IMG/VR virus record: IMGVR_UViG_3300021255_000031
DNA: 64,000 bases
Source of the DNA: a virus
Taxonomy: Duplodnaviria > Heunggongvirae > Uroviricota > Caudoviricetes
Strand: one strand, 5' to 3'
In this document: positions 1 to 64,000 of the stretch, piece by piece
How positions within the stretch are numbered: the stretch's first letter is position 1
Layout: every line of letters starts with the position of its first letter
The notes under the pieces: generated by a model
What the model was told of the DNA's origin: nothing
The model's database searches: none
The model's input: the letters and a program-made list of their open reading frames with translations, nothing else
Translations under genes and position numbers: made by a program

Positions 1-363
1 AAGATAAAATGCCATATCTTTTTCAAAATTTTTTTCAAAGTCAGCAAGTGCATTGAAATTACATTGATGCGGTGCATTATTATATCGAAAAGCTAAACGA
101 TGCCGCCATGCTTCTTTATCGTGCGCGGGTACGAATACTTCAAAAGGGATATGTAAATCTCTTAACGCATTGATAACACATTGATGCGCCGAAATAAATA
201 CGGCTTTATTTGTGGTTAGCTCTAACTTGTGCGCGACTGCTATATAATTATATTCCCATCTATCAACTTTGGGAAAGTTAGAACTATCTAAATCAATAGT
301 TGTGTCGGGATGCGCTTTGCAATAAGTGGATTTTCCGCAACCTTGATAACCGCAATAAATCAT
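1..363 (-). CDS. P-loop NTPase/kinase-like protein (C-terminal part runs off window start)
   Basis: Translation from ATG at 363 gives MIYCGYQGCGKST... (Walker A GxxGxGKST); AAAGGAG SD 7 nt upstream; consensus promoter 392-419. Confidence 0.6.
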   Translation of the reverse strand, partial: MIYCGYQGCGKSTYCKAHPDTTIDLDSSNFPKVDRWEYNYIAVAHKLELTTNKAVFISAHQCVINALRDLHIPFEVFVPAHDKEAWRHRLAFRYNNAPHQCNFNALADFEKNFEKDMAFYL

Positions 364-391
364 TTGTGTTTCTCCTTTATTTGATATACTT

Positions 392-460
392 ATTATATCA
401 CAATAATTGCGATTGTCAAGTTAAAAGTGAGTTAAGACTAAACTGGATGTTAAACATCCA
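392..460 (-). promoter_or_regulatory. promoter (-10 392-397 ext TGTGATATAAT; -35 TTGACA 414-419) + palindrome core TGGATGTTAAACATCCA 444-460
   Basis: read on minus strand; drives P-loop gene. Confidence 0.7.
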
Positions 461-473
461 ATTTCCTTTTAAG

Positions 474-496
474 AAAAAGCCCGCCGTGTGGCGGGC
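474..496 (-). terminator. intrinsic terminator (GCCCGCC-ACAC-GGCGGGC + U5 on minus strand)
   Basis: directly after stop of 503..907. Confidence 0.7.
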
Positions 497-502
497 TTGG
501 GA

Positions 503-907
503 TTACTTCAAGCGATACACATTTGCCTTGCCCTTGGCTTCGGTCTTAACAAGCCCGGTTGCCATTTCACGAAGCAAGATGTTCTGAACCTTCTGCCAAT
601 TAAAGTCGGCGGGCAGTTCGGCTTTCGCGGCGTCATACAAGTCCTTGGCGGTGATGTCGGAAGCAAGATACTTGCGGAGGACAGGAGCAACCTTGGCAAC
701 GAGGTCGGCACGTGCCGCCGCGGTGGCTGCCTTGCGCTTTTCCTTGGCTTCGGGAGAGGAAGCGCGGGTAGCGGAGAGCTGGTCGATCATACCGCCGACA
801 ACATCAAGCGCGTCCTTAATCGCGTTCTGCTGGTCATCGGTGAAGCTGGAGAGGTCACAAGCGTTGATGGTCTGGGTAACGATAGTCAGGGCGTTCTTCT
901 TAGTCAT
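503..907 (-). CDS. hypothetical early protein, family A (paralog of 5937..6269)
   Basis: 134-aa ORF with own promoter (961-989), AGAAAGG SD, terminator 474-496; shares N-terminal MTKN..L..VT and LPADF motif with 5937..6269. Confidence 0.7.
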   Translation of the reverse strand: MTKKNALTIVTQTINACDLSSFTDDQQNAIKDALDVVGGMIDQLSATRASSPEAKEKRKAATAAARADLVAKVAPVLRKYLASDITAKDLYDAAKAELPADFNWQKVQNILLREMATGLVKTEAKGKANVYRLK

Positions 908-960
908 ACTTTTCTACCTTTCTGGTTTGTAAGGGTTTTCCTTCCCTTGATTACGCTATA

Positions 961-989
961 ATTATATCACAGATTTGTGAGTTTGTCAA
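961..989 (-). promoter_or_regulatory. promoter for 503..907 (TATAAT 961-966 with TGTGA ext; TTGACA 984-989; 17-nt spacer)
   Basis: innermost of three stacked promoters. Confidence 0.7.
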
Positions 990-1007
990 GTTAAGAATTT
1001 GTTAATT

Positions 1008-1094
1008 GATGGTGGGTTATCCCTTTTCGTTCCCCTACCATCATTGCCTACGGCAATTGTGGTGCTTATTGGGAATAGGCTTCTTGCTTTCAAC
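1008..1094 (-). ncRNA. candidate about 85-nt transcript from orphan promoter
   Basis: contains perfect hairpin AUUGCC-GUA-GGCAAU (1043-1057); no ORF. Confidence 0.25.
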
Positions 1095-1100
1095 GTAATT

Positions 1101-1129
1101 ATTATATCACGGATTTGGGATTTTGTCAA
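1101..1129 (-). promoter_or_regulatory. orphan consensus promoter (TATAAT 1101-1106; TTGACA 1124-1129), no ORF before next promoter
   Basis: TTGACA-N17-TGATATAAT on minus strand. Confidence 0.6.
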
Positions 1130-1130
1130 G

Positions 1131-1297
1131 TGTTTTCTTCGTTAAGTTCTTGAGAGAGTTTTGACGCTATGCGCAACTTGCATCTTAATTCCTCGTGCGT
1201 TCCGCTCTTACGAGTGCCGAAGCAGTACCGTCTATTGCTACTTCCAACCGTAGCCCCACACGCGACCAGTGGCTCAGAGGTTTTCTCCCTCAAGAAC
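1131..1297 (-). ncRNA. candidate about 165-nt structured transcript from orphan promoter (no ORF)
   Basis: 5-prime GUUCUUGAGGGAG pairs with 3-prime CUCUCUCAAGAAC; internal UUCG tetraloop hairpin; bounded by promoters at 1304-1332 and 1101-1129. Confidence 0.3.
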
Positions 1298-1303
1298 AAT
1301 ATC

Positions 1304-1383
1304 ATTATACCATCATACCCATAATATGTCAAGTTAAGAATTTGTTAAGCTGGACTGGGAAACTTGGATGTTTAACATCCAAA
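1304..1383 (-). promoter_or_regulatory. orphan promoter (TGGTATAAT 1304-1309; TTGACA 1327-1332) + palindrome 1365-1383
   Basis: no ORF in the about 170 nt downstream. Confidence 0.6.
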
Positions 1384-1398
1384 TTCCCGTAGGGGAAG

Positions 1399-1419
1399 GC
1401 GGGACGCTGGGCGTCCCGC
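1399..1419 (-). terminator. GC hairpin GCGGGACGC-CCA-GCGUCCCGC after 1426..2967 (no clean U-run)
   Basis: perfect 9-bp stem. Confidence 0.45.
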
Positions 1420-1425
1420 TTCGGT

Positions 1426-2967
1426 TTAGGAGAACATGATATGGAAAGCTTTTGTGATATTTTCAATTAACTTTTCGGTGTATTGACTGGTTACGATAAC
1501 CTTTGCTTTAGTGAATTGATAATCATTACGCATATACTGTTTATTATCGACATCGGTAATAAGGCAAGTATGGGGCTGGTCTATCTGTTTGAATAGCTCA
1601 CTGCAAGTTTCTACACTGCCGGAATTATCACTTAAAGCGTCACCATCAAACAGGAAGATATTATAATTATAACTGTCCTTTTTTTGAAGATTGTTGAAAA
1701 TCTCGGTTAGGTTTTTTGGCAAGTCGTTTCCACCAGTACAATGCATTTGTCGCTCTTTAACACTTTGGCAAGTTACAAAATCATAATTGATAAATGAAAC
1801 ACTCAAAGAGAAATTGGGATTTTTTCTCTCGACTTCGGACAAGAAAGCCAGTAAAGCATTTACAATACCTTCATTATTCCTAAAGCTGCCCGAACGGTCA
1901 AGGAACAAATTCAAACGGCAAGTTCCATATTTTGTGTTACCATTTGTCACGGCTGAACGCTCAAAGTATTTATAATCATCACGCACCACGGCGCGGGGAT
2001 TAAATACGCCGCTATAAGCATTAAAGCCAGAGCCGTTTGAGTTCTTTTTATTGAAATTAGAAATAAGTCGTTCAATAATATTTTCCGCGCCCGCCAACTG
2101 TTGCTTAGCGTTATCGTTAAGCATTTTATCAGCAGAAAGGGCTTGCTTTGCTATTTCGCGGACAATTGCGCGACCAAGGGCTTCACAAGTTGTATTTTCT
2201 TCACCACTTTCGACTTCTTCGGCTTCGCCTTCACTGGCTTCGGCTTCTTCTGTCTTTTCGGCTTCATCATTCTTTATAACATCATCAAAGCCTGTCGTAG
2301 CGGTTTTTTTATCGGCCTTGTCGCCTTTTTCGCCTTCGCCGCTTTTACTCTGCGGTGGGGTTTCTACCTTGCAAGCGTCGGGGTCACCCGCGATTTTCTT
2401 AAATAAAGTCCTTATATCGCTGACATAATTCCAAATTTTTTCATAATCAGTTAAGGCGCTAATATTATTATATTTGTTAATTATTCTTTTTACTTCTTCA
2501 ATATATCCTGCTTTACCATAGCGAAAACGCACAATATTGAAAAAGCGTTGAATGGGGTCAGTCGCGGCGGGGTCAAGCTGGCAAATATTACGGAGCTGCT
2601 GTTTGAAGTCAGTATCAAGGTAATAATCGCTAAGAAGGGTTTCAATGCGCTCATCTTCAAAGATATTGAAAGCAGTGCGCTGTTGCTCATTGTGTGCCAT
2701 TCTAAGTAAATCATTGGGGGTCAAAATAACGTGGCTGATTTCGTGATAGAGCATAGAACGAACAGCCGTTTCCGTATAGCTTTCATCCATTACCGCTTCC
2801 AGCCCTTTGGCAATAATAGGGTAGGAAATAACAATCTTGTTTTCCATAGGCGAATAATAGCTGGTGGGCGCTTCCGTATCAAGAGAAACAGGAACTTGCT
2901 TCCCGCAGTAGTAGCCGATGGGTAGGGTTTTCAAGATTGCGTCAATGGTGTTGATACTTACGAACAT
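1426..2967 (-). CDS. VWA-domain protein with HExxH metallopeptidase-like N-terminal domain (DUF2201-like), partner of MoxR ATPase
   Basis: HEISH motif; C-terminal MIDAS-like DRSGS..GGND..FDGDA; GAAGGGAGAA SD; promoter 2998-3026. Confidence 0.7.
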   Translation of the reverse strand: MFVSINTIDAILKTLPIGYYCGKQVPVSLDTEAPTSYYSPMENKIVISYPIIAKGLEAVMDESYTETAVRSMLYHEISHVILTPNDLLRMAHNEQQRTAFNIFEDERIETLLSDYYLDTDFKQQLRNICQLDPAATDPIQRFFNIVRFRYGKAGYIEEVKRIINKYNNISALTDYEKIWNYVSDIRTLFKKIAGDPDACKVETPPQSKSGEGEKGDKADKKTATTGFDDVIKNDEAEKTEEAEASEGEAEEVESGEENTTCEALGRAIVREIAKQALSADKMLNDNAKQQLAGAENIIERLISNFNKKNSNGSGFNAYSGVFNPRAVVRDDYKYFERSAVTNGNTKYGTCRLNLFLDRSGSFRNNEGIVNALLAFLSEVERKNPNFSLSVSFINYDFVTCQSVKERQMHCTGGNDLPKNLTEIFNNLQKKDSYNYNIFLFDGDALSDNSGSVETCSELFKQIDQPHTCLITDVDNKQYMRNDYQFTKAKVIVTSQYTEKLIENITKAFHIMFS

Positions 2968-2997
2968 TATTTTGTTCTCCCTTCATTTGATGATATA

Positions 2998-3078
2998 ATT
3001 ATAGCACCATACCCCTATATTGTCAAGTTAAGATTGTGTAAAGTTCGGCAGACGGGTATTTGGATGTTTAACATCCAA
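2998..3078 (-). promoter_or_regulatory. promoter (TATAAT 2998-3003; TTGACA 3021-3026) + palindrome 3060-3078
   Basis: drives VWA gene. Confidence 0.7.
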
Positions 3079-3090
3079 ATTCCATTTGTT

Positions 3091-3118
3091 AAAAAAATGT
3101 TGCGGGTTTAACCCGCAA
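3091..3118 (-). terminator. intrinsic terminator GUUGCGGGUUAAACCCGCAAC + U7
   Basis: overlaps stop of MoxR gene; palindrome starts 12 nt later. Confidence 0.75.
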
Positions 3119-4106
3119 CAAATTCACCAGTGATTGCGCCCGCAAGCTGTTCTGCGCTAAGCACAAACTCACGAATATCTTCGCACCTATCGACAAGCGG
3201 CTCGGGCAAGCCATAAGTTACACCGCCGAGGGTCAAGTTCATAGTACCGATGATTTCAAAACCATCATTGATATGGACTTCACGGTTTTTGTAGAAGAAG
3301 GACTTTTTGCCATCTACAATGCCCTGCAAGAAACGGAGACTATCAAAGGGAAGAAGGTTGATTTCATCAAGCACAATGGGCTTTCCCTGTTCCATACATT
3401 CCCAAAGCATAGAGGGGTTGAAGTCGGGCTTGCCGTCCTTGAAAATGAAGTTTTCCATCAAGTCGGCGGGAAGCATAGAAGAATTACATACGATACAGCG
3501 GTTATCCGTTTCGGACTGCGCGAGAGTGGTCTTGCCAGTGCCAGCAGAGCCATAATAAACCTTGAAGCGGTTATTGATTACCTGCGAAGGCGCGCCGTAT
3601 TCCTTAATCTTTTTGAGAAGTTCGGAAAATTCCTTACTACGAATTTTCTGCTCTACATCATTAGCAAAGGAAGAACCCGTCAGCGCGAAGTAATGGTTGA
3701 TATAGTTCTTTGCTTCGGTTTGGCTTTTTACTGCCTTTTGCGCGAGGGTGTTAGTGAAACGGAAGGAGGGCACGAAGTCAAACTCTGTAAAGAATTTCAG
3801 CAGTTCGCCCAGCCCTTCCAGCAGCTGCGCCTTTTTATCTACAGGAAGTTCTGCGGCGGCTTCCACTACATCGGCTACAGCTTCGACCTGTTCAGCAGTC
3901 AGCCAGCTCGGAAAGGTAATACGGCCATCAGCAATAGCATCTACTCTATTAAGAGTAGGGATGCAACGGCAAGTATTATACAGATTGACAGCTTCGTTAT
4001 ACTCGGGCGCGTAGGATGGAACGACAGTAACTTTGCCCTTATACTGAATAACGATAGGAGAACCCTTGCAAGAGCGAGAAATTGACAGGTCAGAAGATAC
4101 GAACAT
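3108..4106 (-). CDS. MoxR-like AAA+ ATPase
   Basis: Walker A GSAGTGKTT, Walker B IVLDEIN; 332 aa; promoter 4156-4184; terminator 3091-3118. Confidence 0.75.
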   Translation of the reverse strand: MFVSSDLSISRSCKGSPIVIQYKGKVTVVPSYAPEYNEAVNLYNTCRCIPTLNRVDAIADGRITFPSWLTAEQVEAVADVVEAAAELPVDKKAQLLEGLGELLKFFTEFDFVPSFRFTNTLAQKAVKSQTEAKNYINHYFALTGSSFANDVEQKIRSKEFSELLKKIKEYGAPSQVINNRFKVYYGSAGTGKTTLAQSETDNRCIVCNSSMLPADLMENFIFKDGKPDFNPSMLWECMEQGKPIVLDEINLLPFDSLRFLQGIVDGKKSFFYKNREVHINDGFEIIGTMNLTLGGVTYGLPEPLVDRCEDIREFVLSAEQLAGAITGEFVAG

Positions 4107-4155
4107 AGCGTTGCCTTTCTGGTTTGTTGTTGTTTTCCTTCAACTTTGTGATTAG

Positions 4156-4184
4156 ATTATATCATAAGGTGGGAAGTTTGTCAA
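4156..4184 (-). promoter_or_regulatory. promoter for MoxR gene (TGATATAAT 4156-4161; TTGACA 4179-4184)
   Basis: 17-nt spacer. Confidence 0.7.
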
Positions 4185-4242
4185 GTTAAGATTTTGTTAT
4201 CTTGGTTTCTTTCCTTGCTTCCGTCCCTCAATCAACAATAAC

Positions 4243-4322
4243 ATTATACCATGTAGGGGCATATATGTCAAGTTAAGATTGCGTTAAGTGGCGGAGAAGG
4301 AAGTTGGATGTTTAACATCCAA
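4243..4322 (-). promoter_or_regulatory. orphan promoter (TGGTATAAT 4243-4248; TTGACA 4266-4271) + palindrome 4304-4322
   Basis: about 50-nt transcribed spacer before next promoter. Confidence 0.6.
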
Positions 4323-4340
4323 ACTATGAAAAGGGGAGGA

Positions 4341-4673
4341 TTACTCCTCCTCCTCCTCTGCTTCGGCGATTGCTGCAATGCTGTTGAATAGGTCAAAGAT
4401 GTCATAGGTCTGCTGGTGTTCTGTTCTCTCACCCAACAGATAGTCTATCATCTCTTCGGGCGGAAGCGCCGTTACATCACCTTCATCCCATTCAAAGCCA
4501 TAGCTCTCTACATAGCCTTCGTTATTGTGATAGCTGCCGCTATGACAGATAATATCCCCAAGAGGAAAGGCAGGGAAGCGCCACTGATAGCCGTCGAAGC
4601 AAGGGGCTACGGTGTATTTGATGCCTGCTTCGTCAAGGAGATGATTAAAGTAATCACGAGTATCTTCAAACAT
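4341..4673 (-). CDS. hypothetical acidic protein (C-terminal EAEEEEE)
   Basis: 110-aa ORF, promoter 4725-4753, hairpin 4334-4350 at 3-prime end. Confidence 0.6.
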   Translation of the reverse strand: MFEDTRDYFNHLLDEAGIKYTVAPCFDGYQWRFPAFPLGDIICHSGSYHNNEGYVESYGFEWDEGDVTALPPEEMIDYLLGERTEHQQTYDIFDLFNSIAAIAEAEEEEE

Positions 4674-4724
4674 TTTTTTTGTTCCTCTCTGGTTTGTTTG
4701 TGTTTTCCTTCACTTGATGGTATA

Positions 4725-4753
4725 ATTATAACACATAAGTGGCTGTGTGTCAA
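4725..4753 (-). promoter_or_regulatory. promoter for 4341..4673 (TGTTATAAT 4725-4730; TTGACA 4748-4753), no palindrome
   Basis: 17-nt spacer. Confidence 0.65.
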
Positions 4754-4754
4754 G

Positions 4755-5033
4755 TTAAAACTGTGTAAAACCCAATTCGTAGAAAAAGTCTTGATCTACT
4801 CCATCGGGAATGCTACAATATAATTCATAAAATTCTTTATACTTCTTTTTAGTTTCTTCTTCATTTCGAGATTCAAAGTATAATTCTAAACCGAAATCAT
4901 CATAACCCCAAGCACTTAGACGAGTATAATATAAACCATTATAAAAGTTTAGATTTAATATAAGTTTAATTTGATGATTTGGATAACAGGGACACCAATT
5001 ATCTGTAACCTTTATCATTCGTTCAATAGTCAT
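4755..5033 (-). CDS. hypothetical protein
   Basis: 92 aa; SD AAAGGAGAA; promoter+palindrome 5064-5134. Confidence 0.6.
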   Translation of the reverse strand: MTIERMIKVTDNWCPCYPNHQIKLILNLNFYNGLYYTRLSAWGYDDFGLELYFESRNEEETKKKYKEFYELYCSIPDGVDQDFFYELGFTQF

Positions 5034-5063
5034 AATGTTAGTTCTCCTTTACTTTGTATATGT

Positions 5064-5134
5064 ATTATAACATCTTATACCATAAATGTCAAGTTAAGAT
5101 TTGATGAAGTGGTTATTGGATGTTAAACATCCAA
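5064..5134 (-). promoter_or_regulatory. promoter (TATAAT 5064-5069; TTGACA 5087-5092) + palindrome variant TTGGATGTTAAACATCCAA 5116-5134
   Basis: drives 4755..5033. Confidence 0.7.
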
Positions 5135-5140
5135 ATTTCT

Positions 5141-5160
5141 AAAAGGGCGATTACTCGCCC
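5141..5160 (-). terminator. terminator hairpin GGGCGA-GUAA-UCGCCC + U-run
   Basis: after 5151..5567. Confidence 0.6.
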
Positions 5161-5567
5161 TCCTGTTCGTGTATCATTCTGTCAAGTCCCTTTTTGTTAA
5201 GTTCCTTGATAGTTTTCTTCGCTTCGCGCTTGGCTTCACGCGCCTTGGCTGCTGCTTCCTTTTTCGCGGCGCTGGCTTCTTTCTTTGCTTGGGTTCTTTC
5301 GCAATCAAGTTTGTAATCTTCCGCGGCGGCGTAACCGTCATAATCGTCATAGCCGCCTTTGCCGTTACGAGTGCCACGAGGAATAGTAACTTTGATTAAC
5401 ACAAATTTATCATTCCCATCGGCATCTACTACAGGGATAGCAATTTCGCTGGCGCTTACTACGCAAATTTGCTTGTCAATGTCAAGGTCGTAATGTGCGG
5501 AGAGGGCTTCTTTAACGACTTGAAGTGCTTCAACGCGGAGGGCATTTTCCAAACTGGCTTTACTCAT
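5151..5567 (-). CDS. hypothetical protein with Lys/Ala/Glu-rich C-terminal tail
   Basis: 138 aa; promoter 5598-5625; terminator 5145-5160. Confidence 0.6.
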   Translation of the reverse strand: MSKASLENALRVEALQVVKEALSAHYDLDIDKQICVVSASEIAIPVVDADGNDKFVLIKVTIPRGTRNGKGGYDDYDGYAAAEDYKLDCERTQAKKEASAAKKEAAAKAREAKREAKKTIKELNKKGLDRMIHEQEGE

Positions 5568-5597
5568 ATCTTTGACTTCCTTTCTTTTGATAGTTCT

Positions 5598-5625
5598 ATT
5601 ATATCACAAATTTGAAAAATGTCAA
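5598..5625 (-). promoter_or_regulatory. promoter for 5151..5567 (TGTGATATAAT 5598-5603; TTGACA 5620-5625; 16-nt spacer)
   Basis: no palindrome. Confidence 0.6.
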
Positions 5626-5789
5626 GACTTTTTTATCTTTTCCTTTGTTAAAATTCCGTAAATTTGGAGGGCGAATGTTATAAGAAATATTACCTTAAAT
5701 TTTGTTTCTTCTGTAAAAGCCCAAAGTAAAAATGAAATAAAGCATACCAAAGCAAGCGCATGAAAAATCCCCCAAAGTATTTTTGCCAT
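5622..5789 (-). CDS. small membrane protein (2 predicted TM helices)
   Basis: Start moved to MAKILWG after AAAGGGGAAAAG SD; hydrophobic segments; promoter+palindrome 5822-5897. Confidence 0.55.
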   Translation of the reverse strand: MAKILWGIFHALALVCFISFLLWAFTEETKFKVIFLITFALQIYGILTKEKIKKS

Positions 5790-5821
5790 AACCGACTTTT
5801 CCCCTTTCATTTGATGTATAA

Positions 5822-5897
5822 ATTATACCAAAGTCGGTTTGTTTTGTCAAGTTAAGTTTCTGTTAAGTGAGATGGAATTTGGATGTTTAACATCCAA
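5822..5897 (-). promoter_or_regulatory. promoter (TGGTATAAT 5822-5827; TTGACA 5845-5850) + palindrome 5879-5897
   Basis: drives small membrane protein gene. Confidence 0.7.
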
Positions 5898-5905
5898 TTT
5901 TTGAT

Positions 5906-5931
5906 AAAAGGAAAGGGGACTTGCGTCCCCT
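5906..5931 (-). terminator. terminator hairpin AGGGGAC-GCAA-GUCCCCU + U-rich
   Basis: after 5937..6269. Confidence 0.6.
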
Positions 5932-5936
5932 TGTGC

Positions 5937-6269
5937 TTACGCCTTGGTGTACTGGTTCGGGCCCTTGGCGTTTTCAATCTTATTGACTTCGGAAGCCCAC
6001 ATTGCGCGGAGGGCGTACTGAAGCTTGGACTTGGTGAAGTCGGCGGGCAGACCCGTGCAAGCATCGAAAATCTCGGCAACGGTGCGCGGCGTGTCGTCAA
6101 TGACTGCCATTACAATGTCATGCGACTTGTCGTACAGCTCGCGGTTAGCGTTAGCCTTTTCTACATTCTTAGCCTGCTCCGCCACAAGCTCGGCGGTCGC
6201 ATCAGCCAGTTCGGGAATGTCGTGCGCGGTCAGGTAGGTTACAAGGGCGTTCAGAGTGTTCTTAGTCAT
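5937..6269 (-). CDS. hypothetical early protein, family A (paralog of 503..907)
   Basis: 110 aa; AGAAAGG leader; promoter 6320-6348; terminator 5914-5931. Confidence 0.65.
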   Translation of the reverse strand: MTKNTLNALVTYLTAHDIPELADATAELVAEQAKNVEKANANRELYDKSHDIVMAVIDDTPRTVAEIFDACTGLPADFTKSKLQYALRAMWASEVNKIENAKGPNQYTKA

Positions 6270-6319
6270 ATCAGTTGCCTTTCTGGTGTTAGGGATTTTC
6301 CTTTCCCTTTTGTGATTAT

Positions 6320-6348
6320 ATTATAGCACAGTTTGTGCGCTATGTCAA
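6320..6348 (-). promoter_or_regulatory. promoter for 5937..6269 (TGCTATAAT 6320-6325; TTGACA 6343-6348)
   Basis: 17-nt spacer. Confidence 0.65.
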
Positions 6349-6431
6349 GTTAAGAGTTTGTTATGTTGAGAGAGAATCATAAGAAATGTACGGCCGATTC
6401 TCATTTCACCCTATCCCCTCTCAACAATAAT

Positions 6432-6521
6432 AGTATATCATAGATTCGGGATTTTGTCAATAGTTTAGAGTGTTAAGATTCGGTTAAGTGCGCAGAATGA
6501 AATTGGATGTTTAACATCCAA
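6432..6521 (-). promoter_or_regulatory. orphan promoter (TGATATACT 6432-6437; TTGACA 6455-6460) + palindrome 6503-6521
   Basis: transcript 6361-6430 has self-complementary ends. Confidence 0.6.
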
Positions 6522-6550
6522 ACTTTTTTACGGAGACTGTTAAGTCTCCG
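6520..6550 (-). terminator. terminator hairpin CGGAGACU-UAAC-AGUCUCCG + U-run
   Basis: after 6540..7292. Confidence 0.65.
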
Positions 6551-7292
6551 TAAAGCGGTAGTTATCTTTATATATCGTTTTCTTTACATATTCTCCCTCA
6601 TGTATTACAATTCCATTAATACTTATCTGATAGGGGTGGGCGACAGGACGCGGAAGTATCTTAACAACTTTGTAATCTTTGCCCCATTCAAGTCCCATTT
6701 TGACACATTCTTGTAATATATGCGCTTCAATGTCTGCATCAAATACACCCATGTGCTGTTCCACAAAAGCAGGAGACTTAGTTAAAAATTGATAAACAGT
6801 CTCGGCATTACCACTATAATTGCCACTTTCAGTAAAGCGCATATTTGCTTCACAGAAGTCTTGATAGTCTTTTTGGCAAGTGATAACCTCGGACGCATAG
6901 CCCCATATATCATGTATTGCTACTGTATCAAAGGGGTTTTGTGTTTTGAACCAATCGCAATTATAGGCAAAAACTTTTTCGTCAAAGTCACTATTATAAG
7001 CATAAGCGTCAGTAATTTCATACCGTTTAATATCGCGTATCATTTCTTGCATAACATAGCCCCACTTTTCAAGTATTGCTTTGCGTGAGCGCATAAGCGG
7101 GATATAAAGCGGGCGCTTATCAACATAATATGCTGTTTGAAATAGGGGTAGGTTATGCCAAACTTGCTCGATGATAAAATGCTTTCGTTCTATTACTATT
7201 CCGCTATCATTTTCAAAAATAAGATAGCCAACATCATAGCAAAAGCACTTGGAGAGGTCGGTCGTTTCAGTATCAAATACCAACGAATACAT
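6540..7292 (-). CDS. DEDD-family 3-prime-5-prime exonuclease (DnaQ-like)
   Basis: FDTETTD Exo I motif near N-terminus, later H..D motifs; co-transcribed with 7345..7593 from promoter 7625-7653. Confidence 0.65.
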   Translation of the reverse strand: MYSLVFDTETTDLSKCFCYDVGYLIFENDSGIVIERKHFIIEQVWHNLPLFQTAYYVDKRPLYIPLMRSRKAILEKWGYVMQEMIRDIKRYEITDAYAYNSDFDEKVFAYNCDWFKTQNPFDTVAIHDIWGYASEVITCQKDYQDFCEANMRFTESGNYSGNAETVYQFLTKSPAFVEQHMGVFDADIEAHILQECVKMGLEWGKDYKVVKILPRPVAHPYQISINGIVIHEGEYVKKTIYKDNYRFTET

Positions 7293-7344
7293 AATAGTCC
7301 TTTCTGGTTTTAGAAGTTGTCCTTCTTCTTTAGTATGATTTTAT

Positions 7345-7593
7345 TTATTCATCATCAATTATTATATCTTTTTGCGGCAAAAGATAAAATTTTGGCATTT
7401 CTTCCTTGCTGTTTGCGGTGGTTTGATTTTTATCATAACCACGATAAATTATATTTTTATGCGCTTCTATCCAAGCTTCTGCCTTTTCTTTAGTAGTAAA
7501 GTACTTAAACATAGATATAAATCCACTTCCATTATAATCATACCAATAGTCATATAATTCTACCTGAAGAACATATACCGTTATTTTCATCAT
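7345..7593 (-). CDS. hypothetical protein
   Basis: 82 aa; first gene of a 2-gene unit; promoter+palindrome 7625-7705. Confidence 0.55.
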   Translation of the reverse strand: MMKITVYVLQVELYDYWYDYNGSGFISMFKYFTTKEKAEAWIEAHKNIIYRGYDKNQTTANSKEEMPKFYLLPQKDIIIDDE

Positions 7594-7624
7594 TATTTTA
7601 TTCTCCTTTGCTTTTGGTAATTTT

Positions 7625-7705
7625 ATTATATCATTAGTGGGGTACTATGTCAAGTTAAGATTGTATAAAGTACAGAAGAATGTGATTTGGATGTTTAACA
7701 TCCAA
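7625..7705 (-). promoter_or_regulatory. promoter (TGATATAAT 7625-7630; TTGACA 7648-7653) + palindrome 7687-7705
   Basis: drives 7345..7593 and 6540..7292. Confidence 0.7.
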
Positions 7706-7721
7706 AATATATATGGACGCT

Positions 7722-8450
7722 TTAAGCGTCCACCAGTTTGAAATCATAGCCGCCGAGAGCAAAGAAGGAGTTCCAACCTGCGTCTGTAGAACACAAATTA
7801 CACAAATCAAAATAGGTTTTTTCATCTACATAGAACCATTCTTTTGCTCTTTGTGCCCTTGAACAAGCGAGGGAAGCAAGGATATTATGCGCGATTGTTT
7901 CACATTCTGCTACACTATAAGTGCCAGTGTTATCGCCCGGACAGACACATTTAGAACAGAATAGCATAGGATTGTAAGAAGCATATTGATTTACTCGCCG
8001 CTCACAATCTTCGGAAGCGCCAATCTTTACGAGATAGTAGGTTTGTTTCGTAAGGGGGTTAATACCTACCATTCCGATAAAATATAATCCTACATTATCG
8101 GTTATTTCTTTATAACTGGAATTGTTTTCAAATGTAGCGCAAGGCATTTCAAGCACAGGTAGGGTATCAATAAGTGATGGTGTATAATAATCATCATCAC
8201 CGTGAATAATGAGGTGTTCATCTATTGTACAATGATTAGCATACCACTGCTGGCGCAGATAAGGAGTAAGGAGCGGGAATAAGGTGTGAAGGCGAAAATC
8301 TTCTAACGAAAGTGACATTAATGAAAGCTTTGGATTACCATCGCACCATTCTTCATCCGACTTTACGAGTTCTGCCATCTCTTTTTCAAGTGCTGGGCGG
8401 TTGTTATCAATGATTTTCATAATAGTTTGGCGATACTTCTTCATATTCAA
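7722..8450 (-). CDS. T5orf172/GIY-YIG-superfamily domain protein
   Basis: GLYFIGMVGINP...YLVKIGASEDCERRVNQY matches T5orf172-type pattern (Y..KIG.S.d..R..qy); AGAAAGG leader; promoter+palindrome 8493-8571. Confidence 0.55.
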   Translation of the reverse strand: MNMKKYRQTIMKIIDNNRPALEKEMAELVKSDEEWCDGNPKLSLMSLSLEDFRLHTLFPLLTPYLRQQWYANHCTIDEHLIIHGDDDYYTPSLIDTLPVLEMPCATFENNSSYKEITDNVGLYFIGMVGINPLTKQTYYLVKIGASEDCERRVNQYASYNPMLFCSKCVCPGDNTGTYSVAECETIAHNILASLACSRAQRAKEWFYVDEKTYFDLCNLCSTDAGWNSFFALGGYDFKLVDA

Positions 8451-8492
8451 AGCCTTTCTGGTTTATAGGGTTTCCTTCCCTTTGATGTTTTT

Positions 8493-8571
8493 ATTATACT
8501 ATAAAGGGGGTAAATTGTCAAGTTAAAATAGTGTAAAATGATATATAATAAATTGGATGTTTAACATCTAA
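8493..8571 (-). promoter_or_regulatory. promoter (TATAAT 8493-8498; TTGACA 8516-8521) + palindrome variant TTGGATGTTTAACATCTAA 8553-8571
   Basis: drives T5orf172 gene. Confidence 0.7.
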
Positions 8572-8596
8572 AATATCAAAGTGCCCTTACGGGCAC
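8571..8596 (-). terminator. terminator hairpin GUGCCC-GUAA-GGGCAC + UUUGAUAUUUU
   Basis: after HAD gene. Confidence 0.65.
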
Positions 8597-9033
8597 AAGT
8601 CCTTCAAAACTTGAAGAATTTTTTCGGGTTTGTAGGAAGTTCCCAACCAATTAATTCTGTTCTTTTGTTCATCATCAAACAGTATATCATCGGGAGAAGT
8701 CATAAACGATTCCTTTGGCGTACCGTGCGCGACAATGTAAATATCATCCCATACTACACTTGAAAGGTGGCGTTGAAGCCAGCTTATTTTGGCGCGGGTA
8801 ACAGCTCTGTCGTAGTCCTCGCGCGGCTCTTTGCTTAGCCAGCTTATCACGGCAATGCGCCAGCCGCCAGCTTGCACCTTATTAAGATAGCGTGCCAGCA
8901 GGCTCATATTTATCATCGTGCGCGCTTCGATATAGGGGGATGGGTCAAAAGCACGCAACTTGGCGAGCCAGTCGGGAACGCTATACAAATCCGCTATTGT
9001 ACCGTCAAGGTCAAAGAAGATTGTCTTACTCAT
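8587..9033 (-). CDS. HAD-superfamily hydrolase, 5-prime(3-prime)-deoxyribonucleotidase-like
   Basis: FFDLDGTIADL motif I; start at MSKT after GAAGGGAGAA SD; terminator 8581-8596. Confidence 0.6.
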   Translation of the reverse strand: MSKTIFFDLDGTIADLYSVPDWLAKLRAFDPSPYIEARTMINMSLLARYLNKVQAGGWRIAVISWLSKEPREDYDRAVTRAKISWLQRHLSSVVWDDIYIVAHGTPKESFMTSPDDILFDDEQKNRINWLGTSYKPEKILQVLKDLCP

Positions 9034-9062
9034 ATTATGTTCTCCCTTCATTTGATACTGTA

Positions 9063-9141
9063 ATTATATCATAGAGGGGTTGAATTGTCAAGTTAAATTT
9101 ATGTTAAGAGGAAAATAGAAAATTGGATGTTTAACATCCAA
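9063..9141 (-). promoter_or_regulatory. promoter (TGATATAAT 9063-9068; TTGACA 9086-9091) + palindrome 9123-9141
   Basis: drives HAD gene. Confidence 0.7.
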
Positions 9142-9150
9142 ATTCTCCAT

Positions 9151-9180
9151 AAAAAAGAAGAGGGGTTACTTCCCCTCTTC
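9151..9180 (-). terminator. terminator hairpin GAAGAGGGG-AGUAA-CCCCUCUUC + U6
   Basis: after SPFH gene. Confidence 0.65.
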
Positions 9181-10143
9181 TCCCAACAGACTACCTACAT
9201 CCATCAGCGACATTGTTTCACTACCATATACCACTGGCATCTTGCCATCCCACTGAAGGATACGGTAATAATCAAGGAGGTCAGCAGACAGCCATTCCGC
9301 AATAGCCTTATTCTTGGCGGCTTCCTTCAAGCCTGCATACTCGGCGGCGTCCGCCTGAATTTTCGTAACTTCAAGGTCTGCTTCGGCGGCAATCTTTGCC
9401 TTCTCTGCTTCGGCATTAGCGTTAATTACATCACGCTTTGCCTTAGCTTCGGCTTCCATAGTTAGACGCTCCTGTTCGGTCTGTGCTCTCAACTTCTCCT
9501 GCGTTGCTACCTGCTTTGCTTCTACTGCTTGTGTAAATGCGTCGGTAAAATCAATATCTTCAATAGAGATAGAGATTACATTGATACCAGATTTAGACAG
9601 GTCAGCGCGCAGTACGGCACCGATATTTTCTGACAGAGCAGAACGATTTTCAATCAGTCCTTCGGCGGTATAGTCTCCAAATGTGCTCTTAACTGCTTCC
9701 TGCGTGCGGGGCACAATAAGGATAGTTTCATAATTAACGCCTACTGTTTTATATAGATTCATAGCCTTAGCGCTATCAATACAGTAATTTACGCTACCCT
9801 TGACCTGTACTTCCTGCAAATCAGCACTAAAAGCAAGCAATTCAAAGTGATAACGCTGTTCGCGGTTATCCATTTCTACTACATTGATAAACGGCGAGTG
9901 CCAGTTAAGGCCGCTTTCCATAGTGTAGTCCTGCACCTGCCCGAACTTTACAGGAATACCAGTATGCCCTGTTCTTACCTGTGTGCCGCACGCGAGCAGG
10001 ATGAAAATGGTGGCGAGAATGACAGCTCCAATACGCAAGCCAATTCGTGCGCCCTTGATGGGCTTGCTATCATAATCCCTGATAAAGCCCGTTCCAACGA
10101 AGCCAATGAGAAGTACAACGATTGCGCCAATTACTCCAAACAT
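9166..10143 (-). CDS. SPFH/band-7 (prohibitin/stomatin-like) membrane protein
   Basis: N-terminal TM helix, SPFH-like core, C-terminal Ala/Glu/Lys coiled coil; true start MFGV after GAAAAGGAGAAAG (listed ORF N-extension translates the -10 box). Confidence 0.7.
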   Translation of the reverse strand: MFGVIGAIVVLLIGFVGTGFIRDYDSKPIKGARIGLRIGAVILATIFILLACGTQVRTGHTGIPVKFGQVQDYTMESGLNWHSPFINVVEMDNREQRYHFELLAFSADLQEVQVKGSVNYCIDSAKAMNLYKTVGVNYETILIVPRTQEAVKSTFGDYTAEGLIENRSALSENIGAVLRADLSKSGINVISISIEDIDFTDAFTQAVEAKQVATQEKLRAQTEQERLTMEAEAKAKRDVINANAEAEKAKIAAEADLEVTKIQADAAEYAGLKEAAKNKAIAEWLSADLLDYYRILQWDGKMPVVYGSETMSLMDVGSLLGEEGK

Positions 10144-10189
10144 TTTTCTTTCTCCTTTTCTATGAGGTTTTCCCTCACTTGATGTATAA

Positions 10190-10268
10190 ATTATATCACA
10201 CGGGGTATGATATGTCAAGTTAAGAATGCGTTAAGTGCAATGGATATATTTGGATGTTTAACATCCAA
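10190..10268 (-). promoter_or_regulatory. promoter (TGTGATATAAT 10190-10195; TTGACA 10213-10218) + palindrome 10250-10268
   Basis: drives SPFH gene. Confidence 0.7.
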
Positions 10269-10269
10269 A

Positions 10270-10296
10270 TTTATAAAGGGGCGGTTAGTCCGCCCA
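10270..10296 (-). terminator. terminator hairpin GGGCGG-ACUAA-CCGCCC + CUUUAUAAAUUU
   Basis: after 10285..10653; abuts palindrome. Confidence 0.6.
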
Positions 10297-10653
10297 ATCA
10301 AATTCAATCCTGATGTATTTACTGTTGTGGCCTAAACTAAATGTTACTTTGTATCCTGCGGCAGAAAATAAGTTCGTAATTAACTGCCGTCCTTCATTTT
10401 TTATCCAAGCCCAACCATATTTTTCTCTGATATTGCAAGCATTATTTTCGTCATAACCAATATTTATATGACATTTAGTTTCTCCACGTCCAGCTGCTAC
10501 TTTAATGCATTCCCATGGAATAGTTTTAATACATTCAAGAATTGCATCTACATCTTTTTTCATCTCAGTCTCTTCGTGCGCTCTAACCATTTCTTTTGCT
10601 TCGGCTGCGGTGATGGCATCGGGAATGTGGATAACATTGATTTCAAAGTTCAT
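10285..10653 (-). CDS. hypothetical protein
   Basis: start MNFEIN after AGAAAGG SD; promoter+palindrome 10700-10771; terminator 10278-10296. Confidence 0.6.
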   Translation of the reverse strand: MNFEINVIHIPDAITAAEAKEMVRAHEETEMKKDVDAILECIKTIPWECIKVAAGRGETKCHINIGYDENNACNIREKYGWAWIKNEGRQLITNLFSAAGYKVTFSLGHNSKYIRIEFDWAD

Positions 10654-10699
10654 TTCTATGTCCTTTCTGGTTTGGTGTTTCCCTTCACTTGATGTATAA

Positions 10700-10771
10700 A
10701 TTATATCATACAGAGGGTGGATTGTCAAGTTAATTTTTTGTTATGTGAAAATTTGGATGTTTAACATCCAA
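10700..10771 (-). promoter_or_regulatory. promoter (TGATATAAT 10700-10705; TTGACA 10723-10728) + palindrome 10753-10771
   Basis: drives 10285..10653. Confidence 0.7.
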
Positions 10772-10779
10772 ATTATGAA

Positions 10780-10798
10780 TTGGCGCGATTAGCGCCAA
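10780..10798 (-). terminator. hairpin UUGGCGC-UAAUC-GCGCCAA
   Basis: after 10789..11142. Confidence 0.5.
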
Positions 10799-11142
10799 AT
10801 TGTCTTTCCAGCTTTGATAAACTTAATTTGATTTCTATCTACTTTCTTCCGTAAGTAACTTGGAATACGATTTACTCCCTTGTAACATTGTACCAGCTCA
10901 CGGAAGGTTGTAACATACATAGTAATTATCTTTTGTTTCAGCTCGTCCTTGATGATGGTGATGCCAGTATCTGTAATACAGATATATACACCAGCTTGCC
11001 CCGCAAGTGCTTTTTCGTGTCCGCGGCGATAAACTTCCTTAACGACCTGCCCTAAGCCAATATCGTTAATAATGTGTTGAACGCGGTCGGCGCGATAGAC
11101 CTCAACATGGTGGGTTAATTCAGCGTTAAGTAGTTGCTTCAT
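10789..11142 (-). CDS. hypothetical protein
   Basis: 117 aa; promoter+palindrome 11175-11255; terminator 10780-10798. Confidence 0.6.
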   Translation of the reverse strand: MKQLLNAELTHHVEVYRADRVQHIINDIGLGQVVKEVYRRGHEKALAGQAGVYICITDTGITIIKDELKQKIITMYVTTFRELVQCYKGVNRIPSYLRKKVDRNQIKFIKAGKTIWR

Positions 11143-11174
11143 TGTTTTTTCTCTCCTTTCTTTTTTACAATTAA

Positions 11175-11255
11175 ATTATAGCATAAGAGGGGACAAAAGT
11201 CAAGTTAATTGTTTGTTAAGTTGGAGAGAGGAAAGTTTGGATGTTTAACATCCAA
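11175..11255 (-). promoter_or_regulatory. promoter (TGCTATAAT 11175-11180; TTGACT 11198-11203) + palindrome 11237-11255
   Basis: drives 10789..11142. Confidence 0.65.
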
Positions 11256-11262
11256 ATCATAT

Positions 11263-11282
11263 AAGGACGATCATTCGTCCTT
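11263..11282 (-). terminator. hairpin AAGGACGA-AUGA-UCGUCCUU overlapping stop of 51-aa ORF
   Basis: perfect 8-bp stem. Confidence 0.5.
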
Positions 11283-11426
11283 AACCTCGATAAATCTTTC
11301 ATCATCTTCAATTTCTATGATTTTACGATATAGTGATTCGGCGAGGTTTGTATCTGTAATTATTTCGTTAATTTTTTCATGAATGACTTTACGGAGTTCA
11401 AGTAAAGTGATTTGCAATGTCATCAT
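11271..11426 (-). CDS. small hypothetical protein (51 aa)
   Basis: Not in ORF table (<60 aa); own promoter+palindrome 11453-11543, GGGAGAG SD, terminator hairpin 11263-11282. Confidence 0.5.
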   Translation of the reverse strand: MMTLQITLLELRKVIHEKINEIITDTNLAESLYRKIIEIEDDERFIEVKDE

Positions 11427-11452
11427 TTTTCTCTCCCTTCTTTGATAATGCC

Positions 11453-11543
11453 ATTATATCATAGTTTCGGGAGTTTGTCAATATATTTTTATGTTAAATA
11501 AAAGTTAAATCATTTAAAATGAAATTGGATGTTTAACATCCAA
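11453..11543 (-). promoter_or_regulatory. promoter (TGATATAAT 11453-11458; TTGACA 11476-11481) + palindrome 11525-11543
   Basis: drives 51-aa ORF. Confidence 0.65.
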
Positions 11544-11552
11544 ATTCCTAAA

Positions 11553-11572
11553 ACGACTGCGTTAGCAGTCGT
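11553..11572 (-). terminator. hairpin ACGACUGC-UAAC-GCAGUCGU + U-rich
   Basis: after 11562..11819. Confidence 0.55.
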
Positions 11573-11819
11573 AGTCATAGCCGCCCTCGTATGGATTGAA
11601 GCCCGTTTCATCAACATCATCTTCAATGTCGTAGCTACAGCTGTTCTCATATTCTTCCCAGCTCTCATAGTAGGCACCAAAGTCAGAGCACTCTTCCAGC
11701 GGGTCGCTGATGTGGCACAGCCCATCCTTATCACAGTAGGGGCAGGTCATGTCAGCAATAGGGCAGAACACGTTCAGGCCGTTGCGAGTGCCATCGGTTT
11801 CAAAATCTTTCTTACTCAT
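11562..11819 (-). CDS. small Cys-rich acidic protein
   Basis: start MSKKDF after AAAGGAAG SD; 8+ Cys incl CPYCDKDGLCH; promoter+palindrome 11850-11931. Confidence 0.6.
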   Translation of the reverse strand: MSKKDFETDGTRNGLNVFCPIADMTCPYCDKDGLCHISDPLEECSDFGAYYESWEEYENSCSYDIEDDVDETGFNPYEGGYDYDC

Positions 11820-11849
11820 AATGATTACTTCCTTTCTTTTGATGGTATA

Positions 11850-11931
11850 ATTATAACACGAAACGCTCATAAAGTCAAGTTAAGTTTATGTTAAAAGCGC
11901 CAGAAGTAGAAGTTGGATGTCTAACATCCAA
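11850..11931 (-). promoter_or_regulatory. promoter (TGTTATAAT 11850-11855; TTGACT 11873-11878) + palindrome variant TTGGATGTCTAACATCCAA 11913-11931
   Basis: drives Cys-rich gene. Confidence 0.65.
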
Positions 11932-11958
11932 AATATATAAGCTGGTTTACGCCAGCTT
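11931..11958 (-). terminator. hairpin AAGCUGG-CGUAAA-CCAGCUU + AUAUAUUUU
   Basis: after 11947..12216. Confidence 0.55.
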
Positions 11959-12216
11959 GCGAATTTCTCCGGTTTTGATGTTCATTTGCGTGCGGTTAAT
12001 GTAGCACTGCTTTGCGTCATAGTAGCTTAGCCCCAGCTCACGCATGAACCAGCTGATATGTTTAATGGTCGTGCGGCTATACAGACCATAGCAGGTTAGC
12101 CAGCCTTTACTATCGATGCTAATTACTTTGGTGTGGTAGCTAATCAATTTGGTGATGCTGCTGTCGGTGATGATGCACGCCTGCGCGTATTTGTGGCCGT
12201 TCAATTTCCTTATCAT
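11947..12216 (-). CDS. hypothetical protein, family B (paralog of 13601..13918)
   Basis: start MIRKLNG after GGAGGG SD; shared LISYxT..I.ID..G.LTC.G.YS.TT.KHI...Q.NI.TGE core. Confidence 0.65.
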   Translation of the reverse strand: MIRKLNGHKYAQACIITDSSITKLISYHTKVISIDSKGWLTCYGLYSRTTIKHISWFMRELGLSYYDAKQCYINRTQMNIKTGEIRKLA

Positions 12217-12265
12217 TGTTATGCCCTCCAAAATTGTTTTATTTCGTTCCCTCAAGAACAATTAT

Positions 12266-12356
12266 ATTATACTACATATAGGGCAATATGTCAATAGTTT
12301 TTTGTGTTAAGAGTGCATTAAATCGGCCGAGTGATTTTTGGATGTTTAACATCCAA
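12266..12356 (-). promoter_or_regulatory. promoter (TATAAT 12266-12271; TTGACA 12289-12294) + palindrome 12338-12356
   Basis: leader begins GUUCUUGAGGGAAC (same motif as orphan RNA at 1285-1297). Confidence 0.65.
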
Positions 12357-12375
12357 CTTTTTTTAAAGGACGGTG

Positions 12376-12612
12376 TTAATCGTCCAAAAGAGTCGGCTCA
12401 ATTATCCAACGGCCTTTGTTAGTGATATAGACATGCAAGCCGTTATCCTGTTCTATATAATCCAGCTTGGTTTCTTCATAATCCTCTATCCAGCATTCAA
12501 TTTGATTACGAGCTTTATCGAAGCTGGTAAAAGCACCCCAAACGCCGCCGTAAAGGTTGGTAGCTTGGGGAGTGAGCCCCTTGAAGGTAACGATGTAAAT
12601 TAGCTGTGTCAT
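12376..12612 (-). CDS. hypothetical protein
   Basis: 78 aa; promoter+palindrome 12644-12715. Confidence 0.6.
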   Translation of the reverse strand: MTQLIYIVTFKGLTPQATNLYGGVWGAFTSFDKARNQIECWIEDYEETKLDYIEQDNGLHVYITNKGRWIIEPTLLDD

Positions 12613-12643
12613 GTTTTTTTACTTCCTTTCCTTTGATGTTTGT

Positions 12644-12715
12644 ATTATAACATAGAGCACGCAAAATGTCAAGTTAAGTTTGCGTAAATATAAAAGTTGG
12701 ATGTTTAACATCCAA
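12644..12715 (-). promoter_or_regulatory. promoter (TGTTATAAT 12644-12649; TTGACA 12667-12672) + palindrome 12697-12715
   Basis: drives 12376..12612. Confidence 0.7.
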
Positions 12716-12732
12716 TAAAAGGTAGAGGAGGT

Positions 12733-12930
12733 TTATTCCTCCTCCTCATCATCTATAAACAGTGTCGGATAAAGCGTAATTTCTTTAATCCAGCGCTTGG
12801 TGGTGGGCGTGTCGCTGATTTCCAACATCTCATTCAGGCGCGTAGCTTTTTTCAGGGACGGGACGGCGCAGAGAACATGAATGTCACCATCTTCGTGGTA
12901 GCGGGCGCATAGCAGGTAAATCTTATCCAT
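12733..12930 (-). CDS. small acidic protein (C-terminal DDEEEE)
   Basis: start MDKIYLL after AAAGGAGATAA SD; promoter+palindrome 12963-13042. Confidence 0.55.
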   Translation of the reverse strand: MDKIYLLCARYHEDGDIHVLCAVPSLKKATRLNEMLEISDTPTTKRWIKEITLYPTLFIDDEEEE

Positions 12931-12962
12931 ATTTGTTATCTCCTTTCCTTGATTACATATAT

Positions 12963-13042
12963 AGTATATCATAGATAGACACAAGTGTCAAGTTAAGTGT
13001 TTGTTAAGCCGTGCAAATATAATTTGGATGTTTAACATCCAA
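12963..13042 (-). promoter_or_regulatory. promoter (TGATATACT 12963-12968; TTGACA 12986-12991) + palindrome 13024-13042
   Basis: drives 12733..12930. Confidence 0.65.
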
Positions 13043-13051
13043 CTTTTTTAT

Positions 13052-13071
13052 AAACGGCATCACTGCCGTTT
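13052..13071 (-). terminator. hairpin AAACGGCA-GUGA-UGCCGUUU + AUAAAAAAGUU
   Basis: after 13060..13146. Confidence 0.55.
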
Positions 13072-13146
13072 ACTTGCTATTAACACGAAGTTAATGAAAG
13101 CGCTTATGATAATTAACATTGCTATAACAAACATTATTGTTCTCAT
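13060..13146 (-). CDS. 28-aa hydrophobic peptide (MRTIMFVIAMLIIISAFINFVLIASKRQ)
   Basis: AAAGGAGG SD 6 nt before ATG, overlaps stop of upstream gene; single TM-like segment. Confidence 0.4.
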   Translation of the reverse strand: MRTIMFVIAMLIIISAFINFVLIASKRQ

Positions 13147-13147
13147 T

Positions 13148-13459
13148 TTACGCCTCCTTTACATAAACTAAACTCATGTTAGACCATTTAAGCACACTGA
13201 TTTGGTTATGTTCTTTACCTATTCTTAACGCTTCCTTTTTCGTGCTGACACGGAAGGAATGGTCGATATAATAGACGCCTTCACTATACCAGATGCCGCA
13301 GCTTCCCTGCATCTTTTCCACAGCTCGCACAGCAGCTTTCAGCGTCTTGCGCTCAACACCATAATCCGCGACTTGATAGCCAGATTTGTAGGTTATGGCT
13401 TTACCTGCTTTTAACGTGAGTCCATCGTTGTTTTTGAGAGCTTTCAGAAGTTCGTACAT
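13148..13459 (-). CDS. hypothetical protein
   Basis: 103 aa; promoter+palindrome 13491-13582. Confidence 0.6.
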   Translation of the reverse strand: MYELLKALKNNDGLTLKAGKAITYKSGYQVADYGVERKTLKAAVRAVEKMQGSCGIWYSEGVYYIDHSFRVSTKKEALRIGKEHNQISVLKWSNMSLVYVKEA

Positions 13460-13490
13460 GAGTTTTAATCCCCTTTCATTTGATGATTAT

Positions 13491-13582
13491 ATTATAGCAC
13501 TGCGCGCCCATTATGTCAATACCTTTTTGTGTTAAGTTATTGTAAATCGCCATAAAAAATAATTTGGATGTTTAACATCCAA
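13491..13582 (-). promoter_or_regulatory. promoter (TGCTATAAT 13491-13496; TTGACA 13514-13519) + palindrome 13564-13582
   Basis: drives 13148..13459 + 28-aa peptide ORF. Confidence 0.7.
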
Positions 13583-13612
13583 AAAAGTTGAACGGGATTT
13601 TTAATCCCGTTC
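13582..13612 (-). terminator. terminator GAACGGGAU-UAAAAA-AUCCCGUUC + U-run
   Basis: after 13601..13918. Confidence 0.65.
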
Positions 13613-13918
13613 GCCCGTCCGAATGTTAATTTTTTGATTCGTGCATGCAATACTCTTAATATCGGCGTAACAGAGAGACGGCGCGTATTCTTTCAGAAAA
13701 GCTCTAATGTGCTTGCGCGTAGTGGGGCTGTATGTGCCCGTGCAAGTCAAGTATCCCGCCTTGTCAATCTCAATGATACGCGTGGTGTAGCTTATTAGCG
13801 CTATTGTACCGTCGTGGTAAATATCCACGCCTGCGCTACCGTAGGGACAATATTTAAGATTGCGGTCGTAGTTAACAGTGATGTAGCGGTATCCATCAAG
13901 AATCTTTTTGCTGTACAT
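13601..13918 (-). CDS. hypothetical protein, family B (paralog of 11947..12216)
   Basis: start MYSKKIL after GGAGG SD; promoter+palindrome 13968-14059; terminator 13590-13612. Confidence 0.65.
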   Translation of the reverse strand: MYSKKILDGYRYITVNYDRNLKYCPYGSAGVDIYHDGTIALISYTTRIIEIDKAGYLTCTGTYSPTTRKHIRAFLKEYAPSLCYADIKSIACTNQKINIRTGERD

Positions 13919-13967
13919 TGTAGCAGCCTCCGTATTTTTATTTGTTCCTTTCCTTTGGAACAATTAT

Positions 13968-14059
13968 ATTATATCATAGGGGGCCTGTTTTGTCAATAGT
14001 TTTTTATGTTAAGTTGCGGTAAATTCGCGCGGGAAATAAATTGGATGTGTAACATCCAA
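13968..14059 (-). promoter_or_regulatory. promoter (TGATATAAT 13968-13973; TTGACA 13991-13996) + palindrome variant TTGGATGTGTAACATCCAA 14041-14059
   Basis: drives 13601..13918. Confidence 0.7.
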
Positions 14060-14066
14060 CTTTTTT

Positions 14067-14090
14067 CATTCGAGGATTATTCCTCGAATG
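14067..14090 (-). terminator. hairpin CAUUCGAGGA-AUAA-UCCUCGAAUG + AAAAAAG
   Basis: after 14077..14253. Confidence 0.5.
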
Positions 14091-14253
14091 GGTCGTTACA
14101 CGACCATATAAGATGATGGTCGTCATAGACGAAAATCGCGGCAGTCGCATCTTTATTTTGGATAGTAGAAACGGCTTCCCAAGCTTTTTGCGCGGAGGTA
14201 AAGGAGTAGCGGGCGCTGATGAGGCTGGAATATACAACGATGATATCAAACAT
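14077..14253 (-). CDS. small hypothetical protein
   Basis: start MFDIIVV after AAGGGAGA SD; promoter+palindrome 14285-14366. Confidence 0.55.
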   Translation of the reverse strand: MFDIIVVYSSLISARYSFTSAQKAWEAVSTIQNKDATAAIFVYDDHHLIWSCNDPFEE

Positions 14254-14284
14254 GGTTTTTTGTCTCCCTTCACTTGATGATATA

Positions 14285-14366
14285 AGTATATCACACAAGG
14301 GGTAAGAAGTCAAGTTAAGTTTCGGTTAATGCCTGGCGCAGTAAAAGTTGGATGTTTAACATCCAA
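14285..14366 (-). promoter_or_regulatory. promoter (TGTGATATACT 14285-14290; TTGACT 14308-14313) + palindrome 14348-14366
   Basis: drives 14077..14253. Confidence 0.65.
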
Positions 14367-14395
14367 ATTTCTCGGAGGCGCTTAACGCGCCTCCC
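14366..14395 (-). terminator. terminator GGAGGCGC-GUUAA-GCGCCUCC + GAGAAAUUU
   Basis: after 14382..14609. Confidence 0.6.
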
Positions 14396-14609
14396 ATTCT
14401 TCTTCTGTTATGTCTATTATGTTAAGAATGTCCTCTATATAATAGGCAAAGATATCATTGAGTTCTGTGCGGTCAATGCCGGAGGGATACATCTCTTCCA
14501 TACATGCGTCAATGATGTCCCACTCTTCTTCGGTGATTTTGCTTGCGTTTGTTTCGGCGTTGCCCCAAAATTCAAAGTCGCGGATGCTGATTTCTTGCTT
14601 GATAGTCAT
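14382..14609 (-). CDS. small highly acidic protein (DNA-mimic-like composition)
   Basis: 75 aa, about one third Asp/Glu; promoter+palindrome 14640-14729; terminator 14375-14395. Confidence 0.6.
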   Translation of the reverse strand: MTIKQEISIRDFEFWGNAETNASKITEEEWDIIDACMEEMYPSGIDRTELNDIFAYYIEDILNIIDITEEEWEAR

Positions 14610-14639
14610 TGTTTTTTTCTCCTCTCTTTTGATGATATA

Positions 14640-14729
14640 ATTATAACATAGTTTCGGGATAGTGTCAATAGTTTTTTGTGTTAATTATAGATTAAGTCGA
14701 AAAAATGAAATTGGATGTTTAACATCCAA
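14640..14729 (-). promoter_or_regulatory. promoter (TGTTATAAT 14640-14645; TTGACA 14663-14668) + palindrome 14711-14729
   Basis: drives acidic 75-aa gene. Confidence 0.7.
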
Positions 14730-14737
14730 ATCTCGCA

Positions 14738-14755
14738 AGGGGATTTATTTCCCCT
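14738..14755 (-). terminator. hairpin AGGGGA-AAUAAA-UCCCCU
   Basis: after 14745..15005. Confidence 0.5.
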
Positions 14756-15005
14756 GCGGCGCGCACCCTGGACTCCACGCAAGTAGTTGCCCGTGACGCA
14801 TAATGTATGCGACAAAATTGTCTGGCGTTAATTCGCACATTTCCTGCGTCCATGCCCGCATGCAATATACGCGTCCTGGCCTATGCCCGAGGAAATTTGT
14901 TGCCATTTCGCGCAATTTTTTCATAGACTTAACATCGCTGGGCAACTTCCATTCACCATCACTACCCATAGGGATATAGTTTCCGTATTCGTAGAACAAC
15001 CACAT
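14745..15005 (-). CDS. hypothetical protein
   Basis: start MWLFYEY after AAAGGAGAAAA SD; promoter 15038-15066. Confidence 0.6.
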   Translation of the reverse strand: MWLFYEYGNYIPMGSDGEWKLPSDVKSMKKLREMATNFLGHRPGRVYCMRAWTQEMCELTPDNFVAYIMRHGQLLAWSPGCAPQGK

Positions 15006-15037
15006 AATTTTGTTTTCTCCTTTCATTTGATATTGAA

Positions 15038-15153
15038 ATTATATCATATAGGGTTAGTTTTGTCAATAGAAAATCAAATTAAAATTTGTTAATTTTATAT
15101 TAAAAACAAAAATGAAATTGCAAGAGTTGATAAGTTGGATGTTTAACATCCAA
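15038..15153 (-). promoter_or_regulatory. promoter (TGATATAAT 15038-15043; TTGACA 15061-15066) + palindrome 15135-15153 (unusually 68 nt beyond -35, AT-rich spacer)
   Basis: drives 14745..15005. Confidence 0.65.
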
Positions 15154-15169
15154 AACAATAAGAGTGGTA

Positions 15170-15463
15170 TTACCACCCTAATGTTATGCGTGTTGATTGA
15201 TATTGCATAGTATAGCCTGCGTTTCGTACAATCTTTGTGAGTTCGTCTATAAAGCATCTGGAAGCAAATTGCCCTAAGTCTGTGTTATCAAATGGCGGTA
15301 AATTGCGCCCTATGGACTGACGGCCTTTTTTACTTGCTTCTTCTATTGCTTTATTAAGTTCGGCAATGTAGTTTGGAATCTCTGTATGTAAAATACATTT
15401 GCGGACGTTGTTATAAAGTTCCGAGACATTCGCGCGGGCAACTTCGGCGTTCATAAGTTCCAT
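15170..15463 (-). CDS. hypothetical protein
   Basis: 97 aa; promoter+palindrome 15494-15573. Confidence 0.6.
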   Translation of the reverse strand: MELMNAEVARANVSELYNNVRKCILHTEIPNYIAELNKAIEEASKKGRQSIGRNLPPFDNTDLGQFASRCFIDELTKIVRNAGYTMQYQSTRITLGW

Positions 15464-15493
15464 AAGTTTTCCTCTCTTTCATTTGATGATATA

Positions 15494-15573
15494 ATTATAT
15501 CATATAGGATATAATAAGTCAAGTTAAGATTATGTTAAACAGTCATGCGCTATATTGGATGTTTAACATCCAA
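15494..15573 (-). promoter_or_regulatory. promoter (TGATATAAT 15494-15499; TTGACT 15517-15522) + palindrome 15555-15573
   Basis: drives 15170..15463. Confidence 0.65.
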
Positions 15574-15588
15574 CTCTTATCGCCCCAG

Positions 15589-15840
15589 TTATACTGGGAC
15601 GACGATGCGCGGAATTTTTCCGCGAAAGTCGCGTTCTTCCTGCAAGCGCTGTATTGCAACTTTGTAAAATTCATTGAATTTTTTCATTGTTGCGGGATAC
15701 TCTACAACGCGCCCGCCGTTGTGCGTATATATTTTTAATGGGCGCACATTGAAAACTAACATGCAAACAGTTTCAAAGGTGCTGATTGCAATAGCAAGGT
15801 CGCGCGTGTTGCCGTAGAACTTGATGTAGTAGTTTTTCAT
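15589..15840 (-). CDS. hypothetical protein
   Basis: 83 aa; GGAGGGG SD; promoter+palindrome 15871-15958. Confidence 0.55.
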   Translation of the reverse strand: MKNYYIKFYGNTRDLAIAISTFETVCMLVFNVRPLKIYTHNGGRVVEYPATMKKFNEFYKVAIQRLQEERDFRGKIPRIVVPV

Positions 15841-15870
15841 GGGATAACCCCTCCTTCATTTGATGATATA

Positions 15871-15958
15871 ATTATATCATAGTGTCGGAATAAAAGCAAG
15901 AGTTTTTTATGTTAAGTTTTGAAGAAAAGGCACAAAAAGTTGGATGTTTAACATCCAA
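15871..15958 (-). promoter_or_regulatory. promoter (TGATATAAT 15871-15876; weak -35 TTGCTT 15894-15899) + palindrome 15940-15958
   Basis: drives 15589..15840. Confidence 0.55.
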
Positions 15959-15972
15959 AATATAAGTAAAAA

Positions 15973-15986
15973 GGCGCGTATGCGCC
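15973..15986 (-). terminator. hairpin GGCGC-AUAC-GCGCC + U-run
   Basis: after 15993..16217. Confidence 0.5.
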
Positions 15987-15992
15987 ACTCTG

Positions 15993-16217
15993 TTAAGTTT
16001 CAATGTAGTATGCGGGATAACGCCCAGTCTCATTACTACAATTGTAGTATTGAAATGCATTTACAATTTTATCAAAGTCGTGTTCTAAATCTGCATAACA
16101 TTCACTATTCAAACGAATGCCAGTTTCGGGACGCATGTTACATGCTGTTATCCAAACGGGTTGATTAGCATTGAATGCCTTGCGTGCGCGAGACTTATTA
16201 ACTTTTTGAAGCGTCAT
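15993..16217 (-). CDS. hypothetical protein
   Basis: start MTLQKV after AAAGGAGAA SD; promoter+palindrome 16249-16330. Confidence 0.6.
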   Translation of the reverse strand: MTLQKVNKSRARKAFNANQPVWITACNMRPETGIRLNSECYADLEHDFDKIVNAFQYYNCSNETGRYPAYYIET

Positions 16218-16248
16218 GATTTTGTTCTCCTTTGCTTTTGATAGTCCT

Positions 16249-16330
16249 ATTATATCATATACATATATATTTGTCAAGTGCATTAACGCATATTTAACAT
16301 AGCAATATAAGTTGGATGTTTAACATCCAA
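16249..16330 (-). promoter_or_regulatory. promoter (TGATATAAT 16249-16254; TTGACA 16272-16277) + palindrome 16312-16330
   Basis: drives 15993..16217. Confidence 0.7.
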
Positions 16331-16356
16331 AAAAGTTTAGGACGTTTTCACGTCCT
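16331..16356 (-). terminator. terminator AGGACG-UGAAAA-CGUCCU + AAACUUUUUU
   Basis: after 16348..16617. Confidence 0.6.
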
Positions 16357-16617
16357 ATAGATTTTGCCATCTACTACATAGCACACCGACTCGCAACCAT
16401 CATAATCAATAATAATGTGGTCTGTTGCTTCGTCTGGTATTTCTACCACTGCCAGCTTCGCAGCCCAGCCACTTGTTTCGTATGCGTTATCTTCTACCAT
16501 GTGAATCAAGCGCTCGTCGTATCTGTCTGCGCCGTATATGCTATCCAGTCCTAATGCTTCGCAAGCTTCATCGCTCACGCTGAACCCACCAAAGCACCTA
16601 TTTACTACAATCTTCAT
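16348..16617 (-). CDS. hypothetical protein
   Basis: 89 aa; GAGAGGAGATAA SD; promoter 16649-16677; terminator 16339-16356. Confidence 0.6.
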   Translation of the reverse strand: MKIVVNRCFGGFSVSDEACEALGLDSIYGADRYDERLIHMVEDNAYETSGWAAKLAVVEIPDEATDHIIIDYDGCESVCYVVDGKIYRT

Positions 16618-16648
16618 AGCTGTTTATCTCCTCTCTTTTGATGGTATC

Positions 16649-16677
16649 ATTATATCACTATCTATATAAATAGTCAA
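16649..16677 (-). promoter_or_regulatory. promoter for 16348..16617 (TGATATAAT 16649-16654; TTGACT 16672-16677)
   Basis: 17-nt spacer. Confidence 0.65.
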
Positions 16678-16772
16678 GTTAATTGTTGGTTAAGTTAGAT
16701 ATTAAGTATTCAAAAAATCAACAATGAGGTTTATTCCTTATTGTGCGCTTGCGCTTGCGACTTTTACCTATT

Positions 16773-16861
16773 ATTATATACCCATTAAGTTGTAAAGTCA
16801 ATAGAATTTACAAAGATTTAACATTGCTTCTGCGTTAGAAAATTGGATGTGTAACATCCAA
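16773..16861 (-). promoter_or_regulatory. orphan promoter (TATAAT 16773-16778; TTGACT 16796-16801) + palindrome variant TTGGATGTGTAACATCCAA 16843-16861
   Basis: about 80-nt transcribed spacer with AU-rich hairpin + U-run (16726-16760) before next promoter. Confidence 0.55.
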
Positions 16862-16868
16862 ATCCTAA

Positions 16869-16888
16869 AAGGACGCTTGCGCGTCCTT
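16869..16888 (-). terminator. hairpin AAGGACGC-GCAA-GCGUCCUU + UUAGGAUUU
   Basis: overlaps stop of 16883..17039. Confidence 0.55.
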
Positions 16889-17039
16889 AACCGTAAATTT
16901 TGTTAAGCGCGCCGCCTTGGCGCTTAATGTAATTGCGTGCCGCTGTTTCTGATTTGAAACTTGCTTTTTTCTCGCTGCCGCCGCACCCGTCTTGCTTCCA
17001 GACCTCAAAAACTTTGCCAATGTGGAAAATGTCGTACAT
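16883..17039 (-). CDS. small basic protein (50 aa, MYDIFHIGKVFEVWKQDGCGG...)
   Basis: ATG with AGGAGG SD 10 nt upstream; replaces table ORF 16865..17047, which starts at a TTG touching the SD in another frame; promoter 17072-17100. Confidence 0.5.
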
Positions 17040-17071
17040 AGTAGCAACCTCCTTGCTTTTTATGGTTATAT

Positions 17072-17100
17072 TATACTCGTTCCAGCTTGCAAATGCAAGT
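17072..17100 (-). promoter_or_regulatory. promoter for 16883..17039 (TATAAT 17072-17077; -35 TTGCAT 17095-17100)
   Basis: 17-nt spacer; last (most upstream) promoter of the leftward array. Confidence 0.55.
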
Positions 17101-17121
17101 TAATTTTGTGTTAATTTCTCC

Positions 17122-17162
17122 AGCTTCCAGCTTGCTTCCAGCTTCCAGCTTCCAGCTTGCTA
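17122..17162. repeat. tandem heptamer repeat (CCAGCTT)x5 with GCTT/GC punctuation
   Basis: tccagcttccagcttgcttccagcttccagcttccagcttgc; just upstream of last leftward promoter. Confidence 0.8.
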
Positions 17163-17199
17163 CATATATATAGTGCCCTAATGAGCGTGTTGGTTGCTG

Positions 17200-17440
17200 C
17201 GCGTAGTCTGCCCTGGCGGATAATTTTGACCACCGCCTGGCGTTAAGATTTTCGGTAGTTTTCGTTAAGATTGCGTTAATTAAGATTTCGCTCGCTTTTC
17301 GTAAAGTTCTGGTTAAGCCGAGAATTGTAAAGTTTTCGCGATTTTTTCGTAAAGTCGGCCTTAACCAAAATTTTACCAAACTTGCGCTAAACTGTAAAGT
17401 GTTAAATTTATGCGTCATTTTTTTACAGTTCCCCTTTCCT
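17200..17440. repeat. AT-rich iteron-like region: CGTTAAGATT x3, CGTAAAGT x3, TGTAAAGT x2, CCTGGCG x2
   Basis: non-coding; resembles degenerate -35 contexts (CTTAAC) and/or origin iterons. Confidence 0.5.
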
Positions 17441-17521
17441 GTTAGCACTCGTCAAATAAGAGTGCTAAACACTCAAACAATAAAAGCATAGCATATTTTA
17501 CTATTGTTTGCAATAGGTGAA

Positions 17522-17530
17522 GTTGGATGT
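17522..17530. promoter_or_regulatory. isolated half-site TTGGATGTA of the 19-bp palindrome
   Basis: only one arm present, in the non-coding divergent region. Confidence 0.3.
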
Positions 17531-17607
17531 AATAATTAGATTGTACTATTCATTATTTGATATTTATAATATACAATAAAAAAATATAGTATATTCTAAA
17601 AAAACTA

Positions 17608-17636
17608 TTGCATTTATAACTCTTAAGTAGTATTAT
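17608..17636 (+). promoter_or_regulatory. candidate promoter for 17707..18489 (TTGCAT 17608-17613; N17; TATTAT 17631-17636)
   Basis: sigma70-like spacing; leader contains perfect palindrome GTACTTTTAGAAAGTAC 17673-17689. Confidence 0.4.
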
Positions 17637-17706
17637 ATTAGTGGGCGCTGAAAAGGTGCTACAATAAAAATTGTACTTTTAGAAAGTACAGGAAAGCAGG
17701 TAGAAT

Positions 17707-18489
17707 ATGACACACAATAAGAGCTTGACCGCAACACAGCACAGAACGATCGACGCACACCTCCGTTTAATCGATCCGAAAATGATTGACAGTGCAAAGT
17801 CTGTCAATTGCTTTGCTAATGTAGCAATTACAAGTTTAATTGCAACATATCCCACGTTATTCAATGAACATGATAGACCGCTTTATCTTGCTTATACTGA
17901 GTCGCAATTGTTGCAAATTGCTTTTAAGGCAGGATATATCAATCTATATGATTATATTCAACTTTACGCACAGCATAAGCAAGCGCAATATAATGAACGG
18001 AACGACTTTGGCGCCTTTGGCGATTTGTTAGAAGTGCTCGCACGTATTGCTATAATCGGCAATTTGAATCTAATCAAAGCGCAACACTTGAATGTAAAAG
18101 CACTATTTAAGAATGATATTATAAGCAAGCGCTATGGAATTATAGAAGTTGCGCACAATGGCAAGACATGGAATTCTGGCACGGCCTTAAATCCTATTGA
18201 AGGCGATTATACAAGCGTTATTTATGGAGTATTTGACGCATACACACAAAATCAAGTGTTTAACGCTTGCATTAATCGCAATATCAAGCAAGCAATTGCG
18301 ATTGTTCGCGCTTATTGCGTTTACTGGCACGATAAAAAAGACTTTTTGAATGATATGGAAAGCTTAACCCGAGGAAAGTTTTTTACTATCAAAAGTTGCA
18401 AAGTTATGAACCAGTACAATCAATCAAAGCATAATGCTTTTATAAGAGCGATTGAAAACGGAACGTTTGCAACACTTGAAACAAAATAA
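17707..18489 (+). CDS. hypothetical protein (first gene of rightward block)
   Basis: 260-aa ORF; candidate promoter 17608-17636; terminator 18505-18532. Confidence 0.55.
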   Translation: MTHNKSLTATQHRTIDAHLRLIDPKMIDSAKSVNCFANVAITSLIATYPTLFNEHDRPLYLAYTESQLLQIAFKAGYINLYDYIQLYAQHKQAQYNERNDFGAFGDLLEVLARIAIIGNLNLIKAQHLNVKALFKNDIISKRYGIIEVAHNGKTWNSGTALNPIEGDYTSVIYGVFDAYTQNQVFNACINRNIKQAIAIVRAYCVYWHDKKDFLNDMESLTRGKFFTIKSCKVMNQYNQSKHNAFIRAIENGTFATLETK

Positions 18490-18504
18490 AATTCACAACA
18501 TAAA

Positions 18505-18532
18505 GCGCTTGCAAATTGCAAGCGCCTTTTTT
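18505..18532 (+). terminator. intrinsic terminator GCGCUUGCAA-A-UUGCAAGCGC + U6
   Basis: after 17707..18489. Confidence 0.75.
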
Positions 18533-18555
18533 CATGAAAGCACTTTAACGCTTTA

Positions 18556-18636
18556 CCGTGTGAAAGCGGGGCCGTAGTTTGAGGCGCAGACGACAGTTGT
18601 CATCTGGCGCACCCCGGCCCTGCTCCTTTCCCACCA
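18556..18636 (+). other. GC-rich (about 60%) imperfect long hairpin between terminator and packaging-operon promoter
   Basis: GCGGGGCCG...GGCGCAGACGACAG-UUGUCAUCUGGCGC...CCGGCCCUGC; flanks are below 35% GC. Confidence 0.4.
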
Positions 18637-18661
18637 ACTTTTTTTATTTTAACCCAAACAC

Positions 18662-18690
18662 TTGACTTTTTTCAATTTATATGTTATAAT
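18662..18690 (+). promoter_or_regulatory. sigma70 consensus promoter for packaging/structural operon (TTGACT 18662-18667; N17; TGTTATAAT 18682-18690)
   Basis: sits about 55 nt upstream of GGAGG SD of 18747 gene. Confidence 0.65.
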
Positions 18691-18746
18691 ATAATCGGTC
18701 AGAGTATGAAAATACTCACTCCAAAATCACTATGGAGGTTTCCAAA

Positions 18747-20036
18747 ATGAAAAAACCCTATACACTTGACTACTCAATTGAACGAGATACTGACCGCCTC
18801 AAGGCAGTCGAAGATATATTAGATAAACTAGATAAAAATCCCTCCCCCGCCGAATTAGAACAAATGGGTTCTTATATACTATATGGCAAAGACGAAAATG
18901 GCAAAAACGCCTACCAACGCGGAGAAATGATAAGAGATGCCCGCTATAATTCTTATAAAACCAAAGAAGATAAAAATGTATCACTTGATGCAATTTTAGA
19001 AAATCCACTATCTGACCAGCAGCAATTTCGTGAGATGGGCACAAGAGACCCATACCTACTTCCACGTCGTGTCCCGCGCCGCCCCAAATACGATAAAAAA
19101 ACAAATACAATAATTGATGACGGGGACGGTGATATTCCAGGAATGCAAGAATTATGGGAGTGCATTGACCGTAACGAGCACTGGATAGCCGTTCTTGAAG
19201 GCAAGATACCGGCGCAGCCCGAAGACACACTATTTGATAATCCCTATCGTCTATATAAACTAAAACATTCACTAATTGATTTGCGGCGGCACCAATATTA
19301 TTTATTAGATGCCTACAAACCTTGTATCCACTTCCTCGCGGCCGACCACCCCAAACGCCAATACATAGATTGGAACAGCGACTCCTTCTACTGGATTTCG
19401 CGTGAAGAGTGGGAAAGGCGCGTTAATAGCACTTTTTTCCCTGTTTCAAAAAATATTGAAGATTATGAAGTGAGAAATGAAGGAAAAGAAGTAAAGTGGG
19501 TGGTGCGCCAGCACACCTTCAATTGGGAAGACCCAAATCATATTTATGCATTAATTTGTAACTATCAAAGTTTATATAATCTTTTATGGGACAAATTAGG
19601 CACGGACGGTCATACTTTACTTATGGATTTTCAACGCTACCGCCAATTAACAAATTTTTCTGAATTACGCAACTTTATCTTACAAATGAAATTGGAACAA
19701 TATTCACAAGCTGAGATTAAATTTGCCGTTCAAAAAAAATATGGATTAAAATTTGGCATTAGTCATTTATATACTGTTATAAGTAAAGAAATCCCAGAGG
19801 CCATCGCGCAAACGGTAATTAAAGATAGAATGTTGAGGCAGACCCCCAAAACCCAATGTCAAAAATGCCGTGATTGCGGCCGTTGGCTTCCAAAAAATAA
19901 TTACTTTTATGTCACTAATAATAATCGCGCAAGTGGATTTTCCGCTCGTTGTAAAGAATGCGAGCGACAGGCGCGTATTGCAAAAGGAGAACAAGGGCAA
20001 TATGACAGAAGAAAAAAAGAAACGCACGTGCATTAG
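18747..20036 (+). CDS. hypothetical protein with C-terminal CxxC...CxxC zinc ribbon
   Basis: start MKKPYT after GGAGG SD; consensus promoter 18662-18690 upstream. Confidence 0.6.
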   Translation: MKKPYTLDYSIERDTDRLKAVEDILDKLDKNPSPAELEQMGSYILYGKDENGKNAYQRGEMIRDARYNSYKTKEDKNVSLDAILENPLSDQQQFREMGTRDPYLLPRRVPRRPKYDKKTNTIIDDGDGDIPGMQELWECIDRNEHWIAVLEGKIPAQPEDTLFDNPYRLYKLKHSLIDLRRHQYYLLDAYKPCIHFLAADHPKRQYIDWNSDSFYWISREEWERRVNSTFFPVSKNIEDYEVRNEGKEVKWVVRQHTFNWEDPNHIYALICNYQSLYNLLWDKLGTDGHTLLMDFQRYRQLTNFSELRNFILQMKLEQYSQAEIKFAVQKKYGLKFGISHLYTVISKEIPEAIAQTVIKDRMLRQTPKTQCQKCRDCGRWLPKNNYFYVTNNNRASGFSARCKECERQARIAKGEQGQYDRRKKETHVH

Positions 20037-20934
20037 GTGCAAAAAGGAAAAAACGGAAGATAATTTCCAATATACGCCTTCACAATTTTTCCCATCGCAT
20101 CGTTGTTACATCTGCACCTCATGCTTGGAAATAATGGTGCCACAAGACAATTTAGGCGAGGTTGATAGATTGTGCCGTTGGCTCGACGTGCCTTTTGATT
20201 TAAATAAATGGACGCAACTTTATGCTATACATAAAGACCATACTTTAACCGCATATTTTAATACATTATTAGACGAACATTATCAATCACTTCAATGGGC
20301 TGACGAAAATGAAAGATGGCGTCTCGCGCGCGATGAAGGAACCATTGATGAAGAAATTGATACATTAAATAGCGCGAAATTGCGTCGATTAAAAAAAGAA
20401 TGGTCGCCAGTTTATACGACCGAAGAATTACTTTTTCTCGATGATTATTATAATCAAATTTTGGCTACTCAAAATGTTTCTACGCCCATACTCAAGTCGC
20501 GGGCGCGCGACCTATGCGAACTTACCTTGCGCGCGAAAAAAGGCATACGCGACGGTTTGGATGTAAAAAAAGATATGGACGCGATAGAGAATATTATCAA
20601 GACCTGTAACTTCAATGCCTCTAATGCTAAAAACGCAGCAGACTTTGAGTCCGTTGGAGAATTAATGGTTTATTATGGTAAGAAGGGATGGCATCCAAAA
20701 TGGCATAATGAACCGCAAGATTCAATTGATTTTATGATGGAAAATATTCAGAACTATCTTAAACGAATGGTAATAAATGAAGGCAACTTTGCAGAACAGG
20801 TAGAAGATGCGCGGCAACGCTATAATATGACAGAACGACTAGAGGAAATAGAAAATGAAGCAGTTGAATTTGACGATACAGCTGGAATAGAATATGAAGG
20901 TGAAAAAGAATTAGAGGAGGATTTAAATGAATGA
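20002..20934 (+). CDS. putative terminase small subunit / DNA-binding protein with N-terminal zinc ribbon
   Basis: Sits directly upstream of and overlaps terL ATPase ORF; assignment by synteny only. Confidence 0.4.
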   Translation: MTEEKKKRTCIRCKKEKTEDNFQYTPSQFFPSHRCYICTSCLEIMVPQDNLGEVDRLCRWLDVPFDLNKWTQLYAIHKDHTLTAYFNTLLDEHYQSLQWADENERWRLARDEGTIDEEIDTLNSAKLRRLKKEWSPVYTTEELLFLDDYYNQILATQNVSTPILKSRARDLCELTLRAKKGIRDGLDVKKDMDAIENIIKTCNFNASNAKNAADFESVGELMVYYGKKGWHPKWHNEPQDSIDFMMENIQNYLKRMVINEGNFAEQVEDARQRYNMTERLEEIENEAVEFDDTAGIEYEGEKELEEDLNE

Positions 20935-21844
20935 AGAAAGAGCGATGGTTTTAAGAGACGGCATTCCTATTGAAAAGGGTGTAGTCTTAACTAAAGAATT
21001 TTTAGATTCTAATCAAGAGCTATTTACTAGTTATTTAAATTATTGGATATTAAATCCAGACCTATTCTTAGACGAAATTCAAGATTCAATTGACGCGAAA
21101 AATTTTCATTTACTTCCATTTCAACGCATAATGTTACGCGCTTGCATGCGCTATCGTTATATCTATCTCACTGCTACGCGTGCAACCTCAAAATCTTTTA
21201 CTGCCTATTTAGCGGCAGCAGTGCGCGCGGTTCTAATACCTAATTCTACTATAATGATTGTATCAGACCAAAAAGGCACAGTTATTAAAATCGCGCAAGC
21301 AAAGTTTGAAGAAATATTCCAGCATTGGCCTTTACTACGAAAAGAACTCGCTACCAGGGAAGATGATGGCAAAACTGGTTTAAAAAGTAGTAACAATTAT
21401 TATGATTTATATTTTAAAAATGGCAGTCACATTTCTGTTATCTCAAAAGATACCAGCCGTGGTTTGCGCGCGAACTATGCAATTTTAGAAGAGTGCGCCC
21501 TCATTGATGAAACGCCTTTCAATGAAGTAATTTGGCCGCAAATGAACGTTAAGCGGCGCGAAGTAGATGGGTCATTAAATCCAGATGAGCCCTCTAGTCC
21601 TCAAATTTTCATTACAACCGCGGCGGAACGCACCGTATTTATGTACTCTAAATTAATTGAGTGCGCGATAAATGCTGTTTTGCGCCCACGGGAAGCTTTT
21701 GTCTGGGGTATGTCTTATGAAGTGCCACTACATTACGGCCTTATTGATAAAGCAACTATATTAGACCAAAGATATTCCAATACTGTTAGCGAAGACTCAT
21801 TTGCACGTAGATTTTTGCGTGAATACATAGGGATATGTATTTAA
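20927..21844 (+). CDS. terminase large subunit, ATPase domain (separate ORF or exon 1)
   Basis: Deviant Walker A LTATRATSKSF, Walker B ILEECALIDE, terminase-like order; ends before HEG-like insertion. Confidence 0.7.
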   Translation: MNEERAMVLRDGIPIEKGVVLTKEFLDSNQELFTSYLNYWILNPDLFLDEIQDSIDAKNFHLLPFQRIMLRACMRYRYIYLTATRATSKSFTAYLAAAVRAVLIPNSTIMIVSDQKGTVIKIAQAKFEEIFQHWPLLRKELATREDDGKTGLKSSNNYYDLYFKNGSHISVISKDTSRGLRANYAILEECALIDETPFNEVIWPQMNVKRREVDGSLNPDEPSSPQIFITTAAERTVFMYSKLIECAINAVLRPREAFVWGMSYEVPLHYGLIDKATILDQRYSNTVSEDSFARRFLREYIGICI

Positions 21845-22008
21845 GTAGATATTTAAAAGCTGGAAACTCCTAAAGCCAAAATACTACAACTTATTACTCC
21901 AATATAAGTGAATGTGCGAAAGCGGAAAAAAGTTTTTGGATGATTGCATGGCGAGAGCCTAAACAATTACAAATGGACAATCAGCGACCAATTATGGAGG
22001 AATTAATT

Positions 22009-23019
22009 ATGGGAAGAAAATTGTTATATACAAAAGAAACCTATTATACTCATTTAATGGAATTATTACCTGATTCTAATTTTACTTTAGATGTTTATAC
22101 TGCTACTGAGAAACCTTGCGAAATTACTTGTAATATTTGTGGAAGTCATTATGTATTTACTCGTGCAGATAGAATTGCTCGTAGGGCGAAGCGAGGAAAT
22201 ACAAATGTATGCAAAAAATGCGAAAATAATTCATTTACAGAAAAACAACATGAAGCTCAAAAGAAAGCTGAATATATCTTACAAAAAAAAGAAACTATTC
22301 AATTAGTAGATGGATTAAAATCATGGGCTTCACAAGATGAAGCACGATGGAAATGCATTAAATGTAATCATACTTTTTTAAGAGCTCCAGTTGTGATGTT
22401 TGCATTAGGAATTACTAATTGTCCTTGGTGTGAATCTCGACCTGGTACTTATACAGAAGAAATGATTAAAGAACAAATTTACCGTTTATGGGGCGATGAA
22501 TATACTTTATTACAATCGGAAAATTTAAAAAAGAATAAAAATGGTTCTCGTAGAATTTTAGTTCAACATAATGCTTGTGGATTTAAATATGAAACTAGTC
22601 AATATAATTTTTGTCATGGACAAGGCTGCCCCAGATGTAAAAAAAGCCATGGCGAAAGAAAAATAATGAATTATTTGCAACAACATAATTTTGCATTTCA
22701 GCAGCAATACACAATTAATACCGGTAAGCATTTATTAAAATTAGATTTTTATTTAGAGGAGCAAGGAAAAAAATATGCCATAGAATATAATGGTATTCAA
22801 CATTATCAACCTATAGAATGGTTTGGTGGAAATGCTGGCTTTCAAGCTCAACAAGAACGAGATTTAGATAAAATAGAATATTGTAAAAATAATGATATAA
22901 ATTTAATTATAATTCCATATAATGATGAAAGTTTAATTAATTCAGAACAATTGGCTCAACGACTAAGTGGTCAAGTGACCGAAGAATATCCATCTAGAAC
23001 AGATGAAAATATAGTCTAA
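22009..23019 (+). CDS. homing-endonuclease-like protein: three CxxC..CxxC zinc fingers + C-terminal Vsr/DUF559-like restriction-endonuclease-fold domain
   Basis: start MGRKLL after GGAGG SD; CNICGSH..CKKCEN, CIKCNH..CPWCES, CHGQGCPRCKK; LDFYLEEQGKKYAIEYNGIQHY resembles DUF559/Vsr motif; lies between the two TerL domains. Confidence 0.6.
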   Translation: MGRKLLYTKETYYTHLMELLPDSNFTLDVYTATEKPCEITCNICGSHYVFTRADRIARRAKRGNTNVCKKCENNSFTEKQHEAQKKAEYILQKKETIQLVDGLKSWASQDEARWKCIKCNHTFLRAPVVMFALGITNCPWCESRPGTYTEEMIKEQIYRLWGDEYTLLQSENLKKNKNGSRRILVQHNACGFKYETSQYNFCHGQGCPRCKKSHGERKIMNYLQQHNFAFQQQYTINTGKHLLKLDFYLEEQGKKYAIEYNGIQHYQPIEWFGGNAGFQAQQERDLDKIEYCKNNDINLIIIPYNDESLINSEQLAQRLSGQVTEEYPSRTDENIV

Positions 23020-23079
23020 TCTTATATGAAAATATAAGCCATATGGTATAAAATTTCACGAATTTTATATAAATAAATT

Positions 23080-23988
23080 TTGGAAAGTCTCAGTATCTGG
23101 TCAGGCAACAATAAAGAAGCTTGGCTAGACTCGCGTCGTTTAAATAAATGCAGAAAATTATTAAAATGTGAAAGGAAGGCACAAGAAAATTTAGTTAATC
23201 AAAATACCTACTATATAATGAGCTGTGATATTGGTCGTTATAATGCCAATACTGCAATTATGGTTGCTAAAGTAATTCCTCAAGCCGACCGTCATCATAA
23301 AAATATAATTTATACAGAAGTTATTCATGGCGCAAACTATATCGTCGAACAGGCTCCACGAATAAAGAAATTAATACAGTTGTATAAACCACGCGAGGTG
23401 GTTATTGACGGAAACGGCCCCGGCATTGGACTTTTAGATGCTATGGTATTACCTTCTGTTGATCCAAAGACAGGAGAACAATTCCCGGCTTATTATGTAT
23501 TTAATAATGACCATCATTTACCGCCGCAATTAAAAAAAGAGACAACCGAGCCCAAGCCAGCTTTTAACGCCATTATTTATGATATTAAAGCGGGCGCAAA
23601 TAATGATGATGAAATTCATTCTAGCTTCTTTTCTCAAATAAATAACGGCTCCGTATCTTTTTTGGCAAATGAACGAATAGTAAAAGATAAACTATTATCT
23701 ACGAAAAAGGGACAAAGAATGACAAACTATGATCGTAGGGTATATTTAATGCCATATGAGATGACATCTCGACTTATGGATGAATTAAATAACCTGCGCC
23801 TGAAACCAACTGGCGTACAAAATCAATTTAAAGTTGAGAGAATTTCTCGTTCCTATGAGAAAGATAGATTTTCAGCGTTAGAGTATCTACTTTATCGAAC
23901 AAAATATTATGAAGATAAGGATATACAGGCACATAAAAAACGGAACCTAAAAAATTATGGTTTTTTTAGCCCAAAGAAAAGGGGGTGA
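23080..23988 (+). CDS. terminase large subunit, nuclease domain (separate ORF or exon 2)
   Basis: RNase H-like motifs YYIMSCDIGR and VVIDGNGPGIG typical of TerL nuclease domain. Confidence 0.7.
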   Translation: MESLSIWSGNNKEAWLDSRRLNKCRKLLKCERKAQENLVNQNTYYIMSCDIGRYNANTAIMVAKVIPQADRHHKNIIYTEVIHGANYIVEQAPRIKKLIQLYKPREVVIDGNGPGIGLLDAMVLPSVDPKTGEQFPAYYVFNNDHHLPPQLKKETTEPKPAFNAIIYDIKAGANNDDEIHSSFFSQINNGSVSFLANERIVKDKLLSTKKGQRMTNYDRRVYLMPYEMTSRLMDELNNLRLKPTGVQNQFKVERISRSYEKDRFSALEYLLYRTKYYEDKDIQAHKKRNLKNYGFFSPKKRG

Positions 23989-25526
23989 GTTATTTGTCAC
24001 AAAAACATGATTTTAATTCATTTAAAATAAAATTGAAAGAGCGGGCGCCGCTTAATACGCGTGCATATTATGATCGATGGAATTATCGTTCTAATGAGCG
24101 CGTAAAAGATGATTTTAGTTTAGAAGAAATTTTAAATATAATCCGACAAGGCGATTTGGAGTCTATACGGCAATTATCAAGATATTATTATAGAACTAAT
24201 AGTAGTTATAAAAATAATATAGATTTTTTGGCGCATCTACCATTGTATGATACTGTAATAATTCCCGTCTTTGAAGAAGGAAAAGGTAGCGAGTCTAAAA
24301 TTATTAAAGCCTTCTATACAGCATGTAAATTTGTAGATATGTTAGATTGTCCAAATGTATTGGCGCATATAACAACTGAATGGCTATTAGTGGGTGTTTA
24401 TAACGGAATCCTGCGTGAAACCGATAATAAAATTGTTATACAAGATTTGCCTTTGGAATATTGCCGTTCTCGTTTTAAGGATTTTAATAATTTAAATATT
24501 TTAGAGTTTGATTTACATTATTTTGAACATTTTAAAGATGAACAACTAAGAAAAGAAGTTTTATCAACCTTTCCTAAGGTCGTACAACAAGGCTGGCGCG
24601 AATGGAAAAATGAAACTAATAAAGATTGTTGGGTTATTATAAGTCCGGAGGACGGGGGCATTAGTTTTAGTTTTGCGACGGACCAAATGCCATTATTAAT
24701 TGCTAGTATTCCTGAATTAAAGAAATTAGATGATGCCACTAAACGGGAAGAAACTCGTGATGAAAATGAATTATATAAGTTATTAATTCAAAAAATGCCA
24801 ATAGACAGCAATGGAGAATTAGTTTTCCAATTAGAAGAAGTAGCCGATATACATGAATCTGTGGCAGAAATGCTTAAAGATGAAGATACTGTTGAAGTTT
24901 TAACTACTTTTGGCGATACAACACTTGAAAATTTACAAGATTCTTCCGCCGCATCACAATCCACTGATAGATTAGAAAAATATCGTAAAAATGTTTGGGA
25001 CGCCCTTGGCAGAGGGGAGGTATTATTTAACGCAACTAATAGCTCTTCACTTGCCTATAGTATCAAAAAAGATGAAACGCTGATGCTAAGTTATTTAAAT
25101 GTTTATGAAACATGGATTAAGTTTTTATTAAACAAACGCTTTGCAAAAAAGACTTTAACTTTTGATTTTGAAATTTTATCAACCACAGTCTTTAATAGAA
25201 CAGATATGCAACAAGCATATTTTAGAGGAGCCCAATATGGATACTCAAAAATGTTTGCGGGCGTAGCTATGGGTATTAAACAAATGAGTCAGTTGAGTCT
25301 TATGAATTTTGAAAATAATTTCTTAAAAATGGCAGAAAATATGATACCATTGCAATCTTCTTATACTACTTCTGGAAAAACTGTAACAGAAGAATCGAAA
25401 AAAACTGGAGAAAATACCACAACTTCTCAGACTACAACGGACATTACTAATGAAGGCGGGAGACCTGCACTTCCAGATGAGCAAAAATCTGAAAAAACTC
25501 AATCAAATATAGATTCTCAAGGATAA
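23985..25526 (+). CDS. putative portal protein
   Basis: 513 aa, immediately after terminase; acidic/Thr-rich C-terminus; synteny-based call. Confidence 0.5.
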   Translation: MSYLSQKHDFNSFKIKLKERAPLNTRAYYDRWNYRSNERVKDDFSLEEILNIIRQGDLESIRQLSRYYYRTNSSYKNNIDFLAHLPLYDTVIIPVFEEGKGSESKIIKAFYTACKFVDMLDCPNVLAHITTEWLLVGVYNGILRETDNKIVIQDLPLEYCRSRFKDFNNLNILEFDLHYFEHFKDEQLRKEVLSTFPKVVQQGWREWKNETNKDCWVIISPEDGGISFSFATDQMPLLIASIPELKKLDDATKREETRDENELYKLLIQKMPIDSNGELVFQLEEVADIHESVAEMLKDEDTVEVLTTFGDTTLENLQDSSAASQSTDRLEKYRKNVWDALGRGEVLFNATNSSSLAYSIKKDETLMLSYLNVYETWIKFLLNKRFAKKTLTFDFEILSTTVFNRTDMQQAYFRGAQYGYSKMFAGVAMGIKQMSQLSLMNFENNFLKMAENMIPLQSSYTTSGKTVTEESKKTGENTTTSQTTTDITNEGGRPALPDEQKSEKTQSNIDSQG

Positions 25527-25540
25527 GGAGCAGATATACT

Positions 25541-26737
25541 ATGGAAAAGAAAATTCCAATTTATTTTGATAATGTTATTATTGCTTCTCCGCTAGAGTCT
25601 GTCTCTGAATCTACTCCTAATATTGGAAAGGTCCAGGTGGGCGTATTTACTAAATATGGGAATCGTAATGGTTCTTATATTACAGACCAAGTTGCGGAAA
25701 TGCTAATTAATAGCGCAATAGAAGGTAATACTCCTGTAGTTGGCTTTTTTGACCCAGAAACTAAAACATGGGCCGGGCATACTGGGCCTTCTTTAGCTAA
25801 TGGATATGGATATGTCAAATCTTTTGAAGGGTGGCGGCCACTCACAGACACCGATGGAATAGAACGGGATTATGCTATTTTTACAGTAATATTATTTACT
25901 AAATATTTTGAAGCAGCTAATCTTATTGTTGGACAAAATCAATCAATGGAACTGGATATTAATTCTATTGATGGAACGTGGGCAACGATTGAAGACAATG
26001 AGTATTTTGTTTATACCAAAGCCGCGATACAGGGGCTTTGTGTAATAGGTTCTCATGAGCCTTGTTTCTCCGTTTCTTCTTTCTTCGCCCTAAAAGATGA
26101 GACTTATGAGTCACAAAGTCAAAAATTTGCTTCTTTACTTGCAGAAGCAAAGGCGCAAGTAGAAAAAATAGAAAATGGAGGAACTTCTTCTATGGATGAG
26201 CTAGAAAATAAAGAAGTTACGGTTGAGGAAAATGAAAATATTGAATCTTCTGTAACTGAAAATTTTGAAGAAAAGTCAGAGGAGAATGTAGAACAAGCTG
26301 AGACTGAGACTGAGCCTGAGTCTAATGATAGCATCTCTGAGTTTGAAGAACTTCAAAATAAATTTAATGAATTACAAACAAAATATGAAGAGGCTGTTGA
26401 GCAGCTTCGCCAATTTCAAGCAGAAAATGAAGAGCTACGCGATACTAACACGCAACTACAAGCTACTGTACATAATTATGAAGTAGCCGCAGCACAAGCC
26501 ATGCTTGAAAAGAAAAATCTCTTGGTTGAAAAATATGAAAAAATTCTTAACGATTCTGAAGAGATTGCCGCTATTAAAGGAAAGATAAGTGACTTTTCTT
26601 ACGAAGCATTAGAAGGCAAATTGGCTGTTCTTTATGCAAATAAACAATTTGCTCGCGGGGAAGAAAGTGACAAAGTACCTCTACCAGAACCGCAAGAATC
26701 ACCATTCGCTTTGCTTATGAAAAAGTATAAAAAATAA
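25541..26737 (+). CDS. putative scaffolding protein (possibly fused to a prohead protease-like N-domain)
   Basis: C-terminal 200 aa acidic coiled coil (ELQNKFNELQTKYEEAVEQLRQ...); between portal and capsid genes. Confidence 0.45.
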   Translation: MEKKIPIYFDNVIIASPLESVSESTPNIGKVQVGVFTKYGNRNGSYITDQVAEMLINSAIEGNTPVVGFFDPETKTWAGHTGPSLANGYGYVKSFEGWRPLTDTDGIERDYAIFTVILFTKYFEAANLIVGQNQSMELDINSIDGTWATIEDNEYFVYTKAAIQGLCVIGSHEPCFSVSSFFALKDETYESQSQKFASLLAEAKAQVEKIENGGTSSMDELENKEVTVEENENIESSVTENFEEKSEENVEQAETETEPESNDSISEFEELQNKFNELQTKYEEAVEQLRQFQAENEELRDTNTQLQATVHNYEVAAAQAMLEKKNLLVEKYEKILNDSEEIAAIKGKISDFSYEALEGKLAVLYANKQFARGEESDKVPLPEPQESPFALLMKKYKK

Positions 26738-26752
26738 TGGAGGAATAATAAT

Positions 26753-27313
26753 ATGACTCGATTTCCTGTTGAAAAATACGCCAGTCTAGAGCTAAATCAA
26801 GTAGCTTTCCCTAAGACTGGTATGGTCGTGTCACAGACTCCCCTAGGTAGTGATTTTAATAACATTCCTTGCGAGAATGGCATGTGGGTAGTTGCTGACA
26901 AGTCCGCCGGTGCGCTAAATGCACCTTCTGCTAACAAGCATTCTCCTATTGGTATTGTATATACCACCGAGAAAGAGTATGATTCTTATAACGTTGGCCT
27001 AAAGAATTATAGTATGAGTAATTATAAGGGCACTTATCCTCGTGTAGGCATCTTTGGTCTTGGCGATACCGTTACCACAAATTGCTTACAATATGATGAG
27101 ACTACTTATGCCACCTTCGCTGCCCTAGAAACCGTTTTGAAGGCTGCGAATACAACTCCTGTATATGTTGTTCCAGTACAGGGCTCCCCTGTGCCACAGC
27201 TAACTGCTACTAAGCCAAATGCTGGTACGTTCTACGGCGTTGTTACTAAATATTATACTGTACCTAACGGCGAGAAAGGCGTTAAGTATCAGATTGTTTC
27301 TCTAGGAAATTAA
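26753..27313 (+). CDS. putative abundant head protein (decoration-like)
   Basis: 186 aa, Gly/Thr/Val/Tyr-rich; same high-expression codon bias (gct/ggt/cgt/act) as the MCP. Confidence 0.4.
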   Translation: MTRFPVEKYASLELNQVAFPKTGMVVSQTPLGSDFNNIPCENGMWVVADKSAGALNAPSANKHSPIGIVYTTEKEYDSYNVGLKNYSMSNYKGTYPRVGIFGLGDTVTTNCLQYDETTYATFAALETVLKAANTTPVYVVPVQGSPVPQLTATKPNAGTFYGVVTKYYTVPNGEKGVKYQIVSLGN

Positions 27314-27328
27314 TAGGAGGTGCGAACT

Positions 27329-28399
27329 ATGAATAATCTACAAATTCTAATGAATGGCGTATTCGGTCGTAAAGTTCCTGCTGAGTTCGCAGCCGCCGAT
27401 TACGATTATGAAGCTGCTCTCCATGATGAGCTAGTTAAGCTTCTTTGCGACGATAAGGGCAAGTTAAGTCGTTCTAAGTATCGTCGTAATAAGGTTGATC
27501 TTTTTGAAGTTCTTGAGCAAAATCTTGATGAAGTTTTACCACGTAGCGTTGGTGCCGCTCTTGACTTCTTTACTGAAATTGTACGCGTACCACAGGGTGA
27601 CCATCCTGGATTCCGTGTAACTCGCGGCAAGCAGCGCGGTCGCCAGTTTGTAACTCGTGCTACACCTTCTGGTAATTATGAGACTTTCCGTCTTGATCGT
27701 GACCGTTTTGATGTTTATATTCAGGCCATTGGTGGCGCTGGCTATGTAGATTTTGAGCGCTATCTTGATGGTATTGAAAATATTACTGATATTTATGAAG
27801 TAATTACTGAGGGCATGACCGAGCGTATTTTTGAAATGGTGCAGGAAGCACTACTTTCTACTTGGAATGCGACTGGCCGTCCAGCCCGCAATAAGGTTGT
27901 AACCAATACTTTTGATGCGGCTGCTATGCGTAAGCTTTGTTCTACTGTAGCTGCTTATGGCACTCCTGCTATTTATTGCTCTCCTGAGTTCGCTGCAGAA
28001 ATGACTAATGCTATTGTATATCAGACTGCCATTAAGATTTCTGACCAGGATATGGCAGAAGTACGCAATCGTGGTTATATTGGCGTATTCTATGGCACTC
28101 CAGTTATTGTTTTGCCGCAGTCCTTTACTGATGAAACAAATAGCAAGTTGGCCATGAATCCTTCCTTTGCGTATGTAATTCCTACTGGCAAAGAAAAGCT
28201 CATTAAATTGGTATTTGAGGGCGGTTCTTATTTCCGTGAGTGGGATGATCACGAGGGCGACAATTCTATTGCATTGCAGGCATATACTAAAGTAGGTCTA
28301 GCAATTGTATCCACTCCTAACTATTGGGGTATTTATTATAATAAAGCTCTTGACGTTGATAGCGGTTGGGCGGCTTATAATAGTGCGCTAAATGCGTAA
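27329..28399 (+). CDS. major capsid protein (HK97-fold candidate)
   Basis: ATG 8 nt after GGAGG (table start 27320 is a GTG on the SD); 357 aa; strong expression-type codon bias; stem-loop 28413-28435 just downstream. Confidence 0.6.
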   Translation: MNNLQILMNGVFGRKVPAEFAAADYDYEAALHDELVKLLCDDKGKLSRSKYRRNKVDLFEVLEQNLDEVLPRSVGAALDFFTEIVRVPQGDHPGFRVTRGKQRGRQFVTRATPSGNYETFRLDRDRFDVYIQAIGGAGYVDFERYLDGIENITDIYEVITEGMTERIFEMVQEALLSTWNATGRPARNKVVTNTFDAAAMRKLCSTVAAYGTPAIYCSPEFAAEMTNAIVYQTAIKISDQDMAEVRNRGYIGVFYGTPVIVLPQSFTDETNSKLAMNPSFAYVIPTGKEKLIKLVFEGGSYFREWDDHEGDNSIALQAYTKVGLAIVSTPNYWGIYYNKALDVDSGWAAYNSALNA

Positions 28400-28412
28400 T
28401 TTGTAATATAAT

Positions 28413-28435
28413 GTGGGGCTGCGTTGCAGCCCCAC
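28413..28435 (+). terminator. stem-loop GUGGGGCUGC-GUU-GCAGCCCCAC after MCP gene (attenuator/mRNA stabiliser; no U-run)
   Basis: perfect 10-bp GC stem. Confidence 0.5.
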
Positions 28436-28457
28436 GATGGAGATAAAGGAGGATTTT

Positions 28458-28889
28458 ATGGAAAAGATTGTAATTAAGAATATTGGTACTGCAAATATTA
28501 TTCTATCATTTGAAGATTTAAAGTTCAGGCGCGAACTTGTTCCGGGACGCTCCTTGACGGTTGATAAGGAAATGTATGAAGAAATGGCCTTTGATCCCGG
28601 TTTCTTAAGTATGATAAATGAGCATTATTTGCAAGTTACTGGGCCTGATGATAATGAATGTAATACCAAGTTTTTTGATAGTTCGGCAATAGCAAAAATG
28701 CTTGATAATCAAGATATTACTGCTTTTGCTAAATTTATTCCTACAGCCGCTCCTGGGGAGAAAGATACGGTTGTGCAATTAGCGGTGCAAAAAAAGGTCA
28801 CCAATAATGCAATCGTTTCTTTAATTAAAAAATATTGCGATTTTGATGTGATGGAAGCAATTCACGCGCAATATCAGGCAGAGGAATAA
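28458..28889 (+). CDS. head-tail connector/adaptor candidate
   Basis: start MEKIVIK after AAAGGAGG SD; position after MCP. Confidence 0.4.
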   Translation: MEKIVIKNIGTANIILSFEDLKFRRELVPGRSLTVDKEMYEEMAFDPGFLSMINEHYLQVTGPDDNECNTKFFDSSAIAKMLDNQDITAFAKFIPTAAPGEKDTVVQLAVQKKVTNNAIVSLIKKYCDFDVMEAIHAQYQAEE

Positions 28890-29335
28890 TGGCTACTCCA
28901 TTTTTACAGGTTTATGATGCCTTTTTGGCGCGTATAACCGCAGACGAATGGACATTAGAAGAAGAACTTGCCATAGTGGAGCGGGACTGGAGAGAACTAC
29001 TAAAAATGGCCATTTTCAGATTTAAATATCCACGAGTTAAATTAGAGATGAATGAAGAAACTTCTCAATTTAATGATGATTTAACGAATGATGAAATTCA
29101 ATTGTTAGCTTTATATATGAAGCATGAATGGATTAAACGCTGTATTGCAAGTTGGGAGCATATAAGACCATTATACGCCGATAAAGATTTTAGTGAAGCA
29201 AACCATTTAAGTAAATTAAATGAACTTCAGTCTGCGGTGGAATTAGAAGTTCATCGTGCTGAAGGAATTTATGATAAATCTAGAGGAAAGCGTCCTTCGG
29301 ATTTATTTAAAAAATTGGCAGGTAAAAATGTTTAA
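28889..29335 (+). CDS. head-tail connector candidate
   Basis: 148 aa, translationally coupled. Confidence 0.4.
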   Translation: MATPFLQVYDAFLARITADEWTLEEELAIVERDWRELLKMAIFRFKYPRVKLEMNEETSQFNDDLTNDEIQLLALYMKHEWIKRCIASWEHIRPLYADKDFSEANHLSKLNELQSAVELEVHRAEGIYDKSRGKRPSDLFKKLAGKNV

Positions 29336-29603
29336 CGAACCAGTTTTTGAAGGTTATAAAAATAAATTAAAGGGTCGCTTATATGGTTTGCTATGCGAAA
29401 AAGAAAAAAATGGCGAATGGGAAAAATTTTTAGATTCGCTCTTAATTGAGATGTATGGATTAAAGGCTAATTCAATTAATTGGTATTCTTTAATTGGAAA
29501 ATTATCTGAGATAAGATTTTTATCTTATGATTATTTTAGAAAAACCATTTTTGAATGTATGCACTTAATAGATAATTTAGAGGCTCCTTATGAATTATCG
29601 TGA
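29328..29603 (+). CDS. small structural-module protein
   Basis: ATG overlapping upstream stop; table ORF 29256 N-extension unsupported. Confidence 0.35.
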   Translation: MFNEPVFEGYKNKLKGRLYGLLCEKEKNGEWEKFLDSLLIEMYGLKANSINWYSLIGKLSEIRFLSYDYFRKTIFECMHLIDNLEAPYELS

Positions 29604-30792
29604 TGTTTTTTATTCTCGCATTAATCATTTGGGGAATACGACCGCAGAGCGAATCCGACAAGGCGGAATCCGTTCTTTTGAGAAATGGCTTGCTGAATCT
29701 CCTCATACAGTGAGACGTTTATATGCTGATAGACAGATTTATTTTGATGCTATTATTTTAACTAATAAAGATAAAGAATATCAAAAAATCATGTTTTTAA
29801 ATGTTGCTAATACTATTCCGCTAGTTATTGGAGATATTATTAATTGGCGCCAAGATAATGGTAATATAGAAAAATGGATTATTTTTCAAGAAACGCATAA
29901 GGTAAATGGCACATATCGAACTTTTTGGATTGTTAAATGTAATTATTTGCTAAAATGGATAGATAAGCTTGGACATTTACAACAAAGCTGGGCTTATGTA
30001 GTAAGTTCCACCGATGATAAAATTAAAGGTAATTTTAGAACTTGGAATTCATTGATAACTCCACAGCCAAATAAGTATGCAGAAATTTTAATGCCACGTT
30101 ATCCTATAGAGCGTTCTACTAATTTTATTATAGAGCAAGAGTCTTGGTCTGTAGTAGAATATGACCATACTAGCGTTCCTGGTATTATATATCTTTCACT
30201 AACAGAGAATAAAGTTAATTTAATTTATGATGATTTAGAGAAAGATATAGCCGATACTGATAAAATGGCACAATATGAATTGGTGGTCCCCGAAGAAAAA
30301 CAGGTATTTAAAGTGGGGGACACTATTACGCCAGCCTTTAATTTAACCAAGAATGGCATACCTATTAGTCTAGACGTTAAATTGTTATCAACTGATAGAA
30401 GTATAGTAACAGAAGTTAATAATAGGCTTACGGCAGTTCATGCTGGAGAAGTTAAAATAATAGTGCAATCAATACAATTTCCTCAAATTCAAAAAGATTT
30501 ATTTATAGTAGTAAAAGATGAGGAAGATACAGCTTTTTCGGCTTATCTATCAGGTGCGGCCACAATTAGGCTAGATAGAATAGAGAAATACGAATTAGTT
30601 GGAACTACAGACTTGAATGAAGAGGAAGTTATATTTACGATTGATAGTAATTTGGCTTCAATCGTAAGTATTAGTAATAATAAATGTGAAATTCATGCAA
30701 ATGATTTAAATCGGCTTGGTTCTTTTACATTATTAGCCACTTATAAAAATGTTACATATACAAAAAATATTCAAGTAATTCCATTATGGTGA
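29590..30792 (+). CDS. structural protein with C-terminal bacterial Ig-like (Big_2-like) domains
   Basis: VFKVGDTITPAFNLTKNGIPI...TAVHAGEVKIIVQS pattern typical of Ig-like surface domains. Confidence 0.45.
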   Translation: MNYRDVFYSRINHLGNTTAERIRQGGIRSFEKWLAESPHTVRRLYADRQIYFDAIILTNKDKEYQKIMFLNVANTIPLVIGDIINWRQDNGNIEKWIIFQETHKVNGTYRTFWIVKCNYLLKWIDKLGHLQQSWAYVVSSTDDKIKGNFRTWNSLITPQPNKYAEILMPRYPIERSTNFIIEQESWSVVEYDHTSVPGIIYLSLTENKVNLIYDDLEKDIADTDKMAQYELVVPEEKQVFKVGDTITPAFNLTKNGIPISLDVKLLSTDRSIVTEVNNRLTAVHAGEVKIIVQSIQFPQIQKDLFIVVKDEEDTAFSAYLSGAATIRLDRIEKYELVGTTDLNEEEVIFTIDSNLASIVSISNNKCEIHANDLNRLGSFTLLATYKNVTYTKNIQVIPLW

Positions 30793-30802
30793 GGTGAAAA
30801 GA

Positions 30803-31318
30803 ATGGCTGAGAAACCTACGCAACGTCGCTTTGCTGTAATGGGCACCAATACTTTTAAAATAGCTAATAAAATAATGCAGAATCAAACTATTTGTAGATT
30901 ATTGAAATATCAAACTAAGAATCCATTCTCACTTGAAGAAAATGGGAAATCTCAACCAGATGTAGATGGAGTAGATTTAATTAACAAACAAATTTTAATC
31001 GTGCCTAAAATTTTTGATGATTCTACCGAAAAAATGTCATACATTACTGCTATTTTTGACGATTTTGTAGTAAATCAAGTTAATCCGGAATTTAAAGTTT
31101 CAACAGTCCGTTTTGATATAGCTTGTCCCTATGATGAATGGATTTTAAACGATAAAACTTTAAGACCGTATTTAATTATGCAAGAGATTGATACAATGTT
31201 TAATGAGAGCAAAATGGCTGGTATTGGCACTTTACAATTCTGGAGAGCAGACAATCTGACTCTATCTCCATGGATTGGTGGATATTCAATGAGGTATAAA
31301 ATTAATGAATTTAACTGA
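30803..31318 (+). CDS. hypothetical tail/neck module protein
   Basis: ATG after GAGGTG; 172 aa. Confidence 0.4.
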   Translation: MAEKPTQRRFAVMGTNTFKIANKIMQNQTICRLLKYQTKNPFSLEENGKSQPDVDGVDLINKQILIVPKIFDDSTEKMSYITAIFDDFVVNQVNPEFKVSTVRFDIACPYDEWILNDKTLRPYLIMQEIDTMFNESKMAGIGTLQFWRADNLTLSPWIGGYSMRYKINEFN

Positions 31319-32084
31319 TGACGAAACGTTAAAATTTCTTCGAGGAACTCCAATTTTACTAGATGATATTTGTGCGATTTATCCTAGTAAAATGGGAGAA
31401 ATTGTTGATATTGGCTATTCTAAATTTCAACAATATTTAGAATTATTAACGCTTACTACTCCTTTAACGCAACATCTTCAAGACAAAGAATTGAATGAAA
31501 TGCTTAGTAAAATGTCTAGTTTTCAATATATACTTTTATTAGCTAGTTGTGATTCGCAAATACATATATTATTAAAAGAAGCTTTTTTGTTTTTTACACA
31601 TGAAAATGTAATTTTTTCTTTAGAACCCGCACAAATTATTATAGGTCCGTCTAGTGAAAAACACATTATGAATGAAGAAAAATTTTATGATTTCCAAAAA
31701 ATTTTACGACGTATGTGTTTTATTGAACAAGAGGGTGAAGAAATTACTATTAATCCTGATGATTCACCTACGGTAGTTGCTTTAAAGAAAAAAATGCTTT
31801 TAAACCGTGAAAAAGTAAGAAAAGCTAAAGCAAAGAAAGCCGCACAAGAAAAAAATGATTTAAAATTTTCTGACTTAATTGCAAGTATAACAATTAATAA
31901 TTGCGGTTTAAATATGGAAAACATTTGGAATATTACATATTATGCTGTACATGACCAACTAAAACGAATGGGTTGGCGTGACCAGTTTGATATAAACAAT
32001 CGCGCGGCCTTGGCTGGCGCGAAATTAAAGAAAAATCAGCTCAAGCATTGGATGCGTTCAATTGCTAGCTCTGATAAATCATGA
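31305..32084 (+). CDS. hypothetical tail/neck module protein
   Basis: 259 aa, overlaps upstream stop. Confidence 0.4.
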   Translation: MNLTDDETLKFLRGTPILLDDICAIYPSKMGEIVDIGYSKFQQYLELLTLTTPLTQHLQDKELNEMLSKMSSFQYILLLASCDSQIHILLKEAFLFFTHENVIFSLEPAQIIIGPSSEKHIMNEEKFYDFQKILRRMCFIEQEGEEITINPDDSPTVVALKKKMLLNREKVRKAKAKKAAQEKNDLKFSDLIASITINNCGLNMENIWNITYYAVHDQLKRMGWRDQFDINNRAALAGAKLKKNQLKHWMRSIASSDKS

Positions 32085-32103
32085 TTTATTCTGGAGGTAA
32101 CTT

Positions 32104-33063
32104 ATGGCTGTTAATATTTTTGATAAGTACGGCATAAAAGAAGTTGCTAATGTATATTTTGAAGCTCTTGATGACGATAGGGCTGCTGGTGTATATGCTG
32201 GCGACATCGTACTATTTTTGGATACTTTAAAGGTATCTACTATTGAGACAACCGCCGAGACCGCCGATGCTACTGGTGGTTGGGGCAACCCAAAACTAGT
32301 ATCTTGGGACTATGGTAAAGAAATTACCGTAACTCTTGAAGATGCTCTAATGAGTCTTGAGTCTCTACGTTTCATGTTAGGTGGCGCAATTAAGCGTCCT
32401 ACTACGACAGATTCTGTTGTTGTACGACACACTGAAGAAGTTGTATGTACTGCTGGCGGTGTTGTGCCAAAGCCCAAAGACCATCTAACCAATGACGTAT
32501 TGACTCCTACTGCTAAACCCGGACATCCTATTCGTCTTATTAACCTCACTACTGGCGCTCGTACCCAGTTGGTTGCGCCCGAAGGTGGCACCGTAACGAT
32601 TGACGGAACTAAAGCAATTAATTTTGTCAATCCTCACATGCTTGCTAATGAGACTAATAATACCCAGAAGACTGCTGAAAATGACCACGTGCGTATTTTC
32701 TGGGAAGAAATTGTTACAAGCGAATCAGCGGCTGAAACTGCTATTGAAGTAACTATTTCTCCTAGCACTTTCCCTGGCACTTATAAAATTGTAGGAGACA
32801 CATTCATGAGGTCTGAAAAGACTGGTAAAGATGAGCCCTTCCAGTTTATTATTGGTAAAGCTAAGGTACAGTCTGAGGTAACTATTACTTTGGAGGCCGA
32901 AGGTGACCCATCTACATTTGAAATGACTCTAAGTGTGCTACGTTCTACTAACGATGACGGCGCGAATGAAATGATGAAGCTTGTTCGTTATTCTCTTGGC
33001 GCGGATGAATCTGAAGAAACTGGTAATGACTATGGTTCTTTATCCAGTGGTTCTATAGGTTAA
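32104..33063 (+). CDS. major tail (tube) protein candidate
   Basis: 319 aa with the same expression-type codon bias as MCP; stem-loop 33074-33098 downstream; two genes before tape measure. Confidence 0.5.
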   Translation: MAVNIFDKYGIKEVANVYFEALDDDRAAGVYAGDIVLFLDTLKVSTIETTAETADATGGWGNPKLVSWDYGKEITVTLEDALMSLESLRFMLGGAIKRPTTTDSVVVRHTEEVVCTAGGVVPKPKDHLTNDVLTPTAKPGHPIRLINLTTGARTQLVAPEGGTVTIDGTKAINFVNPHMLANETNNTQKTAENDHVRIFWEEIVTSESAAETAIEVTISPSTFPGTYKIVGDTFMRSEKTGKDEPFQFIIGKAKVQSEVTITLEAEGDPSTFEMTLSVLRSTNDDGANEMMKLVRYSLGADESEETGNDYGSLSSGSIG

Positions 33064-33073
33064 TAGATATTAT

Positions 33074-33105
33074 GAGCTAGGGCTCTAAGCCCTAGCTCTT
33101 ATTAT
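33074..33105 (+). terminator. stem-loop GAGCUAGGGC-UCUA-AGCCCUAGCUC + UUAUUAU after major tail gene
   Basis: 11-bp stem. Confidence 0.5.
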
Positions 33106-33114
33106 GAGGTAAAT

Positions 33115-33981
33115 ATGAGAGACGAGTATTTTGGAGTAAAAGAATTATATGAAGTAGCATTAAGGGCTAAGGTTCCTATGAAATTCGGCTCTCGTTATAT
33201 AGAAGAACAGGAACCGGTTTTGTATTTTGAAAATGTTAGTATTTCTATGCTAACAGAACGTAATTCTCCACTTATGGCGCGAGGAGGCTGGGCTAACTTG
33301 CCTAGAGTAATTTGGGAAGACCGTTCAGAAGTGCAATTTACTTTTTCTGAAGGTATTATGTCCTCTATAAGTATGGGAATATTGTTAAGCGCAAACGTAG
33401 GAGAAAATAAAAAAGAAGCACCATTATTGGCGCCAAAAAGAGAAGGGCCATTTGAATTAAATAGTGATAATCAATTATTTTTGGAACACTGGCCCGTTGA
33501 TATTGATAAAAAGAAAACTTTTATTTTTGAGTATGACCGTAATGTAGCTCAAAAAAAAGTTTATGGAAAAAGAATACATGGGAAGATAGACCCATTTGAT
33601 ACTACGCAAGAAAGACCTTGTATAGAATTATATGAAGATAAGGATTTAACTGTTTTAGCAGATGCAACGAAGGAGTATATTGTAGATTACTATTATGAGT
33701 ATGATAATGAAGCTTTAATCTACACTATTCAAAAGGAGAGATTCAATGGATTATTTACTCTTGAGGGTAAATTTTATTCCAAGGACGAAAATGAGGGCAT
33801 AAATTATACAAATTTAATTTATATGCCTAAAGTAAGAGTTGTAAGCGATATAAGCTTACGCTTGGGAGAAAGGGCTGACCCAACTGTATCTGTATTTAAT
33901 ATTATTGGTTTGCCAGAATCTACCAATAATAATAAAAATTTAATTTTGGAAATTACGCGTTTGGGCGAAGATATAGAATAG
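33115..33981 (+). CDS. tail assembly chaperone candidate
   Basis: Immediately upstream of tape measure gene; intrinsic terminator 33981-34017 follows. Confidence 0.35.
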   Translation: MRDEYFGVKELYEVALRAKVPMKFGSRYIEEQEPVLYFENVSISMLTERNSPLMARGGWANLPRVIWEDRSEVQFTFSEGIMSSISMGILLSANVGENKKEAPLLAPKREGPFELNSDNQLFLEHWPVDIDKKKTFIFEYDRNVAQKKVYGKRIHGKIDPFDTTQERPCIELYEDKDLTVLADATKEYIVDYYYEYDNEALIYTIQKERFNGLFTLEGKFYSKDENEGINYTNLIYMPKVRVVSDISLRLGERADPTVSVFNIIGLPESTNNNKNLILEITRLGEDIE

Positions 33982-34017
33982 CCGCTGCCAAGTTTTTGGT
34001 GGCGGCTCTTTTTTTTA
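33981..34017 (+). terminator. intrinsic terminator GCCGCUGCCAA-GUUUU-UGGUGGCGGC + U8 before tape measure gene
   Basis: stem with G-U pairs then UCUUUUUUUU. Confidence 0.6.
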
Positions 34018-34047
34018 TGTGTGAAAAAAAGGAGATGAATATATGCT

Positions 34048-37000
34048 ATGGCTGAGGGTATAGTAATAGATGTTAGCGCGCGAGTTACTGGGTATGAGCA
34101 ATCATTGGCTCAATTAAAAGCAAGTTTTGACCATTTGAATCCAGGAGCAAGCATTTCAAAAAGTATCACTCGTGCATTGCAAATTGCAGAGAGCAAGGTA
34201 AAATCTTTAGGAAATAATTTAACTCCTAAGATTACAAGTAATTCACAATTAGATAGATTTACAGAAAAAATAAATAGCACAAGCGATGCAATTCAACACG
34301 TTGCCAGCTTGCTTGGACAAATTAGTTCTGATGATTTGGATTTGTCTTCTTTTTCTGGTGAATTCGATGAATTAACTCAAAAAATACGTGAATTAGAAGC
34401 GTTATTAAATAAAAATATTACAGAACAATTTAGAGAGAAAATTACGGCTGCAATAAGTGGAATTAAAATTGATGATAATGCCACACCTGCGGCTATCTTT
34501 CAACAATTAGAGGAAGCGTCTAAAAAGGCTGCAAAAGCAGTTGTTGCCGCTGAGCGTGAAATGGCTGAAGCAGAGAAACAATTAGCTACGCGGCAACGAA
34601 GACTTACAGAGCTTCAAAGTAATGCGGCAAATAATCCAACGGCATTAAATAATCAGGTGCATAAGATTGCCGATGATTATGTAGAAGCTATGAGTTCTTT
34701 GCGTGAGCAAATGACAAATGGATTAAATACATTATTAGGGCCGGATAGTGCGGACGCTTCAAAATTATTGGAGTCATTTTTTGGTGGTTTGAATCCAGAG
34801 GATGGCGCGGATGTAGCTAATCGTATTTATCAATTACGACAGTCTATTACTACCGCAATGGGTAAATCTGCGGTTAAACCAACTGAAATATATCAAGCAT
34901 TATTTGGTAAGAATTTAAGCCCACAGGCAATGAGTGAATATTTACGAGCTCACATATTGCCAAAGAATTTAGACGATGTAAAAGCTCAATTGATGGCAAC
35001 TTTGCAATCAATATCTACACATCTTACCTCTACTCAAATTGGGCAAGTTTCTGGGTTGATTTCTAGTAATGATATTGATGGTGCGCTGCAAACAACGTTA
35101 GACCTTATTACTAAAGCTTATGAAACAATACAGGCTAAAATACTAAAAAAGCGCCAAGAAGTTGCGGAAGCTTTAAATAAAAGAGACAACGCTCAGCAAG
35201 AAGTAAATAATGCTACCGCTCAATCACAACAAAGTGTTGATAATGAGCAAATAGCACGCGAACAATTAGCACAAGTAATGCAGCAGAATCAAGCATTACA
35301 AGAGCAGAATGATTTATTAAAGCAGGAATTAGCTAGACAAGTAGAAGATAAGACTGTAAATATAAAAAATAGAGCAGCAGATACAAAAGAAGAAGCCGAG
35401 AATCTTAAACTTGCAAGTGAGGAAGCGGGACAATATAATCAACAATTAGATAAAATAGATAATAGAAGGCAACTAGTTAATCATATTGAGGGCATCGCGC
35501 AGCGTTGGTTTTCTATTTATGCAGCGGTGCGAATGACAGGAAACGCGATTCGTTCAGTCGTTTCTACATTGGAAGAGCTGGATAAAACAATTACCAACAT
35601 CGCCATTGTTACTGATATGACACAAGATGATTTGTGGAGCCAGATGAGCACCTATACCGCGATGGCAAAGGAATATGCCGTTTCGATTTCTGGTGTATAT
35701 GAAGTTTCACAACTTTTCTATCAACAGGGCTTACAAACTCGTGATGTTATGACCTTAACTGGCGAGACATTAAAAATGGCTCGTATTGCAGGGTTGGATT
35801 ATGCAAAAGCTACCGACTTTATGACTAACGCTCTTCGTTCATTTAAAATGGAGAACGAGGAAGCTGGCCGAGTTACAGATGTTTATTCTTCTTTGGCAGC
35901 CAGCGCAGCAATTAGCGTTTCTGAGTTAGCAAATGCTATGAGTAAAACGGCTTCTTCTGCATACGCGGTAGGTTCTAGTATTGAAGCTACTTCTGCTATG
36001 ATTACAGTTATGGTAGAAGCTACACGTGAATCCGCTGAAAACATCGGTTCAGCTATGAAGTCTATCATTTCTCGTTACGGTGAAATGACTAGTGATCCAT
36101 TAAAGGTTGTTGATAGCGAAGGCGAAGAAATGAGCCTGAACCGTGTTGATAAAGCCTTGCAGACCGTTGGAATTACATTACAAGATGCTAATGGACAGTT
36201 CCGTAACTTCGATGAAGTAATTATGGAATTGGCTGAAAAATGGAATACTATTGATAAAAATACTCAGCGCTATATTGCCACCATCATGGCTGGTAACAGA
36301 CAACAGTCTCGTTTCTTAGCCCTAGTATCTTCTTATGACCGCTTAAGAGAATTAACAGCCACCGCAATGGAAAGTGAGGGTGCGGCTACTTCTCAGTTTG
36401 AAAAATCATTAGATGGTATTGAAGCTAAAACGCAACAGCTACAAACTAGTTTGCAAAATTTATATACTAGTGCTGGACTGCAAGACCTTTATAGCTTTAT
36501 TTTAACTATTGGCAGCAATGTATTAGATTTTTATAATGATATTGCGGCTGCTTTTGGAAGTGGATTTAAAGGGCTACTTGCTGCTCTGGTTACTTTTAGC
36601 GCACAATTTTATAATGCAGCTAGAATTGTAATGCGTGTAGTAGATTTAGTTAAGACCCACTTTATTGGTGCTAATAAACAAGCTACAGCTAGTTCTGCAG
36701 TGGAAAGTAAAAATCGTGCAAATACGGAGTTATATACTGCTGAAGAATTGAATGCAAAAATAATTGAAGTATGGCGTAAGGCGGAAGAAGAGAAAACAAA
36801 AATTACAACTGAAGAAGCTGAGCGCCGTGCGAAAATTTTATTGAATGCAGAGAAAAACAATTCGCAACAAAAAGGCAGTGGGTTGAAAAACTGGTTGAAA
36901 AAGAACGGAAGTATGATTGGTTCTACCATTGCCGCAGGCTCTAGCATCGTCGGGGGAATGCTAACCGACTCAAAATGGAGTGCTGGTGTGAGTGGAGCAG

Positions 37001-40000
37001 GAGGTCTAATTGGTGCAGTAATCCAAGGTGCATCTGGAGACATTGCAGGGGCCATAATGACTGCTATCAGTAGTATTGGGCCATTAGTAAGCTTAATAAC
37101 CCAATGGGCTACTATAACCGATGAATTAGCGGAAGCTCAAGAAAAATATAACAAATCATTAGAGGAAGCAGCTAAAAAACGGACAGAAGCAACAAAAATT
37201 AATAATGAAGCAGAAGCTTTAAAGAAATTAAGTGAAAGACTCGAAGAAGCTAAAGAAAGACAATATGATAGCGCTGAAGCAAAACAAGAATATTTGTCAG
37301 TAATGAAAGAAATAGCAGAGCAATATCCGTCTTTAGTAGCTTATTATGATAGTGAAAACAATGCAATTGTAGAAAATACGAAAGCATTAGATACTTATAT
37401 CAAAAAACGCAAGCAAGAAGCAGCGATAGCAGAAAGAGAAGCTATTATTGCTGAGGCCGGTGCAGATAGTAGATATGGTGTAACTATTACACCAGCGAAA
37501 CAGGTATACGAAGGAAAGACCAGCGGTCGTGATGTTAGCAGACTTCATAATCAAGAGAATGATATAATCCAGGGGAAATTTTCTACCGTTGGCGCTGCAA
37601 TGAATGCTGCTATTTCAGAATATTTGTATTATAATACAGGTTTTCTTGCTGATGTTGAAACATCTAATCTTTTAGGATTTGATTATAATAATGATACAAA
37701 TAAAACGCTGTTTAAAGAAAAAGCAAAAAATGCTACAAAGGAAAAAACTGACCTTAATATCAATAAAGCAGTTCAAGTTGCATTAGATGTTTTAGTAAGT
37801 AGATTAGAAGCTGCTCAGAAAGCAGGAACCTCTTTAGAGGAAGTCTATACCAAATGGGAAAAAGAGTGGTTAGCAACGATAGATGGGTATAATAGAGAAA
37901 ACAGTTTATTCTATGAGATTTTTCAATATGCCCAGCAATATATTACTCATGCAGATACTTTTAAAGCCTCTCGTGAAGATTTAGTTCATCGAGCCGCCGT
38001 TTCTTTTGTAAAATCATTAGACTTAGAAGGCTATACTGATTTACAAATACAGCATTTAGTAGGACAATTTGAAAGTAGTTTTAAAGAAACTAATCCAGAT
38101 GTGCTAAATATTTCAACTTCTCAAGAAGATTTTCAAAAACGGTTAAATACTTTTTGGGGACAACAAATTGAGTCTAGTGGAAATTACACTCTCAATGCCC
38201 TTGAATATTATGGGACAATTGATAAAAAGACAATCGCACAAATAGACAAAGTATTTAACAATCTTGCAAAATATAGTAGAAATAGTCTTGAAGCTTTGAT
38301 AGATTCTATTGGAATTACAGGGCCGGCTGCCAAAGATTTATTAAAAGAATGGGATACAGAAAATGGTCTTGCTGTAGAGAATGCTAAAAAGGCTTATAGT
38401 AATCTTCTTGGAAGTAATCAAGAATTGAGTCAAGAGCAAGCAGATTTTATAGACTCATTGGCACCTACCTATTTATCAACCTATATAGAACAATTGCGAG
38501 CCTTTTCAAGTAATGGTAGTGGTGGAACTCCTACCTCTCTTAACATATCACCTATTCAAAAGATATGGGAAAAAGCTCAAGGGAATGATGAAGCACTTCA
38601 AGTCTTACAAAAAAGCGATTTAACTACTATTACTGGTATTTATGATGCGGCGAAGGAAATGGAAAAGTTAGGCAATTCTGACTTAGCCACATCTATAACG
38701 AAACTTTCAGAATATATACAAATAAATCTTAATACAGAACTTCAAACATATGTTGATACATTACAGGGGAGTTTCTCTGATTTAGAAGCAGCATTAAAGA
38801 ATGCTTCTTCTGGTATGGATGTTGATACTATGCTTGCTATGGCGGATAGGCTTGGAAAGAGTATTAGCGATTTTTCATTTAAAGACGGAAAATATTATTT
38901 TAATGATATTAATGCTATTTATGATTCATACTCTAAAGCTTCAGACGCTCTAGAAAAACAATTAAGTGAAATACAGTTGGTTGAAGATACTGATAACTAT
39001 GAAGAATTATCAGCAGAAGCCAATGAATTAAAAAATAGAATAAAAGAATTAAGAACCTATACAGATGATTATCTTAAAAAAACCTTCTTGCTTCAAACAG
39101 GACAAATAGATAAATTTTTAGAAGAGCTCAATGTTGGAGCAGAGGTTAAGCAAGAAATAGCTCATGGCGATTATACTCATATTCCTCCTGAGTATATTTC
39201 TGCTGTGACATCCGCCGCTGGAAAAACATATAATGAAATTTATGATATTTTAATTGGTCAAATTAATGGCTCTTCTAAACAAACTACAATAAAAGCAACA
39301 GAAGTAAATTTAGATTTATTAAAGAGTTTAGGTCTAGCTGGTAATGGAGTAGTCGCAGGAGACGAACTACTTATTAATTGGGCTAATGCTACAGCAGACC
39401 AAATTAATTCTTTACGCCAAATCATTTTAGAAGATGGTGATATAGGAGACGATGAACGCAATAACTTATTGCGTTCAATTTATGACAGTAAATTTAAAAA
39501 TAATCGTACAGAAGCTTTATTGCAAGTTATTAATTCTTATACTAACTTTGACCGAAGCGTTGCGGAAGCTTTTGCACTTTCTATCGGTGAGACAGTTGAG
39601 GGGCTTGAAAAGAAAGGTATTATAGCTCTTAACCAAATTACTGGTGCCTATTCTATGACATTCGATGTCTTACAACAACAAATTGAAGAGGCTAAGGCCA
39701 ATGGAGCAAGTGATACAGAATTAGCTAAATTAAAAGATGCTATTTCTACTTTATATAGCGGCATAGCTAATAATATTGTAAAAGCACTAGAGGGCTCCTT
39801 AAGTTCTACAGACGCTCAAGAGTTATCTAAATCAATCGAAGATATTTTTGGTCTAAAACTTGATTTTTCTAGCACAGCTAAAGGTCTTGGTCTTTCTAAT
39901 GAAATTGCTGCAATATTGTATCAACGCTTAATGGCAATTGATGGGATTGCCGCACGCCTAGTTTTTGATGCTTTATACGATTCTTTGACGAAATCAGAAG

Positions 40001-43000
40001 CCACTTGTCAAAATATTTCTACTACTATGCGGCATTTGGCGGAAGTTCAAAAAGAAATTAACAACCTACAAAAACAAAATAATGATGCTGATAAAAAACG
40101 CGTACAATCTCTAAAAGACCAGTATAAGCTTTTATCTCAGATTGCTTATAAGCAATCTATGGATTCTAATTCATTTAAATTTTTAGATAGGTCATTACCA
40201 ACTGGTTATGAGAGCCCTATCAATTATTTACAATCTGCTGTTAAATCATTTGATATTATTAATCAAGCTAGTGAAGATGGCCACATTGCATTAACAGATT
40301 TCTATAACATTGTTATGGAAATGAGTAATGTTGCCGCGATTACGGGTCAGACTATTACTGTATTCGGGCAAACTATTACAGGCGATTTAGTACAAACTTC
40401 TGAACTCATTCAAAAAGGTTTTAAAGTATGGTCTGATATTGATGGCACAGCTTCTATTGGAGCAGAGGCAGCCGCGAGTATCGGATTAAACTTTGAAGCT
40501 GGTGTTGAAGAAGGACAGGGTAGTATTGAATCTGGTATTAAGGCATTTGCAAAACAGCAAATTGAAATGCTTGATGCAATGATTAATGCTTTGGAAGGAG
40601 TCGCGGCTTTAGAAGCGCTAGAGACTGGAACTGGAGATAAGAGTTTAGGCTTAGGAGAGGTTCTTGGTAATTTTTATGAGACTGATGAAAAAGGAAATTC
40701 TACAGGTAACATATCCCAGAAGGCTCAAGACTGGATAAATTCTTTTAAAACAGTTATTGATGGTAATGAAAAGTTAAAGGCATTCGTAGATAAAATTAAA
40801 GTTAGTGATGAAGATCTTATTACATATTTGCAGGATGAAAAAGTTACTGCCGAGCAAAAGAAAAATGTCCTTTCACGCTTATATGAACTAATGAAGAGCA
40901 ACGACTGGGGTGACGACCTTTCACAAGTTGCAGATAAGTGGGCAGAACAAGGATTTAATTTTGATGCTAAATCTGGATTCTTGAAATTCTCGGAGCCAAT
41001 AGAAACGGATGTTCCTCTTACATTAAAAGTTGTACTTGAGGGTATTGATGCCGAAGGATTGAAAGGTTTTAGTGATTTGTTAAAGAAATTACTACAAGTT
41101 AATCCAAATGGTGATATTGACCTTACTGGTACAATGGGTAAGAATCTTGCTTATACACTAAAACTCGCTCGTACTAAAAATGGAGATAAAGTCACTCTTA
41201 CAATTGATGGTAAGGAGCCATATGAAAGTGCGCTTTTTGATGCAACAAATAGTGGTGCATTAACAGCGCAAGTTACAGATGTTATCAATCGAGCAGCGAA
41301 AGATTTAAAGATTTTTAATATTGCTGATACTAATTTTACAGTTACTGGAGTAGGCACAAATACTTATATAGCAACTGAAGATGGCGATACGCTAGAGTAT
41401 CATAAAACTATCAATGGCAGCAATCCGCCTATTATTACTATTTCTGGCACTTCTATAAAAGGTGGATATATTTCAATTGCGTCTGCAATAGAAACTTATA
41501 AAAAAGAAAAACAAAAACAAGCTGCAATTAATCAAGACACATTAAATACTCAAACTAACGAAACCTTTACTGGCATCGAATCTGGTTCTGGTTTAGGATA
41601 TGAGATTCAATTTAAGGATAACGGCGCCACCGCTGCAATTAAAATTGGCGGTAAAGAGATTGCTACCTGGTCTGATAATGATGGTACTGGCTTAACTTTA
41701 AATAGTGCGATAGAACGTGCATTTGCTTTATATCAACAGCAATATGGCAGTAATTCTGTAGAGATGCCATCTTTACCCTCTGGTAATAAAGAAATTATTC
41801 CAGAAGATAAAGGAATTACGCTTGGATATAAAATTACTCCCAATGAGAATGGCGGCTATAGCGTAACTTTTGGCGAGGGTAGCAAGTGGGGAACCCCTGC
41901 CGCATGGAATGGCACAAAAGAAGGATTACAAAGTGTTCTGACGCAAGCGGCTATGCATTATTATACAGAGCACGGTTCCGGTTCCATTCCTGAAGGATTT
42001 GACCCGTTAGGACAATCTATAAGTGGAACAGTGGTATCTGCGGAAGATGATGGTAATACTTTACAATATTATTTAAGTTTTGATAAGAGTATTGATAGCG
42101 GACGTATTACTATCGGAAGCGGTTCTACATATGTTTCTATGGGATGGTCTGGAAATCATGCCGAAGGAATACAAACAGCTTTACGTATTTATCATAATAG
42201 AATAGCATCAGCTGCGAAAGAGCCTTCTTTTGATAGTGATAATATTGAAATATATGATAATGATAATGGTATAGTTTATTCTTTCGCGGCTAATGAAAAA
42301 GACGGTCAATTTTATCTGCCGGGTGGAACGGCTCCTGTTAGTCAAGCAGAATTTATAGCTGGAATTCAAACTTGGGTTGCTACAAATCGTGGTACAATAG
42401 TCGAAGAGCTAAAGGATACAGGTTTAACTCAGGTTGAAGTGAGTAGCGGACCAGAAGGAACCAAGGTTAATGCCGTTGGTGACTATTGGGCTGCGGATGG
42501 CACCGGTATAGGATATTATTTAAGTCTTAAGACTAAAGAAAATGGCAATGTTAATGGTTATTCGACCGGGACAATTAAAAATGCAGTTGATGCTACTAAG
42601 AACTGGTTAAAATCTCTTGAAGAAAAGTATGGTAGCGGTGAAGCTATCGCGGACGCACTTGGTGCAGGTAAATTAGTAATTAATCCAGAAACTAATCAAG
42701 TTACTATGGAAGAAATTCCAATAGCCAATGGTTATAAGCTAGATTATAATTTACAGATTACCACCACAGGTGATGCGACAGCAACTCAAGAGGCTTTAGA
42801 AGAAAAAATAGCTACGGTAAAACGATTACAGGCAGCATATAAAGATTTAGAAGCTTTAAAAGTTGAACAAAATGCTACTGGAATAGAGGGCAGTGCCATT
42901 TTTCCTTCTAAATATTTTTCCTTGGATTTGGGTCTTATCGTTAAAATCACTGATAGTGGAGTTAAGGTAAGCGGTAATGTAAGCGGTTTAGCATCTACTT

Positions 43001-46000
43001 ATGATAGTATCGATGACTTTATGAATGCCCTTATCGATTTTTACGAGCAGAAATTGGGGCAGACGGTCGATATTAATAATACTACTCAAGTTGAGAATGA
43101 TTTATCCACTGGTGGGAATGAAACGACTAATGCAACTCCTTACACGCATGGTGGAACTGCAACTAATGTTGTTTATCCTGATGACCAAAGTGATGCCTTA
43201 TATAATCAATATCCTGATAAAAATGTTGAATCTGAGTTTGAGGAAGAAATTTTAGATGAAGTAACTCAAATTGCTGAAGAAAAAACTAATCCGACTACCG
43301 AAGGCACACAAGCACCTGATACTGAAAATGCTCTTACCGATGAAGAGATTATAGCGGATTTAAATACTAAAGTGGGTGATGCTTTAAAACTTTGGGCAGA
43401 CAAGAGCGAAGAAGCTGATTTAGCTAAATCAGAGGGAAGCGATGATGCTGACCATCTTGAAGAAGAAGCACAGGCATTACACCAATTAGTATTAACTCTT
43501 ATGGATTCTCAAGACATTTTAAATGCCGGACAGTCACAAGAGCAGCAACAAACGCAAGATTTATCTCAAGACCAAATAAAATATTTATATGATAATCAAG
43601 TTTCTAACGATAGTATAGATACAATTATTGGACAATTGGAAGCTAGCAAAAGTGATGATGAAACAACAAATGCTCAAATACAACAAACTATAGACTGGTT
43701 GAGTGCGTTAAAAGAAGGCAATTCTAATCAGCTAGAAAAAATGAATCAAATCGCTGCGAAGACACGCTTGCCATATACCCCGACTGAATTAAAAGCAGGC
43801 TTAGACGGAATTAGTATTCATGGTGATTTGTTTGCAGGCGGCTGGCAGTTAGTTCGCCCTGATGGTGCAGGTGGCTATACACATGAGCCTGGTGAGGGCT
43901 CAGCAAAAGGTAATGCTCAAGCCAAAGGTACTCTCATGGGTGAGCTTGGCCCAGAGCTTTATGTTACTGGCGGGCATTATTATATTGCTGGTCAAAATGG
44001 TGCAGAGTTTGTTGATTTGCCAGATGATGCAATTGTATTCAATCATTTGCAGACTCAACGTCTAATGTCTAATGGCTCTACCGGTCGCGGACGTGCAATA
44101 ACTAGTGAGAAGAAAGCTACATCTTATGCAACCGGTAATGTGGCTATGGCTTCTGCTTCTGAAACCGTTGCTAAATTGCGTGAGCTACGAGCTCTTTGGG
44201 AATCTCTATTAAATCAAGATTTCAAGAGTCTTACTCAAGCCGCGGGTGGTGGCGGTGGCGGCGGTTCTGAAGAAGCTAAAAAGTTTTTGTATGACCTAGA
44301 CCGCTGGTATAATTTACTACGACAGATTGAAAAGGTTGAAGAACAGATTAATTACCAGCAAGCATTACGGCAAAATATGCAATCTGGCTATAAGTATGTG
44401 CGTAGCCTAGAATATGAACTTTCATTATTGGAAAAAGAAGCATCCAATTATGAGATGCTGGCTAAATTGCAAGAAAGTTATTATCAAGCTCGTAAGGCTG
44501 ACCAAGAACGGTCTATTTATAGTTATTTCTTCAATTATGATGATGAAGGCTTGATGCAGTATCGAGACGAAGGCTTCCATCTTGTCGCAGATTTAAATCG
44601 TACTGATGAAACCGGACAGGCTGTTTATACTTCTGAACAACAAATAGCTGCTATTACAAATGCATTAAAGGCTGCTGGCTATGATGCAGATTTAATCTCT
44701 AATACGCTTTACTATGATGAAGCTGGAGAAAAGCTAACAGATTCGGCAGATATAATTCAAAATTTCTATGACAAATTTGATGGCTGGATAGAAGAGATGG
44801 ATGCAGAGTACGATAGCTTTAATGAATATCGTACCAAGACTCAAGAAGCTCTTACAAAACAAAATGAAATTCTTGAAGAATATAGAGAATTGCAAATCGG
44901 TTTAGAGAAACAATTACTTGAAGCCATTGAAAATAGAGAACAAAAAATTATTGATACATTACAAGATGAAATGGATGCATTGAAAGATGCTTCTGACAAG
45001 TATCTTACTGGATTGACGGATGCCTTAAATAAAGAGCAACAAATGTATCAACAAAATGAAAAAGATACTGAGTTATTGCGTTTGCAACGTCAATTGGCTA
45101 TTCTACAAAGGTCTGGCGGTTCTGCTAGTGAAATTAAATCTTTACAAGACCAGATAAATAGTAGGATGCAAGATAGATATTTTGAAGCTCAGCAAACCGA
45201 AATTGATGCAATAAAAGAAGCTTCTGATAAGCAATTAGAAATGATGCAAAATCAAATCGATATACTTACTGAAACTTTAGAGTATCAAAAAGAAAACGGA
45301 TTGCTTTGGGCAGAAGTATCTGAAAAGATGAATACTTGGAAGCCTGAAGAACTTGCTAGTTTTGTGCAAGAAAATAGTCCAGAGTTCGCGGCCGCAAGCC
45401 TAGAAGAACAGACTAAAACAATGCAAGAATCGATTAAAGAGTTTGAAAAATGGTATGAATATATTCACAATTATCGTGCCTTTAATCAATTCTACGATCA
45501 AATTGATACCGACACTTTGAAAAATGAGTATGGTATTAATACTGATGATGAAACTATGCTAAAGCGCGCCCGAGCGACCGCAAAGACCGCATATCAAAAA
45601 GAGTATCAACGGCAAATCGATGAGGAAGGAGCAGATAGCGACACCGCACATAGATTGGCAGAAGAAGCTGCATTAAGGGCGTTAAGAGAAGATTACAGTT
45701 TGCATCCTGCTATGGGGCCCGGACGCGGTGGAATTGATACTAGTGGTGCGATTGGTAGTGGTAGTGGAACTGGTGGATTAAGTACATTTAAAGAAGTCCA
45801 AGCCAAATGGAATGAAACAAAATATAAGTTTAATAACGCAGTAAGTAATTATAGTAAGACGCCATTAGGTTTCCGGAATTGGTATGATGCTAATAATAAA
45901 TGGGGTATTACTTGGGATAATTTGCAAGAAGCGAGACATAAATCAGAGTTTGGCGCGAATGTTTATGCAACAGCATTTGGAGAGTGGCAAGCATATACAA

Positions 46001-46476
46001 ACAATTTTGAAAAAAATAGAAAGTCTCAGCAGGATAATATCACCGCTCTATACAATGAATTAAAACGCTTATTAAAGGGTTATCCTGAAGCATTGAAGGG
46101 CTATACATTGCCTGCGTTGCCGACATTCGATATTGGCGGAATCGTTGATAAAACTGGCCCGGCTTTGGTTCATGCGAAAGAGGGCGTTATAACTTCAGAA
46201 CAAGTTGATATGCTTCGTAAGCTTACTATTACTTCTGGTAAGCAGTCTCTTGCTTATCAAATGGCAGAACTTAATGAAGTATATAGTAATCTAGTAGCGC
46301 CTCTTACACATCTTGCAGACAATTCAACCAATGGTTTGGTAATTGAAAATGCAACAGTTAAGATGAATGTACAATCCATCGCAAATGATTATGATGCTCG
46401 TCGTGCTGGAGAACAGGCTCTTGATGAAATGATGCGTATAGCAAGAAAAACCGGAGCACAAAGTATAAGGAGGTAA
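34048..46476 (+). CDS. tail tape measure protein, 4142 aa
   Basis: N-terminal TP901-type TMP core (AIVTDMTQDDLWSQMSTY...VMTLTGETLKMARIAGLDYAKATDFMTNALRSF...AISVSELANAMSKTASSAY); long coiled coils; internal repeats; GGGGGGG at 44241-44265. Confidence 0.75.
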   Translation: MAEGIVIDVSARVTGYEQSLAQLKASFDHLNPGASISKSITRALQIAESKVKSLGNNLTPKITSNSQLDRFTEKINSTSDAIQHVASLLGQISSDDLDLSSFSGEFDELTQKIRELEALLNKNITEQFREKITAAISGIKIDDNATPAAIFQQLEEASKKAAKAVVAAEREMAEAEKQLATRQRRLTELQSNAANNPTALNNQVHKIADDYVEAMSSLREQMTNGLNTLLGPDSADASKLLESFFGGLNPEDGADVANRIYQLRQSITTAMGKSAVKPTEIYQALFGKNLSPQAMSEYLRAHILPKNLDDVKAQLMATLQSISTHLTSTQIGQVSGLISSNDIDGALQTTLDLITKAYETIQAKILKKRQEVAEALNKRDNAQQEVNNATAQSQQSVDNEQIAREQLAQVMQQNQALQEQNDLLKQELARQVEDKTVNIKNRAADTKEEAENLKLASEEAGQYNQQLDKIDNRRQLVNHIEGIAQRWFSIYAAVRMTGNAIRSVVSTLEELDKTITNIAIVTDMTQDDLWSQMSTYTAMAKEYAVSISGVYEVSQLFYQQGLQTRDVMTLTGETLKMARIAGLDYAKATDFMTNALRSFKMENEEAGRVTDVYSSLAASAAISVSELANAMSKTASSAYAVGSSIEATSAMITVMVEATRESAENIGSAMKSIISRYGEMTSDPLKVVDSEGEEMSLNRVDKALQTVGITLQDANGQFRNFDEVIMELAEKWNTIDKNTQRYIATIMAGNRQQSRFLALVSSYDRLRELTATAMESEGAATSQFEKSLDGIEAKTQQLQTSLQNLYTSAGLQDLYSFILTIGSNVLDFYNDIAAAFGSGFKGLLAALVTFSAQFYNAARIVMRVVDLVKTHFIGANKQATASSAVESKNRANTELYTAEELNAKIIEVWRKAEEEKTKITTEEAERRAKILLNAEKNNSQQKGSGLKNWLKKNGSMIGSTIAAGSSIVGGMLTDSKWSAGVSGAGGLIGAVIQGASGDIAGAIMTAISSIGPLVSLITQWATITDELAEAQEKYNKSLEEAAKKRTEATKINNEAEALKKLSERLEEAKERQYDSAEAKQEYLSVMKEIAEQYPSLVAYYDSENNAIVENTKALDTYIKKRKQEAAIAEREAIIAEAGADSRYGVTITPAKQVYEGKTSGRDVSRLHNQENDIIQGKFSTVGAAMNAAISEYLYYNTGFLADVETSNLLGFDYNNDTNKTLFKEKAKNATKEKTDLNINKAVQVALDVLVSRLEAAQKAGTSLEEVYTKWEKEWLATIDGYNRENSLFYEIFQYAQQYITHADTFKASREDLVHRAAVSFVKSLDLEGYTDLQIQHLVGQFESSFKETNPDVLNISTSQEDFQKRLNTFWGQQIESSGNYTLNALEYYGTIDKKTIAQIDKVFNNLAKYSRNSLEALIDSIGITGPAAKDLLKEWDTENGLAVENAKKAYSNLLGSNQELSQEQADFIDSLAPTYLSTYIEQLRAFSSNGSGGTPTSLNISPIQKIWEKAQGNDEALQVLQKSDLTTITGIYDAAKEMEKLGNSDLATSITKLSEYIQINLNTELQTYVDTLQGSFSDLEAALKNASSGMDVDTMLAMADRLGKSISDFSFKDGKYYFNDINAIYDSYSKASDALEKQLSEIQLVEDTDNYEELSAEANELKNRIKELRTYTDDYLKKTFLLQTGQIDKFLEELNVGAEVKQEIAHGDYTHIPPEYISAVTSAAGKTYNEIYDILIGQINGSSKQTTIKATEVNLDLLKSLGLAGNGVVAGDELLINWANATADQINSLRQIILEDGDIGDDERNNLLRSIYDSKFKNNRTEALLQVINSYTNFDRSVAEAFALSIGETVEGLEKKGIIALNQITGAYSMTFDVLQQQIEEAKANGASDTELAKLKDAISTLYSGIANNIVKALEGSLSSTDAQELSKSIEDIFGLKLDFSSTAKGLGLSNEIAAILYQRLMAIDGIAARLVFDALYDSLTKSEATCQNISTTMRHLAEVQKEINNLQKQNNDADKKRVQSLKDQYKLLSQIAYKQSMDSNSFKFLDRSLPTGYESPINYLQSAVKSFDIINQASEDGHIALTDFYNIVMEMSNVAAITGQTITVFGQTITGDLVQTSELIQKGFKVWSDIDGTASIGAEAAASIGLNFEAGVEEGQGSIESGIKAFAKQQIEMLDAMINALEGVAALEALETGTGDKSLGLGEVLGNFYETDEKGNSTGNISQKAQDWINSFKTVIDGNEKLKAFVDKIKVSDEDLITYLQDEKVTAEQKKNVLSRLYELMKSNDWGDDLSQVADKWAEQGFNFDAKSGFLKFSEPIETDVPLTLKVVLEGIDAEGLKGFSDLLKKLLQVNPNGDIDLTGTMGKNLAYTLKLARTKNGDKVTLTIDGKEPYESALFDATNSGALTAQVTDVINRAAKDLKIFNIADTNFTVTGVGTNTYIATEDGDTLEYHKTINGSNPPIITISGTSIKGGYISIASAIETYKKEKQKQAAINQDTLNTQTNETFTGIESGSGLGYEIQFKDNGATAAIKIGGKEIATWSDNDGTGLTLNSAIERAFALYQQQYGSNSVEMPSLPSGNKEIIPEDKGITLGYKITPNENGGYSVTFGEGSKWGTPAAWNGTKEGLQSVLTQAAMHYYTEHGSGSIPEGFDPLGQSISGTVVSAEDDGNTLQYYLSFDKSIDSGRITIGSGSTYVSMGWSGNHAEGIQTALRIYHNRIASAAKEPSFDSDNIEIYDNDNGIVYSFAANEKDGQFYLPGGTAPVSQAEFIAGIQTWVATNRGTIVEELKDTGLTQVEVSSGPEGTKVNAVGDYWAADGTGIGYYLSLKTKENGNVNGYSTGTIKNAVDATKNWLKSLEEKYGSGEAIADALGAGKLVINPETNQVTMEEIPIANGYKLDYNLQITTTGDATATQEALEEKIATVKRLQAAYKDLEALKVEQNATGIEGSAIFPSKYFSLDLGLIVKITDSGVKVSGNVSGLASTYDSIDDFMNALIDFYEQKLGQTVDINNTTQVENDLSTGGNETTNATPYTHGGTATNVVYPDDQSDALYNQYPDKNVESEFEEEILDEVTQIAEEKTNPTTEGTQAPDTENALTDEEIIADLNTKVGDALKLWADKSEEADLAKSEGSDDADHLEEEAQALHQLVLTLMDSQDILNAGQSQEQQQTQDLSQDQIKYLYDNQVSNDSIDTIIGQLEASKSDDETTNAQIQQTIDWLSALKEGNSNQLEKMNQIAAKTRLPYTPTELKAGLDGISIHGDLFAGGWQLVRPDGAGGYTHEPGEGSAKGNAQAKGTLMGELGPELYVTGGHYYIAGQNGAEFVDLPDDAIVFNHLQTQRLMSNGSTGRGRAITSEKKATSYATGNVAMASASETVAKLRELRALWESLLNQDFKSLTQAAGGGGGGGSEEAKKFLYDLDRWYNLLRQIEKVEEQINYQQALRQNMQSGYKYVRSLEYELSLLEKEASNYEMLAKLQESYYQARKADQERSIYSYFFNYDDEGLMQYRDEGFHLVADLNRTDETGQAVYTSEQQIAAITNALKAAGYDADLISNTLYYDEAGEKLTDSADIIQNFYDKFDGWIEEMDAEYDSFNEYRTKTQEALTKQNEILEEYRELQIGLEKQLLEAIENREQKIIDTLQDEMDALKDASDKYLTGLTDALNKEQQMYQQNEKDTELLRLQRQLAILQRSGGSASEIKSLQDQINSRMQDRYFEAQQTEIDAIKEASDKQLEMMQNQIDILTETLEYQKENGLLWAEVSEKMNTWKPEELASFVQENSPEFAAASLEEQTKTMQESIKEFEKWYEYIHNYRAFNQFYDQIDTDTLKNEYGINTDDETMLKRARATAKTAYQKEYQRQIDEEGADSDTAHRLAEEAALRALREDYSLHPAMGPGRGGIDTSGAIGSGSGTGGLSTFKEVQAKWNETKYKFNNAVSNYSKTPLGFRNWYDANNKWGITWDNLQEARHKSEFGANVYATAFGEWQAYTNNFEKNRKSQQDNITALYNELKRLLKGYPEALKGYTLPALPTFDIGGIVDKTGPALVHAKEGVITSEQVDMLRKLTITSGKQSLAYQMAELNEVYSNLVAPLTHLADNSTNGLVIENATVKMNVQSIANDYDARRAGEQALDEMMRIARKTGAQSIRR
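41340..42670 (+). repeat. at least 5 tandem about 55-65-aa Gly/Tyr-rich repeat modules inside tape measure protein (approximate bounds)
   Basis: recurring G..Y.h.....G.....G......A......YG pattern, e.g. GIGYYLSLKTKENGNVNGYSTGTIKNAVDATKNWLKSLEEKYGSG / QYYLSFDKSIDSGRITIGSGSTYVSMGWSGNHAEGIQTALRIYHNRI. Confidence 0.5.
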
Positions 46477-46482
46477 AGGGGT

Positions 46483-48063
46483 ATGGAAGTATTACAAGGT
46501 ATAGAAATAGAGAGAGCGGCCGCGAGCCGCTCTCAAACCTATGAAGCAACACATAACGGGGCAGGCCAGCGCCTGCCCTATATGTATAGATCTTTTATTA
46601 GTTTTTCTTATGGTGGAAAAAATATAGAGGATTTTGGTTTAATCGCGGTTACTAATGGTGACCGTTTATCTCATGCTGTTTATGCTGATTTTAATGATAA
46701 TATTACTGATTCTAATGTGTTGGACGGGCAACTCTATTGGAGCACTCATTTTAAAGCTAATGCTTGGGATTTAACCTTGGCAACAGATGGAATAACAGAA
46801 CGACAATTAGATGAATTTAAGCACTGGTTCGCGCCGGGCAAAGTAAAAGAATTAATCTTAGCAGAGCGCCCCAATCGCGGAATTATGGCACGAATATCTA
46901 AGGCTCCTTCTTATTCGATGTTACCTTTTGAGAGTGATACTACTATAACAATAAATAGCACTGAATATAAAACAAAAACTACCCTTTATAAAGGCGAGAT
47001 TACGATTAATTTTGTTATGGATGACCCATTTTGGTATTCATTAAATAATATTCTAGATTTAAAAATTAATGATATTTATACTTCTCAATGGATTGATGCA
47101 AATGGACAACAAGTTAATGTCCTTAGTAGTCCAGATGCATTAAAAATACTAGCTGAAGATGGTGTGCTTACTTCTTCTCTTTTTGATTCTAGTGCTCCAG
47201 AAATTCTTACTGGTGATGGTGAGTTATTAACAGTTGATTTGTCTATGAATTCTTATGGCTCTCGCGTGAATGGCGCTCGTGCCGATGAAGGACATATAGC
47301 TTATATCATTTCTGGTAGTGGCCACGGGATAAATATTGGAGACGAAAATAATCCGGGATATTTTTATTATGGTGGTACGGCACCATGCGCGCCGATATTA
47401 AGTTTTACTTTAATTCCACAATTAGGACAAGATGGTTATATTATTTCTCCTAACAACGATATTGGTAATGCAAATAATGAAAATTATTATAATATACTCA
47501 CCATTGAGAGTTTAGATAAAAAAGAATTTAAATTTACTACGCCAAGCATATATACCGGCTTTAATCAAGTAATTAAAATTTTTAAAGATGCTGGTGATGG
47601 AGTAGCTTGGGAAGACGTGCGCGCGCGGTTAAGAGATAATGTTAAACATTATGCACCAAGGCAGTATGGTATGGCTGTTTTAGAGAGCATGCGTTCTGGC
47701 GTCAGTACAACTACTACAATTTTAAACAACATGATAATTAAAATGTCTGATTTTATAAAAGATACAAACGGACAAATTGTGCCTGCGGCTTTTACTATCA
47801 ATAGTAAAAATGGGCAGGCGGTTGCTTATATAAAATATAGAAATACAAATTTAGATTCTCCTGCTATGATAGAATCCGAGGAAAATGTCGGAGATATGAT
47901 TCTTTCAAATTACTTGTTAATAGAAGAAAGAAATTATCCAAATGCAATAGGACAAATACAAATATGGACGGAAGAGCATCCAGAGTATAGCCATAAAGTT
48001 TATTGTGATATTGCTGGCGGGTTACAAAATTTTGATATACAATATAAATTTTTATATCTATAA
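46483..48063 (+). CDS. distal tail protein (Dit) candidate
   Basis: 526 aa directly after TMP, conserved siphovirus order. Confidence 0.5.
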   Translation: MEVLQGIEIERAAASRSQTYEATHNGAGQRLPYMYRSFISFSYGGKNIEDFGLIAVTNGDRLSHAVYADFNDNITDSNVLDGQLYWSTHFKANAWDLTLATDGITERQLDEFKHWFAPGKVKELILAERPNRGIMARISKAPSYSMLPFESDTTITINSTEYKTKTTLYKGEITINFVMDDPFWYSLNNILDLKINDIYTSQWIDANGQQVNVLSSPDALKILAEDGVLTSSLFDSSAPEILTGDGELLTVDLSMNSYGSRVNGARADEGHIAYIISGSGHGINIGDENNPGYFYYGGTAPCAPILSFTLIPQLGQDGYIISPNNDIGNANNENYYNILTIESLDKKEFKFTTPSIYTGFNQVIKIFKDAGDGVAWEDVRARLRDNVKHYAPRQYGMAVLESMRSGVSTTTTILNNMIIKMSDFIKDTNGQIVPAAFTINSKNGQAVAYIKYRNTNLDSPAMIESEENVGDMILSNYLLIEERNYPNAIGQIQIWTEEHPEYSHKVYCDIAGGLQNFDIQYKFLYL

Positions 48064-48088
48064 TGAGTAAGGGAGATGAGACTAAATA

Positions 48089-51000
48089 ATGGCAATTGTG
48101 AAAAAGCGCGATTATGAGGTCTCTATTTGGACGCTTCAGGATGAGTTTTTAACTCTCCTGAAGCCTGCCAATATAGAGAGCAAGGGGCAGCCGCGTGATG
48201 GAAATATTACATTAAAATCAGATGGCACTCAAGAGCTTCAACTGTCTATTCCTAAATTTATTTTTTCTAATGGATTGCGTATAGTTAATCCAATATGGGA
48301 AAATACAATTAATGGAGTTATTGTAAAAAATTTACGCAAAATTAAGTTAATTTTTAATAAAATGACAGAAGATGAAGCCGTTTTTGAATTTGTTATTATT
48401 GACACAGTTGAGCGGCATGAAAACGATGAAGTTTTTTGCGATATAAAATGTGAAGGATTGGCCTTTCAAGAATTAGGGAAAAAAGGCTATAAAATATCTT
48501 TAACGAGTGATAATTTTTATTTAGATGATTATAATGCTTTTATAGCTGGGGAAGAACAGCCTACAGCTACATTACAATATTGGAATAAACAATTTCTATC
48601 AGAACTGCCTCAAGATGGTATTCTAGACCCAACAATTTGGTATTTTGATATTCAAATGGATTGGAGTTCTTACGGTGGTAGTAGAGACTCAAAAAAAGTA
48701 TATGAGGAAGAATATGTTTCTTCTTGGGAAATAAATAATGGAAAATTGATTCCTAAAAGTATTGAAGCAGCTATAGAAAAGGCTCGTTTAGTAGATATTA
48801 ATGAAAGTAATATTTATAATATTACACAAACTTTAGCAGAAACTTTTGGAGTATTTTGCCGATATGAATATGGATATGATAGAAATTATCATATTATAAG
48901 TAGAAAGGTTGTTTATTATAACAATTTTAACATTGAATGCTTGGGATATTTAGATTTAACTTATCCCTATACAACCTCGAAAATTACCCGCGAATATGAT
49001 GGTAAAGATATTACAACTAAAATGTTTGTTAAACCAATTGATTCGGAAGCAACAAATTCTGGCGTTTTAACTATTCTTGATGTTCCTGCGAATAAAAGTC
49101 AGGAAGATTATATTTTAAATTTTGACTATATGTATAGCATAGGAGCTATAAATAAAGAGCAATATGATGAAATCGAGAAATATGAAACTCAGCTTGCCGA
49201 ATTAAATACAAACATTAAAAATACTGATAATCAATTAATAGTATATGAGACAGAATTGCCAGATGTTCAAGGTCATTTAACATTGGCGAATAATTCTGCG
49301 CAATTAGATAGAGAAAGAATCGCCGCCGCAGATGATTTATTAAATAAGTTAGACGCCAAAGATGGAGAATTAGATGGTTCAATTCCTATTACTGAAGGTA
49401 ATCCAGATACGGCAATAATGCTTGAAAATCATCAAGACGCTGTTAATAATTCTTATTATATTAATTTGCCAAGACAAGGAATACAGGCTGAAACAATACA
49501 TATATATAGAGATATAGATTATAGCAAAAGTGTTGGCAATGGGCGTTTAACCAACGAGATTACTTCTGGACAAATAGGATACGACGAATTTGGTATTCCA
49601 AATAGAGTCTTAAATTTATATCCTTCAGGGCAAGGTAAAAAACAAGTATATTTAATTTATAAATACACTCCGCGCCTATATACTGAAAGTGTTAAACGAA
49701 CTTGGGAGACTAGGCTAGCAAAAGATATGGCTGATATAGATTCTCTTGCTGCTAAAGAGACCTTTTTAACAAATATAATTAGTCTTTTAAATACCACAAA
49801 GGCTAATTTACTAGCCGAAAAAGAAGCTGCGATATCTGCTTTTAATAAGATGATGGGGCCCGCATTGCGAGAATCTTATTGGCAGCCAGAAAATTATAAA
49901 GATGTTGGTGACCATTTCGTTGATAATTTTATATTATCAACAGATGCAAATTCTATAGTTAAGGGCGCGTCAAATTATACAGAATTGTTTTGGGATGATG
50001 AATTGTTTGATGGAGAACAAGATATAACTTATCAATTGGGTGTAGAACAAGCAGCAATTAGTTATCCTTGTATTAGATTGGATAGTTATATGGATTATAT
50101 AAAAGCCCATGTTGATGAAGTAAGCTTTTTGTTTTACGACTATATTGAATCAAGTACAAATCCATATGAACCAAGAAATATCAAAGCTTTTGCCGTGGGT
50201 AGTGAAGCTCAATATGGCTTTATTAAAGAGAATAATACTATTATTCCGGTTTTAATATTGACTGGCGCGAGTAAGTTGTCTCAAACTTCTTTGGAAAATT
50301 TACATTCTTTAGAGCATAAACCGCAATTAGGCATTTTGACATCAACGGTAGTGACTGATGAATATAATAATCCATCCATTATTACTACAATAGAAGATTC
50401 AGAAGAACTATCTACAGATAAATTTATTTTAAATGCTACGCAAATTTTTTATCCTCGCATTAAAATAAACAGTTTAGCTTTAAAAAATAATGATGAGGAT
50501 TTAACTATTTTATATGGAAATGATTTAAATCTTTTAAAGAATTATGAAGATTATAATATATTGGCGCGCGAACAAGCATTTTATATATCAATTAAGCCAG
50601 AAGTTTTATATCGCTTTGATTTAAATAATGAAGCTATTGATTTACGTTTTGCTCTGTCTAATGCAGATACAGCAATTTATTTAGATAGTTTGCAAGTATT
50701 AAAAGAAAATTCAGTGCCTAGGGTATCATATGAACTCACTCCTAATGTGTTCGATGATAATTTTATGTTTTCCGCTTATAAGCAGTTAAATAGAATTGTA
50801 AATATTAATGATAGTGATTTGCAATTAAAGAACGCGCAAGGTTACATTTCGGAGCTTACGCTAGATTTAGATGAACCACAAAATGATAAAGTTATTATTA
50901 AAAATTATAAAAATAAATTTGAAGATTTATTTAGTTCTATAGTAGCTCAAACTGAGTCAATGAAAAGTAGTTCATATACTATTGAAAAAGCTGCTGAAGT

Positions 51001-52453
51001 AATTAATAGTGATGGCACGCTTTCTGGAGAAGTAATTCAAAATACCTTACAAAAAGTTAATTTATACTATGCGTTTAATAATGGTAAATTGACTATTAAT
51101 GAACGCGATGGTATTTGGGGCATTAGCGACGATGGCGTAGTGGCTTTTCGTGGCGGCGGCATTTTTACTGCTACAGACAAAGATAAAGCCGGTAATTGGA
51201 TTTGGAATACAGGCATCGTTCCGCAAGGCATTAATGCAAATTTAATTACGGCGGGGCAGTTAGATACGGAGAAAATTTTGATTTATGGCGGCGATAAGAT
51301 TCGTTTTCAATTAAATGGAGAAGGGCTTTTTGCTTATAAGTCTATTTTAGATGATTCAAATATTCTAGAAGCAGCAAGAAATATTGCCGCAATTAACGAG
51401 GCACTACAGCAAAGAGAAAATGATTTAGATACGGCCCAATACGTTGTACATGATAAGAATGGTTTATTTTTAGTAGCCAAGAAAGGTGCATTAATACTCA
51501 ATCAAGACCATAATGCTCTTAATGAATTAGACGAAGATATTAATAGAGTAGAAATTAGTTGGGATGGATTAATTCTACGTGATTGGGAAAATAATAGAAC
51601 TTTTTATGCGGATGCCGATACTGGTGATTTAACCCTTAAAGGAACAGTATATGCAACTGGTTTATATATTGGTAATAATGATGAGCCTATAGATACGCAT
51701 ATTAATAATACTATTAATACAACTTTAGACGATTTAGGCGTATTAGATAGCGGAAGAATATACTATCAGGCCGCTGAGCCGACAGATTATCATCAAAGAG
51801 ACCTATGGATTAATACCAACGATAATAATCAATATATCGCCATTTGTAATTATGATGATACGCCCTTGCCTGCAACACGTTGGATTTTAATTAATAAGAA
51901 AATTCAAGGTGCGCAACTTTCTGTTGATACTGAAAATGGAAAAATTTCAATTGCCGCAGGAGAAAGTATAGATATTTCTGGCGGTAATTTAAATCTGGTT
52001 GGTAATAGTGGGATTACAGTAGGTTCCGGTGGAAACATTAATGTTGCTAGCGGCGGTAAATTTACAATTACTTCTGATAATTTTAAAATTGATAATAACG
52101 GTGCCGTCGAAATAACTGGAGCATTAAGAGCCACTAGTTTAACTATTCAAGATGAAGGCTTTGAAGATTTTAATGCGCTAGTTGAAGGGACTGATGTAGG
52201 AGCATATGTACAAAGTAAAGAACAGGTTCTTAATACTATGGAATTTACCGCGTCAGAGGGATTGCGGATTCGCGCTGGTGAATCGCCATATTCAACATTA
52301 ACTACCAATAATGGATACTATGTTCAATATAATAATAATAATGTTGCATCTTTTACTGGTGATGGTATAGCAGTAGATAATCTTTCAATAGGTAATATTG
52401 TGGTTAAAAAAACCGGTCGTGGCGGTTGGCGCTGGAGTAAAAAGGAGAGATAA
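48089..52453 (+). CDS. tail-associated lysin / baseplate hub (Tal) candidate
   Basis: 1454 aa after Dit; N-terminal MAIVKKRDYEVSIWTL typical of Tal N-domains. Confidence 0.5.
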   Translation: MAIVKKRDYEVSIWTLQDEFLTLLKPANIESKGQPRDGNITLKSDGTQELQLSIPKFIFSNGLRIVNPIWENTINGVIVKNLRKIKLIFNKMTEDEAVFEFVIIDTVERHENDEVFCDIKCEGLAFQELGKKGYKISLTSDNFYLDDYNAFIAGEEQPTATLQYWNKQFLSELPQDGILDPTIWYFDIQMDWSSYGGSRDSKKVYEEEYVSSWEINNGKLIPKSIEAAIEKARLVDINESNIYNITQTLAETFGVFCRYEYGYDRNYHIISRKVVYYNNFNIECLGYLDLTYPYTTSKITREYDGKDITTKMFVKPIDSEATNSGVLTILDVPANKSQEDYILNFDYMYSIGAINKEQYDEIEKYETQLAELNTNIKNTDNQLIVYETELPDVQGHLTLANNSAQLDRERIAAADDLLNKLDAKDGELDGSIPITEGNPDTAIMLENHQDAVNNSYYINLPRQGIQAETIHIYRDIDYSKSVGNGRLTNEITSGQIGYDEFGIPNRVLNLYPSGQGKKQVYLIYKYTPRLYTESVKRTWETRLAKDMADIDSLAAKETFLTNIISLLNTTKANLLAEKEAAISAFNKMMGPALRESYWQPENYKDVGDHFVDNFILSTDANSIVKGASNYTELFWDDELFDGEQDITYQLGVEQAAISYPCIRLDSYMDYIKAHVDEVSFLFYDYIESSTNPYEPRNIKAFAVGSEAQYGFIKENNTIIPVLILTGASKLSQTSLENLHSLEHKPQLGILTSTVVTDEYNNPSIITTIEDSEELSTDKFILNATQIFYPRIKINSLALKNNDEDLTILYGNDLNLLKNYEDYNILAREQAFYISIKPEVLYRFDLNNEAIDLRFALSNADTAIYLDSLQVLKENSVPRVSYELTPNVFDDNFMFSAYKQLNRIVNINDSDLQLKNAQGYISELTLDLDEPQNDKVIIKNYKNKFEDLFSSIVAQTESMKSSSYTIEKAAEVINSDGTLSGEVIQNTLQKVNLYYAFNNGKLTINERDGIWGISDDGVVAFRGGGIFTATDKDKAGNWIWNTGIVPQGINANLITAGQLDTEKILIYGGDKIRFQLNGEGLFAYKSILDDSNILEAARNIAAINEALQQRENDLDTAQYVVHDKNGLFLVAKKGALILNQDHNALNELDEDINRVEISWDGLILRDWENNRTFYADADTGDLTLKGTVYATGLYIGNNDEPIDTHINNTINTTLDDLGVLDSGRIYYQAAEPTDYHQRDLWINTNDNNQYIAICNYDDTPLPATRWILINKKIQGAQLSVDTENGKISIAAGESIDISGGNLNLVGNSGITVGSGGNINVASGGKFTITSDNFKIDNNGAVEITGALRATSLTIQDEGFEDFNALVEGTDVGAYVQSKEQVLNTMEFTASEGLRIRAGESPYSTLTTNNGYYVQYNNNNVASFTGDGIAVDNLSIGNIVVKKTGRGGWRWSKKER

Positions 52454-52458
52454 TAATT

Positions 52459-54627
52459 ATGAGTACGGCTTTTTTAAATTTAAGCAGTAATGCTTTGACT
52501 ATTAGTGTTACAAACAATAAAGGAGTTATGGCTTATGACTCAAACTATCAATATTATAAGGTTTCTCGTGGTTATTCAACTACGGGCGGAAGCATTAGAG
52601 CCACTCTTCCTTCAAATTTACAAGGTAAAAAAATTACCAGCATTGCTTTTTCAGCAACCTTAACATCTAATAGTGGTGGCGCAGCATGGCGATATACTAC
52701 AGAAAATAGTGCGTTGGAATTATTAAATAATGGTACAACAAGTTTTGATATTAGTTTTTTATATGCGCCAAGTACCGATAATGCTACAATATCAGAATAT
52801 AATGGCGCGAAAAGTTATATAGCACGCGGGGTAAATACAAAAAGAGCGACTTGGTCTAATATTAGCGTTGAAATTCAGTATGAAGATGATATCATTATAG
52901 ATGATGCGTTTGGAGTTGGTGATTGTAACACTAATCAAACCTCTTATGCTTTAGGGGAGGATATAGAGTTATCTTTTAATTTTACGCCAACAATCGCATT
53001 AGAGGCTAATACATTAAGAGCACAATTGTTTTCTGAAGAAAATGATAATTTTGTTTTTAATTATATTTTAAATAATGATATGGCATTGGTTCCCGATACT
53101 AATTATAATTTTTCAGTTATACAAACTCTTAATTCTACTTTAGATATTGATAATTTGCTAAACGATATTAAAGTTAGAATTTGGAATTATAATAATCCTG
53201 CAAATTTTTTAGAGATACCTTTGTATATTACTATTATTGAATCTCGTATTGCCCCGACTCTCACCGCGTCTTTAAATACAACAACTTTTTTAACAAATGT
53301 TACTATACCAGTAATCACATTAAGCAATTTTTCTACAGATTCAAATACGGATGCTTATATTCAAAGTATTAAAATGCGTTTTAATAATAATGTTTTTCCA
53401 GAGCAAGAGATTGATTTTGATTCTAATACTTCTACTAATACAATTTCTTTAGTGCCATTTATGAGTACAGTAGATGTCACAAATCTTGCAACTAGTTTAA
53501 TTGTTACTGATTCATACGCACAAACATCTAGTATAATGCTCGGTGCTATCAATGTCTATGTTTATAACGCACCAACATTTAGTAATACTTTTGCTATACA
53601 GCGGTATATTGAAAATCCGCTTACTGGAAATAATGATATTACCGATGAAGGTAGTCAGCTAATAGTAAATGGAAGCGTAAATTTTTCATCTTATTCTACA
53701 ATTCATAAATTGACATTGGTTTTAAATGATATCGAATATACCTTTAGTAATAATCCAATTGTATTTAATAATGATACTAGCGTTTTTTCAACGGTTACAG
53801 TAAATGTAGATCAGTCCTATACTATACGAGCAATAGCGGAAGATGATTATACTTCTACCATTATTGATTTAGATATCCCCGCTGCATCAGGTTATTTCAA
53901 CATAGAAGAAGGTGGAGTTGCAATCGGGGGGTTCGCGCATGGCACAGAAGATGACAAACAATTTGAATGTTATTACCCAATGTATTTATATTTTAATAAT
54001 ATAAAATATCAAATTATTTTAGGAGAGAATAATACTTTAATTGCTAATCCTATTGGTGGTGATAGTGGCGGCGGAACAACTCCTGTAAGTAGTCTTATAT
54101 TATATAATAGTACTGGTAATTTAAGTTATACAGGTAGCAGACGGGAGGACTATATCTTAACTTATACAGAAGGGCAAACAGCATATAACTGGTCTGTAAT
54201 GTTAACTAATCAATACAATAGTACCACTATTTCACTAAAAAATGAAATAGTTATGACTGCGGACAGCGGAACTTCTACCACTTATAATGATAATGTAGCT
54301 ATTACAAATGGGATTATAGTTCCAAGCGGCGCGCATGAACTAAAAGTTAATTATACAATATCTCGTCCTAGTAATTCTCAATTATTTTTATACTATGGAT
54401 TTGTTGTAAGTGGTTATAATGAATTCTCTCCACAAAGTGGCATTACTCAAGGAGAGAAATGTATAAAAACAGTTACCATTTCTTCTAGCGGTGCTTTTAC
54501 CGATAGTTTTGATATATCAAATTATAGCTGGTTATTAGGAAATTCTTATGTACCAATTATTATGTTTAATGCTCGGTCTAATGCAGCATATGCAAAATTA
54601 ACTATTAATAAAGTTTGGTTTGAATAA
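52459..54627 (+). CDS. receptor-binding / tail fiber protein candidate
   Basis: 722 aa Asn/Thr/Ser-rich beta-type composition; last gene of tail module before bidirectional terminator. Confidence 0.45.
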   Translation: MSTAFLNLSSNALTISVTNNKGVMAYDSNYQYYKVSRGYSTTGGSIRATLPSNLQGKKITSIAFSATLTSNSGGAAWRYTTENSALELLNNGTTSFDISFLYAPSTDNATISEYNGAKSYIARGVNTKRATWSNISVEIQYEDDIIIDDAFGVGDCNTNQTSYALGEDIELSFNFTPTIALEANTLRAQLFSEENDNFVFNYILNNDMALVPDTNYNFSVIQTLNSTLDIDNLLNDIKVRIWNYNNPANFLEIPLYITIIESRIAPTLTASLNTTTFLTNVTIPVITLSNFSTDSNTDAYIQSIKMRFNNNVFPEQEIDFDSNTSTNTISLVPFMSTVDVTNLATSLIVTDSYAQTSSIMLGAINVYVYNAPTFSNTFAIQRYIENPLTGNNDITDEGSQLIVNGSVNFSSYSTIHKLTLVLNDIEYTFSNNPIVFNNDTSVFSTVTVNVDQSYTIRAIAEDDYTSTIIDLDIPAASGYFNIEEGGVAIGGFAHGTEDDKQFECYYPMYLYFNNIKYQIILGENNTLIANPIGGDSGGGTTPVSSLILYNSTGNLSYTGSRREDYILTYTEGQTAYNWSVMLTNQYNSTTISLKNEIVMTADSGTSTTYNDNVAITNGIIVPSGAHELKVNYTISRPSNSQLFLYYGFVVSGYNEFSPQSGITQGEKCIKTVTISSSGAFTDSFDISNYSWLLGNSYVPIIMFNARSNAAYAKLTINKVWFE

Positions 54628-54671
54628 AAAAATAGAAGGGATTCTCTTAACGAGAATCCCCTTTTTCTTTT
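54625..54671. terminator. bidirectional intrinsic terminator GGGAUUCUC-UUAAC-GAGAAUCCC flanked by A7 and U-run
   Basis: between convergent RBP gene (+) and RuvC-like gene (-). Confidence 0.75.
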
Positions 54672-55408
54672 TATATATCTTCGCCCCATTTAATGTGGCT
54701 ATTCTTCAATTTACTAGTAAAATATTTTCCAATACAGATGGCATCCGCTTCGTCCTGGGTACAAGTTTGTTCATACCATTGTTTAACTTTTTCTTGTGCG
54801 ATTTTTTTCTTGTTTTCGCGCCCCTTTTCGGTGTTAATATTACAATATTTGCGCCATTCTGTAGAAAATACTAAATCGTGGTCTATACATGCTTCAAATA
54901 AAGTATCTAAAATAACACCTTGTAATTGTGCCAATGTTTTAAATGTTACAACTTGTGCCTGATTTCCATTATAAGATTGTAATTGAATATTTTCTATTCC
55001 TACAAAATCGGGGTCCCAAGTACGAATGGCTGTTTGTAACCACTTTTTAAATTCATTAATACGTGCTTCTGTGTCACCATCGGCTGTTTTAAAAGTGCCA
55101 TAACTAACTAAATCGCCATCATCAAATACAGCATAGCCGCTGACATTCGTCGCAGCATCAAGTGCTAATATTCTCTGTGTGCCAATCTTTTTGGTTGGCA
55201 CAATATTTTTTTTAATTTTTTTTGCATTCCCACTAAAGCACATATCACAAGTAGGATGCTTTCGCCATTCACCATATGTTCTAGTTTGTAAATGCCCGTT
55301 AGGACATTTCATTTCTAACTCTGTGTTTAAATTTTTATAACTGTCGCTAATAAGGAACCACCCTTCCGAGCTTAGATGATTAGCAACAGTATGAATATTA
55401 ATTGGCAT
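54671..55408 (-). CDS. RuvC-like Holliday junction resolvase with N-terminal zinc finger
   Basis: ILALDAATNVSGYAVFDDGDL (RuvC motif I) and DEADAICIG acidic catalytic cluster; CPNGH..CDMC. Confidence 0.6.
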   Translation of the reverse strand: MPINIHTVANHLSSEGWFLISDSYKNLNTELEMKCPNGHLQTRTYGEWRKHPTCDMCFSGNAKKIKKNIVPTKKIGTQRILALDAATNVSGYAVFDDGDLVSYGTFKTADGDTEARINEFKKWLQTAIRTWDPDFVGIENIQLQSYNGNQAQVVTFKTLAQLQGVILDTLFEACIDHDLVFSTEWRKYCNINTEKGRENKKKIAQEKVKQWYEQTCTQDEADAICIGKYFTSKLKNSHIKWGEDI

Positions 55409-56211
55409 TAAACACCAGTACTACCAAAGCCACCAGCACCGCGTTCAGTTTCGTCGAGCTTTTCTACTACTACAGCCTTAAACTGATGAATAGGTTCTAC
55501 CCAACATTGCGCAATACGGTCGCCAGCTTTAATTTCATAGTCAGAATCAGAAATGTTATCATATAGGATGCCAATTTCACCGCGATAATCAGCATCAATA
55601 ACTCCTATAGAATTAGATAACCGCAAGCCTGTTTTTGAACCAATACTTGAACGTGGTGCTATTTTCATTACCCATCCTTTAGGCAAGGCAATGCGTAAGC
55701 CGGTACGAACCTTATTACTAATGGAGTGCGCGGGAAGAATCATATCTTCTAGAGCATAAATATCGGCACAGGCGTCTGTATCATGGGCGTAAGTTGGCGC
55801 TTTTGCTCCTTCTTCTAGGGTGACAGGAAGTTCGATATCATAAAAAGAATATCTATTTTTAGCTTCTTCAAACATTTCTACAAAGATATCAAAAATAAAA
55901 TTTAATAATTCTGCTTTCGCCGCAGAAGGATGTAGTTCATCAATCAGTTCTGTAATACTTAAATTAAAATCATTAATACCCTGTTGAATTTCTGAAGCTG
56001 TTTTATTCTCTTTTTTGTAACTGGTAAGTATTTGTTGAATAGTTTGTTCGCGGACTTCTGGAGTAAAAGCTCCACTAAACATACCCTTTATCATATTTAA
56101 TGAAGCACTATTCAATGCATCATCAGAAATTGACATGATAGATTCTATCATTTTAGTAAGCTCATCTAATTCAGAGCGATTACTATTAAAAATATTTATC
56201 TTGTTTTCCAT
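55408..56211 (-). CDS. dut: dUTP diphosphatase with about 125-aa N-terminal extension
   Basis: C-terminal PRSSIGSKTGLRLSNSIGVIDADYRGEIGI...GDRIAQC...TERGAGGFGSTG = dUTPase motifs 2-5. Confidence 0.8.
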   Translation of the reverse strand: MENKINIFNSNRSELDELTKMIESIMSISDDALNSASLNMIKGMFSGAFTPEVREQTIQQILTSYKKENKTASEIQQGINDFNLSITELIDELHPSAAKAELLNFIFDIFVEMFEEAKNRYSFYDIELPVTLEEGAKAPTYAHDTDACADIYALEDMILPAHSISNKVRTGLRIALPKGWVMKIAPRSSIGSKTGLRLSNSIGVIDADYRGEIGILYDNISDSDYEIKAGDRIAQCWVEPIHQFKAVVVEKLDETERGAGGFGSTGV

Positions 56212-56213
56212 AA

Positions 56214-56450
56214 TTATACCTCATATGCAATGGTAATTTCTGTAAGCCAATTCTCACTGATAATCTCACCGGTTTTTCTATCCTTTTTAGATTTATAATC
56301 TACCTTGGATTTGGTAACCATATAGCCCTTTTCTAACTGTTCATTTTTATATTTTTCAATTAGACTAGTTGATTCCTGCTCGCTATCGGCATTATAAACA
56401 TAAGTTGTTTTAATTAGTTGAGTCATTTTCTTCAATCTCCTTTTTTTCAT
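56214..56450 (-). CDS. hypothetical protein
   Basis: 78 aa, operonic overlap. Confidence 0.45.
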   Translation of the reverse strand: MKKRRLKKMTQLIKTTYVYNADSEQESTSLIEKYKNEQLEKGYMVTKSKVDYKSKKDRKTGEIISENWLTEITIAYEV

Positions 56451-56745
56451 TTAATTTTCTTAATTCTTGTATTAAATTTATATAATTTAATTTAGTGGCT
56501 GTTTCAACAATTGTATTCGCGGCGGAAGCATTACGCATCTCTGGATTATGGGTTTTTTTTGCTAAGGCTCTACGTTGTGCTCGATTTAGTTTAATGTTTG
56601 AATTTTGGCTAATAATTTCTGTAGTGAATTTTTGAATATTTTCAAGGATTTTTTCATCTGTTTCTCCGCCAATTTGCTTTTCTGCTTCTTCATAACTTAT
56701 ACCTTGAACTTCAGCGAAGCGTTTAATAAGTTTATTTTGTTCCAT
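56410..56745 (-). CDS. hypothetical protein
   Basis: 111 aa. Confidence 0.45.
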   Translation of the reverse strand: MEQNKLIKRFAEVQGISYEEAEKQIGGETDEKILENIQKFTTEIISQNSNIKLNRAQRRALAKKTHNPEMRNASAANTIVETATKLNYINLIQELRKLNEKKEIEENDSTN

Positions 56746-56749
56746 TATT

Positions 56750-57685
56750 TTACACCAACTCTATATTATTCAAATTTTGTCCAATAGGATAATTGTCTGA
56801 AGTATAACGCCAAATAAAATTATATGCTGTTTTCCATTTTCCTCTACATACTTCAGCAATGTGCCCATGCGTCTTTCCTAAAAATCTTCCTGCTTCTGTG
56901 GCAGATGAAAATGTCTGTAGATATTTTCCATTTAAATCATATTGATTTACTTGTTTAGAACATCTTTTTAAAACTGCTTTAGATACATGTTCTAATCTTT
57001 TCTGAATATTTTCTTTTCTATTACTAGCTACTTGTTTCATATCAGTTGTATCTTCAGAAAATTTCCATAAAAAATTATAAGAAGTAGTGTGATCATTACA
57101 AGCGCATAAAATATTATTTCGTCCAGTAATAAAATTTTGAATTTTTAATTTACGGGATGCATCTCCTGCAGAATAATATTCATTGAGATAATTTCCATTT
57201 AGATCATATTGTTGAACACTTTTTGGCTGCTGTAATTTGTCTTTTTCTTCTTGTGTCATATATCCTAAATTATACTGATGTAAAACATTTTTAATGGTAA
57301 TTAAAGACGCATTGAAATAGTCACTTAATTCTTCTATAGTATATCCATTATTAAATAAAGTAATTGCTAATTGATGATTAACTTTTGGACTACCATCTCC
57401 GCCTGGAGTTTGATTATATCCTTGTGGGCCAAAAGCTTTATAATAACTAATCCAATAAATTTCTTTTTCAATTAAATCATCTGGTAGACATTCTTCTACG
57501 ACAGAAAAATTAAAATTTTCTATACCATATTTTCGTATAGCTCTATACAAAGGATATTCATATGACGAAGCATCTTTGTAATAAGCAAGTCGTTTATGAT
57601 CTCCAAATCTTTTGTTAATATTTAATGCTTTTCCGATATAAATTTTATGATTGATATTATTTTCAATTTTATAAATACCAGTCAT
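56750..57685 (-). CDS. GIY-YIG homing endonuclease with repeated C-terminal DNA-binding modules
   Basis: GIYKIENNINHKIYIGKALNINKRFGDH (GIY..YIG..R); two repeats QYDLNG.YL...S...A.R.L......N/I.....K.....F.W. Confidence 0.75.
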   Translation of the reverse strand: MTGIYKIENNINHKIYIGKALNINKRFGDHKRLAYYKDASSYEYPLYRAIRKYGIENFNFSVVEECLPDDLIEKEIYWISYYKAFGPQGYNQTPGGDGSPKVNHQLAITLFNNGYTIEELSDYFNASLITIKNVLHQYNLGYMTQEEKDKLQQPKSVQQYDLNGNYLNEYYSAGDASRKLKIQNFITGRNNILCACNDHTTSYNFLWKFSEDTTDMKQVASNRKENIQKRLEHVSKAVLKRCSKQVNQYDLNGKYLQTFSSATEAGRFLGKTHGHIAEVCRGKWKTAYNFIWRYTSDNYPIGQNLNNIELV

Positions 57686-57687
57686 CC

Positions 57688-58674
57688 TTAACCACCCTGT
57701 TTTTTATTATACCCAAATTCTTGGGATTTAAAGAAATCAATATAATATTTTTCCAATTCACTTAATTTTTCTTTTTCACAATAGGTTATGACTTCTATAG
57801 TCCAATTCCAAATTCCTTCTTTTAGAATTGCGTTATGAATTACTTGCGAAGCTATGGCTTCTATGCCAACGCTTGACTTGAAGTGGTCTTGAAGCCGCTT
57901 CTTTACATTAGTGCTTTTACCAATATAACATTTACCAGTTTCAATATTAGTGATTTTATAAATACCTGGTTCATCTTTAATACCAATACGTTTAATTGTT
58001 TCATCCATATAAGGCTTAACATATTCTGCCCAAACAAGCTTACTTATAATGTCTGGATGATTTACTTTTTGACTAACTACATTTAATAAGTAATCAATAT
58101 CATTATGATATTCTTCTGGAACTTGTATTGTATAATATAATCTTTCTTGTTGTGCTTTTTCATATTGATGAAGTGGCGCGAGCAAATTATTAAATCGTTC
58201 TTGTTGAAACTCTGTATCTTTTACAATTTGCTTAGAACGCGTATTATATTCTTCAACCACTGATTGATATGCCTGTTCTAGTAACGAAGTTTGCCTCTGA
58301 TATTTATCAGTCTCAATTTCTAAATTTTTCTGAAGAAGTTTCTTCGAGGAAACTTCTTGCTGTATAATTTCATTTTCAAGTTGTTCTAATCGCCGTGCTT
58401 TTGCTTTATCATAAAATTCATCAACTTCTTGAGCTTTTTGTGCGAGAATTTTGTTATCTTCATCAACAATCGATTTAAATCTTTGTTGTTCTTTTTCAAC
58501 TTGTTTTTGACAAAAGTTTAAATCTTCTTGTAAAGTAGATTTATTATGCTTTAAAAGTTGAACATCCTGTTCTAACTTATTTCTTTCTCTTATATCTAAA
58601 ACTTGCTTTTGGCGTAGTTTTATTATACATATTGCCGCAATCGCAAGTCCTATCACTCCGACTATCCAGCCCAC
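57688..58674 (-). CDS. membrane-anchored coiled-coil protein with C-terminal GIY-YIG/T5orf172-like nuclease domain
   Basis: N-terminal TM MGWIVGVIGLAIAAICIIKL; about 170 aa heptad-rich; C-terminal GIYKITNIETGKCYIGKSTNVKKRLQDH. Confidence 0.65.
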   Translation of the reverse strand: MGWIVGVIGLAIAAICIIKLRQKQVLDIRERNKLEQDVQLLKHNKSTLQEDLNFCQKQVEKEQQRFKSIVDEDNKILAQKAQEVDEFYDKAKARRLEQLENEIIQQEVSSKKLLQKNLEIETDKYQRQTSLLEQAYQSVVEEYNTRSKQIVKDTEFQQERFNNLLAPLHQYEKAQQERLYYTIQVPEEYHNDIDYLLNVVSQKVNHPDIISKLVWAEYVKPYMDETIKRIGIKDEPGIYKITNIETGKCYIGKSTNVKKRLQDHFKSSVGIEAIASQVIHNAILKEGIWNWTIEVITYCEKEKLSELEKYYIDFFKSQEFGYNKKQGG

Positions 58675-58750
58675 TTACATCACCTTTCACTCCTTTCTTT
58701 GATAATTAATTATATCATAAAATTCATGAAAAGTCAAATAATAAAATAGG

Positions 58751-58774
58751 TGGGGCAATATTAAAATTGCCCCA
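58751..58774 (-). terminator. hairpin UGGGGCAAU-UUUAAU-AUUGCCCCA containing stop of small membrane ORF
   Basis: 9-bp stem followed by U-rich tract on minus strand. Confidence 0.45.
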
Positions 58775-58928
58775 ATAAATCAATAAAGTTTTTTACAGTA
58801 AGAACTACCCAATAGGCGACGATAAAAGCCCATGTAAGTGCTTGATCGCGGTTGCCATATTTATATTGTCTATAACTAACAATTCCCGCTATCAGCATTA
58901 GTAGTATTACAATAATTGTTATTACCAT
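58761..58928 (-). CDS. small membrane protein (55 aa)
   Basis: AAAGGAG SD 7 nt before ATG; two hydrophobic segments; overlaps 3-prime end of nrdG ORF in another frame; stop inside hairpin 58751-58774. Confidence 0.45.
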   Translation of the reverse strand: MVITIIVILLMLIAGIVSYRQYKYGNRDQALTWAFIVAYWVVLTVKNFIDLLGQF

Positions 58929-59421
58929 CTCTTAACTCCTTTAAGTTAATAATTCGTTGATTTGAAGAACCACGCAAAGGTAATGTAGTATCGCGCTTAT
59001 CAATTTCAAAGCGTCCGTCAATAAGAACATCAATACTTGTATCGAGCAAATGCTTTACAAGTTCATCTTCTTTACTTCTCTCCAATAGTTCTTCATAAGT
59101 ATAGCCAGTCCATACATAAATAAGAGTATTAGGATAACGGCACTTTACCGCTTCAATTAAGGTTGTTACTGCTGCAATATTACCATCGCATAACGGCTCG
59201 CCGCCAAGAATTGAAAGACGACGCTCAACGCCATTTTTCTGTAATTTCTCTACAATTTCATTCAATAATGCAGGAGTGAAATCTTCACCATAATTGAAAT
59301 CCCATGTTTCTGGATTATGGCAACCGGGGCAATGGAAGTGACATCCAGAAAAATAAACTGAGAGGGAGATACCGGGCGCGGCCGCGGTATCATCCCAATA
59401 AATTCCAGCGATTTTACTCAT
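58876..59421 (-). CDS. nrdG: anaerobic ribonucleotide reductase activating protein (radical SAM)
   Basis: CHFHCPGCHN radical-SAM cluster motif; directly downstream of nrdD; start MSKIAG. Confidence 0.8.
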   Translation of the reverse strand: MSKIAGIYWDDTAAAPGISLSVYFSGCHFHCPGCHNPETWDFNYGEDFTPALLNEIVEKLQKNGVERRLSILGGEPLCDGNIAAVTTLIEAVKCRYPNTLIYVWTGYTYEELLERSKEDELVKHLLDTSIDVLIDGRFEIDKRDTTLPLRGSSNQRIINLKELRDGNNNYCNTTNADSGNC

Positions 59422-59575
59422 TTTTATAAACCTCTGATGATAGATCACTTAATATATCTAATAAGTGACGAAAAGTTCCATCTACATTAATAATTGGTAT
59501 ATTATATTTTTCACATAGTTCAAATATAATTTTTCCTTCACCCTGTTCTACAATTTCTGGAACATCTATCATCAT
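59414..59575 (-). CDS. small protein (53 aa) between nrdD and nrdG
   Basis: GGAGG SD then ATGATG; stop overlaps nrdG start; not in table (<60 aa). Confidence 0.4.
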   Translation of the reverse strand: MMIDVPEIVEQGEGKIIFELCEKYNIPIINVDGTFRHLLDILSDLSSEVYKNE

Positions 59576-59586
59576 ATTTTCCTCCG

Positions 59587-61821
59587 TTAATGAATATGCT
59601 TTACTCTGTCTTCAGTTTCTTTTTGTTTGCCCCAGTTGAACGCATCTTTATACGAACCTGTAAGATAACCTGTGACACGACGTAAGCGAGAAATATGCGT
59701 GCTGCCACACTTAGGACACTTTTCACCAATTTCGTCCTGATAGCCACAATCTTGGCACATATCTAAGGGGATGTTTAATGCGAAATATGGTACATCGTGA
59801 TCCATAGCATAATTTACAATTGTTTCAAGAGCGTCAATATTATTTTTAACGCCACTTGGCACTTCGACATAAGTGATACAGCCGGCATTGGAATATCCCG
59901 TAAGCTGACTTTCAATATCTATCTTATCAAAGATTGAAATGTCTTTCCATACTGGAACATGAATACTATTTGTAAAATATTCACGGTCGGACACATTAGG
60001 AATCTTACCATACTTTTGCTGAAATTTCTTCATCGCTGTGTGACAAAGATTCTCGGCAGGAGTATAATATACGCCAAAGTTTAGATGCTCTTCTTGCTTA
60101 AATTGCGCACATCTGTCTTTAAATAATTGTTCAATACGCTTTGCTAGTTCCATTCCACGAGGGTCAGTATGGTCGCAGCCGATAAGGATTTGAAGTGTTT
60201 CTGCAAGCCCTAATTGACCGATAACGAGAGTACCGTGTTTTAGTGCGGAGCGAATACCCTCTTCTGGTTTATAACCAAGCATTGTACCATTTTCATACAT
60301 AAATTTAGCAGATGCTGGTGATTGAGAGCAAATCCACTCAAAGCGTTCAAGGAGCATATCTTTGGCTTCGTGAATTTTTTGGTCTAAAAGCGACATAAAC
60401 GCTTCTACATAATCATTTGCATCTGGATAAGCGGCATCCACTGCTTCTTTTGCCATCATAGCGAGTGTTGGCATGATAATTGTTACAGGACAAATATTTC
60501 CGCGCCCATCCTTTGTCTGAGGATTAACACCAGGCTCTGCATTGATGTCGGCGCCATTTACTGTTCTACAACCCATGGTACTAAAATAAGTTTTAGGGTC
60601 GTTCTTATCATAACCCGCATTACCGCTCCAATCAACATTGGCATAGTTAGGATAAATTCTGCGTGCAGTAGATTCAAGCGCGAGTCTAAACAGATCATAG
60701 TTTGGATCGCCTGGCTTCCTATTAACACCACTCATACATTGAAAGATACCACATGGGAAGATAGGGGTCTTATGATATTTACCAACACCTTTAATAGAGC
60801 CTTCAAGTAATGCCTTTGTTACAATACGACCTTCTGGCAGGGTGCAAGTTCCATAGTTAATGGATGTGAAAGGTAGCTGATTCCCGCTTCTAGATTGAAG
60901 TGTATTGAGGTTATGATACATGCCCTCAACTGCCTGTTGAAGCTCTCGCTCGGTCATATCCATAGCATACTTATATGATTTAGGAAAGGTAGTATAAAAA
61001 TAATCTTCTATTGAGGTATTATTATCATACATTCCTTCATATTTAGACATATTTATATCTTCATAAAAATATTTTATTCCATCACACCAATGTTTATAGA
61101 AGCTCTTCCTCACATAAGGCACCATAGTCCAATCTAAATGGGTGGCTGAAACGCCACCAAATTGCATAAGCGATTGAAGCTGAAAAATAACTGCTACGAG
61201 TTGAAATGCAGTATTAATACTATTGGCTGGGCGTACATCAGTCTGTCGAGTATTGAAACCTTCTGCCAATAGTTTATCAAAAGGCACTGATAAGCAATTG
61301 TGGTCGCCAAGAGCATAGTGGTCTAAATCATGAATGTAAATCATATTGCCCAAATGATTTTCTTTAGCCATAGGTGAAAGCATAAAGTCAAGTGCGTATT
61401 GTTTAGTAAGAACGCCAGATGCTTCACCTAAACGGCCACCAAATGAGTGTTCATCTACATTTGCATTTTGATTTACAACATTAGAAGCATTTAGTTTTTC
61501 GCTAATCGCACGAATAAACTGCGTTGAACAAGAACGCATAATTCCTCGTTTATATCTATATTTAATGTATGCTTTAGATATAAGAGGGTCATATTCAAAC
61601 AAATTATCTTCTACTAAATCCTGAATCTCTTCTACTGTAAGTGGACGGTCAATTTCAGGGTCATGGGCTATTTCTAATATAGTATCAGCAATAGTTTCGG
61701 CAAAATGAGGTGTCGGAGACATTGCTCCATAGACTTCTTTATTGGCTTTATCAATAGCATTTATTATTTTATTTTTATCAAAACTAACCAAATTGCCGTT
61801 TCTTTTTCTTATCTGAACCAT
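59587..61821 (-). CDS. nrdD: anaerobic ribonucleoside-triphosphate reductase
   Basis: N-terminal ATP-cone, C-terminal CxxC..CPKCG zinc site and glycyl-radical motif RVTGYL. Confidence 0.85.
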   Translation of the reverse strand: MVQIRKRNGNLVSFDKNKIINAIDKANKEVYGAMSPTPHFAETIADTILEIAHDPEIDRPLTVEEIQDLVEDNLFEYDPLISKAYIKYRYKRGIMRSCSTQFIRAISEKLNASNVVNQNANVDEHSFGGRLGEASGVLTKQYALDFMLSPMAKENHLGNMIYIHDLDHYALGDHNCLSVPFDKLLAEGFNTRQTDVRPANSINTAFQLVAVIFQLQSLMQFGGVSATHLDWTMVPYVRKSFYKHWCDGIKYFYEDINMSKYEGMYDNNTSIEDYFYTTFPKSYKYAMDMTERELQQAVEGMYHNLNTLQSRSGNQLPFTSINYGTCTLPEGRIVTKALLEGSIKGVGKYHKTPIFPCGIFQCMSGVNRKPGDPNYDLFRLALESTARRIYPNYANVDWSGNAGYDKNDPKTYFSTMGCRTVNGADINAEPGVNPQTKDGRGNICPVTIIMPTLAMMAKEAVDAAYPDANDYVEAFMSLLDQKIHEAKDMLLERFEWICSQSPASAKFMYENGTMLGYKPEEGIRSALKHGTLVIGQLGLAETLQILIGCDHTDPRGMELAKRIEQLFKDRCAQFKQEEHLNFGVYYTPAENLCHTAMKKFQQKYGKIPNVSDREYFTNSIHVPVWKDISIFDKIDIESQLTGYSNAGCITYVEVPSGVKNNIDALETIVNYAMDHDVPYFALNIPLDMCQDCGYQDEIGEKCPKCGSTHISRLRRVTGYLTGSYKDAFNWGKQKETEDRVKHIH

Positions 61822-61829
61822 TTATTTCT

Positions 61830-62048
61830 TCACTCCCTGTTTATCTTTTTACCACAAATGGGACAAACTTGTCTATCGCTATAATTTAATGTCCCTTCTG
61901 AATGTGGGCAAGTTGATTGTAATTGTTTTAACTTTTCATATGCATTGCGCAATGCAGTATTTAGTTCCATAGTTGCCGATGCGTGCTGAATTTGAATTTC
62001 TAAATCGCTTCTAGCCGCTTTAATTTCATCAATCGTCATACTCTCCAT
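61830..62048 (-). CDS. small zinc-ribbon protein
   Basis: CPHSEG...CPICGKK; 72 aa. Confidence 0.45.
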   Translation of the reverse strand: MESMTIDEIKAARSDLEIQIQHASATMELNTALRNAYEKLKQLQSTCPHSEGTLNYSDRQVCPICGKKINRE

Positions 62049-63115
62049 ATCCTCCTTTTAGATAAATCTTCATACGTTTGTTCAAACAAATCTTTTATCT
62101 TTGGATAAAATTTTAGTATCATTAATTCTTCTAAATATTCTTCTGTGGGCGTTTTTATTGTTTTTTTAATAATCTTATTATTAATTGTCCAATCTTTCTT
62201 ATGGCTACGACTCCATTCTTCTATTGCTATTAATAAATTAGAAATCGCGCAGTGCGTTCCTAAATTGGGAGGTATATATTTAATTTTCATTGGAATGCCT
62301 TGTGCCCAAAAAGAATATAATAAATTTAATTTATAAATTAAATCCTGAAAATATAAAAAACTTGTAGCTTTTGTTCCGCCGACTGGTAAATATACTTCAG
62401 AACTATTTACAATATCTTCTAAAAAGAAATTTTTATATTCTTTAAAAAAATAATTAATTTCATTTAATGGTATGTGAATATTAAATAAAACTGCATTATT
62501 GCGTGAAATTTTAGGAATTTTTCTAATAGCTAAATATTCTGACATTTTGGTACAATTTATAGGATGGATTGTATAAATACCACTAGTTTTTCGCTCGATA
62601 GCTTCTTGCACCCAATCTTGCCAATTATCTTGAAATAATTCTCTATCAAAAAACCATAAACGCTTTTTAGGCAAGATAGAAGGCAAAGGTAATTTTTTAT
62701 CTCCCGCCTTATATCTATAATAACTATCATCTAAAATATGCCCTATAATATTTGCTTTTATACCATCTTGATATTTTTCTTTTAAAAATTCTTTATATAT
62801 TGTAGGACGAGGTAATGTAAAATCAATGATTTCATTTTCAAAAGGTATATACTGCCCGTTTGTTAATCCGGTCCCACCTAATATTATATTTGGTGCATAT
62901 AAAAAATTGGTTGGAATTTCAGAAAGATTATGCTTTTCTGAAAATATATAAATTTTATTATAACTTGTTAATTCAGTCTCATTTAAATTAATAAGTCTGC
63001 AAAATTTTTGTTCTTCTATTTTGTAATAAGTCGCCAATTTCATAATTTCAAGATTGGGAGGATGAAGTCTTATACTAGTGGCTAATTGTAAATCCAAATC
63101 AATAAGTCCAATCAT
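62036..63115 (-). CDS. hypothetical protein (359 aa)
   Basis: long ORF, operonic. Confidence 0.5.
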   Translation of the reverse strand: MIGLIDLDLQLATSIRLHPPNLEIMKLATYYKIEEQKFCRLINLNETELTSYNKIYIFSEKHNLSEIPTNFLYAPNIILGGTGLTNGQYIPFENEIIDFTLPRPTIYKEFLKEKYQDGIKANIIGHILDDSYYRYKAGDKKLPLPSILPKKRLWFFDRELFQDNWQDWVQEAIERKTSGIYTIHPINCTKMSEYLAIRKIPKISRNNAVLFNIHIPLNEINYFFKEYKNFFLEDIVNSSEVYLPVGGTKATSFLYFQDLIYKLNLLYSFWAQGIPMKIKYIPPNLGTHCAISNLLIAIEEWSRSHKKDWTINNKIIKKTIKTPTEEYLEELMILKFYPKIKDLFEQTYEDLSKRRIWRV

Positions 63116-63993
63116 TATTCTTCAACCTCCACCCTGTCATATTGAAATGATAATAAACCATCATCATTAATATGTGTTATTTTTGAAATTATGGGATAAA
63201 TCGAACTTTTTGTTTTCTTTGGTATGAAGTCATTTCCTCGACGAATACCCTGAATCATTAATAGCGTTCCGCGCGCGAACCAACTTTTTTCTTGAATATG
63301 TTTTTTACCGTCATCGCCAGTGGCAGAAATTTGCTTATCATAAATAGAATATTGATTCTTATAAATTTTTACTGTAACGACTCCAGTTGGAGTTAATAAT
63401 GTAACAGTATTCTTTAATTTATTTTTTCCAATTACAGTTCCAATGATGCGATGTAATTTATAAACATTTATCGTTTGCCCGTGGGTCTGGAATGTATAAT
63501 CTATTTCTGGTTCTTCATCTAAAGCAAAGAAATCATCATAATTCTTTTGCGCACAAGCAAGCTCGTGTTCGTGAGAATAATAATTAACTGATTCCATTTC
63601 CCAACGACTAATATTACCTTTGCCATATTTATTTACTACTTCATCATACAAATTACCATTTAACTTTAATAATAAATCTGTTTGATGTTCTTTTAAATAA
63701 ACTCGCATTGGCTCCATACCTTTACTATAAATCTTATCCCATACCCTTTGAAGAACCATATGACCATTATCAATAATGTTCGCATCAAAATTATTTGTAA
63801 TAAATTCAATAGCATCATCATTTAAATCATAATATTCTTCTGCCTTACATGTTTTAAGAAACTTATTAAATAAAAACAGCTTCGCATAAAATGCCATTTC
63901 ATCTGGAATAAGTTCTTTTGTAATCAACATCTGCATATTCTGTAGAGTTAAACGCGCCTTTTTATCCGCAATGGTATCGATATATTGCCACAT
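63115..63993 (-). CDS. hypothetical protein (292 aa)
   Basis: long ORF; start 7 nt from window end. Confidence 0.5.
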   Translation of the reverse strand: MWQYIDTIADKKARLTLQNMQMLITKELIPDEMAFYAKLFLFNKFLKTCKAEEYYDLNDDAIEFITNNFDANIIDNGHMVLQRVWDKIYSKGMEPMRVYLKEHQTDLLLKLNGNLYDEVVNKYGKGNISRWEMESVNYYSHEHELACAQKNYDDFFALDEEPEIDYTFQTHGQTINVYKLHRIIGTVIGKNKLKNTVTLLTPTGVVTVKIYKNQYSIYDKQISATGDDGKKHIQEKSWFARGTLLMIQGIRRGNDFIPKKTKSSIYPIISKITHINDDGLLSFQYDRVEVEE

Positions 63994-64000
63994 AATTTCT

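Follow-up and report, generated by a model that had tools for sequence, protein, structure and literature searches.

Orphan promoters in the early region

What does a consensus promoter produce when no gene follows it? The question is raised by several promoters in the 64,000-nucleotide stretch of viral DNA analysed here (the window), which appears to be the early region of an uncultivated phage of ~167 kb. Its host would be an anaerobic member of the Bacillota, and nearly every small gene of the early region seems to have a consensus sigma-70 promoter of its own. Within 1-17 kb of the window there are 25 perfect (12/12) promoters, every one of them on the minus strand. The original prediction, that a few such promoters are orphans, was borne out: against TTGACA-17-TATAAT, the minus-strand promoters whose -35 boxes start at 1332, 1129 and 4271 match at 12/12 positions, and those at 6460 and 16801 at 11/12. 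The next promoter of 11-12/12 follows 174, 111, 58, 83 and 95 nt further on, in the same order, and in none of these five units is there an ORF with an SD and ATG between the orphan promoter and its successor, again as predicted.

A GTT-type transcript start was found in 4/5 orphan units, compared with 2/27 coding units. The shared 5' motif that had been described for the orphan transcripts is present in three inserts (attGTTCTTGAGGGAG, attGTTGATTGAGGGAC and attGTTGAGAGGGGAT), but the insert at 16772-16678 starts differently. As had also been noted, the leader of gene 11947..12216 begins with the motif (GTTCTTGAGGGAAC at 12259-12246), and we found it at the leader of the gene behind promoter 13996 as well. 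Each of the five inserts belongs to the cassette of the gene downstream, where it lies between that gene's own promoter and a boundary hairpin of which the window holds 27 copies, with 0 expected. The copy relevant to the first two inserts is the following:

1364..1382, minus strand: cassette-boundary hairpin TTGGATGTTAAACATCCAA; next downstream copy at 443-461

The orphan loci are not one class. Only one insert, at 1297-1146, is a member of the RNA family that we call RNA-A; none of the other orphan promoters drives an RNA-A gene. Positions 1008-1297, previously treated as a single locus, in fact contain two transcription units, RNA-A (1297-1146) and a second insert (insert B, 1095-1005, promoter 1129-1101). 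RNA-A, insert B and a 134-aa gene belong to one cassette, since the next copy of the boundary hairpin is reached only at 443-461.

A conserved structured RNA at 1297-1146

The unit running from 1332 to 1146 encodes no protein but a 152-nt structured RNA of a conserved family. Its parts are as follows:

1304..1332, minus strand: RNA-A promoter, TTGACA-17-(TG)TATAAT, 12/12; in the same place, at 10/12 or better, in 37/42 distinct homologues
1146..1297, minus strand: RNA-A, 152-nt structured non-coding RNA (covariance model R1 and covariation)
1285..1297, minus strand: P1 5' arm GUUCUUGAGGGAG, the "shared motif" of the original prediction; pairs with 1146-1158
1146..1158, minus strand: P1 3' arm CUCUCUCAAGAAC; pairs with 1285-1297
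1280-1277, minus strand: P1b 5' strand CCUC; pairs with GAGG at 1194-1191
1276-1269, minus strand: invariant junction UGAGCCAC, directly after the P1b 5' strand
1237..1259, minus strand: GUGGG (invariant), then P3 hairpin GCUAC-GGUUGGAA-GUAGC (covariation and RNAalifold)
1205..1224, minus strand: P4 (UGC-UUCG-GCA) and P5 (CUC-GUAA-GAG), tetraloop mini-hairpins of the subtype-I variable domain (alignment A7)
1195..1202, minus strand: conserved junction GAACGCAC; a few copies vary at the first G and at the C before GCAC
1163..1184, minus strand: P6 hairpin GAUGC-AAGUUGCGCAUA-GCGUC; self-complementary loop hexamer UGCGCA at 1175-1170

In this fold, the 5' and 3' ends are joined by P1, which is 9-13 bp long across the family and 13 bp here. 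A 13-bp closing stem had been predicted and does exist; its 3' arm lies at 1146-1158, 7 nt away from the 1139-1151 that had been given. The shared 5' motif is the transcription-start-proximal arm of a stem, not the relic of a coding leader. Inside P1 is a junction that P1b closes and whose strands, UGAGCCAC and GAACGCAC, are near-invariant; a covarying P2 encloses GUGGG, the P3 hairpin with its invariant loop GGUUGGAA, and AAUA. After P2 comes a variable domain of which there are three subtypes, the window copy having two tetraloop mini-hairpins, and P6 is last. The invariant junctions of the family are UGAGCCAC, GUGGGG and GAACGCAC. The minimum free energy fold of 1297-1146 has -51.5 kcal/mol (z = -2.2). 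Junction CCAC would pair with the invariant GUGG, giving an H-type pseudoknot with P2, and we regard a pseudoknot in RNA-A as probable; this pairing is itself invariant, which places it beyond the reach of covariation.

The fold is carried by compensatory change. A plain MAFFT alignment has 82% paired cells and a covariation score of 0.369, where shuffles give 0.19 and slid partners 0.10-0.15; in the model alignment 87% are paired, double changes occur at 27/33 pairs, and the observed score was reached by 0/500 shuffles. P1 is 91% paired, with compensatory changes at 9/9 modelled pairs, and P1b exists as CCUC/GAGG, CUCC/GGAG, CUUC/GAAG and CCAC/GUGG. P3 is paired in 100% of 37 sequences, with eight stem versions and covariation at 4/5 pairs. 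P4 and P5 (alignment A7) are likewise 100% paired, 5/6 pairs being compensatory while the loops swap among GUAA, UUCG, GCAA and GUAU. For subtype I as a whole, 96.9% of cells are paired and 13/23 pairs are compensatory, tetraloop swaps included; the P6 stem covaries in this alignment. P2 is paired in only 70-72% of cells, and its register varies by subtype. RNAalifold independently returned P1, P3 and the invariant CCAC paired with GUGG, and the many G-U pairs fix the strand. Conservation and covariation of the stems across homologous phages, on which the original prediction had staked its case, hold for the 1297-1146 family, so that "regulatory sRNAs" was right in kind for this conserved, covarying RNA, though the other inserts are not members of it.

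The 38 homologues share no conserved reading frame, and their core lengths cover all three residues modulo 3. We also considered a 13-codon ORF with an SD-like GAGG (1194-1141) and rejected it, since its GAGG forms the conserved strand of P1b and no frame is conserved.

About 40 sequence-distinct copies of RNA-A were found, on phage contigs of up to 198 kb from human-gut and rumen metagenomes. Homologues were retrieved from IMG/VR, metagenomes and two MAG contigs with a core 16-mer and two gapped core patterns, and because these patterns fix the core, its invariance is partly a product of retrieval. Scans of IMG/VR with an exact 27-mer from the RNA-A 5' end, or with a gapped pattern of the two P1 arms, returned nothing; the P1 sequence is lineage-specific, and the core 16-mer recovered homologues where P1-based patterns did not. 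A 27-nt invariant core is kept between phages in which the neighbouring proteins share only 55-65% identity, and most copies have their own sigma-70-type promoter. Model R1 gives 46 full-length copies scores of 100-175 bits. In the window it matches 1143-1303 on the minus strand with 128.4 bits (E~3e-33, model positions 1-172), a score that is partly circular because the window row was in the seed alignment; by direct reading, the window copy has all of the core motifs (UGAGCCAC, GUGGGG, GGUUGGAA, CAAUA and GAACGCAC). There is no further R1 match in the window at E<=1, so the other orphan inserts are not members. The L001 copy of the insert at 6431-6349 owes its 15.9 bits (E~0.1) to the closing stem alone.

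The other orphan inserts

The remaining orphan promoters and their inserts are these:

1101..1129, minus strand: second orphan promoter, 12/12, driving insert B
1005..1095, minus strand: insert B, 91-nt non-coding, two local hairpins (z = -1.9, marginal)
4185..4271, minus strand: orphan promoter 4271-4243 and a 58-nt A/G-rich spacer, before promoter 4184-4156 of the AAA_5 ATPase
6349..6460, minus strand: orphan promoter 6460-6432 and a hairpin-closed insert, upstream of the promoter of a 110-aa winged-helix paralogue
16678..16801, minus strand: orphan promoter 16801-16773 (11/12, no TG) and a 95-nt spacer, before promoter 16677-16649

Closed stems had been proposed for the four original loci. 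Besides RNA-A, the proposal stands for 6426-6364, where a 14-bp stem exists with arms at 6426-6413 and 6377-6364, shifted from those predicted (z = -3.35). It is marginal for insert B and fails for 16772-16678, which has no fold (z = -1.0), and for the unfolded 4242-4185 (z = +0.5).

Promoters 4271 and 16801 are the upstream members of tandem pairs with unstructured spacers: at 4271/4184 and 16801/16677 the two promoters share a strand and are separated by neither an ORF nor a terminator nor a structure, and the arrangement is kept in relatives. Tandem early promoters are well known from T7 A1-A3 and from rRNA P1/P2, and the two pairs resemble these in placing two consensus promoters, 87-124 nt apart, before one gene. 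Unlike in T7 or the rRNA operons, the upstream promoter here brings a duplicated degenerate leader module, and structured RNAs replace the spacer in other slots.

The other two are lineage-specific: 6460 drives a 63-nt hairpin module and 1129 a 91-nt insert. BLAST found no homologue of insert B in loci L001-L075. Only same-lineage copies of the inserts 6431-6349 and 16772-16678 were found (BLAST against L001-L075, alignment of L076); the former is identical in L001 only, with different inserts in that slot in other relatives. The unit at 4185..4271 is conserved in L001-L007.

The original prediction had preferred a humbler origin, in which the inserts are decayed cassettes of the 11947..12216 family, transcribed without function. 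There is something to be said for this: the 12-14-nt start motif opens two real leaders, and cassettes are gained and lost between close relatives, the slot at 1005-1323 being occupied in L001 by the cassette of a 38-aa ORF instead. In addition, the short spacers at 4242-4185 and in L091 resemble a degenerate ACAAACCAGAAAGG leader and look like duplicated promoter-plus-leader modules that have lost their SD and start codon. However, when the five inserts were compared with the window by blastn-short and tblastx, only self-matches and the 12-nt motif were returned; for the stretch 1131-1297 the original prediction had suggested looking for a frame alignable to family-B proteins, and 1297-1146 shows no tblastx similarity to any window gene. 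For that unit, decay is already refuted by the compensatory covariation, and a 27-nt core persists where no frame does. As a general explanation, we consider it highly improbable.

Genomic context: tRNA arrays and a winged-helix neighbour

Downstream of RNA-A and insert B, the cassette ends with a gene:

503..989, minus strand: promoter 989-961, leader (hairpin and ACAAACCAGAAAGG) and 134-aa winged-helix gene 907..503, syntenic with RNA-A

In 26/31 loci the first ORF 3' of RNA-A encodes one small-protein family, to which both window paralogues (134-aa and 110-aa) belong. Pfam and PHROGs returned nothing for this neighbouring protein, and its AlphaFold model (pLDDT 88) gave generic winged-helix matches only (Fur, ArsR, Z-alpha and ROQ, E>=0.03), which are compatible with DNA binding and RNA binding alike. 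The linkage is not obligatory, since RNA-A is absent at three of the four homologues fetched from the protein side, the fourth being the window's own contig. At those three (L089/L090, L091/L092 and L093) other promoter cassettes lie upstream, and in other phages the winged-helix homologues have one to three such extra cassettes before them. Orphan-promoter slots swap cassettes among close relatives.

This context invites the reading that the inserts are merely the multi-promoter 5' UTR of the winged-helix gene, regulating or stabilising its mRNA and yielding no independent product. No terminator lies between RNA-A and the next two promoters and the 134-aa gene, the sole boundary hairpin coming after that gene, so RNA-A may stay the 5' part of a long mRNA. 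The same lack of a terminator or boundary hairpin holds between every orphan promoter and its downstream gene. The confinement of all five inserts to that gene's cassette, the recurrence of one protein family after RNA-A and the extra cassettes before homologous genes also speak for a leader, and for 4271/4184 and 16801/16677 it is the best reading.

For RNA-A, however, a leader is unlikely. A full promoter always stands between it and the gene (one or two complete promoters precede the next ORF, which is not the arrangement of a riboswitch or cis-leader), P1 closes it off as a module, and three of the four fetched homologues of the gene lack it. Moreover, some copies are flanked by tRNAs. In L071, RNA-A lies between tRNAs, the CCA end of a tRNA-Trp abutting the P1 5' arm and the next tRNA beginning 6 nt past the P1 3' arm; in L053 it lies within a 13-kb array of 19 tRNAs, a tmRNA and a cow-rumen-3 RNA; in L034 and L051 a tRNA-Lys follows directly; and in L060 and L062 other genes come next. 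Because the L071 tRNAs abut both P1 arms, tRNA processing there would free exactly the P1-closed module. Of the marks of a small regulatory RNA, RNA-A has the promoter and lacks the intrinsic terminator, and as there is no terminator before the next promoter in the window, its 3' end would have to arise by processing of a read-through transcript.

A self-complementary hexamer in the P6 loop

A self-complementary, G/C-containing hexamer occupies the same P6 offset in 27/34 distinct variants, where 10 are expected from shuffles; it is absent in 7/34. Nine versions occur (UGCGCA, UCUAGA, UCCGGA, UGGCCA, UCAUGA, UCGCGA, CCAUGG, UGUACA and CGCGCG), and an extra one, UCUAGG, needs G-U pairs to be self-complementary. 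Palindrome and stem have axes offset from each other in most variants, so that the palindrome is not an extension of the stem; in A/U-rich versions the two are sometimes coaxial (L024, L059 and L061). Perfect palindromes can stem from template-switch mutation. Self-complementarity at the P6 apex in nine covarying versions suggests, at the level of sequence, that RNA-A forms homodimers by kissing of these hexamers (UGCGCA in the window). The dimerisation initiation site (DIS) of HIV-1, which serves retroviral genome dimerisation, is such a kissing loop, with a self-complementary 6-mer between unpaired purine flanks (AAGCGCGCA). The P6 loop AAGUUGCGCAUA likewise combines a self-complementary 6-mer with unpaired flanking purines, and natural variants preserve self-complementarity in both; the biological contexts are unrelated, and the analogy is one of mechanism only.

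A palindrome may of course matter as DNA. If the inverted repeats were protein-binding or recombination sites, with a part in cassette shuffling or promoter regulation, it would make sense that the P6 apex is a DNA palindrome, that the P1 3' arm in many phages runs into the next promoter's -35 (CCCCTTGACA), and that the RNA-A slot is a hot spot of cassette exchange. Yet the many G-U and U-G pairs are A-C mismatches on the opposite strand, tetraloops swap while their stems covary, one palindrome version needs G-U pairs, and some copies sit without a promoter between tRNAs. We therefore give a DNA-level element very little credence.

Known RNAs and a proposed role

Rfam 15 (4227 models, including riboswitches, ribozymes, 6S, SRP, Y RNA, pRNA, ROOL, GOLLD and cow-rumen motifs) had no match in the whole window at gathering thresholds. 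At E<=10 there was none for positions 950-1400 or for the L071 copy, and for the L048 copy only noise, at best 20 bits to a miRNA model. ARAGORN called no tRNA or tmRNA gene in the window; in L034, L053 and L071 it called the flanking tRNAs and not RNA-A. GenBank phage records (INPHARED) held no match for the early region or for two RNA-A copies, and a full-text literature search with core sequence strings gave no relevant match. Two large automated surveys of microbiomes and IMG/VR list thousands of unnamed candidate structured RNAs (PMC8040213, PMC10690425). A fragment of the RNA-A motif may already be listed there, uncharacterised, although RNA-A is absent from those supplementary files of PMC8040213 that were searched (200/408).

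These searches bear on the idea, compatible with the role proposed below, that RNA-A belongs to a new class of catalytic or ligand-sensing RNAs, such as self-processing modules. A size of ~150 nt, invariant junctions, a probable pseudoknot and a fixed core with variable peripheral stems are what such an RNA might show; on the other side, even at E<=10 no Rfam ribozyme or riboswitch matches, an expression platform is absent, and no cleavage site can be inferred. We think it improbable.

The most likely role, judged from sequence and context, is that of a stable early RNA acting in trans. This account as a whole, with the other orphan promoters heading tandem or lineage-specific modules, we consider probable. 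Host RNA polymerase would transcribe RNA-A at once upon infection, starting at or next to the first P1 base, and the mature RNA would be the P1-closed module, its paired 5' end shielding it from 5'-end-dependent decay. The nucleotides by which it would act are those that are invariant in junction and loop, and its target would be a conserved partner from host or phage, possibly linked to tRNA or translation, or possibly the adjacent small winged-helix protein. The P3 loop GGUUGGAA bears a likeness to a D-loop consensus and might act as a tRNA D-loop mimic; pairing of CUGAGC with tRNA D-arms is another speculative idea.

More tentatively, RNA-A might be a new class of phage-encoded, pseudoknotted, homodimerising RNA, an RNA-only or RNA-plus-winged-helix device acting on a conserved host component, with the stacked cassettes forming an island of ncRNA genes. 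If so, the device would be made in the first minutes of infection against targets such as the tRNA and translation machinery or an RNA-targeting defence, and would be like ROOL or GOLLD at one-quarter of their size. On this view the promoter cassettes before winged-helix genes would form an island set aside for ncRNA genes, fast-evolving and with a promoter for each gene. More generally, gene-less promoters in phage early regions can flag ncRNA genes.

Comparison with known systems

What structured RNAs such as GOLLD, ROOL and the tRNA-island motifs do for the phages that carry them is an open problem, and recent cryo-EM has shown some of them to be self-assembling RNA machines. RNA-A adds a compact, easily synthesised case of ~150 nt, with a strongly conserved core, a probable pseudoknot, a testable dimer signal, a defined promoter and a recurrent protein neighbour, and it is widespread in Bacillota phages of the human gut and rumen.

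Several small stable RNAs of phages have no known function, among them the RNAs C and D in the tRNA cluster of T4, cow-rumen-3 (Rfam RF03083) and similar orphan motifs. RNA-A shares with these a place by phage tRNA genes, cow-rumen-3 even occurring in the same L053 array, but their sequences and folds are different and those models do not detect RNA-A. The pRNA of phi29 (Rfam Phage_pRNA), whose strong early promoter lies at the genome end, pairs its 5' end with its 3' end and forms multimers through loop-loop contacts; it belongs to phi29-like podoviruses of ~20 kb, docks on the connector and joins hand in hand by loops that are not self-complementary. RNA-A is similarly non-coding, with a strong early promoter, paired ends and a proposed loop-loop multimerisation, whereas it has no match to the pRNA model and its phage is one of ~167 kb with a conventional portal.

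Another parallel is with ROOL and GOLLD, RNAs of phages and prophages that often lie by tRNA islands and have turned up in metagenomes from rumen, gut and lakes (PMC12286853). They are 500-800+ nt long and have pseudoknotted folds supported by covariation; neither a function nor a protein partner is known for them, and they assemble into homo-oligomers, namely cages of 8 to 14 subunits (PMC12286853). RNA-A differs in its length of ~150 nt, in having no sequence or model similarity to either, and in carrying a dimer-type signature only, from which we infer its oligomerisation. It is like them in being phage-encoded, sometimes at tRNA arrays, in occurring in gut and rumen metagenomes, and in having a covariation-supported fold with a probable pseudoknot.

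Early cassettes and their control elements

Within the window's first 17 kb, every gene is on the minus strand. Nearly every small early ORF there is a separate cassette, ordered as a consensus promoter, a short leader (ATCAAAtGAAAGGAG-N-ATG), the ORF, and a 19-nt hairpin (TTGGATGTTAAACATCCAA). A scan of the window returned 25 perfect (12/12) TTGACA-17-TATAAT sites, on the minus strand only, and 27 copies of this boundary hairpin versus 0 expected. The hairpin has only three G-C pairs in its stem and a variable U-tail; it may act in termination, in processing, or as a protein site. The cTTAAC-N6-CTTAAC sequence that usually precedes an early promoter could be an UP-like or regulator-binding element common to these promoters.

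Features of the window
443-16861, 27 sites (e.g., 1364-1382, 4304-4322, 6503-6521): near-identical 19-nt hairpins TTGGATGTTAAACATCCAA, after almost every early cassette
5′ of most early -35 boxes (e.g., 990-1004, 1333-1347): cTTAAC-N6-CTTAAC, directly abutting the TTGACA box
908-955 and 6270-6319, also behind promoters 8521, 10728, 4753, and 4184: long leader type
3108-4106 and 1426-2967, minus: AAA_5 (MoxR/CobS-like) ATPase, then a 513-aa protein
18732-20036: phage sigma factor, where minus-strand early genes give way to plus-strand genes
34048-46476: 4142-aa ORF, among structural genes

The long leader consists of a hairpin with a AAGGAAAA-like loop, then ACAAACCAGAAAGG, then the start codon. 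Its stem covaries between phages, the leader type recurs on related contigs (L042, L057, L067, L075, and L052), and it is kept before the winged-helix genes of distant phages, making it a candidate translational control element. The ATPase and 513-aa genes are kept as a pair in more than 1000 metagenomic relatives, and the 513-aa protein has faint metallopeptidase-like matches. The remaining genes include those for the sigma factor, a portal, an HNH endonuclease, the 4142-aa protein, and NrdD; by this content, the window is the early region of a large anaerobe-infecting phage. The window sequence is contained in a 167,282-bp ENA contig, and no similar GenBank phage record was found for the early region.

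Orphan promoters and their inserts

The original prediction placed promoters that drive no ORF at four loci. These orphan promoters are present on the minus strand (-35 starts at 1332, 1129, 4271, 6460, and 16801), and no SD-ATG ORF occurs before the next, gene-driving promoter, 58-174 nt downstream; the first locus, however, holds two such units. None of the units ends in a boundary hairpin, and each lies inside the downstream gene's cassette. A 5′ motif had been said to be common to all loci; in the form attGTT(C/G)..GAG(G/A)G it opens three inserts, and also two real gene leaders (behind promoter 12294, as predicted, and behind promoter 13996). An attGTT-type start is found in 4/5 orphan units versus 2/27 coding units. 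The motif supplies the start-proximal arm of a stem at the 5′ end (P1 in the RNAs; for the two mRNA leaders, a small hairpin), and this stem plausibly protects the 5′ end. Sharing the motif does not point to descent from one gene, and the idea that the inserts are decayed gene copies is not upheld.

Two closed stems had been proposed, and both form: 1297-1146 (13 bp), with its 3′ arm at 1146-1158 rather than 1139-1151, and 6426-6364 (14 bp, z = -3.35). Insert 1095-1005 folds marginally (z = -1.9), and no significant fold was found for inserts 4242-4185 (z = +0.5) and 16772-16678 (z = -1.0). Insert 1297-1146 is a real structured RNA gene whose family is absent from every searched catalogue, and for it the regulatory-RNA reading is right in kind; 4242-4185 and 16772-16678 are tandem-promoter spacers. 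Insert 1095-1005 is a lineage-specific non-coding unit, and 6431-6349 is a lineage-specific hairpin module.

A conserved structured RNA

The core 16-mer GGTTGGAAGTAGCAAT of RNA-A, the 152-nt RNA at 1297-1146, matched 26 IMG/VR loci, of which 17 proved to be true homologues, and further copies came from a gapped pattern, a genome scan, and a degenerate scan of metagenomes. The family comprises at least 38 distinct sequences from human-gut and rumen metagenomes, carried by two MAG contigs (labeled Bacilli and Acutalibacteraceae) and by phage contigs that reach 198 kb. Common to all copies are CUGAGCCAC, GUGGGG, a 5-bp hairpin with loop GGUUGGAA, CAAUA, and, with rare single substitutions, GAACGCACG. 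The covariance folding proposed earlier bears the structure out, as the stems between these blocks vary through compensatory changes. P3 occurs as GCUAC/GUAGC, GCGGC/GUCGC, GCAUC/GAUGC, GCGAC/GUCGC, GCAAC/GUUGC, GUGAC/GUCAC, GUAUC/GAUAC, and GCUAU/AUAGC; P1b as CCUC/GAGG, CUCC/GGAG, CUUC/GAAG, and CCAC/GUGG; and P1 is wholly different between lineages (GUUCUUGAGGGAG, GUCAAGGGG, GUUGAAAGGG, GUUCAAGAG).

In a sequence-only MAFFT alignment, 82% of cells were paired, and the covariation score was 0.369 versus 0.19 for shuffles and 0.10-0.15 for slid partners. A model-based alignment gave 87% paired cells, double changes at 27/33 pairs, and 100% pairing in P3. RNAalifold independently returned P1, P3, and an invariant CCAC/GUGG pairing, which together with P2 would make an H-type pseudoknot. 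Within the window subtype (n = 7), pairing reached 96.9%, and 13/23 pairs were compensatory, including those of two mini-hairpins whose tetraloops swap among GUAA, UUCG, GCAA, and GUAU. Frequent G-U pairs fix the transcribed strand. A reading frame, raised in the original prediction, is not conserved among homologues, whose core lengths cover every residue mod 3. The covariance model found a single copy in the window, 1143-1303 (minus strand), at 128 bits.

Three RNA-A copies had no Rfam 15 model match at gathering thresholds or E ≤ 10, ARAGORN did not call RNA-A, no match was found in GenBank phage records, and a full-text literature search with core strings found nothing. Two automated surveys report unnamed candidates by the thousand, drawn from microbiomes and IMG/VR (PMC8040213, PMC10690425). 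The searchable portion of their supplements holds no match; since that portion is partial, RNA-A may already be listed there as an anonymous candidate.

Cassette exchange and the winged-helix neighbor

A ~95% identical phage (L001, an IMG/VR contig of 167 kb) has identical inserts 4242-4185 and 6431-6349. Its first locus (319 nt, window 1005-1323, both orphan units) is replaced by another cassette, a promoter with a 38-codon ORF for a membrane peptide, and the phage lacks 2 kb of cassettes with four genes (window 6523-8548); therefore, these slots exchange cassettes. In six relatives with 80-90% identical ATPases (L002-L007), the tandem promoter and spacer before the ATPase gene are kept, and the 110-aa gene is preceded by different non-coding inserts. 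L002, L003, and L004 have a clear RNA-A homologue, with identity blocks interrupted by replaced segments. Many other promoter-driven, P1-closed non-coding inserts of 100-235 nt adjoin RNA-A or lie 5′ of the winged-helix paralogue. Each is confined to one lineage at the sequence level, and they are possible additional RNA families.

Further P1-closed inserts
L022 8976-9206 and homologues
L002 7752-7916 and 7968-8066
L005 4183-4292
L013, L016, L058, and L046

At 26/31 loci, the first ORF 3′ of RNA-A encodes a protein of 105-136 aa; BLAST links these proteins into one family, which takes in both window paralogues (907..503 and 6269..5937), each preceded by orphan-promoter units. No Pfam or PHROG match was found; in an AlphaFold model (pLDDT 88), the protein is helical, its C-terminal part forms a winged helix, and structural matches are generic only. 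RNA-A could be a cis-acting part of the long leader of this gene; this is the main rival to the reading we favor, and we consider it unlikely. Four homologues were looked up from the protein side, one being the window's own contig, and RNA-A was upstream in 0/3 of the others. These also have stacked promoter cassettes with differing inserts, either 45-60-nt A-rich spacers like degenerate ACAAACCAGAAAGG leader copies or lineage-specific closed hairpin modules. Thus, the slot before the winged-helix gene generally takes in promoter cassettes and non-coding RNA genes; its sole broadly conserved insert is RNA-A.

Promoters, and proposed maturation and dimerization

The reading we favor is that RNA-A is a stable early RNA that acts in trans, probably as a dimer. 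A sigma-70-type promoter (≥10/12) ends 6-9 nt before P1 in 37/42 distinct copies; two more have weaker promoters only (8-9/12). The clearest exceptions sit among tRNAs. In L071, the P1 5′ arm directly follows the CCA end of tRNA-Trp, and the next tRNA is 6 nt past the 3′ arm; in L034 and L051, tRNA-Lys(UUU) begins 6 nt after P1; and in L053, RNA-A lies within a 13-kb array with 19 tRNAs, tmRNA, and cow-rumen-3 RNA. Processing of the tRNAs would release exactly the P1-closed module, so this module is likely the functional unit. L071 also has two tRNAs whose anticodon is CUA, a hint that this phage reads TAG as sense.

No terminator was found after promoter-driven copies, so a read-through transcript would have to be processed to yield the 3′ end. 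The P1 3′ arm in many lineages overlaps the next promoter's -35 (CCCCTTGACA). At many loci (including L008, L013, L016, and L048), the 5′ end GUCAAGGGG of each non-coding RNA is the reverse complement of this -35 region, so that promoter sequence forms part of the closing stem.

In 27/34 distinct variants, versus 10 expected from shuffles, a self-complementary hexamer containing G/C sits at one fixed offset in the P6 apex (UGCGCA in the window, 1175-1170, minus strand). Nine versions fit U(C/G)NN(G/C)A and related forms (UGCGCA, UGGCCA, UGUACA, UCUAGA, UCCGGA, UCGCGA, UCAUGA, CCAUGG, and CGCGCG); a further one, UCUAGG, is self-complementary through G-U pairs only. Bases 2/5 and 3/4 cannot pair inside one loop, and in most variants the palindrome axis is 1-2 nt off the stem axis. 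Loop-loop pairing between two RNA-A molecules would be the simplest reading.

The cassette after RNA-A in L011 (~5190-5360) and L056 is a promoter-driven insert of 130-170 nt, not called by ARAGORN, that starts with GGGGAGCG and ends with GGAGUUCAAUUCUCCCGCUCUCCACCA, a tRNA-like acceptor/T-arm with CCA, and is reminiscent of the tRNA-like domain of tmRNA. For RNA-A itself, the proposed dimer would resemble the HIV-1 DIS, where two molecules join through loop-loop pairing, a mode that covariation alone suggests for RNA-A.

Follow-up and report, generated by a model that had tools for sequence, protein, structure and literature searches.

A phage-restricted pair of genes for an AAA+ ATPase and a zincin-VWA adaptor, set among host-type early promoters and related to the phage cobS/cobT pairs

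The window, which is the whole 64,000-nucleotide stretch of the Caudoviricetes record IMGVR_UViG_3300021255_000031, carries two adjacent genes on its minus strand. One encodes an ATPase (the motor) and the other encodes a protein with an N-terminal HExxH domain and a C-terminal VWA domain (the adaptor). The features of the locus, in the order of transcription, are the following.

4335-4353: terminator hairpin of the upstream gene, after which a palindrome copy comes
4304-4322: palindrome copy, upstream of the ATPase promoters
4243-4276 and 4156-4189, minus strand: two tandem consensus promoters, 5' of the ATPase gene
3108-4106, minus strand: ATPase gene (motor), 332 amino acids
3098-3120, minus strand: intrinsic-terminator-like hairpin of 10 base pairs followed by T7, overlapping the ATPase stop codon
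3060-3078: 19-bp palindrome TTGGATGTTTAACATCCAA, between the ATPase terminator and the adaptor promoter
2998-3031, minus strand: adaptor promoter TTAACTTGACA-N17-TATAAT, a 12/12 match with a TG-extended -10
Downstream of the 2998-3031 promoter, minus strand: adaptor ribosome-binding site GAAGGGAGA
1426-2967, minus strand: adaptor gene, 513 amino acids

Both proteins start with MFVS, and the two adjacent frames described in the first-pass annotation are confirmed at these positions. A duplicated start cassette as the origin of the shared MFVS is rejected because the DNA upstream of the two genes differs. The ATPase and the adaptor have more than 1000 homologues each, and chance reading frames are therefore excluded. 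In 50,697 phage records, searched at the nucleotide level and by tblastn, the region and the adaptor had no match, and the ATPase found only distant AAA_5 matches, in Gordonia, Microbacterium, and Pelagibacter phages. NCBIfam and PADLOC searches gave no match to the pair.

Each gene has its own σ70-type promoter with a 12/12 match, and the hairpin at 3098-3120 lies between the genes, which makes the ATPase and the adaptor separate transcription units. The window holds 26 perfect σ70-type promoters, all on the minus strand within 443-17103, and the pair sits inside this block. The early block contains 27 copies of the palindrome TTGGATGTTTAACATCCAA, which is probably an operator. Many small genes of unknown function surround the pair in this block, which also contains a 5'-nucleotidase-like gene. 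The promoter-rich surroundings are kept in related phages of 150-190 kb. The earlier placement of the pair in an early phage region thus holds, and the context argues for early expression from host-type promoters, with the timing read from promoter type only. A second clade, of ~55-kb phages, has the pair flanked by the large terminase and head-morphogenesis genes on one side and by an SNF2 helicase on the other, and σ70-type promoters are absent nearby. Early expression is therefore not extended to the whole family.

The structural module of this phage is on the opposite strand, 13 kb from the pair, with a sigma-factor-like gene at its head. The tape-measure protein has an extreme length of 4142 residues. 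A virion-assembly chaperone with a maturation peptidase is one way to read the pair. Such a role was suggested for the MoxR and metallopeptidase-vWA pair of T4-like jumbo phages (PMC7824862) and has been shown for the tail development of the archaeal virus ATV. The ~55-kb clade, where the pair adjoins the terminase and head-morphogenesis genes, fits this role, and so long a tape-measure protein might need help. However, both this phage and its 150-190-kb relatives have the pair in a multi-promoter early block, and the strand and distance of the pair separate it from the structural genes. In the isolated phages examined, the corresponding pair or its AAA_5 ATPase adjoins nucleotide-metabolism genes and not structural ones. 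The early-promoter block and the strand opposite the structural genes argue against a morphogenetic role in this phage, as had been supposed from the first reading, and the promoter context makes assembly an unlikely function.

The two proteins are divided into the following regions.

ATPase residues 1-70: beta/alpha N-terminus, variable
ATPase residues 72-87: disordered
ATPase residues 91-170: helical domain, conserved, with the motif FFTEFxFxPSFRFTNT
ATPase residues 181-314: AAA_5 core
ATPase core motifs: Walker A at 186-194, Walker B at D247/E248, sensor-1 at N290, and R307
Adaptor residues 1-193: zincin-like domain consisting of a helix, a three-stranded sheet, and seven helices
Adaptor residues 203-261: acidic linker, disordered
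Adaptor residues 266-276 and 285-309: helices
Adaptor residues 311-345: "shaft/finger" NFNKKN…YSGVFNPR…DYKYFER, highly conserved, with low pLDDT
Adaptor residues 350-513: VWA domain with the MIDAS residues D357-x-S359-G-S361, N414, and D441

The ATPase has an AAA+ core with Walker A, Walker B, sensor-1, and an arginine finger. Its Pfam AAA_5 score is above the cut-off and the catalytic motifs are invariant. The first-pass annotation called it MoxR-type, which stands in the broad sense only. It is an AAA_5 protein of the MoxR class that includes the CbbQ-NorQ-CobS-Midasin group, but MoxR proper (AAA_3) scores 14.5 bits against a gathering cut-off of 27. The predicted model has a hairpin at 269-278 in the PS1 position, and a conserved insert at ~209-230 occupies the H2 position with low confidence. 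Structural matches of the ATPase are NorQ and CbbQ. After strand beta5, the model contains a single helix (318-326), and the chain ends 25 residues past R307. The C-terminal end is at the same place in all 26 ATPase homologues, and Pfam CbbQ_C has no match in the window ATPase, while the pelagiphage homologue has one. The ATPase thus lacks the C-terminal lid, the small subdomain carrying sensor 2. The conserved N-terminal helical domain and the missing lid make it unusual.

The adaptor was compared across 43 distinct relatives down to 27% identity and across 73 representatives of 50% clusters. The residues H75, E76, H79, N101, E104, D105, R107, and E109 are invariant, and E106 is found in 40 of 43 sequences. 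The conservation of both HExxH histidines, on which the earlier reading depended, therefore extends to the most distant relatives of the set. In the predicted model, a three-stranded sheet at 27-48 precedes the HExxH helix (62-82), which bears H75, E76, and H79, and a helix at 94-111 carries E104, E106, and E109. This is a gluzincin/M48-like arrangement, with an HExxH helix followed by a Glu-bearing helix, and the N-domain is a predicted metallopeptidase. HExxH and a general-base Glu together are characteristic of hydrolytic enzymes. Pfam DUF4344, a putative metallopeptidase family, matches 12 of the 73 members with a best E value of 1.2e-6.

Residues 350-513 of the adaptor form a Rossmann-like VWA fold. 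The MIDAS residues D357, S359, S361, D441, and G442 are invariant in both sets, and G360 is invariant in the 43 relatives and nearly so in the 73. The fourth MIDAS position, N414, is Asn in 37 of 43 sequences and T or S in the remainder. The HExxH N-domain and MIDAS-bearing VWA domain proposed earlier are both conserved, and conservation in the two sets is highest in the shaft, the HExxH block, and the MIDAS. The shaft has a pLDDT below 50 in the predicted model. The VWA domain of NorD is a structural match of the adaptor, Foldseek recovers N4-like and cyanophage S-TIM5 members, and the top two BFVD matches are named "Cobalamin biosynthesis protein". PDB sequence and profile searches with the adaptor gave nothing meaningful, and CobT (9uka_G) is reached through the low-complexity linker only, at E 0.071. 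The profile searches suggested earlier have a mixed outcome. They support AAA_5 for the ATPase, whereas no Pfam VWA model is supported for the adaptor, DUF2201_N appears at E 0.039 in 1 of 24 members, and DUF2201 is not found.

Of 50 related loci, 43 have the ATPase and adaptor genes side by side on one strand, with either gene first, and the two thus constitute a functional pair, as the first reading had assumed. Neighbour clustering of 49 loci found no third conserved partner, and only the pair is common to both clades. The family forms an unannotated branch of ~480-720 clusters at 50% identity. Its members are full-length, occur in phages from ~25 kb to 467 kb with differing neighbourhoods, and are essentially confined to phages. 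The first reading had also linked the pair to NTP-dependent conflict systems in which peptidases are the effectors. The MoxR-vWA conflict systems have three components, one of them of the VMAP, iSTAND, or FtsH kind, and their peptidases are trypsins or caspases (Kaur et al. 2020, PMC7159879). They share a MoxR-class ATPase and a vWA protein with the window pair, and some have peptidase domains. In contrast, the peptidase domain of the window adaptor is a zincin fused N-terminal of the vWA domain, and the ternary systems are enriched in multicellular bacteria whereas the window family is essentially phage-borne. The link is rejected because a conserved third gene was not found, and PADLOC is empty.

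The closest known systems, absent from the first-pass annotation, are the phage "cobS" and "peptidase/cobT" pair and the CobT architecture. The window pair is a very divergent branch of the known phage "cobS/cobT" or "MoxR plus peptidase-vWA" pair, and the MoxR and metallopeptidase-vWA pair of phages was described by Iyer et al. 2021 (PMC7824862). In the T4-like Pelagibacter phage Mosig, genes 18 and 20 encode a "cobS" AAA protein and a "putative peptidase / cobT" protein, and both this pair and the window pair are adjacent on the same strand. The two pairs are too distant for tblastn. By hhalign, the ATPase core matches the Mosig ATPase with 95.7% probability, and the adaptor zincin matches the Mosig peptidase with 93% over HExxHxxxTP … NxxEDxRI[ED]. 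An acidic linker and a DxSGS MIDAS are present in both adaptors, and Pfam recognises neither of them. The differences are also clear. The Mosig adaptor has 769 residues against 513, and the Mosig ATPase has a CbbQ_C lid and direct CobS and NorQ matches, whereas the window ATPase has the N-terminal helical domain and no lid. Unlike the Mosig pair, the window genes each have an early promoter and a terminator.

Phage N4 has the same HExxH-then-VWA/MIDAS layout beside an ATPase gene, with gp24 as the AAA ATPase and gp25 as a DUF2201_N plus DUF2201 (VWA-like) protein, and lies among early/middle DNA-metabolism genes. The COG3864-type "predicted metal-dependent peptidase" proteins are grouped with gp25 for this comparison. 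Membership of the adaptor in DUF2201 is rejected because hhalign against the N4 gp25/DUF2201 family is not significant (3-10% probability). The aligned part is a short stretch near the MIDAS strand and a GGN/GGT motif. N4 gp25 also lacks a long acidic linker and has a different motif after HExxH (HELWHVxxLH…NYACD), and N4 gp24 has a normal C-terminal region, unlike the window ATPase. Neither N4 gp25 nor the Mosig peptidase has a solved relative detectable by sequence.

The breadth of these pairs bears on a counter-defence function, which the first-pass annotation had raised and which is pure conjecture. In such a role, the pair would be a dedicated host-takeover weapon against a specific host immune complex. 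The early block is rich in small genes of unknown function, and a remodelling motor with a protease would be suited to wrecking a host complex. However, neither protein is similar to known defence or anti-defence proteins, and the family is large, with 724 clusters at 50% identity, and full-length across phages of very different size and neighbourhood. Among T4-like cyanophages, related pairs are widespread and conserved, and cobST is counted in their core genome (PMC8651126). The N4-like phages hold related pairs too, with more than 1100 relatives of gp25. Conservation this broad is untypical of arms-race genes. Since the family is large and widely kept, the pair looks more like a housekeeping phage function than an accessory one, and a dedicated weapon is improbable.

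Another reading is a chaperone that inserts a metallo-cofactor into, or activates, a phage or host enzyme of nucleotide metabolism, by analogy with NorQD, CbbQO, and CoxDE, with HExxH handling the metal rather than acting as a protease. All characterised non-eukaryotic relatives of the motor-adaptor class are metal-insertion or enzyme-activase systems. The N4 and Mosig pairs adjoin genes for MazG, dUTPase, dCTP deaminase, 5'-nucleotidase, or dNMP kinase. Related AAA_5 ATPases of Pumpernickel, Sixama, and GMA2 are likewise placed, with neighbours that contain no recognised VWA domain, and the 5'-nucleotidase-like gene shares the early block of this phage. Nevertheless, a specific client is not conserved beside the pair, whereas the clients of NorQ/NorD and CbbQ/CbbO (nitric oxide reductase and Rubisco) are encoded nearby. 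The grouping with early/middle genes may reflect timing only, and HExxH with a general-base Glu points to hydrolysis. The NorQ/NorD and CbbQ/CbbO adaptors have no peptidase motif, and their motors have lids. An activase of this kind is considered quite unlikely.

The layout of the adaptor corresponds to that of CobT element by element, in a comparison of model secondary structure and pLDDT with the published description and not by superposition. CobT from the Brucella CobSTN cryo-EM structure consists of an M48C-like N-domain, a disordered linker, alpha0'-alpha0, a shaft, and a VWA domain (10.64898/2026.07.21.739949). The adaptor shaft of ~40 residues ends with a short helix just ahead of VWA strand beta1, as in CobT, and the CobT MIDAS has Asn at the fourth position like N414. 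CobS is an AAA_5-type motor with H2-insert and PS1 hairpins, and the window ATPase model has candidates for both. The CobT paper reports no metal site (10.64898/2026.07.21.739949), whereas HExxH of the window adaptor is invariant.

A true cobaltochelatase CobS/CobT that hijacks a CobN-type subunit of the host to increase cobalamin synthesis would account for this layout. CobN hijacking has been proposed for viral cobST (PMC8651126), the ATPase core matches PHROG 249 ("porphyrin biosynthesis") at E 1.9e-13, and the top BFVD matches are named for cobalamin biosynthesis. On the other hand, the Pfam models CobT, CobT_C, and CobS_N and the NCBIfam CobS/CobT models have no match at E<=1 to either protein. 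In the PDB, the ATPase profile finds no CobS, whereas the pelagiphage AAA protein finds it at E 5e-21, and the adaptor profile meets CobT only in the low-complexity linker. The ATPase lid is the binding site of the adaptor N-domain in CobST and NorQD, and the window ATPase lacks this small subdomain. Chelatase models also give no role to the invariant HExxH/Glu site. The likely hosts are anaerobic Clostridia, and no CobN-like ORF was found among the scanned ORFs of the window. Both the lack of a CobN partner among the scanned ORFs and the probable anaerobic-host setting separate the pair from cobaltochelatase. Anaerobic Clostridia use the anaerobic B12 route, which is independent of CobNST. 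The ribonucleotide reductase encoded by the phage is class III NrdD/NrdG, which is B12-independent. Judged by host and gene context, a function in B12 synthesis is unlikely, and the chelatase is very improbable overall.

Few phage genes of unknown function are as widespread as the "cobS/cobT" pairs, which are also annotated as MoxR plus peptidase-vWA or as N4 gp24/gp25, and the literature reads them in conflicting ways, as vitamin B12 synthesis or as a virion-assembly protease. The present branch, an addition to these pairs, is large, unannotated, and phage-restricted, with the zincin signature, the MIDAS, and a predicted pore-inserting shaft all invariant. The CobT structure helps to reconcile the two annotations, as CobT-type adaptors are zincin-VWA proteins and the phage versions retain an intact HExxH.

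The reading judged somewhat better than even is a phage two-component AAA+ motor-adaptor machine of the CobS/CobT, NorQ/NorD, and MoxR-VWA class, expressed from host-type early promoters. A finger-in-pore contact has been proposed as general for AAA+/VWA pairs (PMC13036017), and the twist-and-stretch mechanism of the NorQD/CbbQO type appears to be the best model for the window pair. We infer a hexameric ring of the 332-aa ATPase, whose H2-insert hairpins would hold the adaptor loop 311-345 immediately before the VWA domain. As the ATPase has no lid, the zincin domain would dock at its periphery, probably on the N-terminal helical domain, and this docking geometry is a guess. A target protein would be clamped with the MIDAS face of the VWA domain on one side and the zincin beta-sheet and active-site cleft on the other. 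ATP hydrolysis would then turn the VWA-shaft unit and stretch the acidic linker, and the target would be remodelled. The zincin domain would most likely cleave the target, or else handle a metal ion there, because HExxH and the downstream Glu helix are invariant throughout the family. The pair would act before or during replication and not during virion assembly, and the likeliest target is a host protein. If found, the target would account for a very widespread phage function and would also test whether AAA+/VWA motors drive proteolysis.

A more specific form of the motor-adaptor machine, in which the lid-less motor, the 91-170 bundle as a permuted lid, and a live CobT-like adaptor make up a split two-polypeptide AAA+ protease, is decidedly doubtful. 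The bundle would both cover the nucleotide pocket and receive the docking zincin domain, and a folded host protein would be clamped through the MIDAS and cut without threading. A comparison of the N-terminal helical domain with the lids of Mosig, N4, and Pumpernickel by hhalign was negative, with low power. If true, such a split protease would add a new mode to ATP-dependent proteolysis, serving host takeover. The lid(n)-core(n+1) order of Midasin and dynein is the model for the proposed lid-first permutation of the window ATPase.

The two genes adjoin on the minus strand, and their first-pass annotation as a MoxR-type ATPase and a HExxH/VWA protein, both starting with MFVS, is confirmed. The pair belongs to a known phage kind, described by Iyer et al. 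as MoxR with a metallopeptidase-vWA protein (PMC7824862), within which it forms an unannotated and very divergent branch. Its features are as follows, those of the N-domain being taken from the structural model.

3108-4106, minus strand: ATPase gene, a long ORF of 332 aa, N-terminus MFVS
1426-2967, minus strand: adaptor gene, a long ORF of 513 aa, N-terminus MFVS
Adaptor N-domain: helix, three-stranded sheet (residues 27-48) and seven helices
Adaptor residues 62-82: helix with HExxH
Adaptor residues 94-111: helix with the Glu-rich NxxEDERIE
Adaptor residues 203-261: acidic disordered linker
Adaptor residues 266-276 and 285-309: helices
Adaptor residues 311-345: segment of 35 residues, modelled with low confidence, with a short helix inside
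Adaptor residues 350-513: VWA domain

The 332-aa ATPase contains the motifs GSAGTGKTT and VLDEIN, and scores 29.1 bits with the Pfam AAA_5 model (cut-off 22). Across 26 homologues there is no variation in Walker A, Walker B (D247/E248), sensor-1 (N290), or R307, and the family profile matches the Midasin AAA modules in the PDB. The modelled AAA core comprises residues 181-314, with inserts at the H2 and pre-sensor-1 positions. Strand beta5 is followed by a single helix and every homologue ends at this same point, so the ATPase has no lid, which is one architectural novelty of the branch. In place of the lid stands a strongly conserved helical region ahead of the core (91-170, with FFTEFxFxPSFRFTNT); the first 70 residues are variable. 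A sequence comparison of low power gave no sign of a permuted lid. The ATPase gene also contains a 270-aa antisense ORF (3273-4085, plus strand), and six related loci have antisense ORFs of 358-408 aa at the same place, which a naive ORF caller chose over the ATPase gene. In all likelihood the ORF at 3273-4085 is no gene but an antisense frame poor in stops.

The adaptor has no significant match in Pfam, NCBIfam, or PADLOC, and its PHROG matches are weak and partial. DUF4344 reaches only E 0.024, and DUF2201_N only E 0.039 (in 1 of 24 members). Profile searches bear out the predicted ATPase, but no VWA model matches the adaptor, and that part of the assignment is rescued by structure. H75, E76, H79, N101, E104, D105, R107, and E109 do not vary among 43 distinct relatives, whose identity goes as low as 27%, or among 73 representatives of 50% clusters, and the same is true of D357, S359, S361, D441, and G442; the HExxH histidines are therefore conserved as anticipated. 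G360 is invariant among the 43 and nearly so among the 73. Conservation across the family is also among the highest at residues 311-345 (YSGVFNPR…DYKYFER).

The architecture of the adaptor resembles that of CobT element by element. The bona fide CobT N-domain is M48C-peptidase-like, with a helix, a three-stranded sheet, and eight helices, and is followed by a disordered linker of about 90 residues, alpha0'-alpha0, a "shaft" of about 40 residues that enters the CobS hexamer pore and has a short helix at its end, and a VWA domain with Asn at the fourth MIDAS position (bioRxiv 10.64898/2026.07.21.739949). The adaptor likewise has Asn at this position (N414, in 37 of 43 sequences). Cryo-EM work on NorQD proposes that finger-in-pore contact is general for AAA+/VWA pairs (PMC13036017).

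The best model for the pair is a finger-in-pore motor and adaptor. The adaptor shaft would sit inside the ATPase pore, and a client would be held between the MIDAS and the cleft of the zincin domain, in the way that CobT holds CobN between its N- and C-domains (bioRxiv 10.64898/2026.07.21.739949). ATP-driven rotation would stretch the linker, and the invariant HExxH/Glu site may serve client cleavage or metal handling. A CobS/CobT chelatase is a weakened alternative, as curated CobS and CobT models do not match the pair, the ATPase lid is missing, the hosts are likely anaerobic, and the ribonucleotide reductase of the phage is class III and B12-independent.

Liu et al. (2021) gave the name cobST to the same widespread two-gene cluster, described cobT as "mistakenly annotated as a peptidase", and proposed hijacking of host CobN (PMC8651126). 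The adaptor family is homologous to the "putative peptidase" of pelagiphage Mosig over HExxH…NxxEDxRI[ED] (hhalign 93%), and both have an acidic linker and a DxSGS MIDAS. The Mosig ATPase is homologous to that of the window (hhalign 95.7%, residues 186-307 against 142-275 of 411). Unlike the lid-less window protein, it has 136 further residues with Pfam CbbQ_C, and it matches CobS and NorQ directly. Foldseek searches of BFVD with the adaptor give first two close relatives from uncultured phages, which bear the label "Cobalamin biosynthesis protein", and then numerous phage VWFA proteins, among them N4-like proteins and the "Metallopeptidase" of cyanophage S-TIM5. N4 gp24/gp25 are the Pfam-defined version of the pair (DUF2201_N and DUF2201), but profile comparison of the adaptor family with gp25 finds no homology outside a short segment at the MIDAS strand. 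The pair helps to bring the "cobT" and "peptidase" annotations together; phage members have no established function in the literature (PMC9983427).

At 90% identity each protein counts more than 1000 clusters; at 50% identity, the adaptor profile collects 724 clusters (E<=1e-3), or 477 at E<=1e-30. A 167-kb IMG/VR contig has about 93% identity to the window's phage at both proteins. The two genes adjoin on the same strand in 43 of 50 related loci; of the seven exceptions, four place the gene at the edge of a contig, and in three (L044, L046, L047) tblastn finds no ATPase within 10 kb. The order is ATPase then adaptor in large phages of 150-190 kb, including that of the window, and the reverse in a clade of about 55-kb phages. 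Relatives occur in only five of 185,579 species genomes, each time on a contig binned into a Clostridia MAG, so that the family is essentially phage-restricted and the hosts are probably anaerobic Clostridia. The megaphage IMG/VR contigs L046 (394 kb) and L047 (332 kb) have adaptor-related ORFs of about 600 aa at about 10001-11780, where the tblastn alignment is limited to the zincin part at the N-terminus (residues 1-195 and 1-170). Both lack an AAA_5 ATPase within 10 kb and have a clamp-loader-like AAA+ gene two genes downstream, and the partner may have been lost or moved.

A comparison of neighbouring genes finds no third gene common to both clades. Membership of NTP-dependent conflict systems, which the first-pass annotation had invoked, is rejected, as neither a third component nor a PADLOC match is found. 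Its counter-defence reading lacks positive evidence and agrees poorly with conservation this broad, and its interpretation is partly supported overall.

A single perfect TTGACA-N17-TATAAT promoter, which is TG-extended, precedes the adaptor gene, and two tandem ones precede the ATPase gene. At the ATPase stop codon, and overlapping it, is a hairpin with a T7 tail; a 19-bp palindrome lies between this terminator and the following promoter. The window contains 26 such promoters, all on the minus strand, and 27 such palindromes, all within 443-17103, against about 1 and 0 expected by chance; essentially none occur elsewhere in the 64 kb. The small minus-strand genes of this block each form their own transcription unit, in the order hairpin terminator, palindrome TTGGATGTTTAACATCCAA, promoter CTTAACTTGACA-N17-TATAAT (mostly TG-extended), and RBS. 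The palindrome, with 25, 15, and 6 copies in related contigs L008, L011, and L016, is probably an operator controlling the whole early block. The strand-biased promoter excess around the pair recurs in related large phages and is absent in the 55-kb clade. On the model of phages whose early genes depend on host sigma, the pair would be expressed early. The structural module lies on the opposite strand and begins with a sigma-factor-like gene (18732-20036, plus strand; phrog_5767, E 2.5e-15), suggesting that late transcription depends on a phage sigma factor and the early block on host-type promoters.

This early location weakens a role in virion assembly, as do the nucleotide-metabolism genes that surround the corresponding pair or its AAA_5 ATPase in five isolated phages (N4, Mosig, Pumpernickel, Sixama, GMA2). 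For the window's phage this agrees with the non-morphogenetic role suggested earlier, but the pair is terminase-adjacent in the 55-kb clade, which keeps some support for assembly.

The MFVS starts (minus strand, 2956-2967, ATGTTCGTAAGT, and 4095-4106, ATGTTCGTATCT) are common only to the closest relatives (P0003, P0005, P0006; P0121). A duplicated cassette is rejected since the upstream leader sequences differ, and the common start is possibly due to chance.

The early block also contains a T5orf172-domain protein (7722-8450, minus strand) and an SPFH/Band-7 protein (9166-10218, minus strand; Pfam E 8e-30; PHROG 200, annotated 'lipoprotein'). Two more of its products, a DEDD-like exonuclease (6540-7292) and a 5'-nucleotidase-like HAD protein (8587-9051), are also encoded close to the pair in related large phages (neighbour-gene clusters c2 and c5). 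Anaerobic ribonucleotide reductase nrdD (59587-61821, minus strand) and its radical-SAM activase nrdG (58876-59448, minus strand) are present. Directly downstream of nrdG are homing-endonuclease-like genes (57688-58674, and 56750-57685 with GIY-YIG and NUMOD1), and past these a dUTPase (55408-56211) and a RuvC-like gene (54671-55408). The window has a portal gene and a 4142-aa tape-measure protein (34048-46476, plus strand; several PHROG tape-measure families, best E 1e-49), whose size predicts a tail of exceptional length. Next come a Dit-like protein (46483-48063) and two unannotated proteins, of 1454 and 722 aa.

Follow-up and report, generated by a model that had tools for sequence, protein, structure and literature searches.

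The td intron of phage T4 is a group I intron of the IA type that holds the I-TevI ORF, with its own translation signals, in P6 and is mobile by double-strand-break repair. Unlike the locus described here, its host gene is thymidylate synthase and I-TevI is a GIY-YIG enzyme. Group I introns in terL of Bacillus phages of the Bastillevirinae hold phrog_559 nucleases with a Vsr signature, and splicing of the SIOphi terL intron has been shown experimentally (PMC11878797, NAR 2025). [quoted passage not shown] The prototype of the EDxHD family is I-Bth0305I (PDB 3R3P; PMC3239194).

In the window (the whole stretch of 64,000 nt of phage DNA analysed), terL is very probably interrupted by a mobile group I intron with a homing-endonuclease gene (Table 1); its splicing and target cleavage are predicted from sequence. 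As in td, the endonuclease ORF lies in P6 with its own translation signals, and the intron may likewise be of IA type. As in the Bastillevirinae (PMC11878797), the host gene is terL, the intron is group I and perhaps IA-like, the endonuclease-bearing loop splits the ribozyme, the nuclease matches phrog_559 (8.5e-49 here) and related phages have several introns per terL; unlike that system, with its experimentally demonstrated splicing, the TerL is of an SPbeta/YonF-like lineage and the phages are uncultured (contigs of ~167 kb). By its architecture, with three ~60-aa zinc-binding repeats followed by a Vsr-like domain of ~100 aa and encoded in a phage intron, the endonuclease resembles the class described in PMC12350094, although that study concentrated on RNA polymerase genes with group II introns as hosts. 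It differs from I-Bth0305I in its DNA-binding module (three treble-clef zinc fingers vs NUMOD/helix-turn-helix), motif spacing (D-15-N-4-H-20-D vs D-12-N-5-H-9-D), ORF location (P6 vs P5) and host gene (terL vs recA). The element is of a well-known selfish kind; its host gene and endonuclease class were both described in 2025, and nothing about it is conceptually new.

Table 1. Predicted features of the interrupted terL gene, numbered from the first position of the window
Feature	Position	Strand	Details and evidence
terL exon 1	20927..21808	+	codons 1-294, ATPase part; ends ...TCA TTT GCA CGT (S F A R); homologous to uninterrupted TerL genes
P1 hairpin	21804..21821	+	exon CACGU (21804-21808) pairs with internal guide GCGUG (21817-21821), 5 bp
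Group I intron	21809..23082	+	1274 nt; starts AGAUUUUU, ends ...AAAUUUUG, terminal G at 23082
Exon 1 in-frame read-through into intron	21809..21844	+	11 codons RFLREYIGICI + TAA
5' half of ribozyme core	21822..21995	+	helix table, covariation, weak RF00028 P4-P5 match
P2	21822-29/21834-41	+	GGGA loop
P3 5' strand	21848-53	+	
P4	21859-63/21981-85	+	
P5	21868-70/21975-77	+	
P5 extension helices	21876-81/21934-39, 21889-94/21904-09	+	
P5 extension helix	21915-17/21922-24	+	GAAA loop
P5 extension helix	21950-52/21957-59	+	GAGA loop
P6 5' strand	21988-93	+	
Ribosome-binding site GGAGG	21996..22000	+	directly 3' of P6 5' strand, 8 nt before ATG 22009
Homing-endonuclease gene	22009..23019	+	336 aa, P6 loop; phrog_559, Pfam DUF4379, homologues, AlphaFold
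3' half of ribozyme core	22946..23082	+	RF00028 match, helix table, covariation
P6'	22949-54	+	
P7 5' strand GACUA	22961-65	+	preceded by J6/7
Extra hairpin, P7.1-like	22969-72/22977-80	+	between P7 and P3'; covarying
P3'	22985-90	+	
P8	22991-95/23001-05	+	followed by J8/7
P7' UAGUC	23012-16	+	
P9	23021-27/23032-38	+	GAAA loop
P9.2-like helix	23047-55/23061-69	+	
terL exon 2	23083..23988	+	codons 295-595 + stop, nuclease part; starts GAA AGT CTC (E S L)

The ORF list agrees with an earlier sequence-only reading of this DNA, which had described ATPase and nuclease ORFs of terL split by a zinc-finger ORF. The upstream ORF (20927..21844, +) encodes the N-terminal, ATPase part of TerL in 305 aa, the Cys-rich middle ORF (21940..23019, +) 359 aa including LDFYLEEQGKKYAIEYNGIQHY, and the downstream ORF (23080..23988, +) the C-terminal, nuclease part in 302 aa from a TTG start. 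Both terL halves align end to end with the terminase genes, uninterrupted in each case, of Geobacillus virus E3 and Enterococcus phage H1 (tblastn against their annotated TerL, E = 1e-43 to 2e-46) and evidently belong to one gene. Identity to the TerLs of Bacillus, Geobacillus and Enterococcus phages is only ~30-36%; the TerLs of relatives match PHROG families annotated as terminase large subunit (phrog_2, 9, 38, 5909 and 5989), and a portal gene (phrog_2739, 4.8e-73) lies directly downstream of terL, from 23985. Searches with TerL against Pfam and PDB returned no matches, and the AlphaFold model of a relative's TerL was unusable (pLDDT 43).

Deletion of positions 21809-23082 joins NTVSEDSFAR/ESLSIWSGNN and gives a TerL of 595 aa, which agrees in sequence and length with 120 uninterrupted relatives. 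All 120 full-length TerL homologues listed read F[ASL]RE..S.W.G at this junction, so excision is predicted to restore the invariant FARE motif exactly, and the exon boundaries evidently lie at 21808 and 23083 rather than at the ORF ends. About two dozen IMG/VR relatives have an uninterrupted terL of equal length, and two intron-less alleles (P0245 and P0246; 595 aa, ~99% identical) have an identical junction. The DNA of these alleles (L167 and L168, ~94% nt identity) matches the window as far as 21804-21808 and again from 23089-23092; once spliced, the terL of the window is colinear with both over 1788 nt without indels. The comparison with insert-free relatives, which the sequence-only reading had proposed for defining the insertion point, thus places it at the 21808/23083 boundary, between TerL codons R294 and E295, where the ATPase and nuclease parts meet. 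Near-identical phages are accordingly polymorphic for the presence of the intron. When metagenome contigs were searched for exact copies of the spliced junction, none turned up. The intron is poorer in G+C than the exons (29.6% vs 36.7%).

At the 5' splice site, U21808 forms a wobble pair with G21817 in P1. The U-G wobble is found in the seven introns that are not gapped at this position of the alignment (L020 is), and at three different terL sites the internal guide changes with the exon (L020, CUGU/GCAG; L028, GGGGU/GCCCC). An 8-bp P10 is possible between the P1 loop AGAUUUUU (21809-21816) and exon 2 GAAAGUCU (23083-23090). At the 3' end, G23082 stands directly before exon 2 (GAAAGU), as expected of the 3'-terminal guanosine. 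In five of seven same-site introns of relatives, A rather than G precedes the homology-defined exon 2, a departure from the usual splice-site rules within this intron lineage. These are the ORF-less L110, which has a full Rfam score, L029, L157, L159 and probably L163, and their G-binding P7 is unaltered. For these introns the 5' site follows from the conserved U-G wobble, and the junction from the invariant FAR/E of 120 intron-less TerLs. It is conceivable, if rather unlikely, that the lineage includes introns that may splice without a 3'-terminal guanosine; this concerns the relatives, while the window has the canonical G.

All core helices P3-P8 and the P3/P7 pseudoknot can be formed in the window. 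The segment UCAACGACUA...AUAUAGUCUAAUC agrees with the Rfam RF00028 consensus, and J8/7-P7' reads AUAUAGUC. The TAGTC that the sequence-only reading had proposed as a P7 element is indeed the P7 3' strand, but 6 nt away from the positions given there (23012-23016, not 23018-23022), and it does not follow the ORF stop: it overlaps the last codons before the TAA (23017-23019). Phage-type introns of subgroup IA have additional P7.1/P7.2 hairpins beside P7/P3'; in the window one hairpin lies there, at 22969-80, and in relatives L020 and L028 there are two. Together with the extended P5 and with P9 to P9.2, this makes the fold one that we tentatively take to be IA-like.

Pairing was examined in an alignment of eight related introns, in which 88.7% of the cells are paired, compared with 72.0% in shuffles, and none of 500 shuffles reaches this value; slid controls gave 32-42%. 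Compensatory changes were found in 55 of the 89 pairs. P3 differs in sequence yet stays complementary in each of six same-site introns, P5a is complementary with varying sequence in eight of eight introns and P6 likewise in every correctly aligned intron; in P3 and in P6 the two paired strands lie on opposite sides of the 1-kb ORF. The compensatory changes in a conserved fold therefore imply selection on RNA structure.

A search of the insert with the Rfam group I model, as the sequence-only reading had suggested, matched the 3' half of the core and, weakly, the 5' half. The 3' half scores 21.4 bits against RF00028 (E = 0.0012 in a 211-nt search; covering J6/7-P7, J8/7-P7' and P9) and the 5' half 12.3 bits, over P4-P5 (E = 0.87). 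The window intron itself stays below the gathering score of 50 bits because the 1-kb ORF splits its core, and the whole-window Rfam scan at the gathering threshold returned no matches. Membership in RF00028 by gathering score rests on the ORF-less same-site homologue in L110 (70.8 bits, E = 4e-18). Relatives' introns elsewhere in terL match with E = 6.6e-4 to 6e-3.

The main rival is a split terminase, in which the insert would be either an inactive intron or an endonuclease gene standing on its own, and the 305-aa and 302-aa halves, the latter from the TTG, would form a two-piece enzyme; the sequence-only reading had likewise considered expression of terL as two polypeptides after invasion by the endonuclease gene. 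We regard this as very improbable. Both halves are intact ORFs and match separate PHROG families (phrog_15503 and phrog_24618), a sign that annotators often take them for two genes, and the relatives lacking a 3'-terminal G could point to impaired splicing in some lineages. However, the separate families are explained by annotations of intron-split genes, a complete ribozyme fold has been kept with compensatory changes, an ORF-less intron with full Rfam score is kept at the same site, and precise excision yields the invariant FARE motif. Upstream of the second half there is neither a Shine-Dalgarno sequence nor an ATG, only the TTG at 23080 after an AT-rich run, and this TTG is not a genuine start codon. 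The 11-residue read-through tail of the N-terminal ORF is unconserved; unspliced RNA would give a truncated, ATPase-only product of 305 aa.

Within the intron, translation of the endonuclease most likely begins at ATG 22009 rather than at 21940: its homologues (316-326 aa) start at the equivalent Met, and homologous introns have GGAG(G) at the equivalent place. Its last ~25 codons overlap P6', J6/7, P7, P7.1, P3', P8 and P7'. Besides phrog_559, it matches phrog_9084 (homing endonuclease) and phrog_7140 (intron encoded nuclease). The N-terminal 200 aa comprise three treble-clef zinc fingers with a Pfam DUF4379 match; homologues match DUF4379/DUF723 (PF14311/PF05265), and a profile search against DUF4379 proteins gave E = 3e-5. 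The count of three fingers agrees with the sequence-only reading, which had described all of them as CxxC-CxxC; fingers 1 and 2 are CxxC...CxxC (C41/C44...C68/C71 and C116/C119...C138/C141), but finger 3 is HxxC...CxxC (H187/C190...C207/C210). The fingers stand in the place of a NUMOD/helix-turn-helix N-terminal region, which is absent.

The C-terminal nuclease domain (~aa 215-325) has a Vsr-like PD-(D/E)xK fold by comparison of the AlphaFold model (pLDDT 92), which bears out the proposed resemblance to Vsr/DUF559. All 57 homologues compared share the putative catalytic residues D246, E259, H265 and D285, and 51 of them also N261; from the order of the motif, the endonuclease probably carries the equivalents of D196/N208/H213/D222 of I-Bth0305I. 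A single-sequence PDB search returned no matches, and the profile comparison with I-Bth0305I (3R3P) was not significant (E = 0.29). The PHROG label of phrog_559, HNH endonuclease, was rejected: there is no Pfam HNH match and the modelled domain has the PD-(D/E)xK/Vsr fold, so the label is, on this model, a misnomer, as PMC11878797 also noted. To call the endonuclease class uncommon, as the sequence-only reading did, is overstated in view of the phrog_559 match, more than 100 database homologues and two 2025 papers (PMC11878797, PMC12350094).

Some group II introns of phages also hold endonucleases of this architecture (PMC12350094), and a group II intron or other retro-element could be the carrier here, a reading to which we give next to no weight. 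None of the Rfam scans returned a group II model match, the insert has neither a reverse transcriptase nor a domain V/VI, and all elements seen are those of group I (P1 U-G, P3/P7 pseudoknot, J8/7-P7', P9 GAAA loop, terminal G); the covariance-model match of L110 refutes it. Of the intron types that had been considered as carriers of the endonuclease gene, group I is the one supported, by the junction, the P1 U-G, the terminal G, covariation and L110. An intein or an assembly or chimera artefact, for which the only hint is that an endonuclease lies within another gene and to which we give an equally negligible probability, is refuted by the reading frames, since stops at 21842-44 and 23074-76 bracket the insert and the endonuclease ORF has no in-frame fusion to terL, and by independent assemblies from other samples, one IMG/VR contig with the same arrangement at 99.6% identity (L027/L099) and at least six other phage contigs with homologous arrangements at 40-85% TerL identity.

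Under the group I reading, terL would yield a single pre-mRNA, whose intron would fold into the ribozyme. Exogenous guanosine would attack after U21808, held in the P1 wobble, and the freed exon 1 would attack after G23082 while P10 aligns exon 2; ligation would give an mRNA for the normal 595-aa TerL. The endonuclease would be made from its own ribosome-binding site within the P6 loop, its zinc fingers presumably binding DNA and its Vsr/EDxHD-type PD-(D/E)xK domain presumably cutting intron-less terL near ...TTTGCNCGN/GAATC..., for example in alleles such as L167/L168 around TTTGCTCGC/GAATCATTG. In a co-infection, repair from the intron-bearing copy would then spread the intron.

In the uncultured SPbeta-like phage clade, mobile group I introns appear to have a hotspot in terL, with at least six insertion sites and three endonuclease families. 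For annotation, two hypothetical ORFs, those of phrog_15503 and phrog_24618, are to be read as halves of one terminase. The relatives with A before exon 2, if accurately spliced, would represent naturally occurring departures from the near-universal terminal-G rule. The family of zinc-finger and Vsr-like endonucleases is biochemically uncharacterised, and its modular finger array may merit attention as a new scaffold for DNA targeting. The coexistence of near-identical alleles with and without the intron offers a natural system for homing and for intron-mediated competition between co-infecting phages.

Three ORFs on the same strand cover the terL region of the window (see the table), and the portal gene lies directly 3' of terL (phrog_2739, 4.8e-73). 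The first and third match, respectively, the N-terminal and the C-terminal half of large-terminase genes that are contiguous in SPbeta/YonF-type phages (tblastn, E down to 2e-46), including Geobacillus virus E3 and Enterococcus phage H1. In the protein alignment, the two halves meet at ...SFAR / ESLSIWSG..., with neither a gap nor an overlap. When 20927-21808 is joined to 23083-23985, the translation is 595 aa long and reads NTVSEDSFAR^ESLSIWSGNN at the join (carets mark junctions), and the predicted spliced junction at 21808/23083 is ...TTTGCACGT^GAAAGTCTC... (predicted ligated-exon sequence of the window phage, GCACGTGAAAGTCTC). The G+C content is 29.6% in the middle stretch versus 36.7% in the exons. 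Relatives of the joined protein match several PHROG "terminase large subunit" families, and TerL-nuclease matches of the TerL profile against PDB are weak (E = 0.3-1.3). Single-sequence searches of PDB, Pfam and NCBIfam with TerL and with the endonuclease were uninformative, and AlphaFold gave no reliable model for a TerL relative without an interruption (pLDDT 43).

We found no close relative of the window among GenBank phages (megablast). Using IMG/VR, we compared thirty relatives (70-81% identity), in about two dozen of which terL is uninterrupted and of equal length; the junction motif, where extracted, is NTVSE[DE]SFARESLSIWSGNS. F[ASL]RE is present at the junction in all 120 full-length homologues listed from a large protein collection. 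The 90%-identity cluster that holds both window halves also includes two 595-aa intron-less TerL proteins, P0245 and P0246, which share about 99% identity with the predicted spliced TerL and have an identical junction. Their DNA loci (L167 and L168) show about 94% nucleotide identity over terL and flanks, in an alignment that stops at 21804-21808 and restarts at 23089-23092. The spliced window terL is colinear with each of the two alleles along its full 1788 nt, with zero indels; the 1274-nt insert is therefore present in some and missing from others among near-identical phages.

The insert is a group I intron. The last nucleotide of exon 1, U21808, makes the terminal U-G wobble of a 5-bp P1 (CACGU/GCGUG), the last nucleotide of the insert is G23082, and the P1 loop (AGAUUUUU) can pair as P10 with the 8 nt that open exon 2 (GAAAGUCU). 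The Rfam group I model RF00028 matched the 3' part searched alone (21.4 bits, E = 0.0012), across UCAACGACUA (J6/7-P7) and GAUGAAAAUAUAGUCUAAUCU-UAUAU-GAAA-AUAUA-AG (P8', J8/7, P7', P9), and matched the P4-P5 part weakly. Neither an Rfam E-value scan of 20500-24500 nor a gathering scan of the whole window detected the intron, because the 1-kb ORF splits its core. At exactly the same codon boundary, the related locus L110 carries an ORF-less 295-nt intron that scores above the gathering score (70.8 bits, E = 4e-18), and its Rfam alignment agrees with the helix assignments of the window intron. The sequence-only reading had proposed either an intron with a homing endonuclease gene or a terL expressed as two polypeptides; the interrupted terL that it described is confirmed, and the junction, the fold and L110 uphold the intron, with small corrections to the coordinates.

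The ribozyme fold is conserved and covarying. We collected introns at the same site from six loci (L029, L110, L157, L159, L161 and L163; TerLs 40-85% identical to that of the window) and at two other terL sites (L020, codon 46/48; L028, 261/262), and aligned eight ORF-deleted introns to a hand-built P1-P10 structure with P7 and P10 as pseudoknots. Standard pairs occupy 88.7% of cells versus 72.0% in 3'-letter shuffles (0/500 reached the observed pairing) and 32-42% in slid-partner controls, a measure biased toward the window because the structure was derived from its sequence. Compensatory changes, found in 55 of the 89 pairs, are free of that bias, as is the independent L110 alignment. P3 and P6, which both pair across the 1-kb ORF in the genome, show complementary changes (see the table), as do P5a, P2, P9 and P9.2; P4 and P7 are invariant across the introns compared. 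The internal guide tracks the exon at the other sites (L020, CUGU/GCAG; L028, GGGGU/GCCCC). Features suggestive of a phage-type IA intron are an additional covarying hairpin between P7 and P3' (L020 and L028 each have two), the long extension of P5, and P9 to P9.2.

Separate expression of the two TerL halves is unlikely because the fold is under selection, an ORF-less copy is kept at the same site, and no ribosome-binding site precedes the TTG at 23080. A group II intron, an intein and an assembly artefact are excluded as the source of the insert.

Coordinates of terL features, paired elements and related insertions
Feature	Position	Strand	Remark
ORF 1, N-terminal terL half	20927-21844	+	305 aa
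ORF 2, middle	21940-23019	+	359 aa as called
ORF 3, C-terminal terL half	23080-23988	+	302 aa, TTG start
Intron	21809-23082		between R294 and E295
P3	21848-53 with 22985-90	+	GAUAUU/AAUAUC, AGCAUC/GAUGCU, UCUAAC/GUUAGA, ACCAAU/AUUGGU, CCUAGU/ACUAGG in different introns
P6	21988-93 with 22949-54	+	CCAAUU/AAUUGG, CCAAUA/UAUUGG, CCAAAG/CUUUGG, CUUAAU/AUUAAG in different introns
Region with A before exon 2, L110	~3360-3040	-	
Region with A before exon 2, L029	970-1040		
Region with A before exon 2, L157	3500-3580		
Region with A before exon 2, L159	3480-3560		
Region with A before exon 2, L163	3490-3566		
terL insertion	codons 46/48		L020/L024; break in TerL alignment
terL insertion	codons ~186-216		L161; break in TerL alignment
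terL insertion	codons 261/262		L028 and L110; RF00028 match (L028)
terL insertion	codons ~343		L159 and L163; break in TerL alignment
terL insertion	codons 406/408		L030 and L157; RF00028 match (L030)

Comparison of window 21795-21830 with L167:1140-1170 and L168:2370-2400 showed that synonymous differences between intron-plus and intron-less alleles are concentrated within ~15 nt of the insertion site (10 of 30 positions, versus 5.8% overall for L167). The intron-plus junction is GCACGT^GAAAGTCTC versus the intron-less GCTCGC^GAATCATTG (putative intron-less target, in L167, GATTCCTTTGCTCGCGAATCATTGAGTATT). Exon 2 starts with GAA in 7/7 intron-plus alleles (GAAAGT in 6/7) and with GAATC in 12 of the 13 intron-less junctions extracted, the exception being L019 (GAAAGC). 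Two explanations fit the clustering: exon nucleotides may be inherited along with the intron owing to their pairing with its guide, or the sequence of the intron-plus allele may have diverged from that targeted by the endonuclease. Together with the exon 2 starts, the clustered differences fit P10 pairing, co-conversion or target immunity.

Group I introns follow a terminal-G rule, with which same-site relatives conflict at their homology-defined junctions: A, not G, directly precedes exon 2 in five of the seven introns (...AAAUA^GAAAGU in L110, L029, L157 and L159; ...GCA^GAAUAU in L163), and G does so in the window and L161. In these five, P7 and P1, including the U-G wobble, show no change. 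Two alternative junctions were considered. Extending exon 1 to ...UUGCGUG (...UUGCGYG), giving FAR-RFLR-ES, was rejected: it keeps the frame in four sequences but loses it in L161 and runs into a stop in L163, and it has no U at -1. Shifting both sites by +1 (FAR-K-S) places a terminal G in 7/7 introns and is unlikely, requiring A at -1 and E295K where E295 is invariant in the 120 homologues listed. No FARKS terL was found in metagenome contigs (three pattern matches were chance), and a 5'-junction pattern scan of viral contigs returned known loci and chance matches only. Searching the literature for natural group I introns without a terminal G yielded nothing relevant. The window intron itself follows the canonical rules and is unaffected by these relatives.

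The endonuclease ORF sits in the P6 loop. GGAGG (21996-22000) immediately follows the P6 5' strand, with ATG 22009 8 nt beyond; homologous introns share this layout and homologues of the protein are 316-326 aa, so the product is taken as 336 aa, not 359. Its last ~25 codons double as P6', J6/7, P7, P7.1, P3', P8 and P7', and in the model the final 8 residues are disordered. LAQRL (codons ~314-319), a C-terminal peptide conserved in the endonuclease family and the translation of GGCUCAACGACUA, is encoded by the P6'-J6/7-P7 segment at 22949-22965 (UUGGCUCAACGACUA); constraint on the RNA, not on the protein, probably explains why it is conserved. The protein belongs to the zinc-finger/Vsr-like class, with three zinc knuckle pairs (C41/C44-C68/C71, C116/C119-C138/C141 and H187/C190-C207/C210). 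Pfam DUF4379 (treble-clef zinc finger) matches just under threshold, homologues carry PF14311 and PF05265, and the profile matches DUF4379 proteins in PDB (E = 3e-5). It falls in phrog_559 (8.5e-49), with weaker matches to "homing endonuclease" and "intron encoded nuclease" PHROGs. Directly 3' of the uninterrupted terL of Enterococcus phage H1, the free-standing ORF H1_75 (L003:3228-3563) encodes a protein homologous to the Vsr-like nuclease domain (32% identity across 112 aa) and may be an intron-less homing endonuclease beside terL.

At least six distinct sites in terL bear insertions in this phage clade, and a single gene often has two to four of them. Inserts in L028 and L030 were matched by RF00028, and the other sites were located from where the TerL alignment breaks off. 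L110 carries at least two introns that lack an ORF and possibly a third. Three types of endonuclease gene were called at these loci: zinc-finger/Vsr-like, GIY-YIG (L161) and HNH_3 (L157). Two "unknown function" families, phrog_15503 and phrog_24618, represent the N-terminal and the C-terminal half, respectively, of this type of TerL. Both are matched by 10/10 full-length relatives (E down to 1e-131), and they probably stem from annotation of the halves of intron-split terL genes as distinct proteins. Upstream of terL are two overlapping ORFs (18732-20934). The first (434 aa) has a Cys-rich C-terminus and weak "sigma factor" and endonuclease VII-like PHROG matches; the second (354 aa) matches phrog_3314, and Pfam YonG_N is found in its equivalent in relatives, consistent with an SPbeta-like packaging module. 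The structural-gene block contains one 4142-aa ORF (34048-46476, + strand). A distant TerL relative (34% identity) is encoded by Phage Phass-1 (L002, OQ749652.1; "Caudoviricetes code 15 clade"), where it is annotated as several short hypothetical proteins. We saw no sign of stop-codon recoding in this region of the window, and terL read-through stops at TAA.

Guanosine-initiated self-splicing would restore the terL mRNA, and unspliced RNA would yield a 305-aa ATPase-only fragment ending in RFLREYIGICI. The endonuclease would be translated from its own ribosome-binding site and cut intron-less terL near the insertion site, which, like the I-Bth0305I target, has a GCGCG pseudo-palindrome; repair from an intron-plus genome at co-infection would copy the intron in. 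Phage terminase genes have been known to harbour group I introns since the 1990s (phage LL-H). A screen of Bastillevirinae found such introns in 5/52 terL genes, some with two or three introns, found phrog_559 "HNH endonuclease" proteins with a VSR-endonuclease signature exclusively in terL introns, and demonstrated terL intron splicing in phage SIOphi (PMC11878797, 2025). Intron endonucleases with three to five CapR/DUF4379/DUF723-like repeats and a C-terminal EDxHD/Vsr-like domain have also been described (PMC12350094, 2025). Mobile group I introns of phage terminase genes are therefore a known kind, of which the window intron, from an uncultured phage lineage, is an ordinary but well-documented case.
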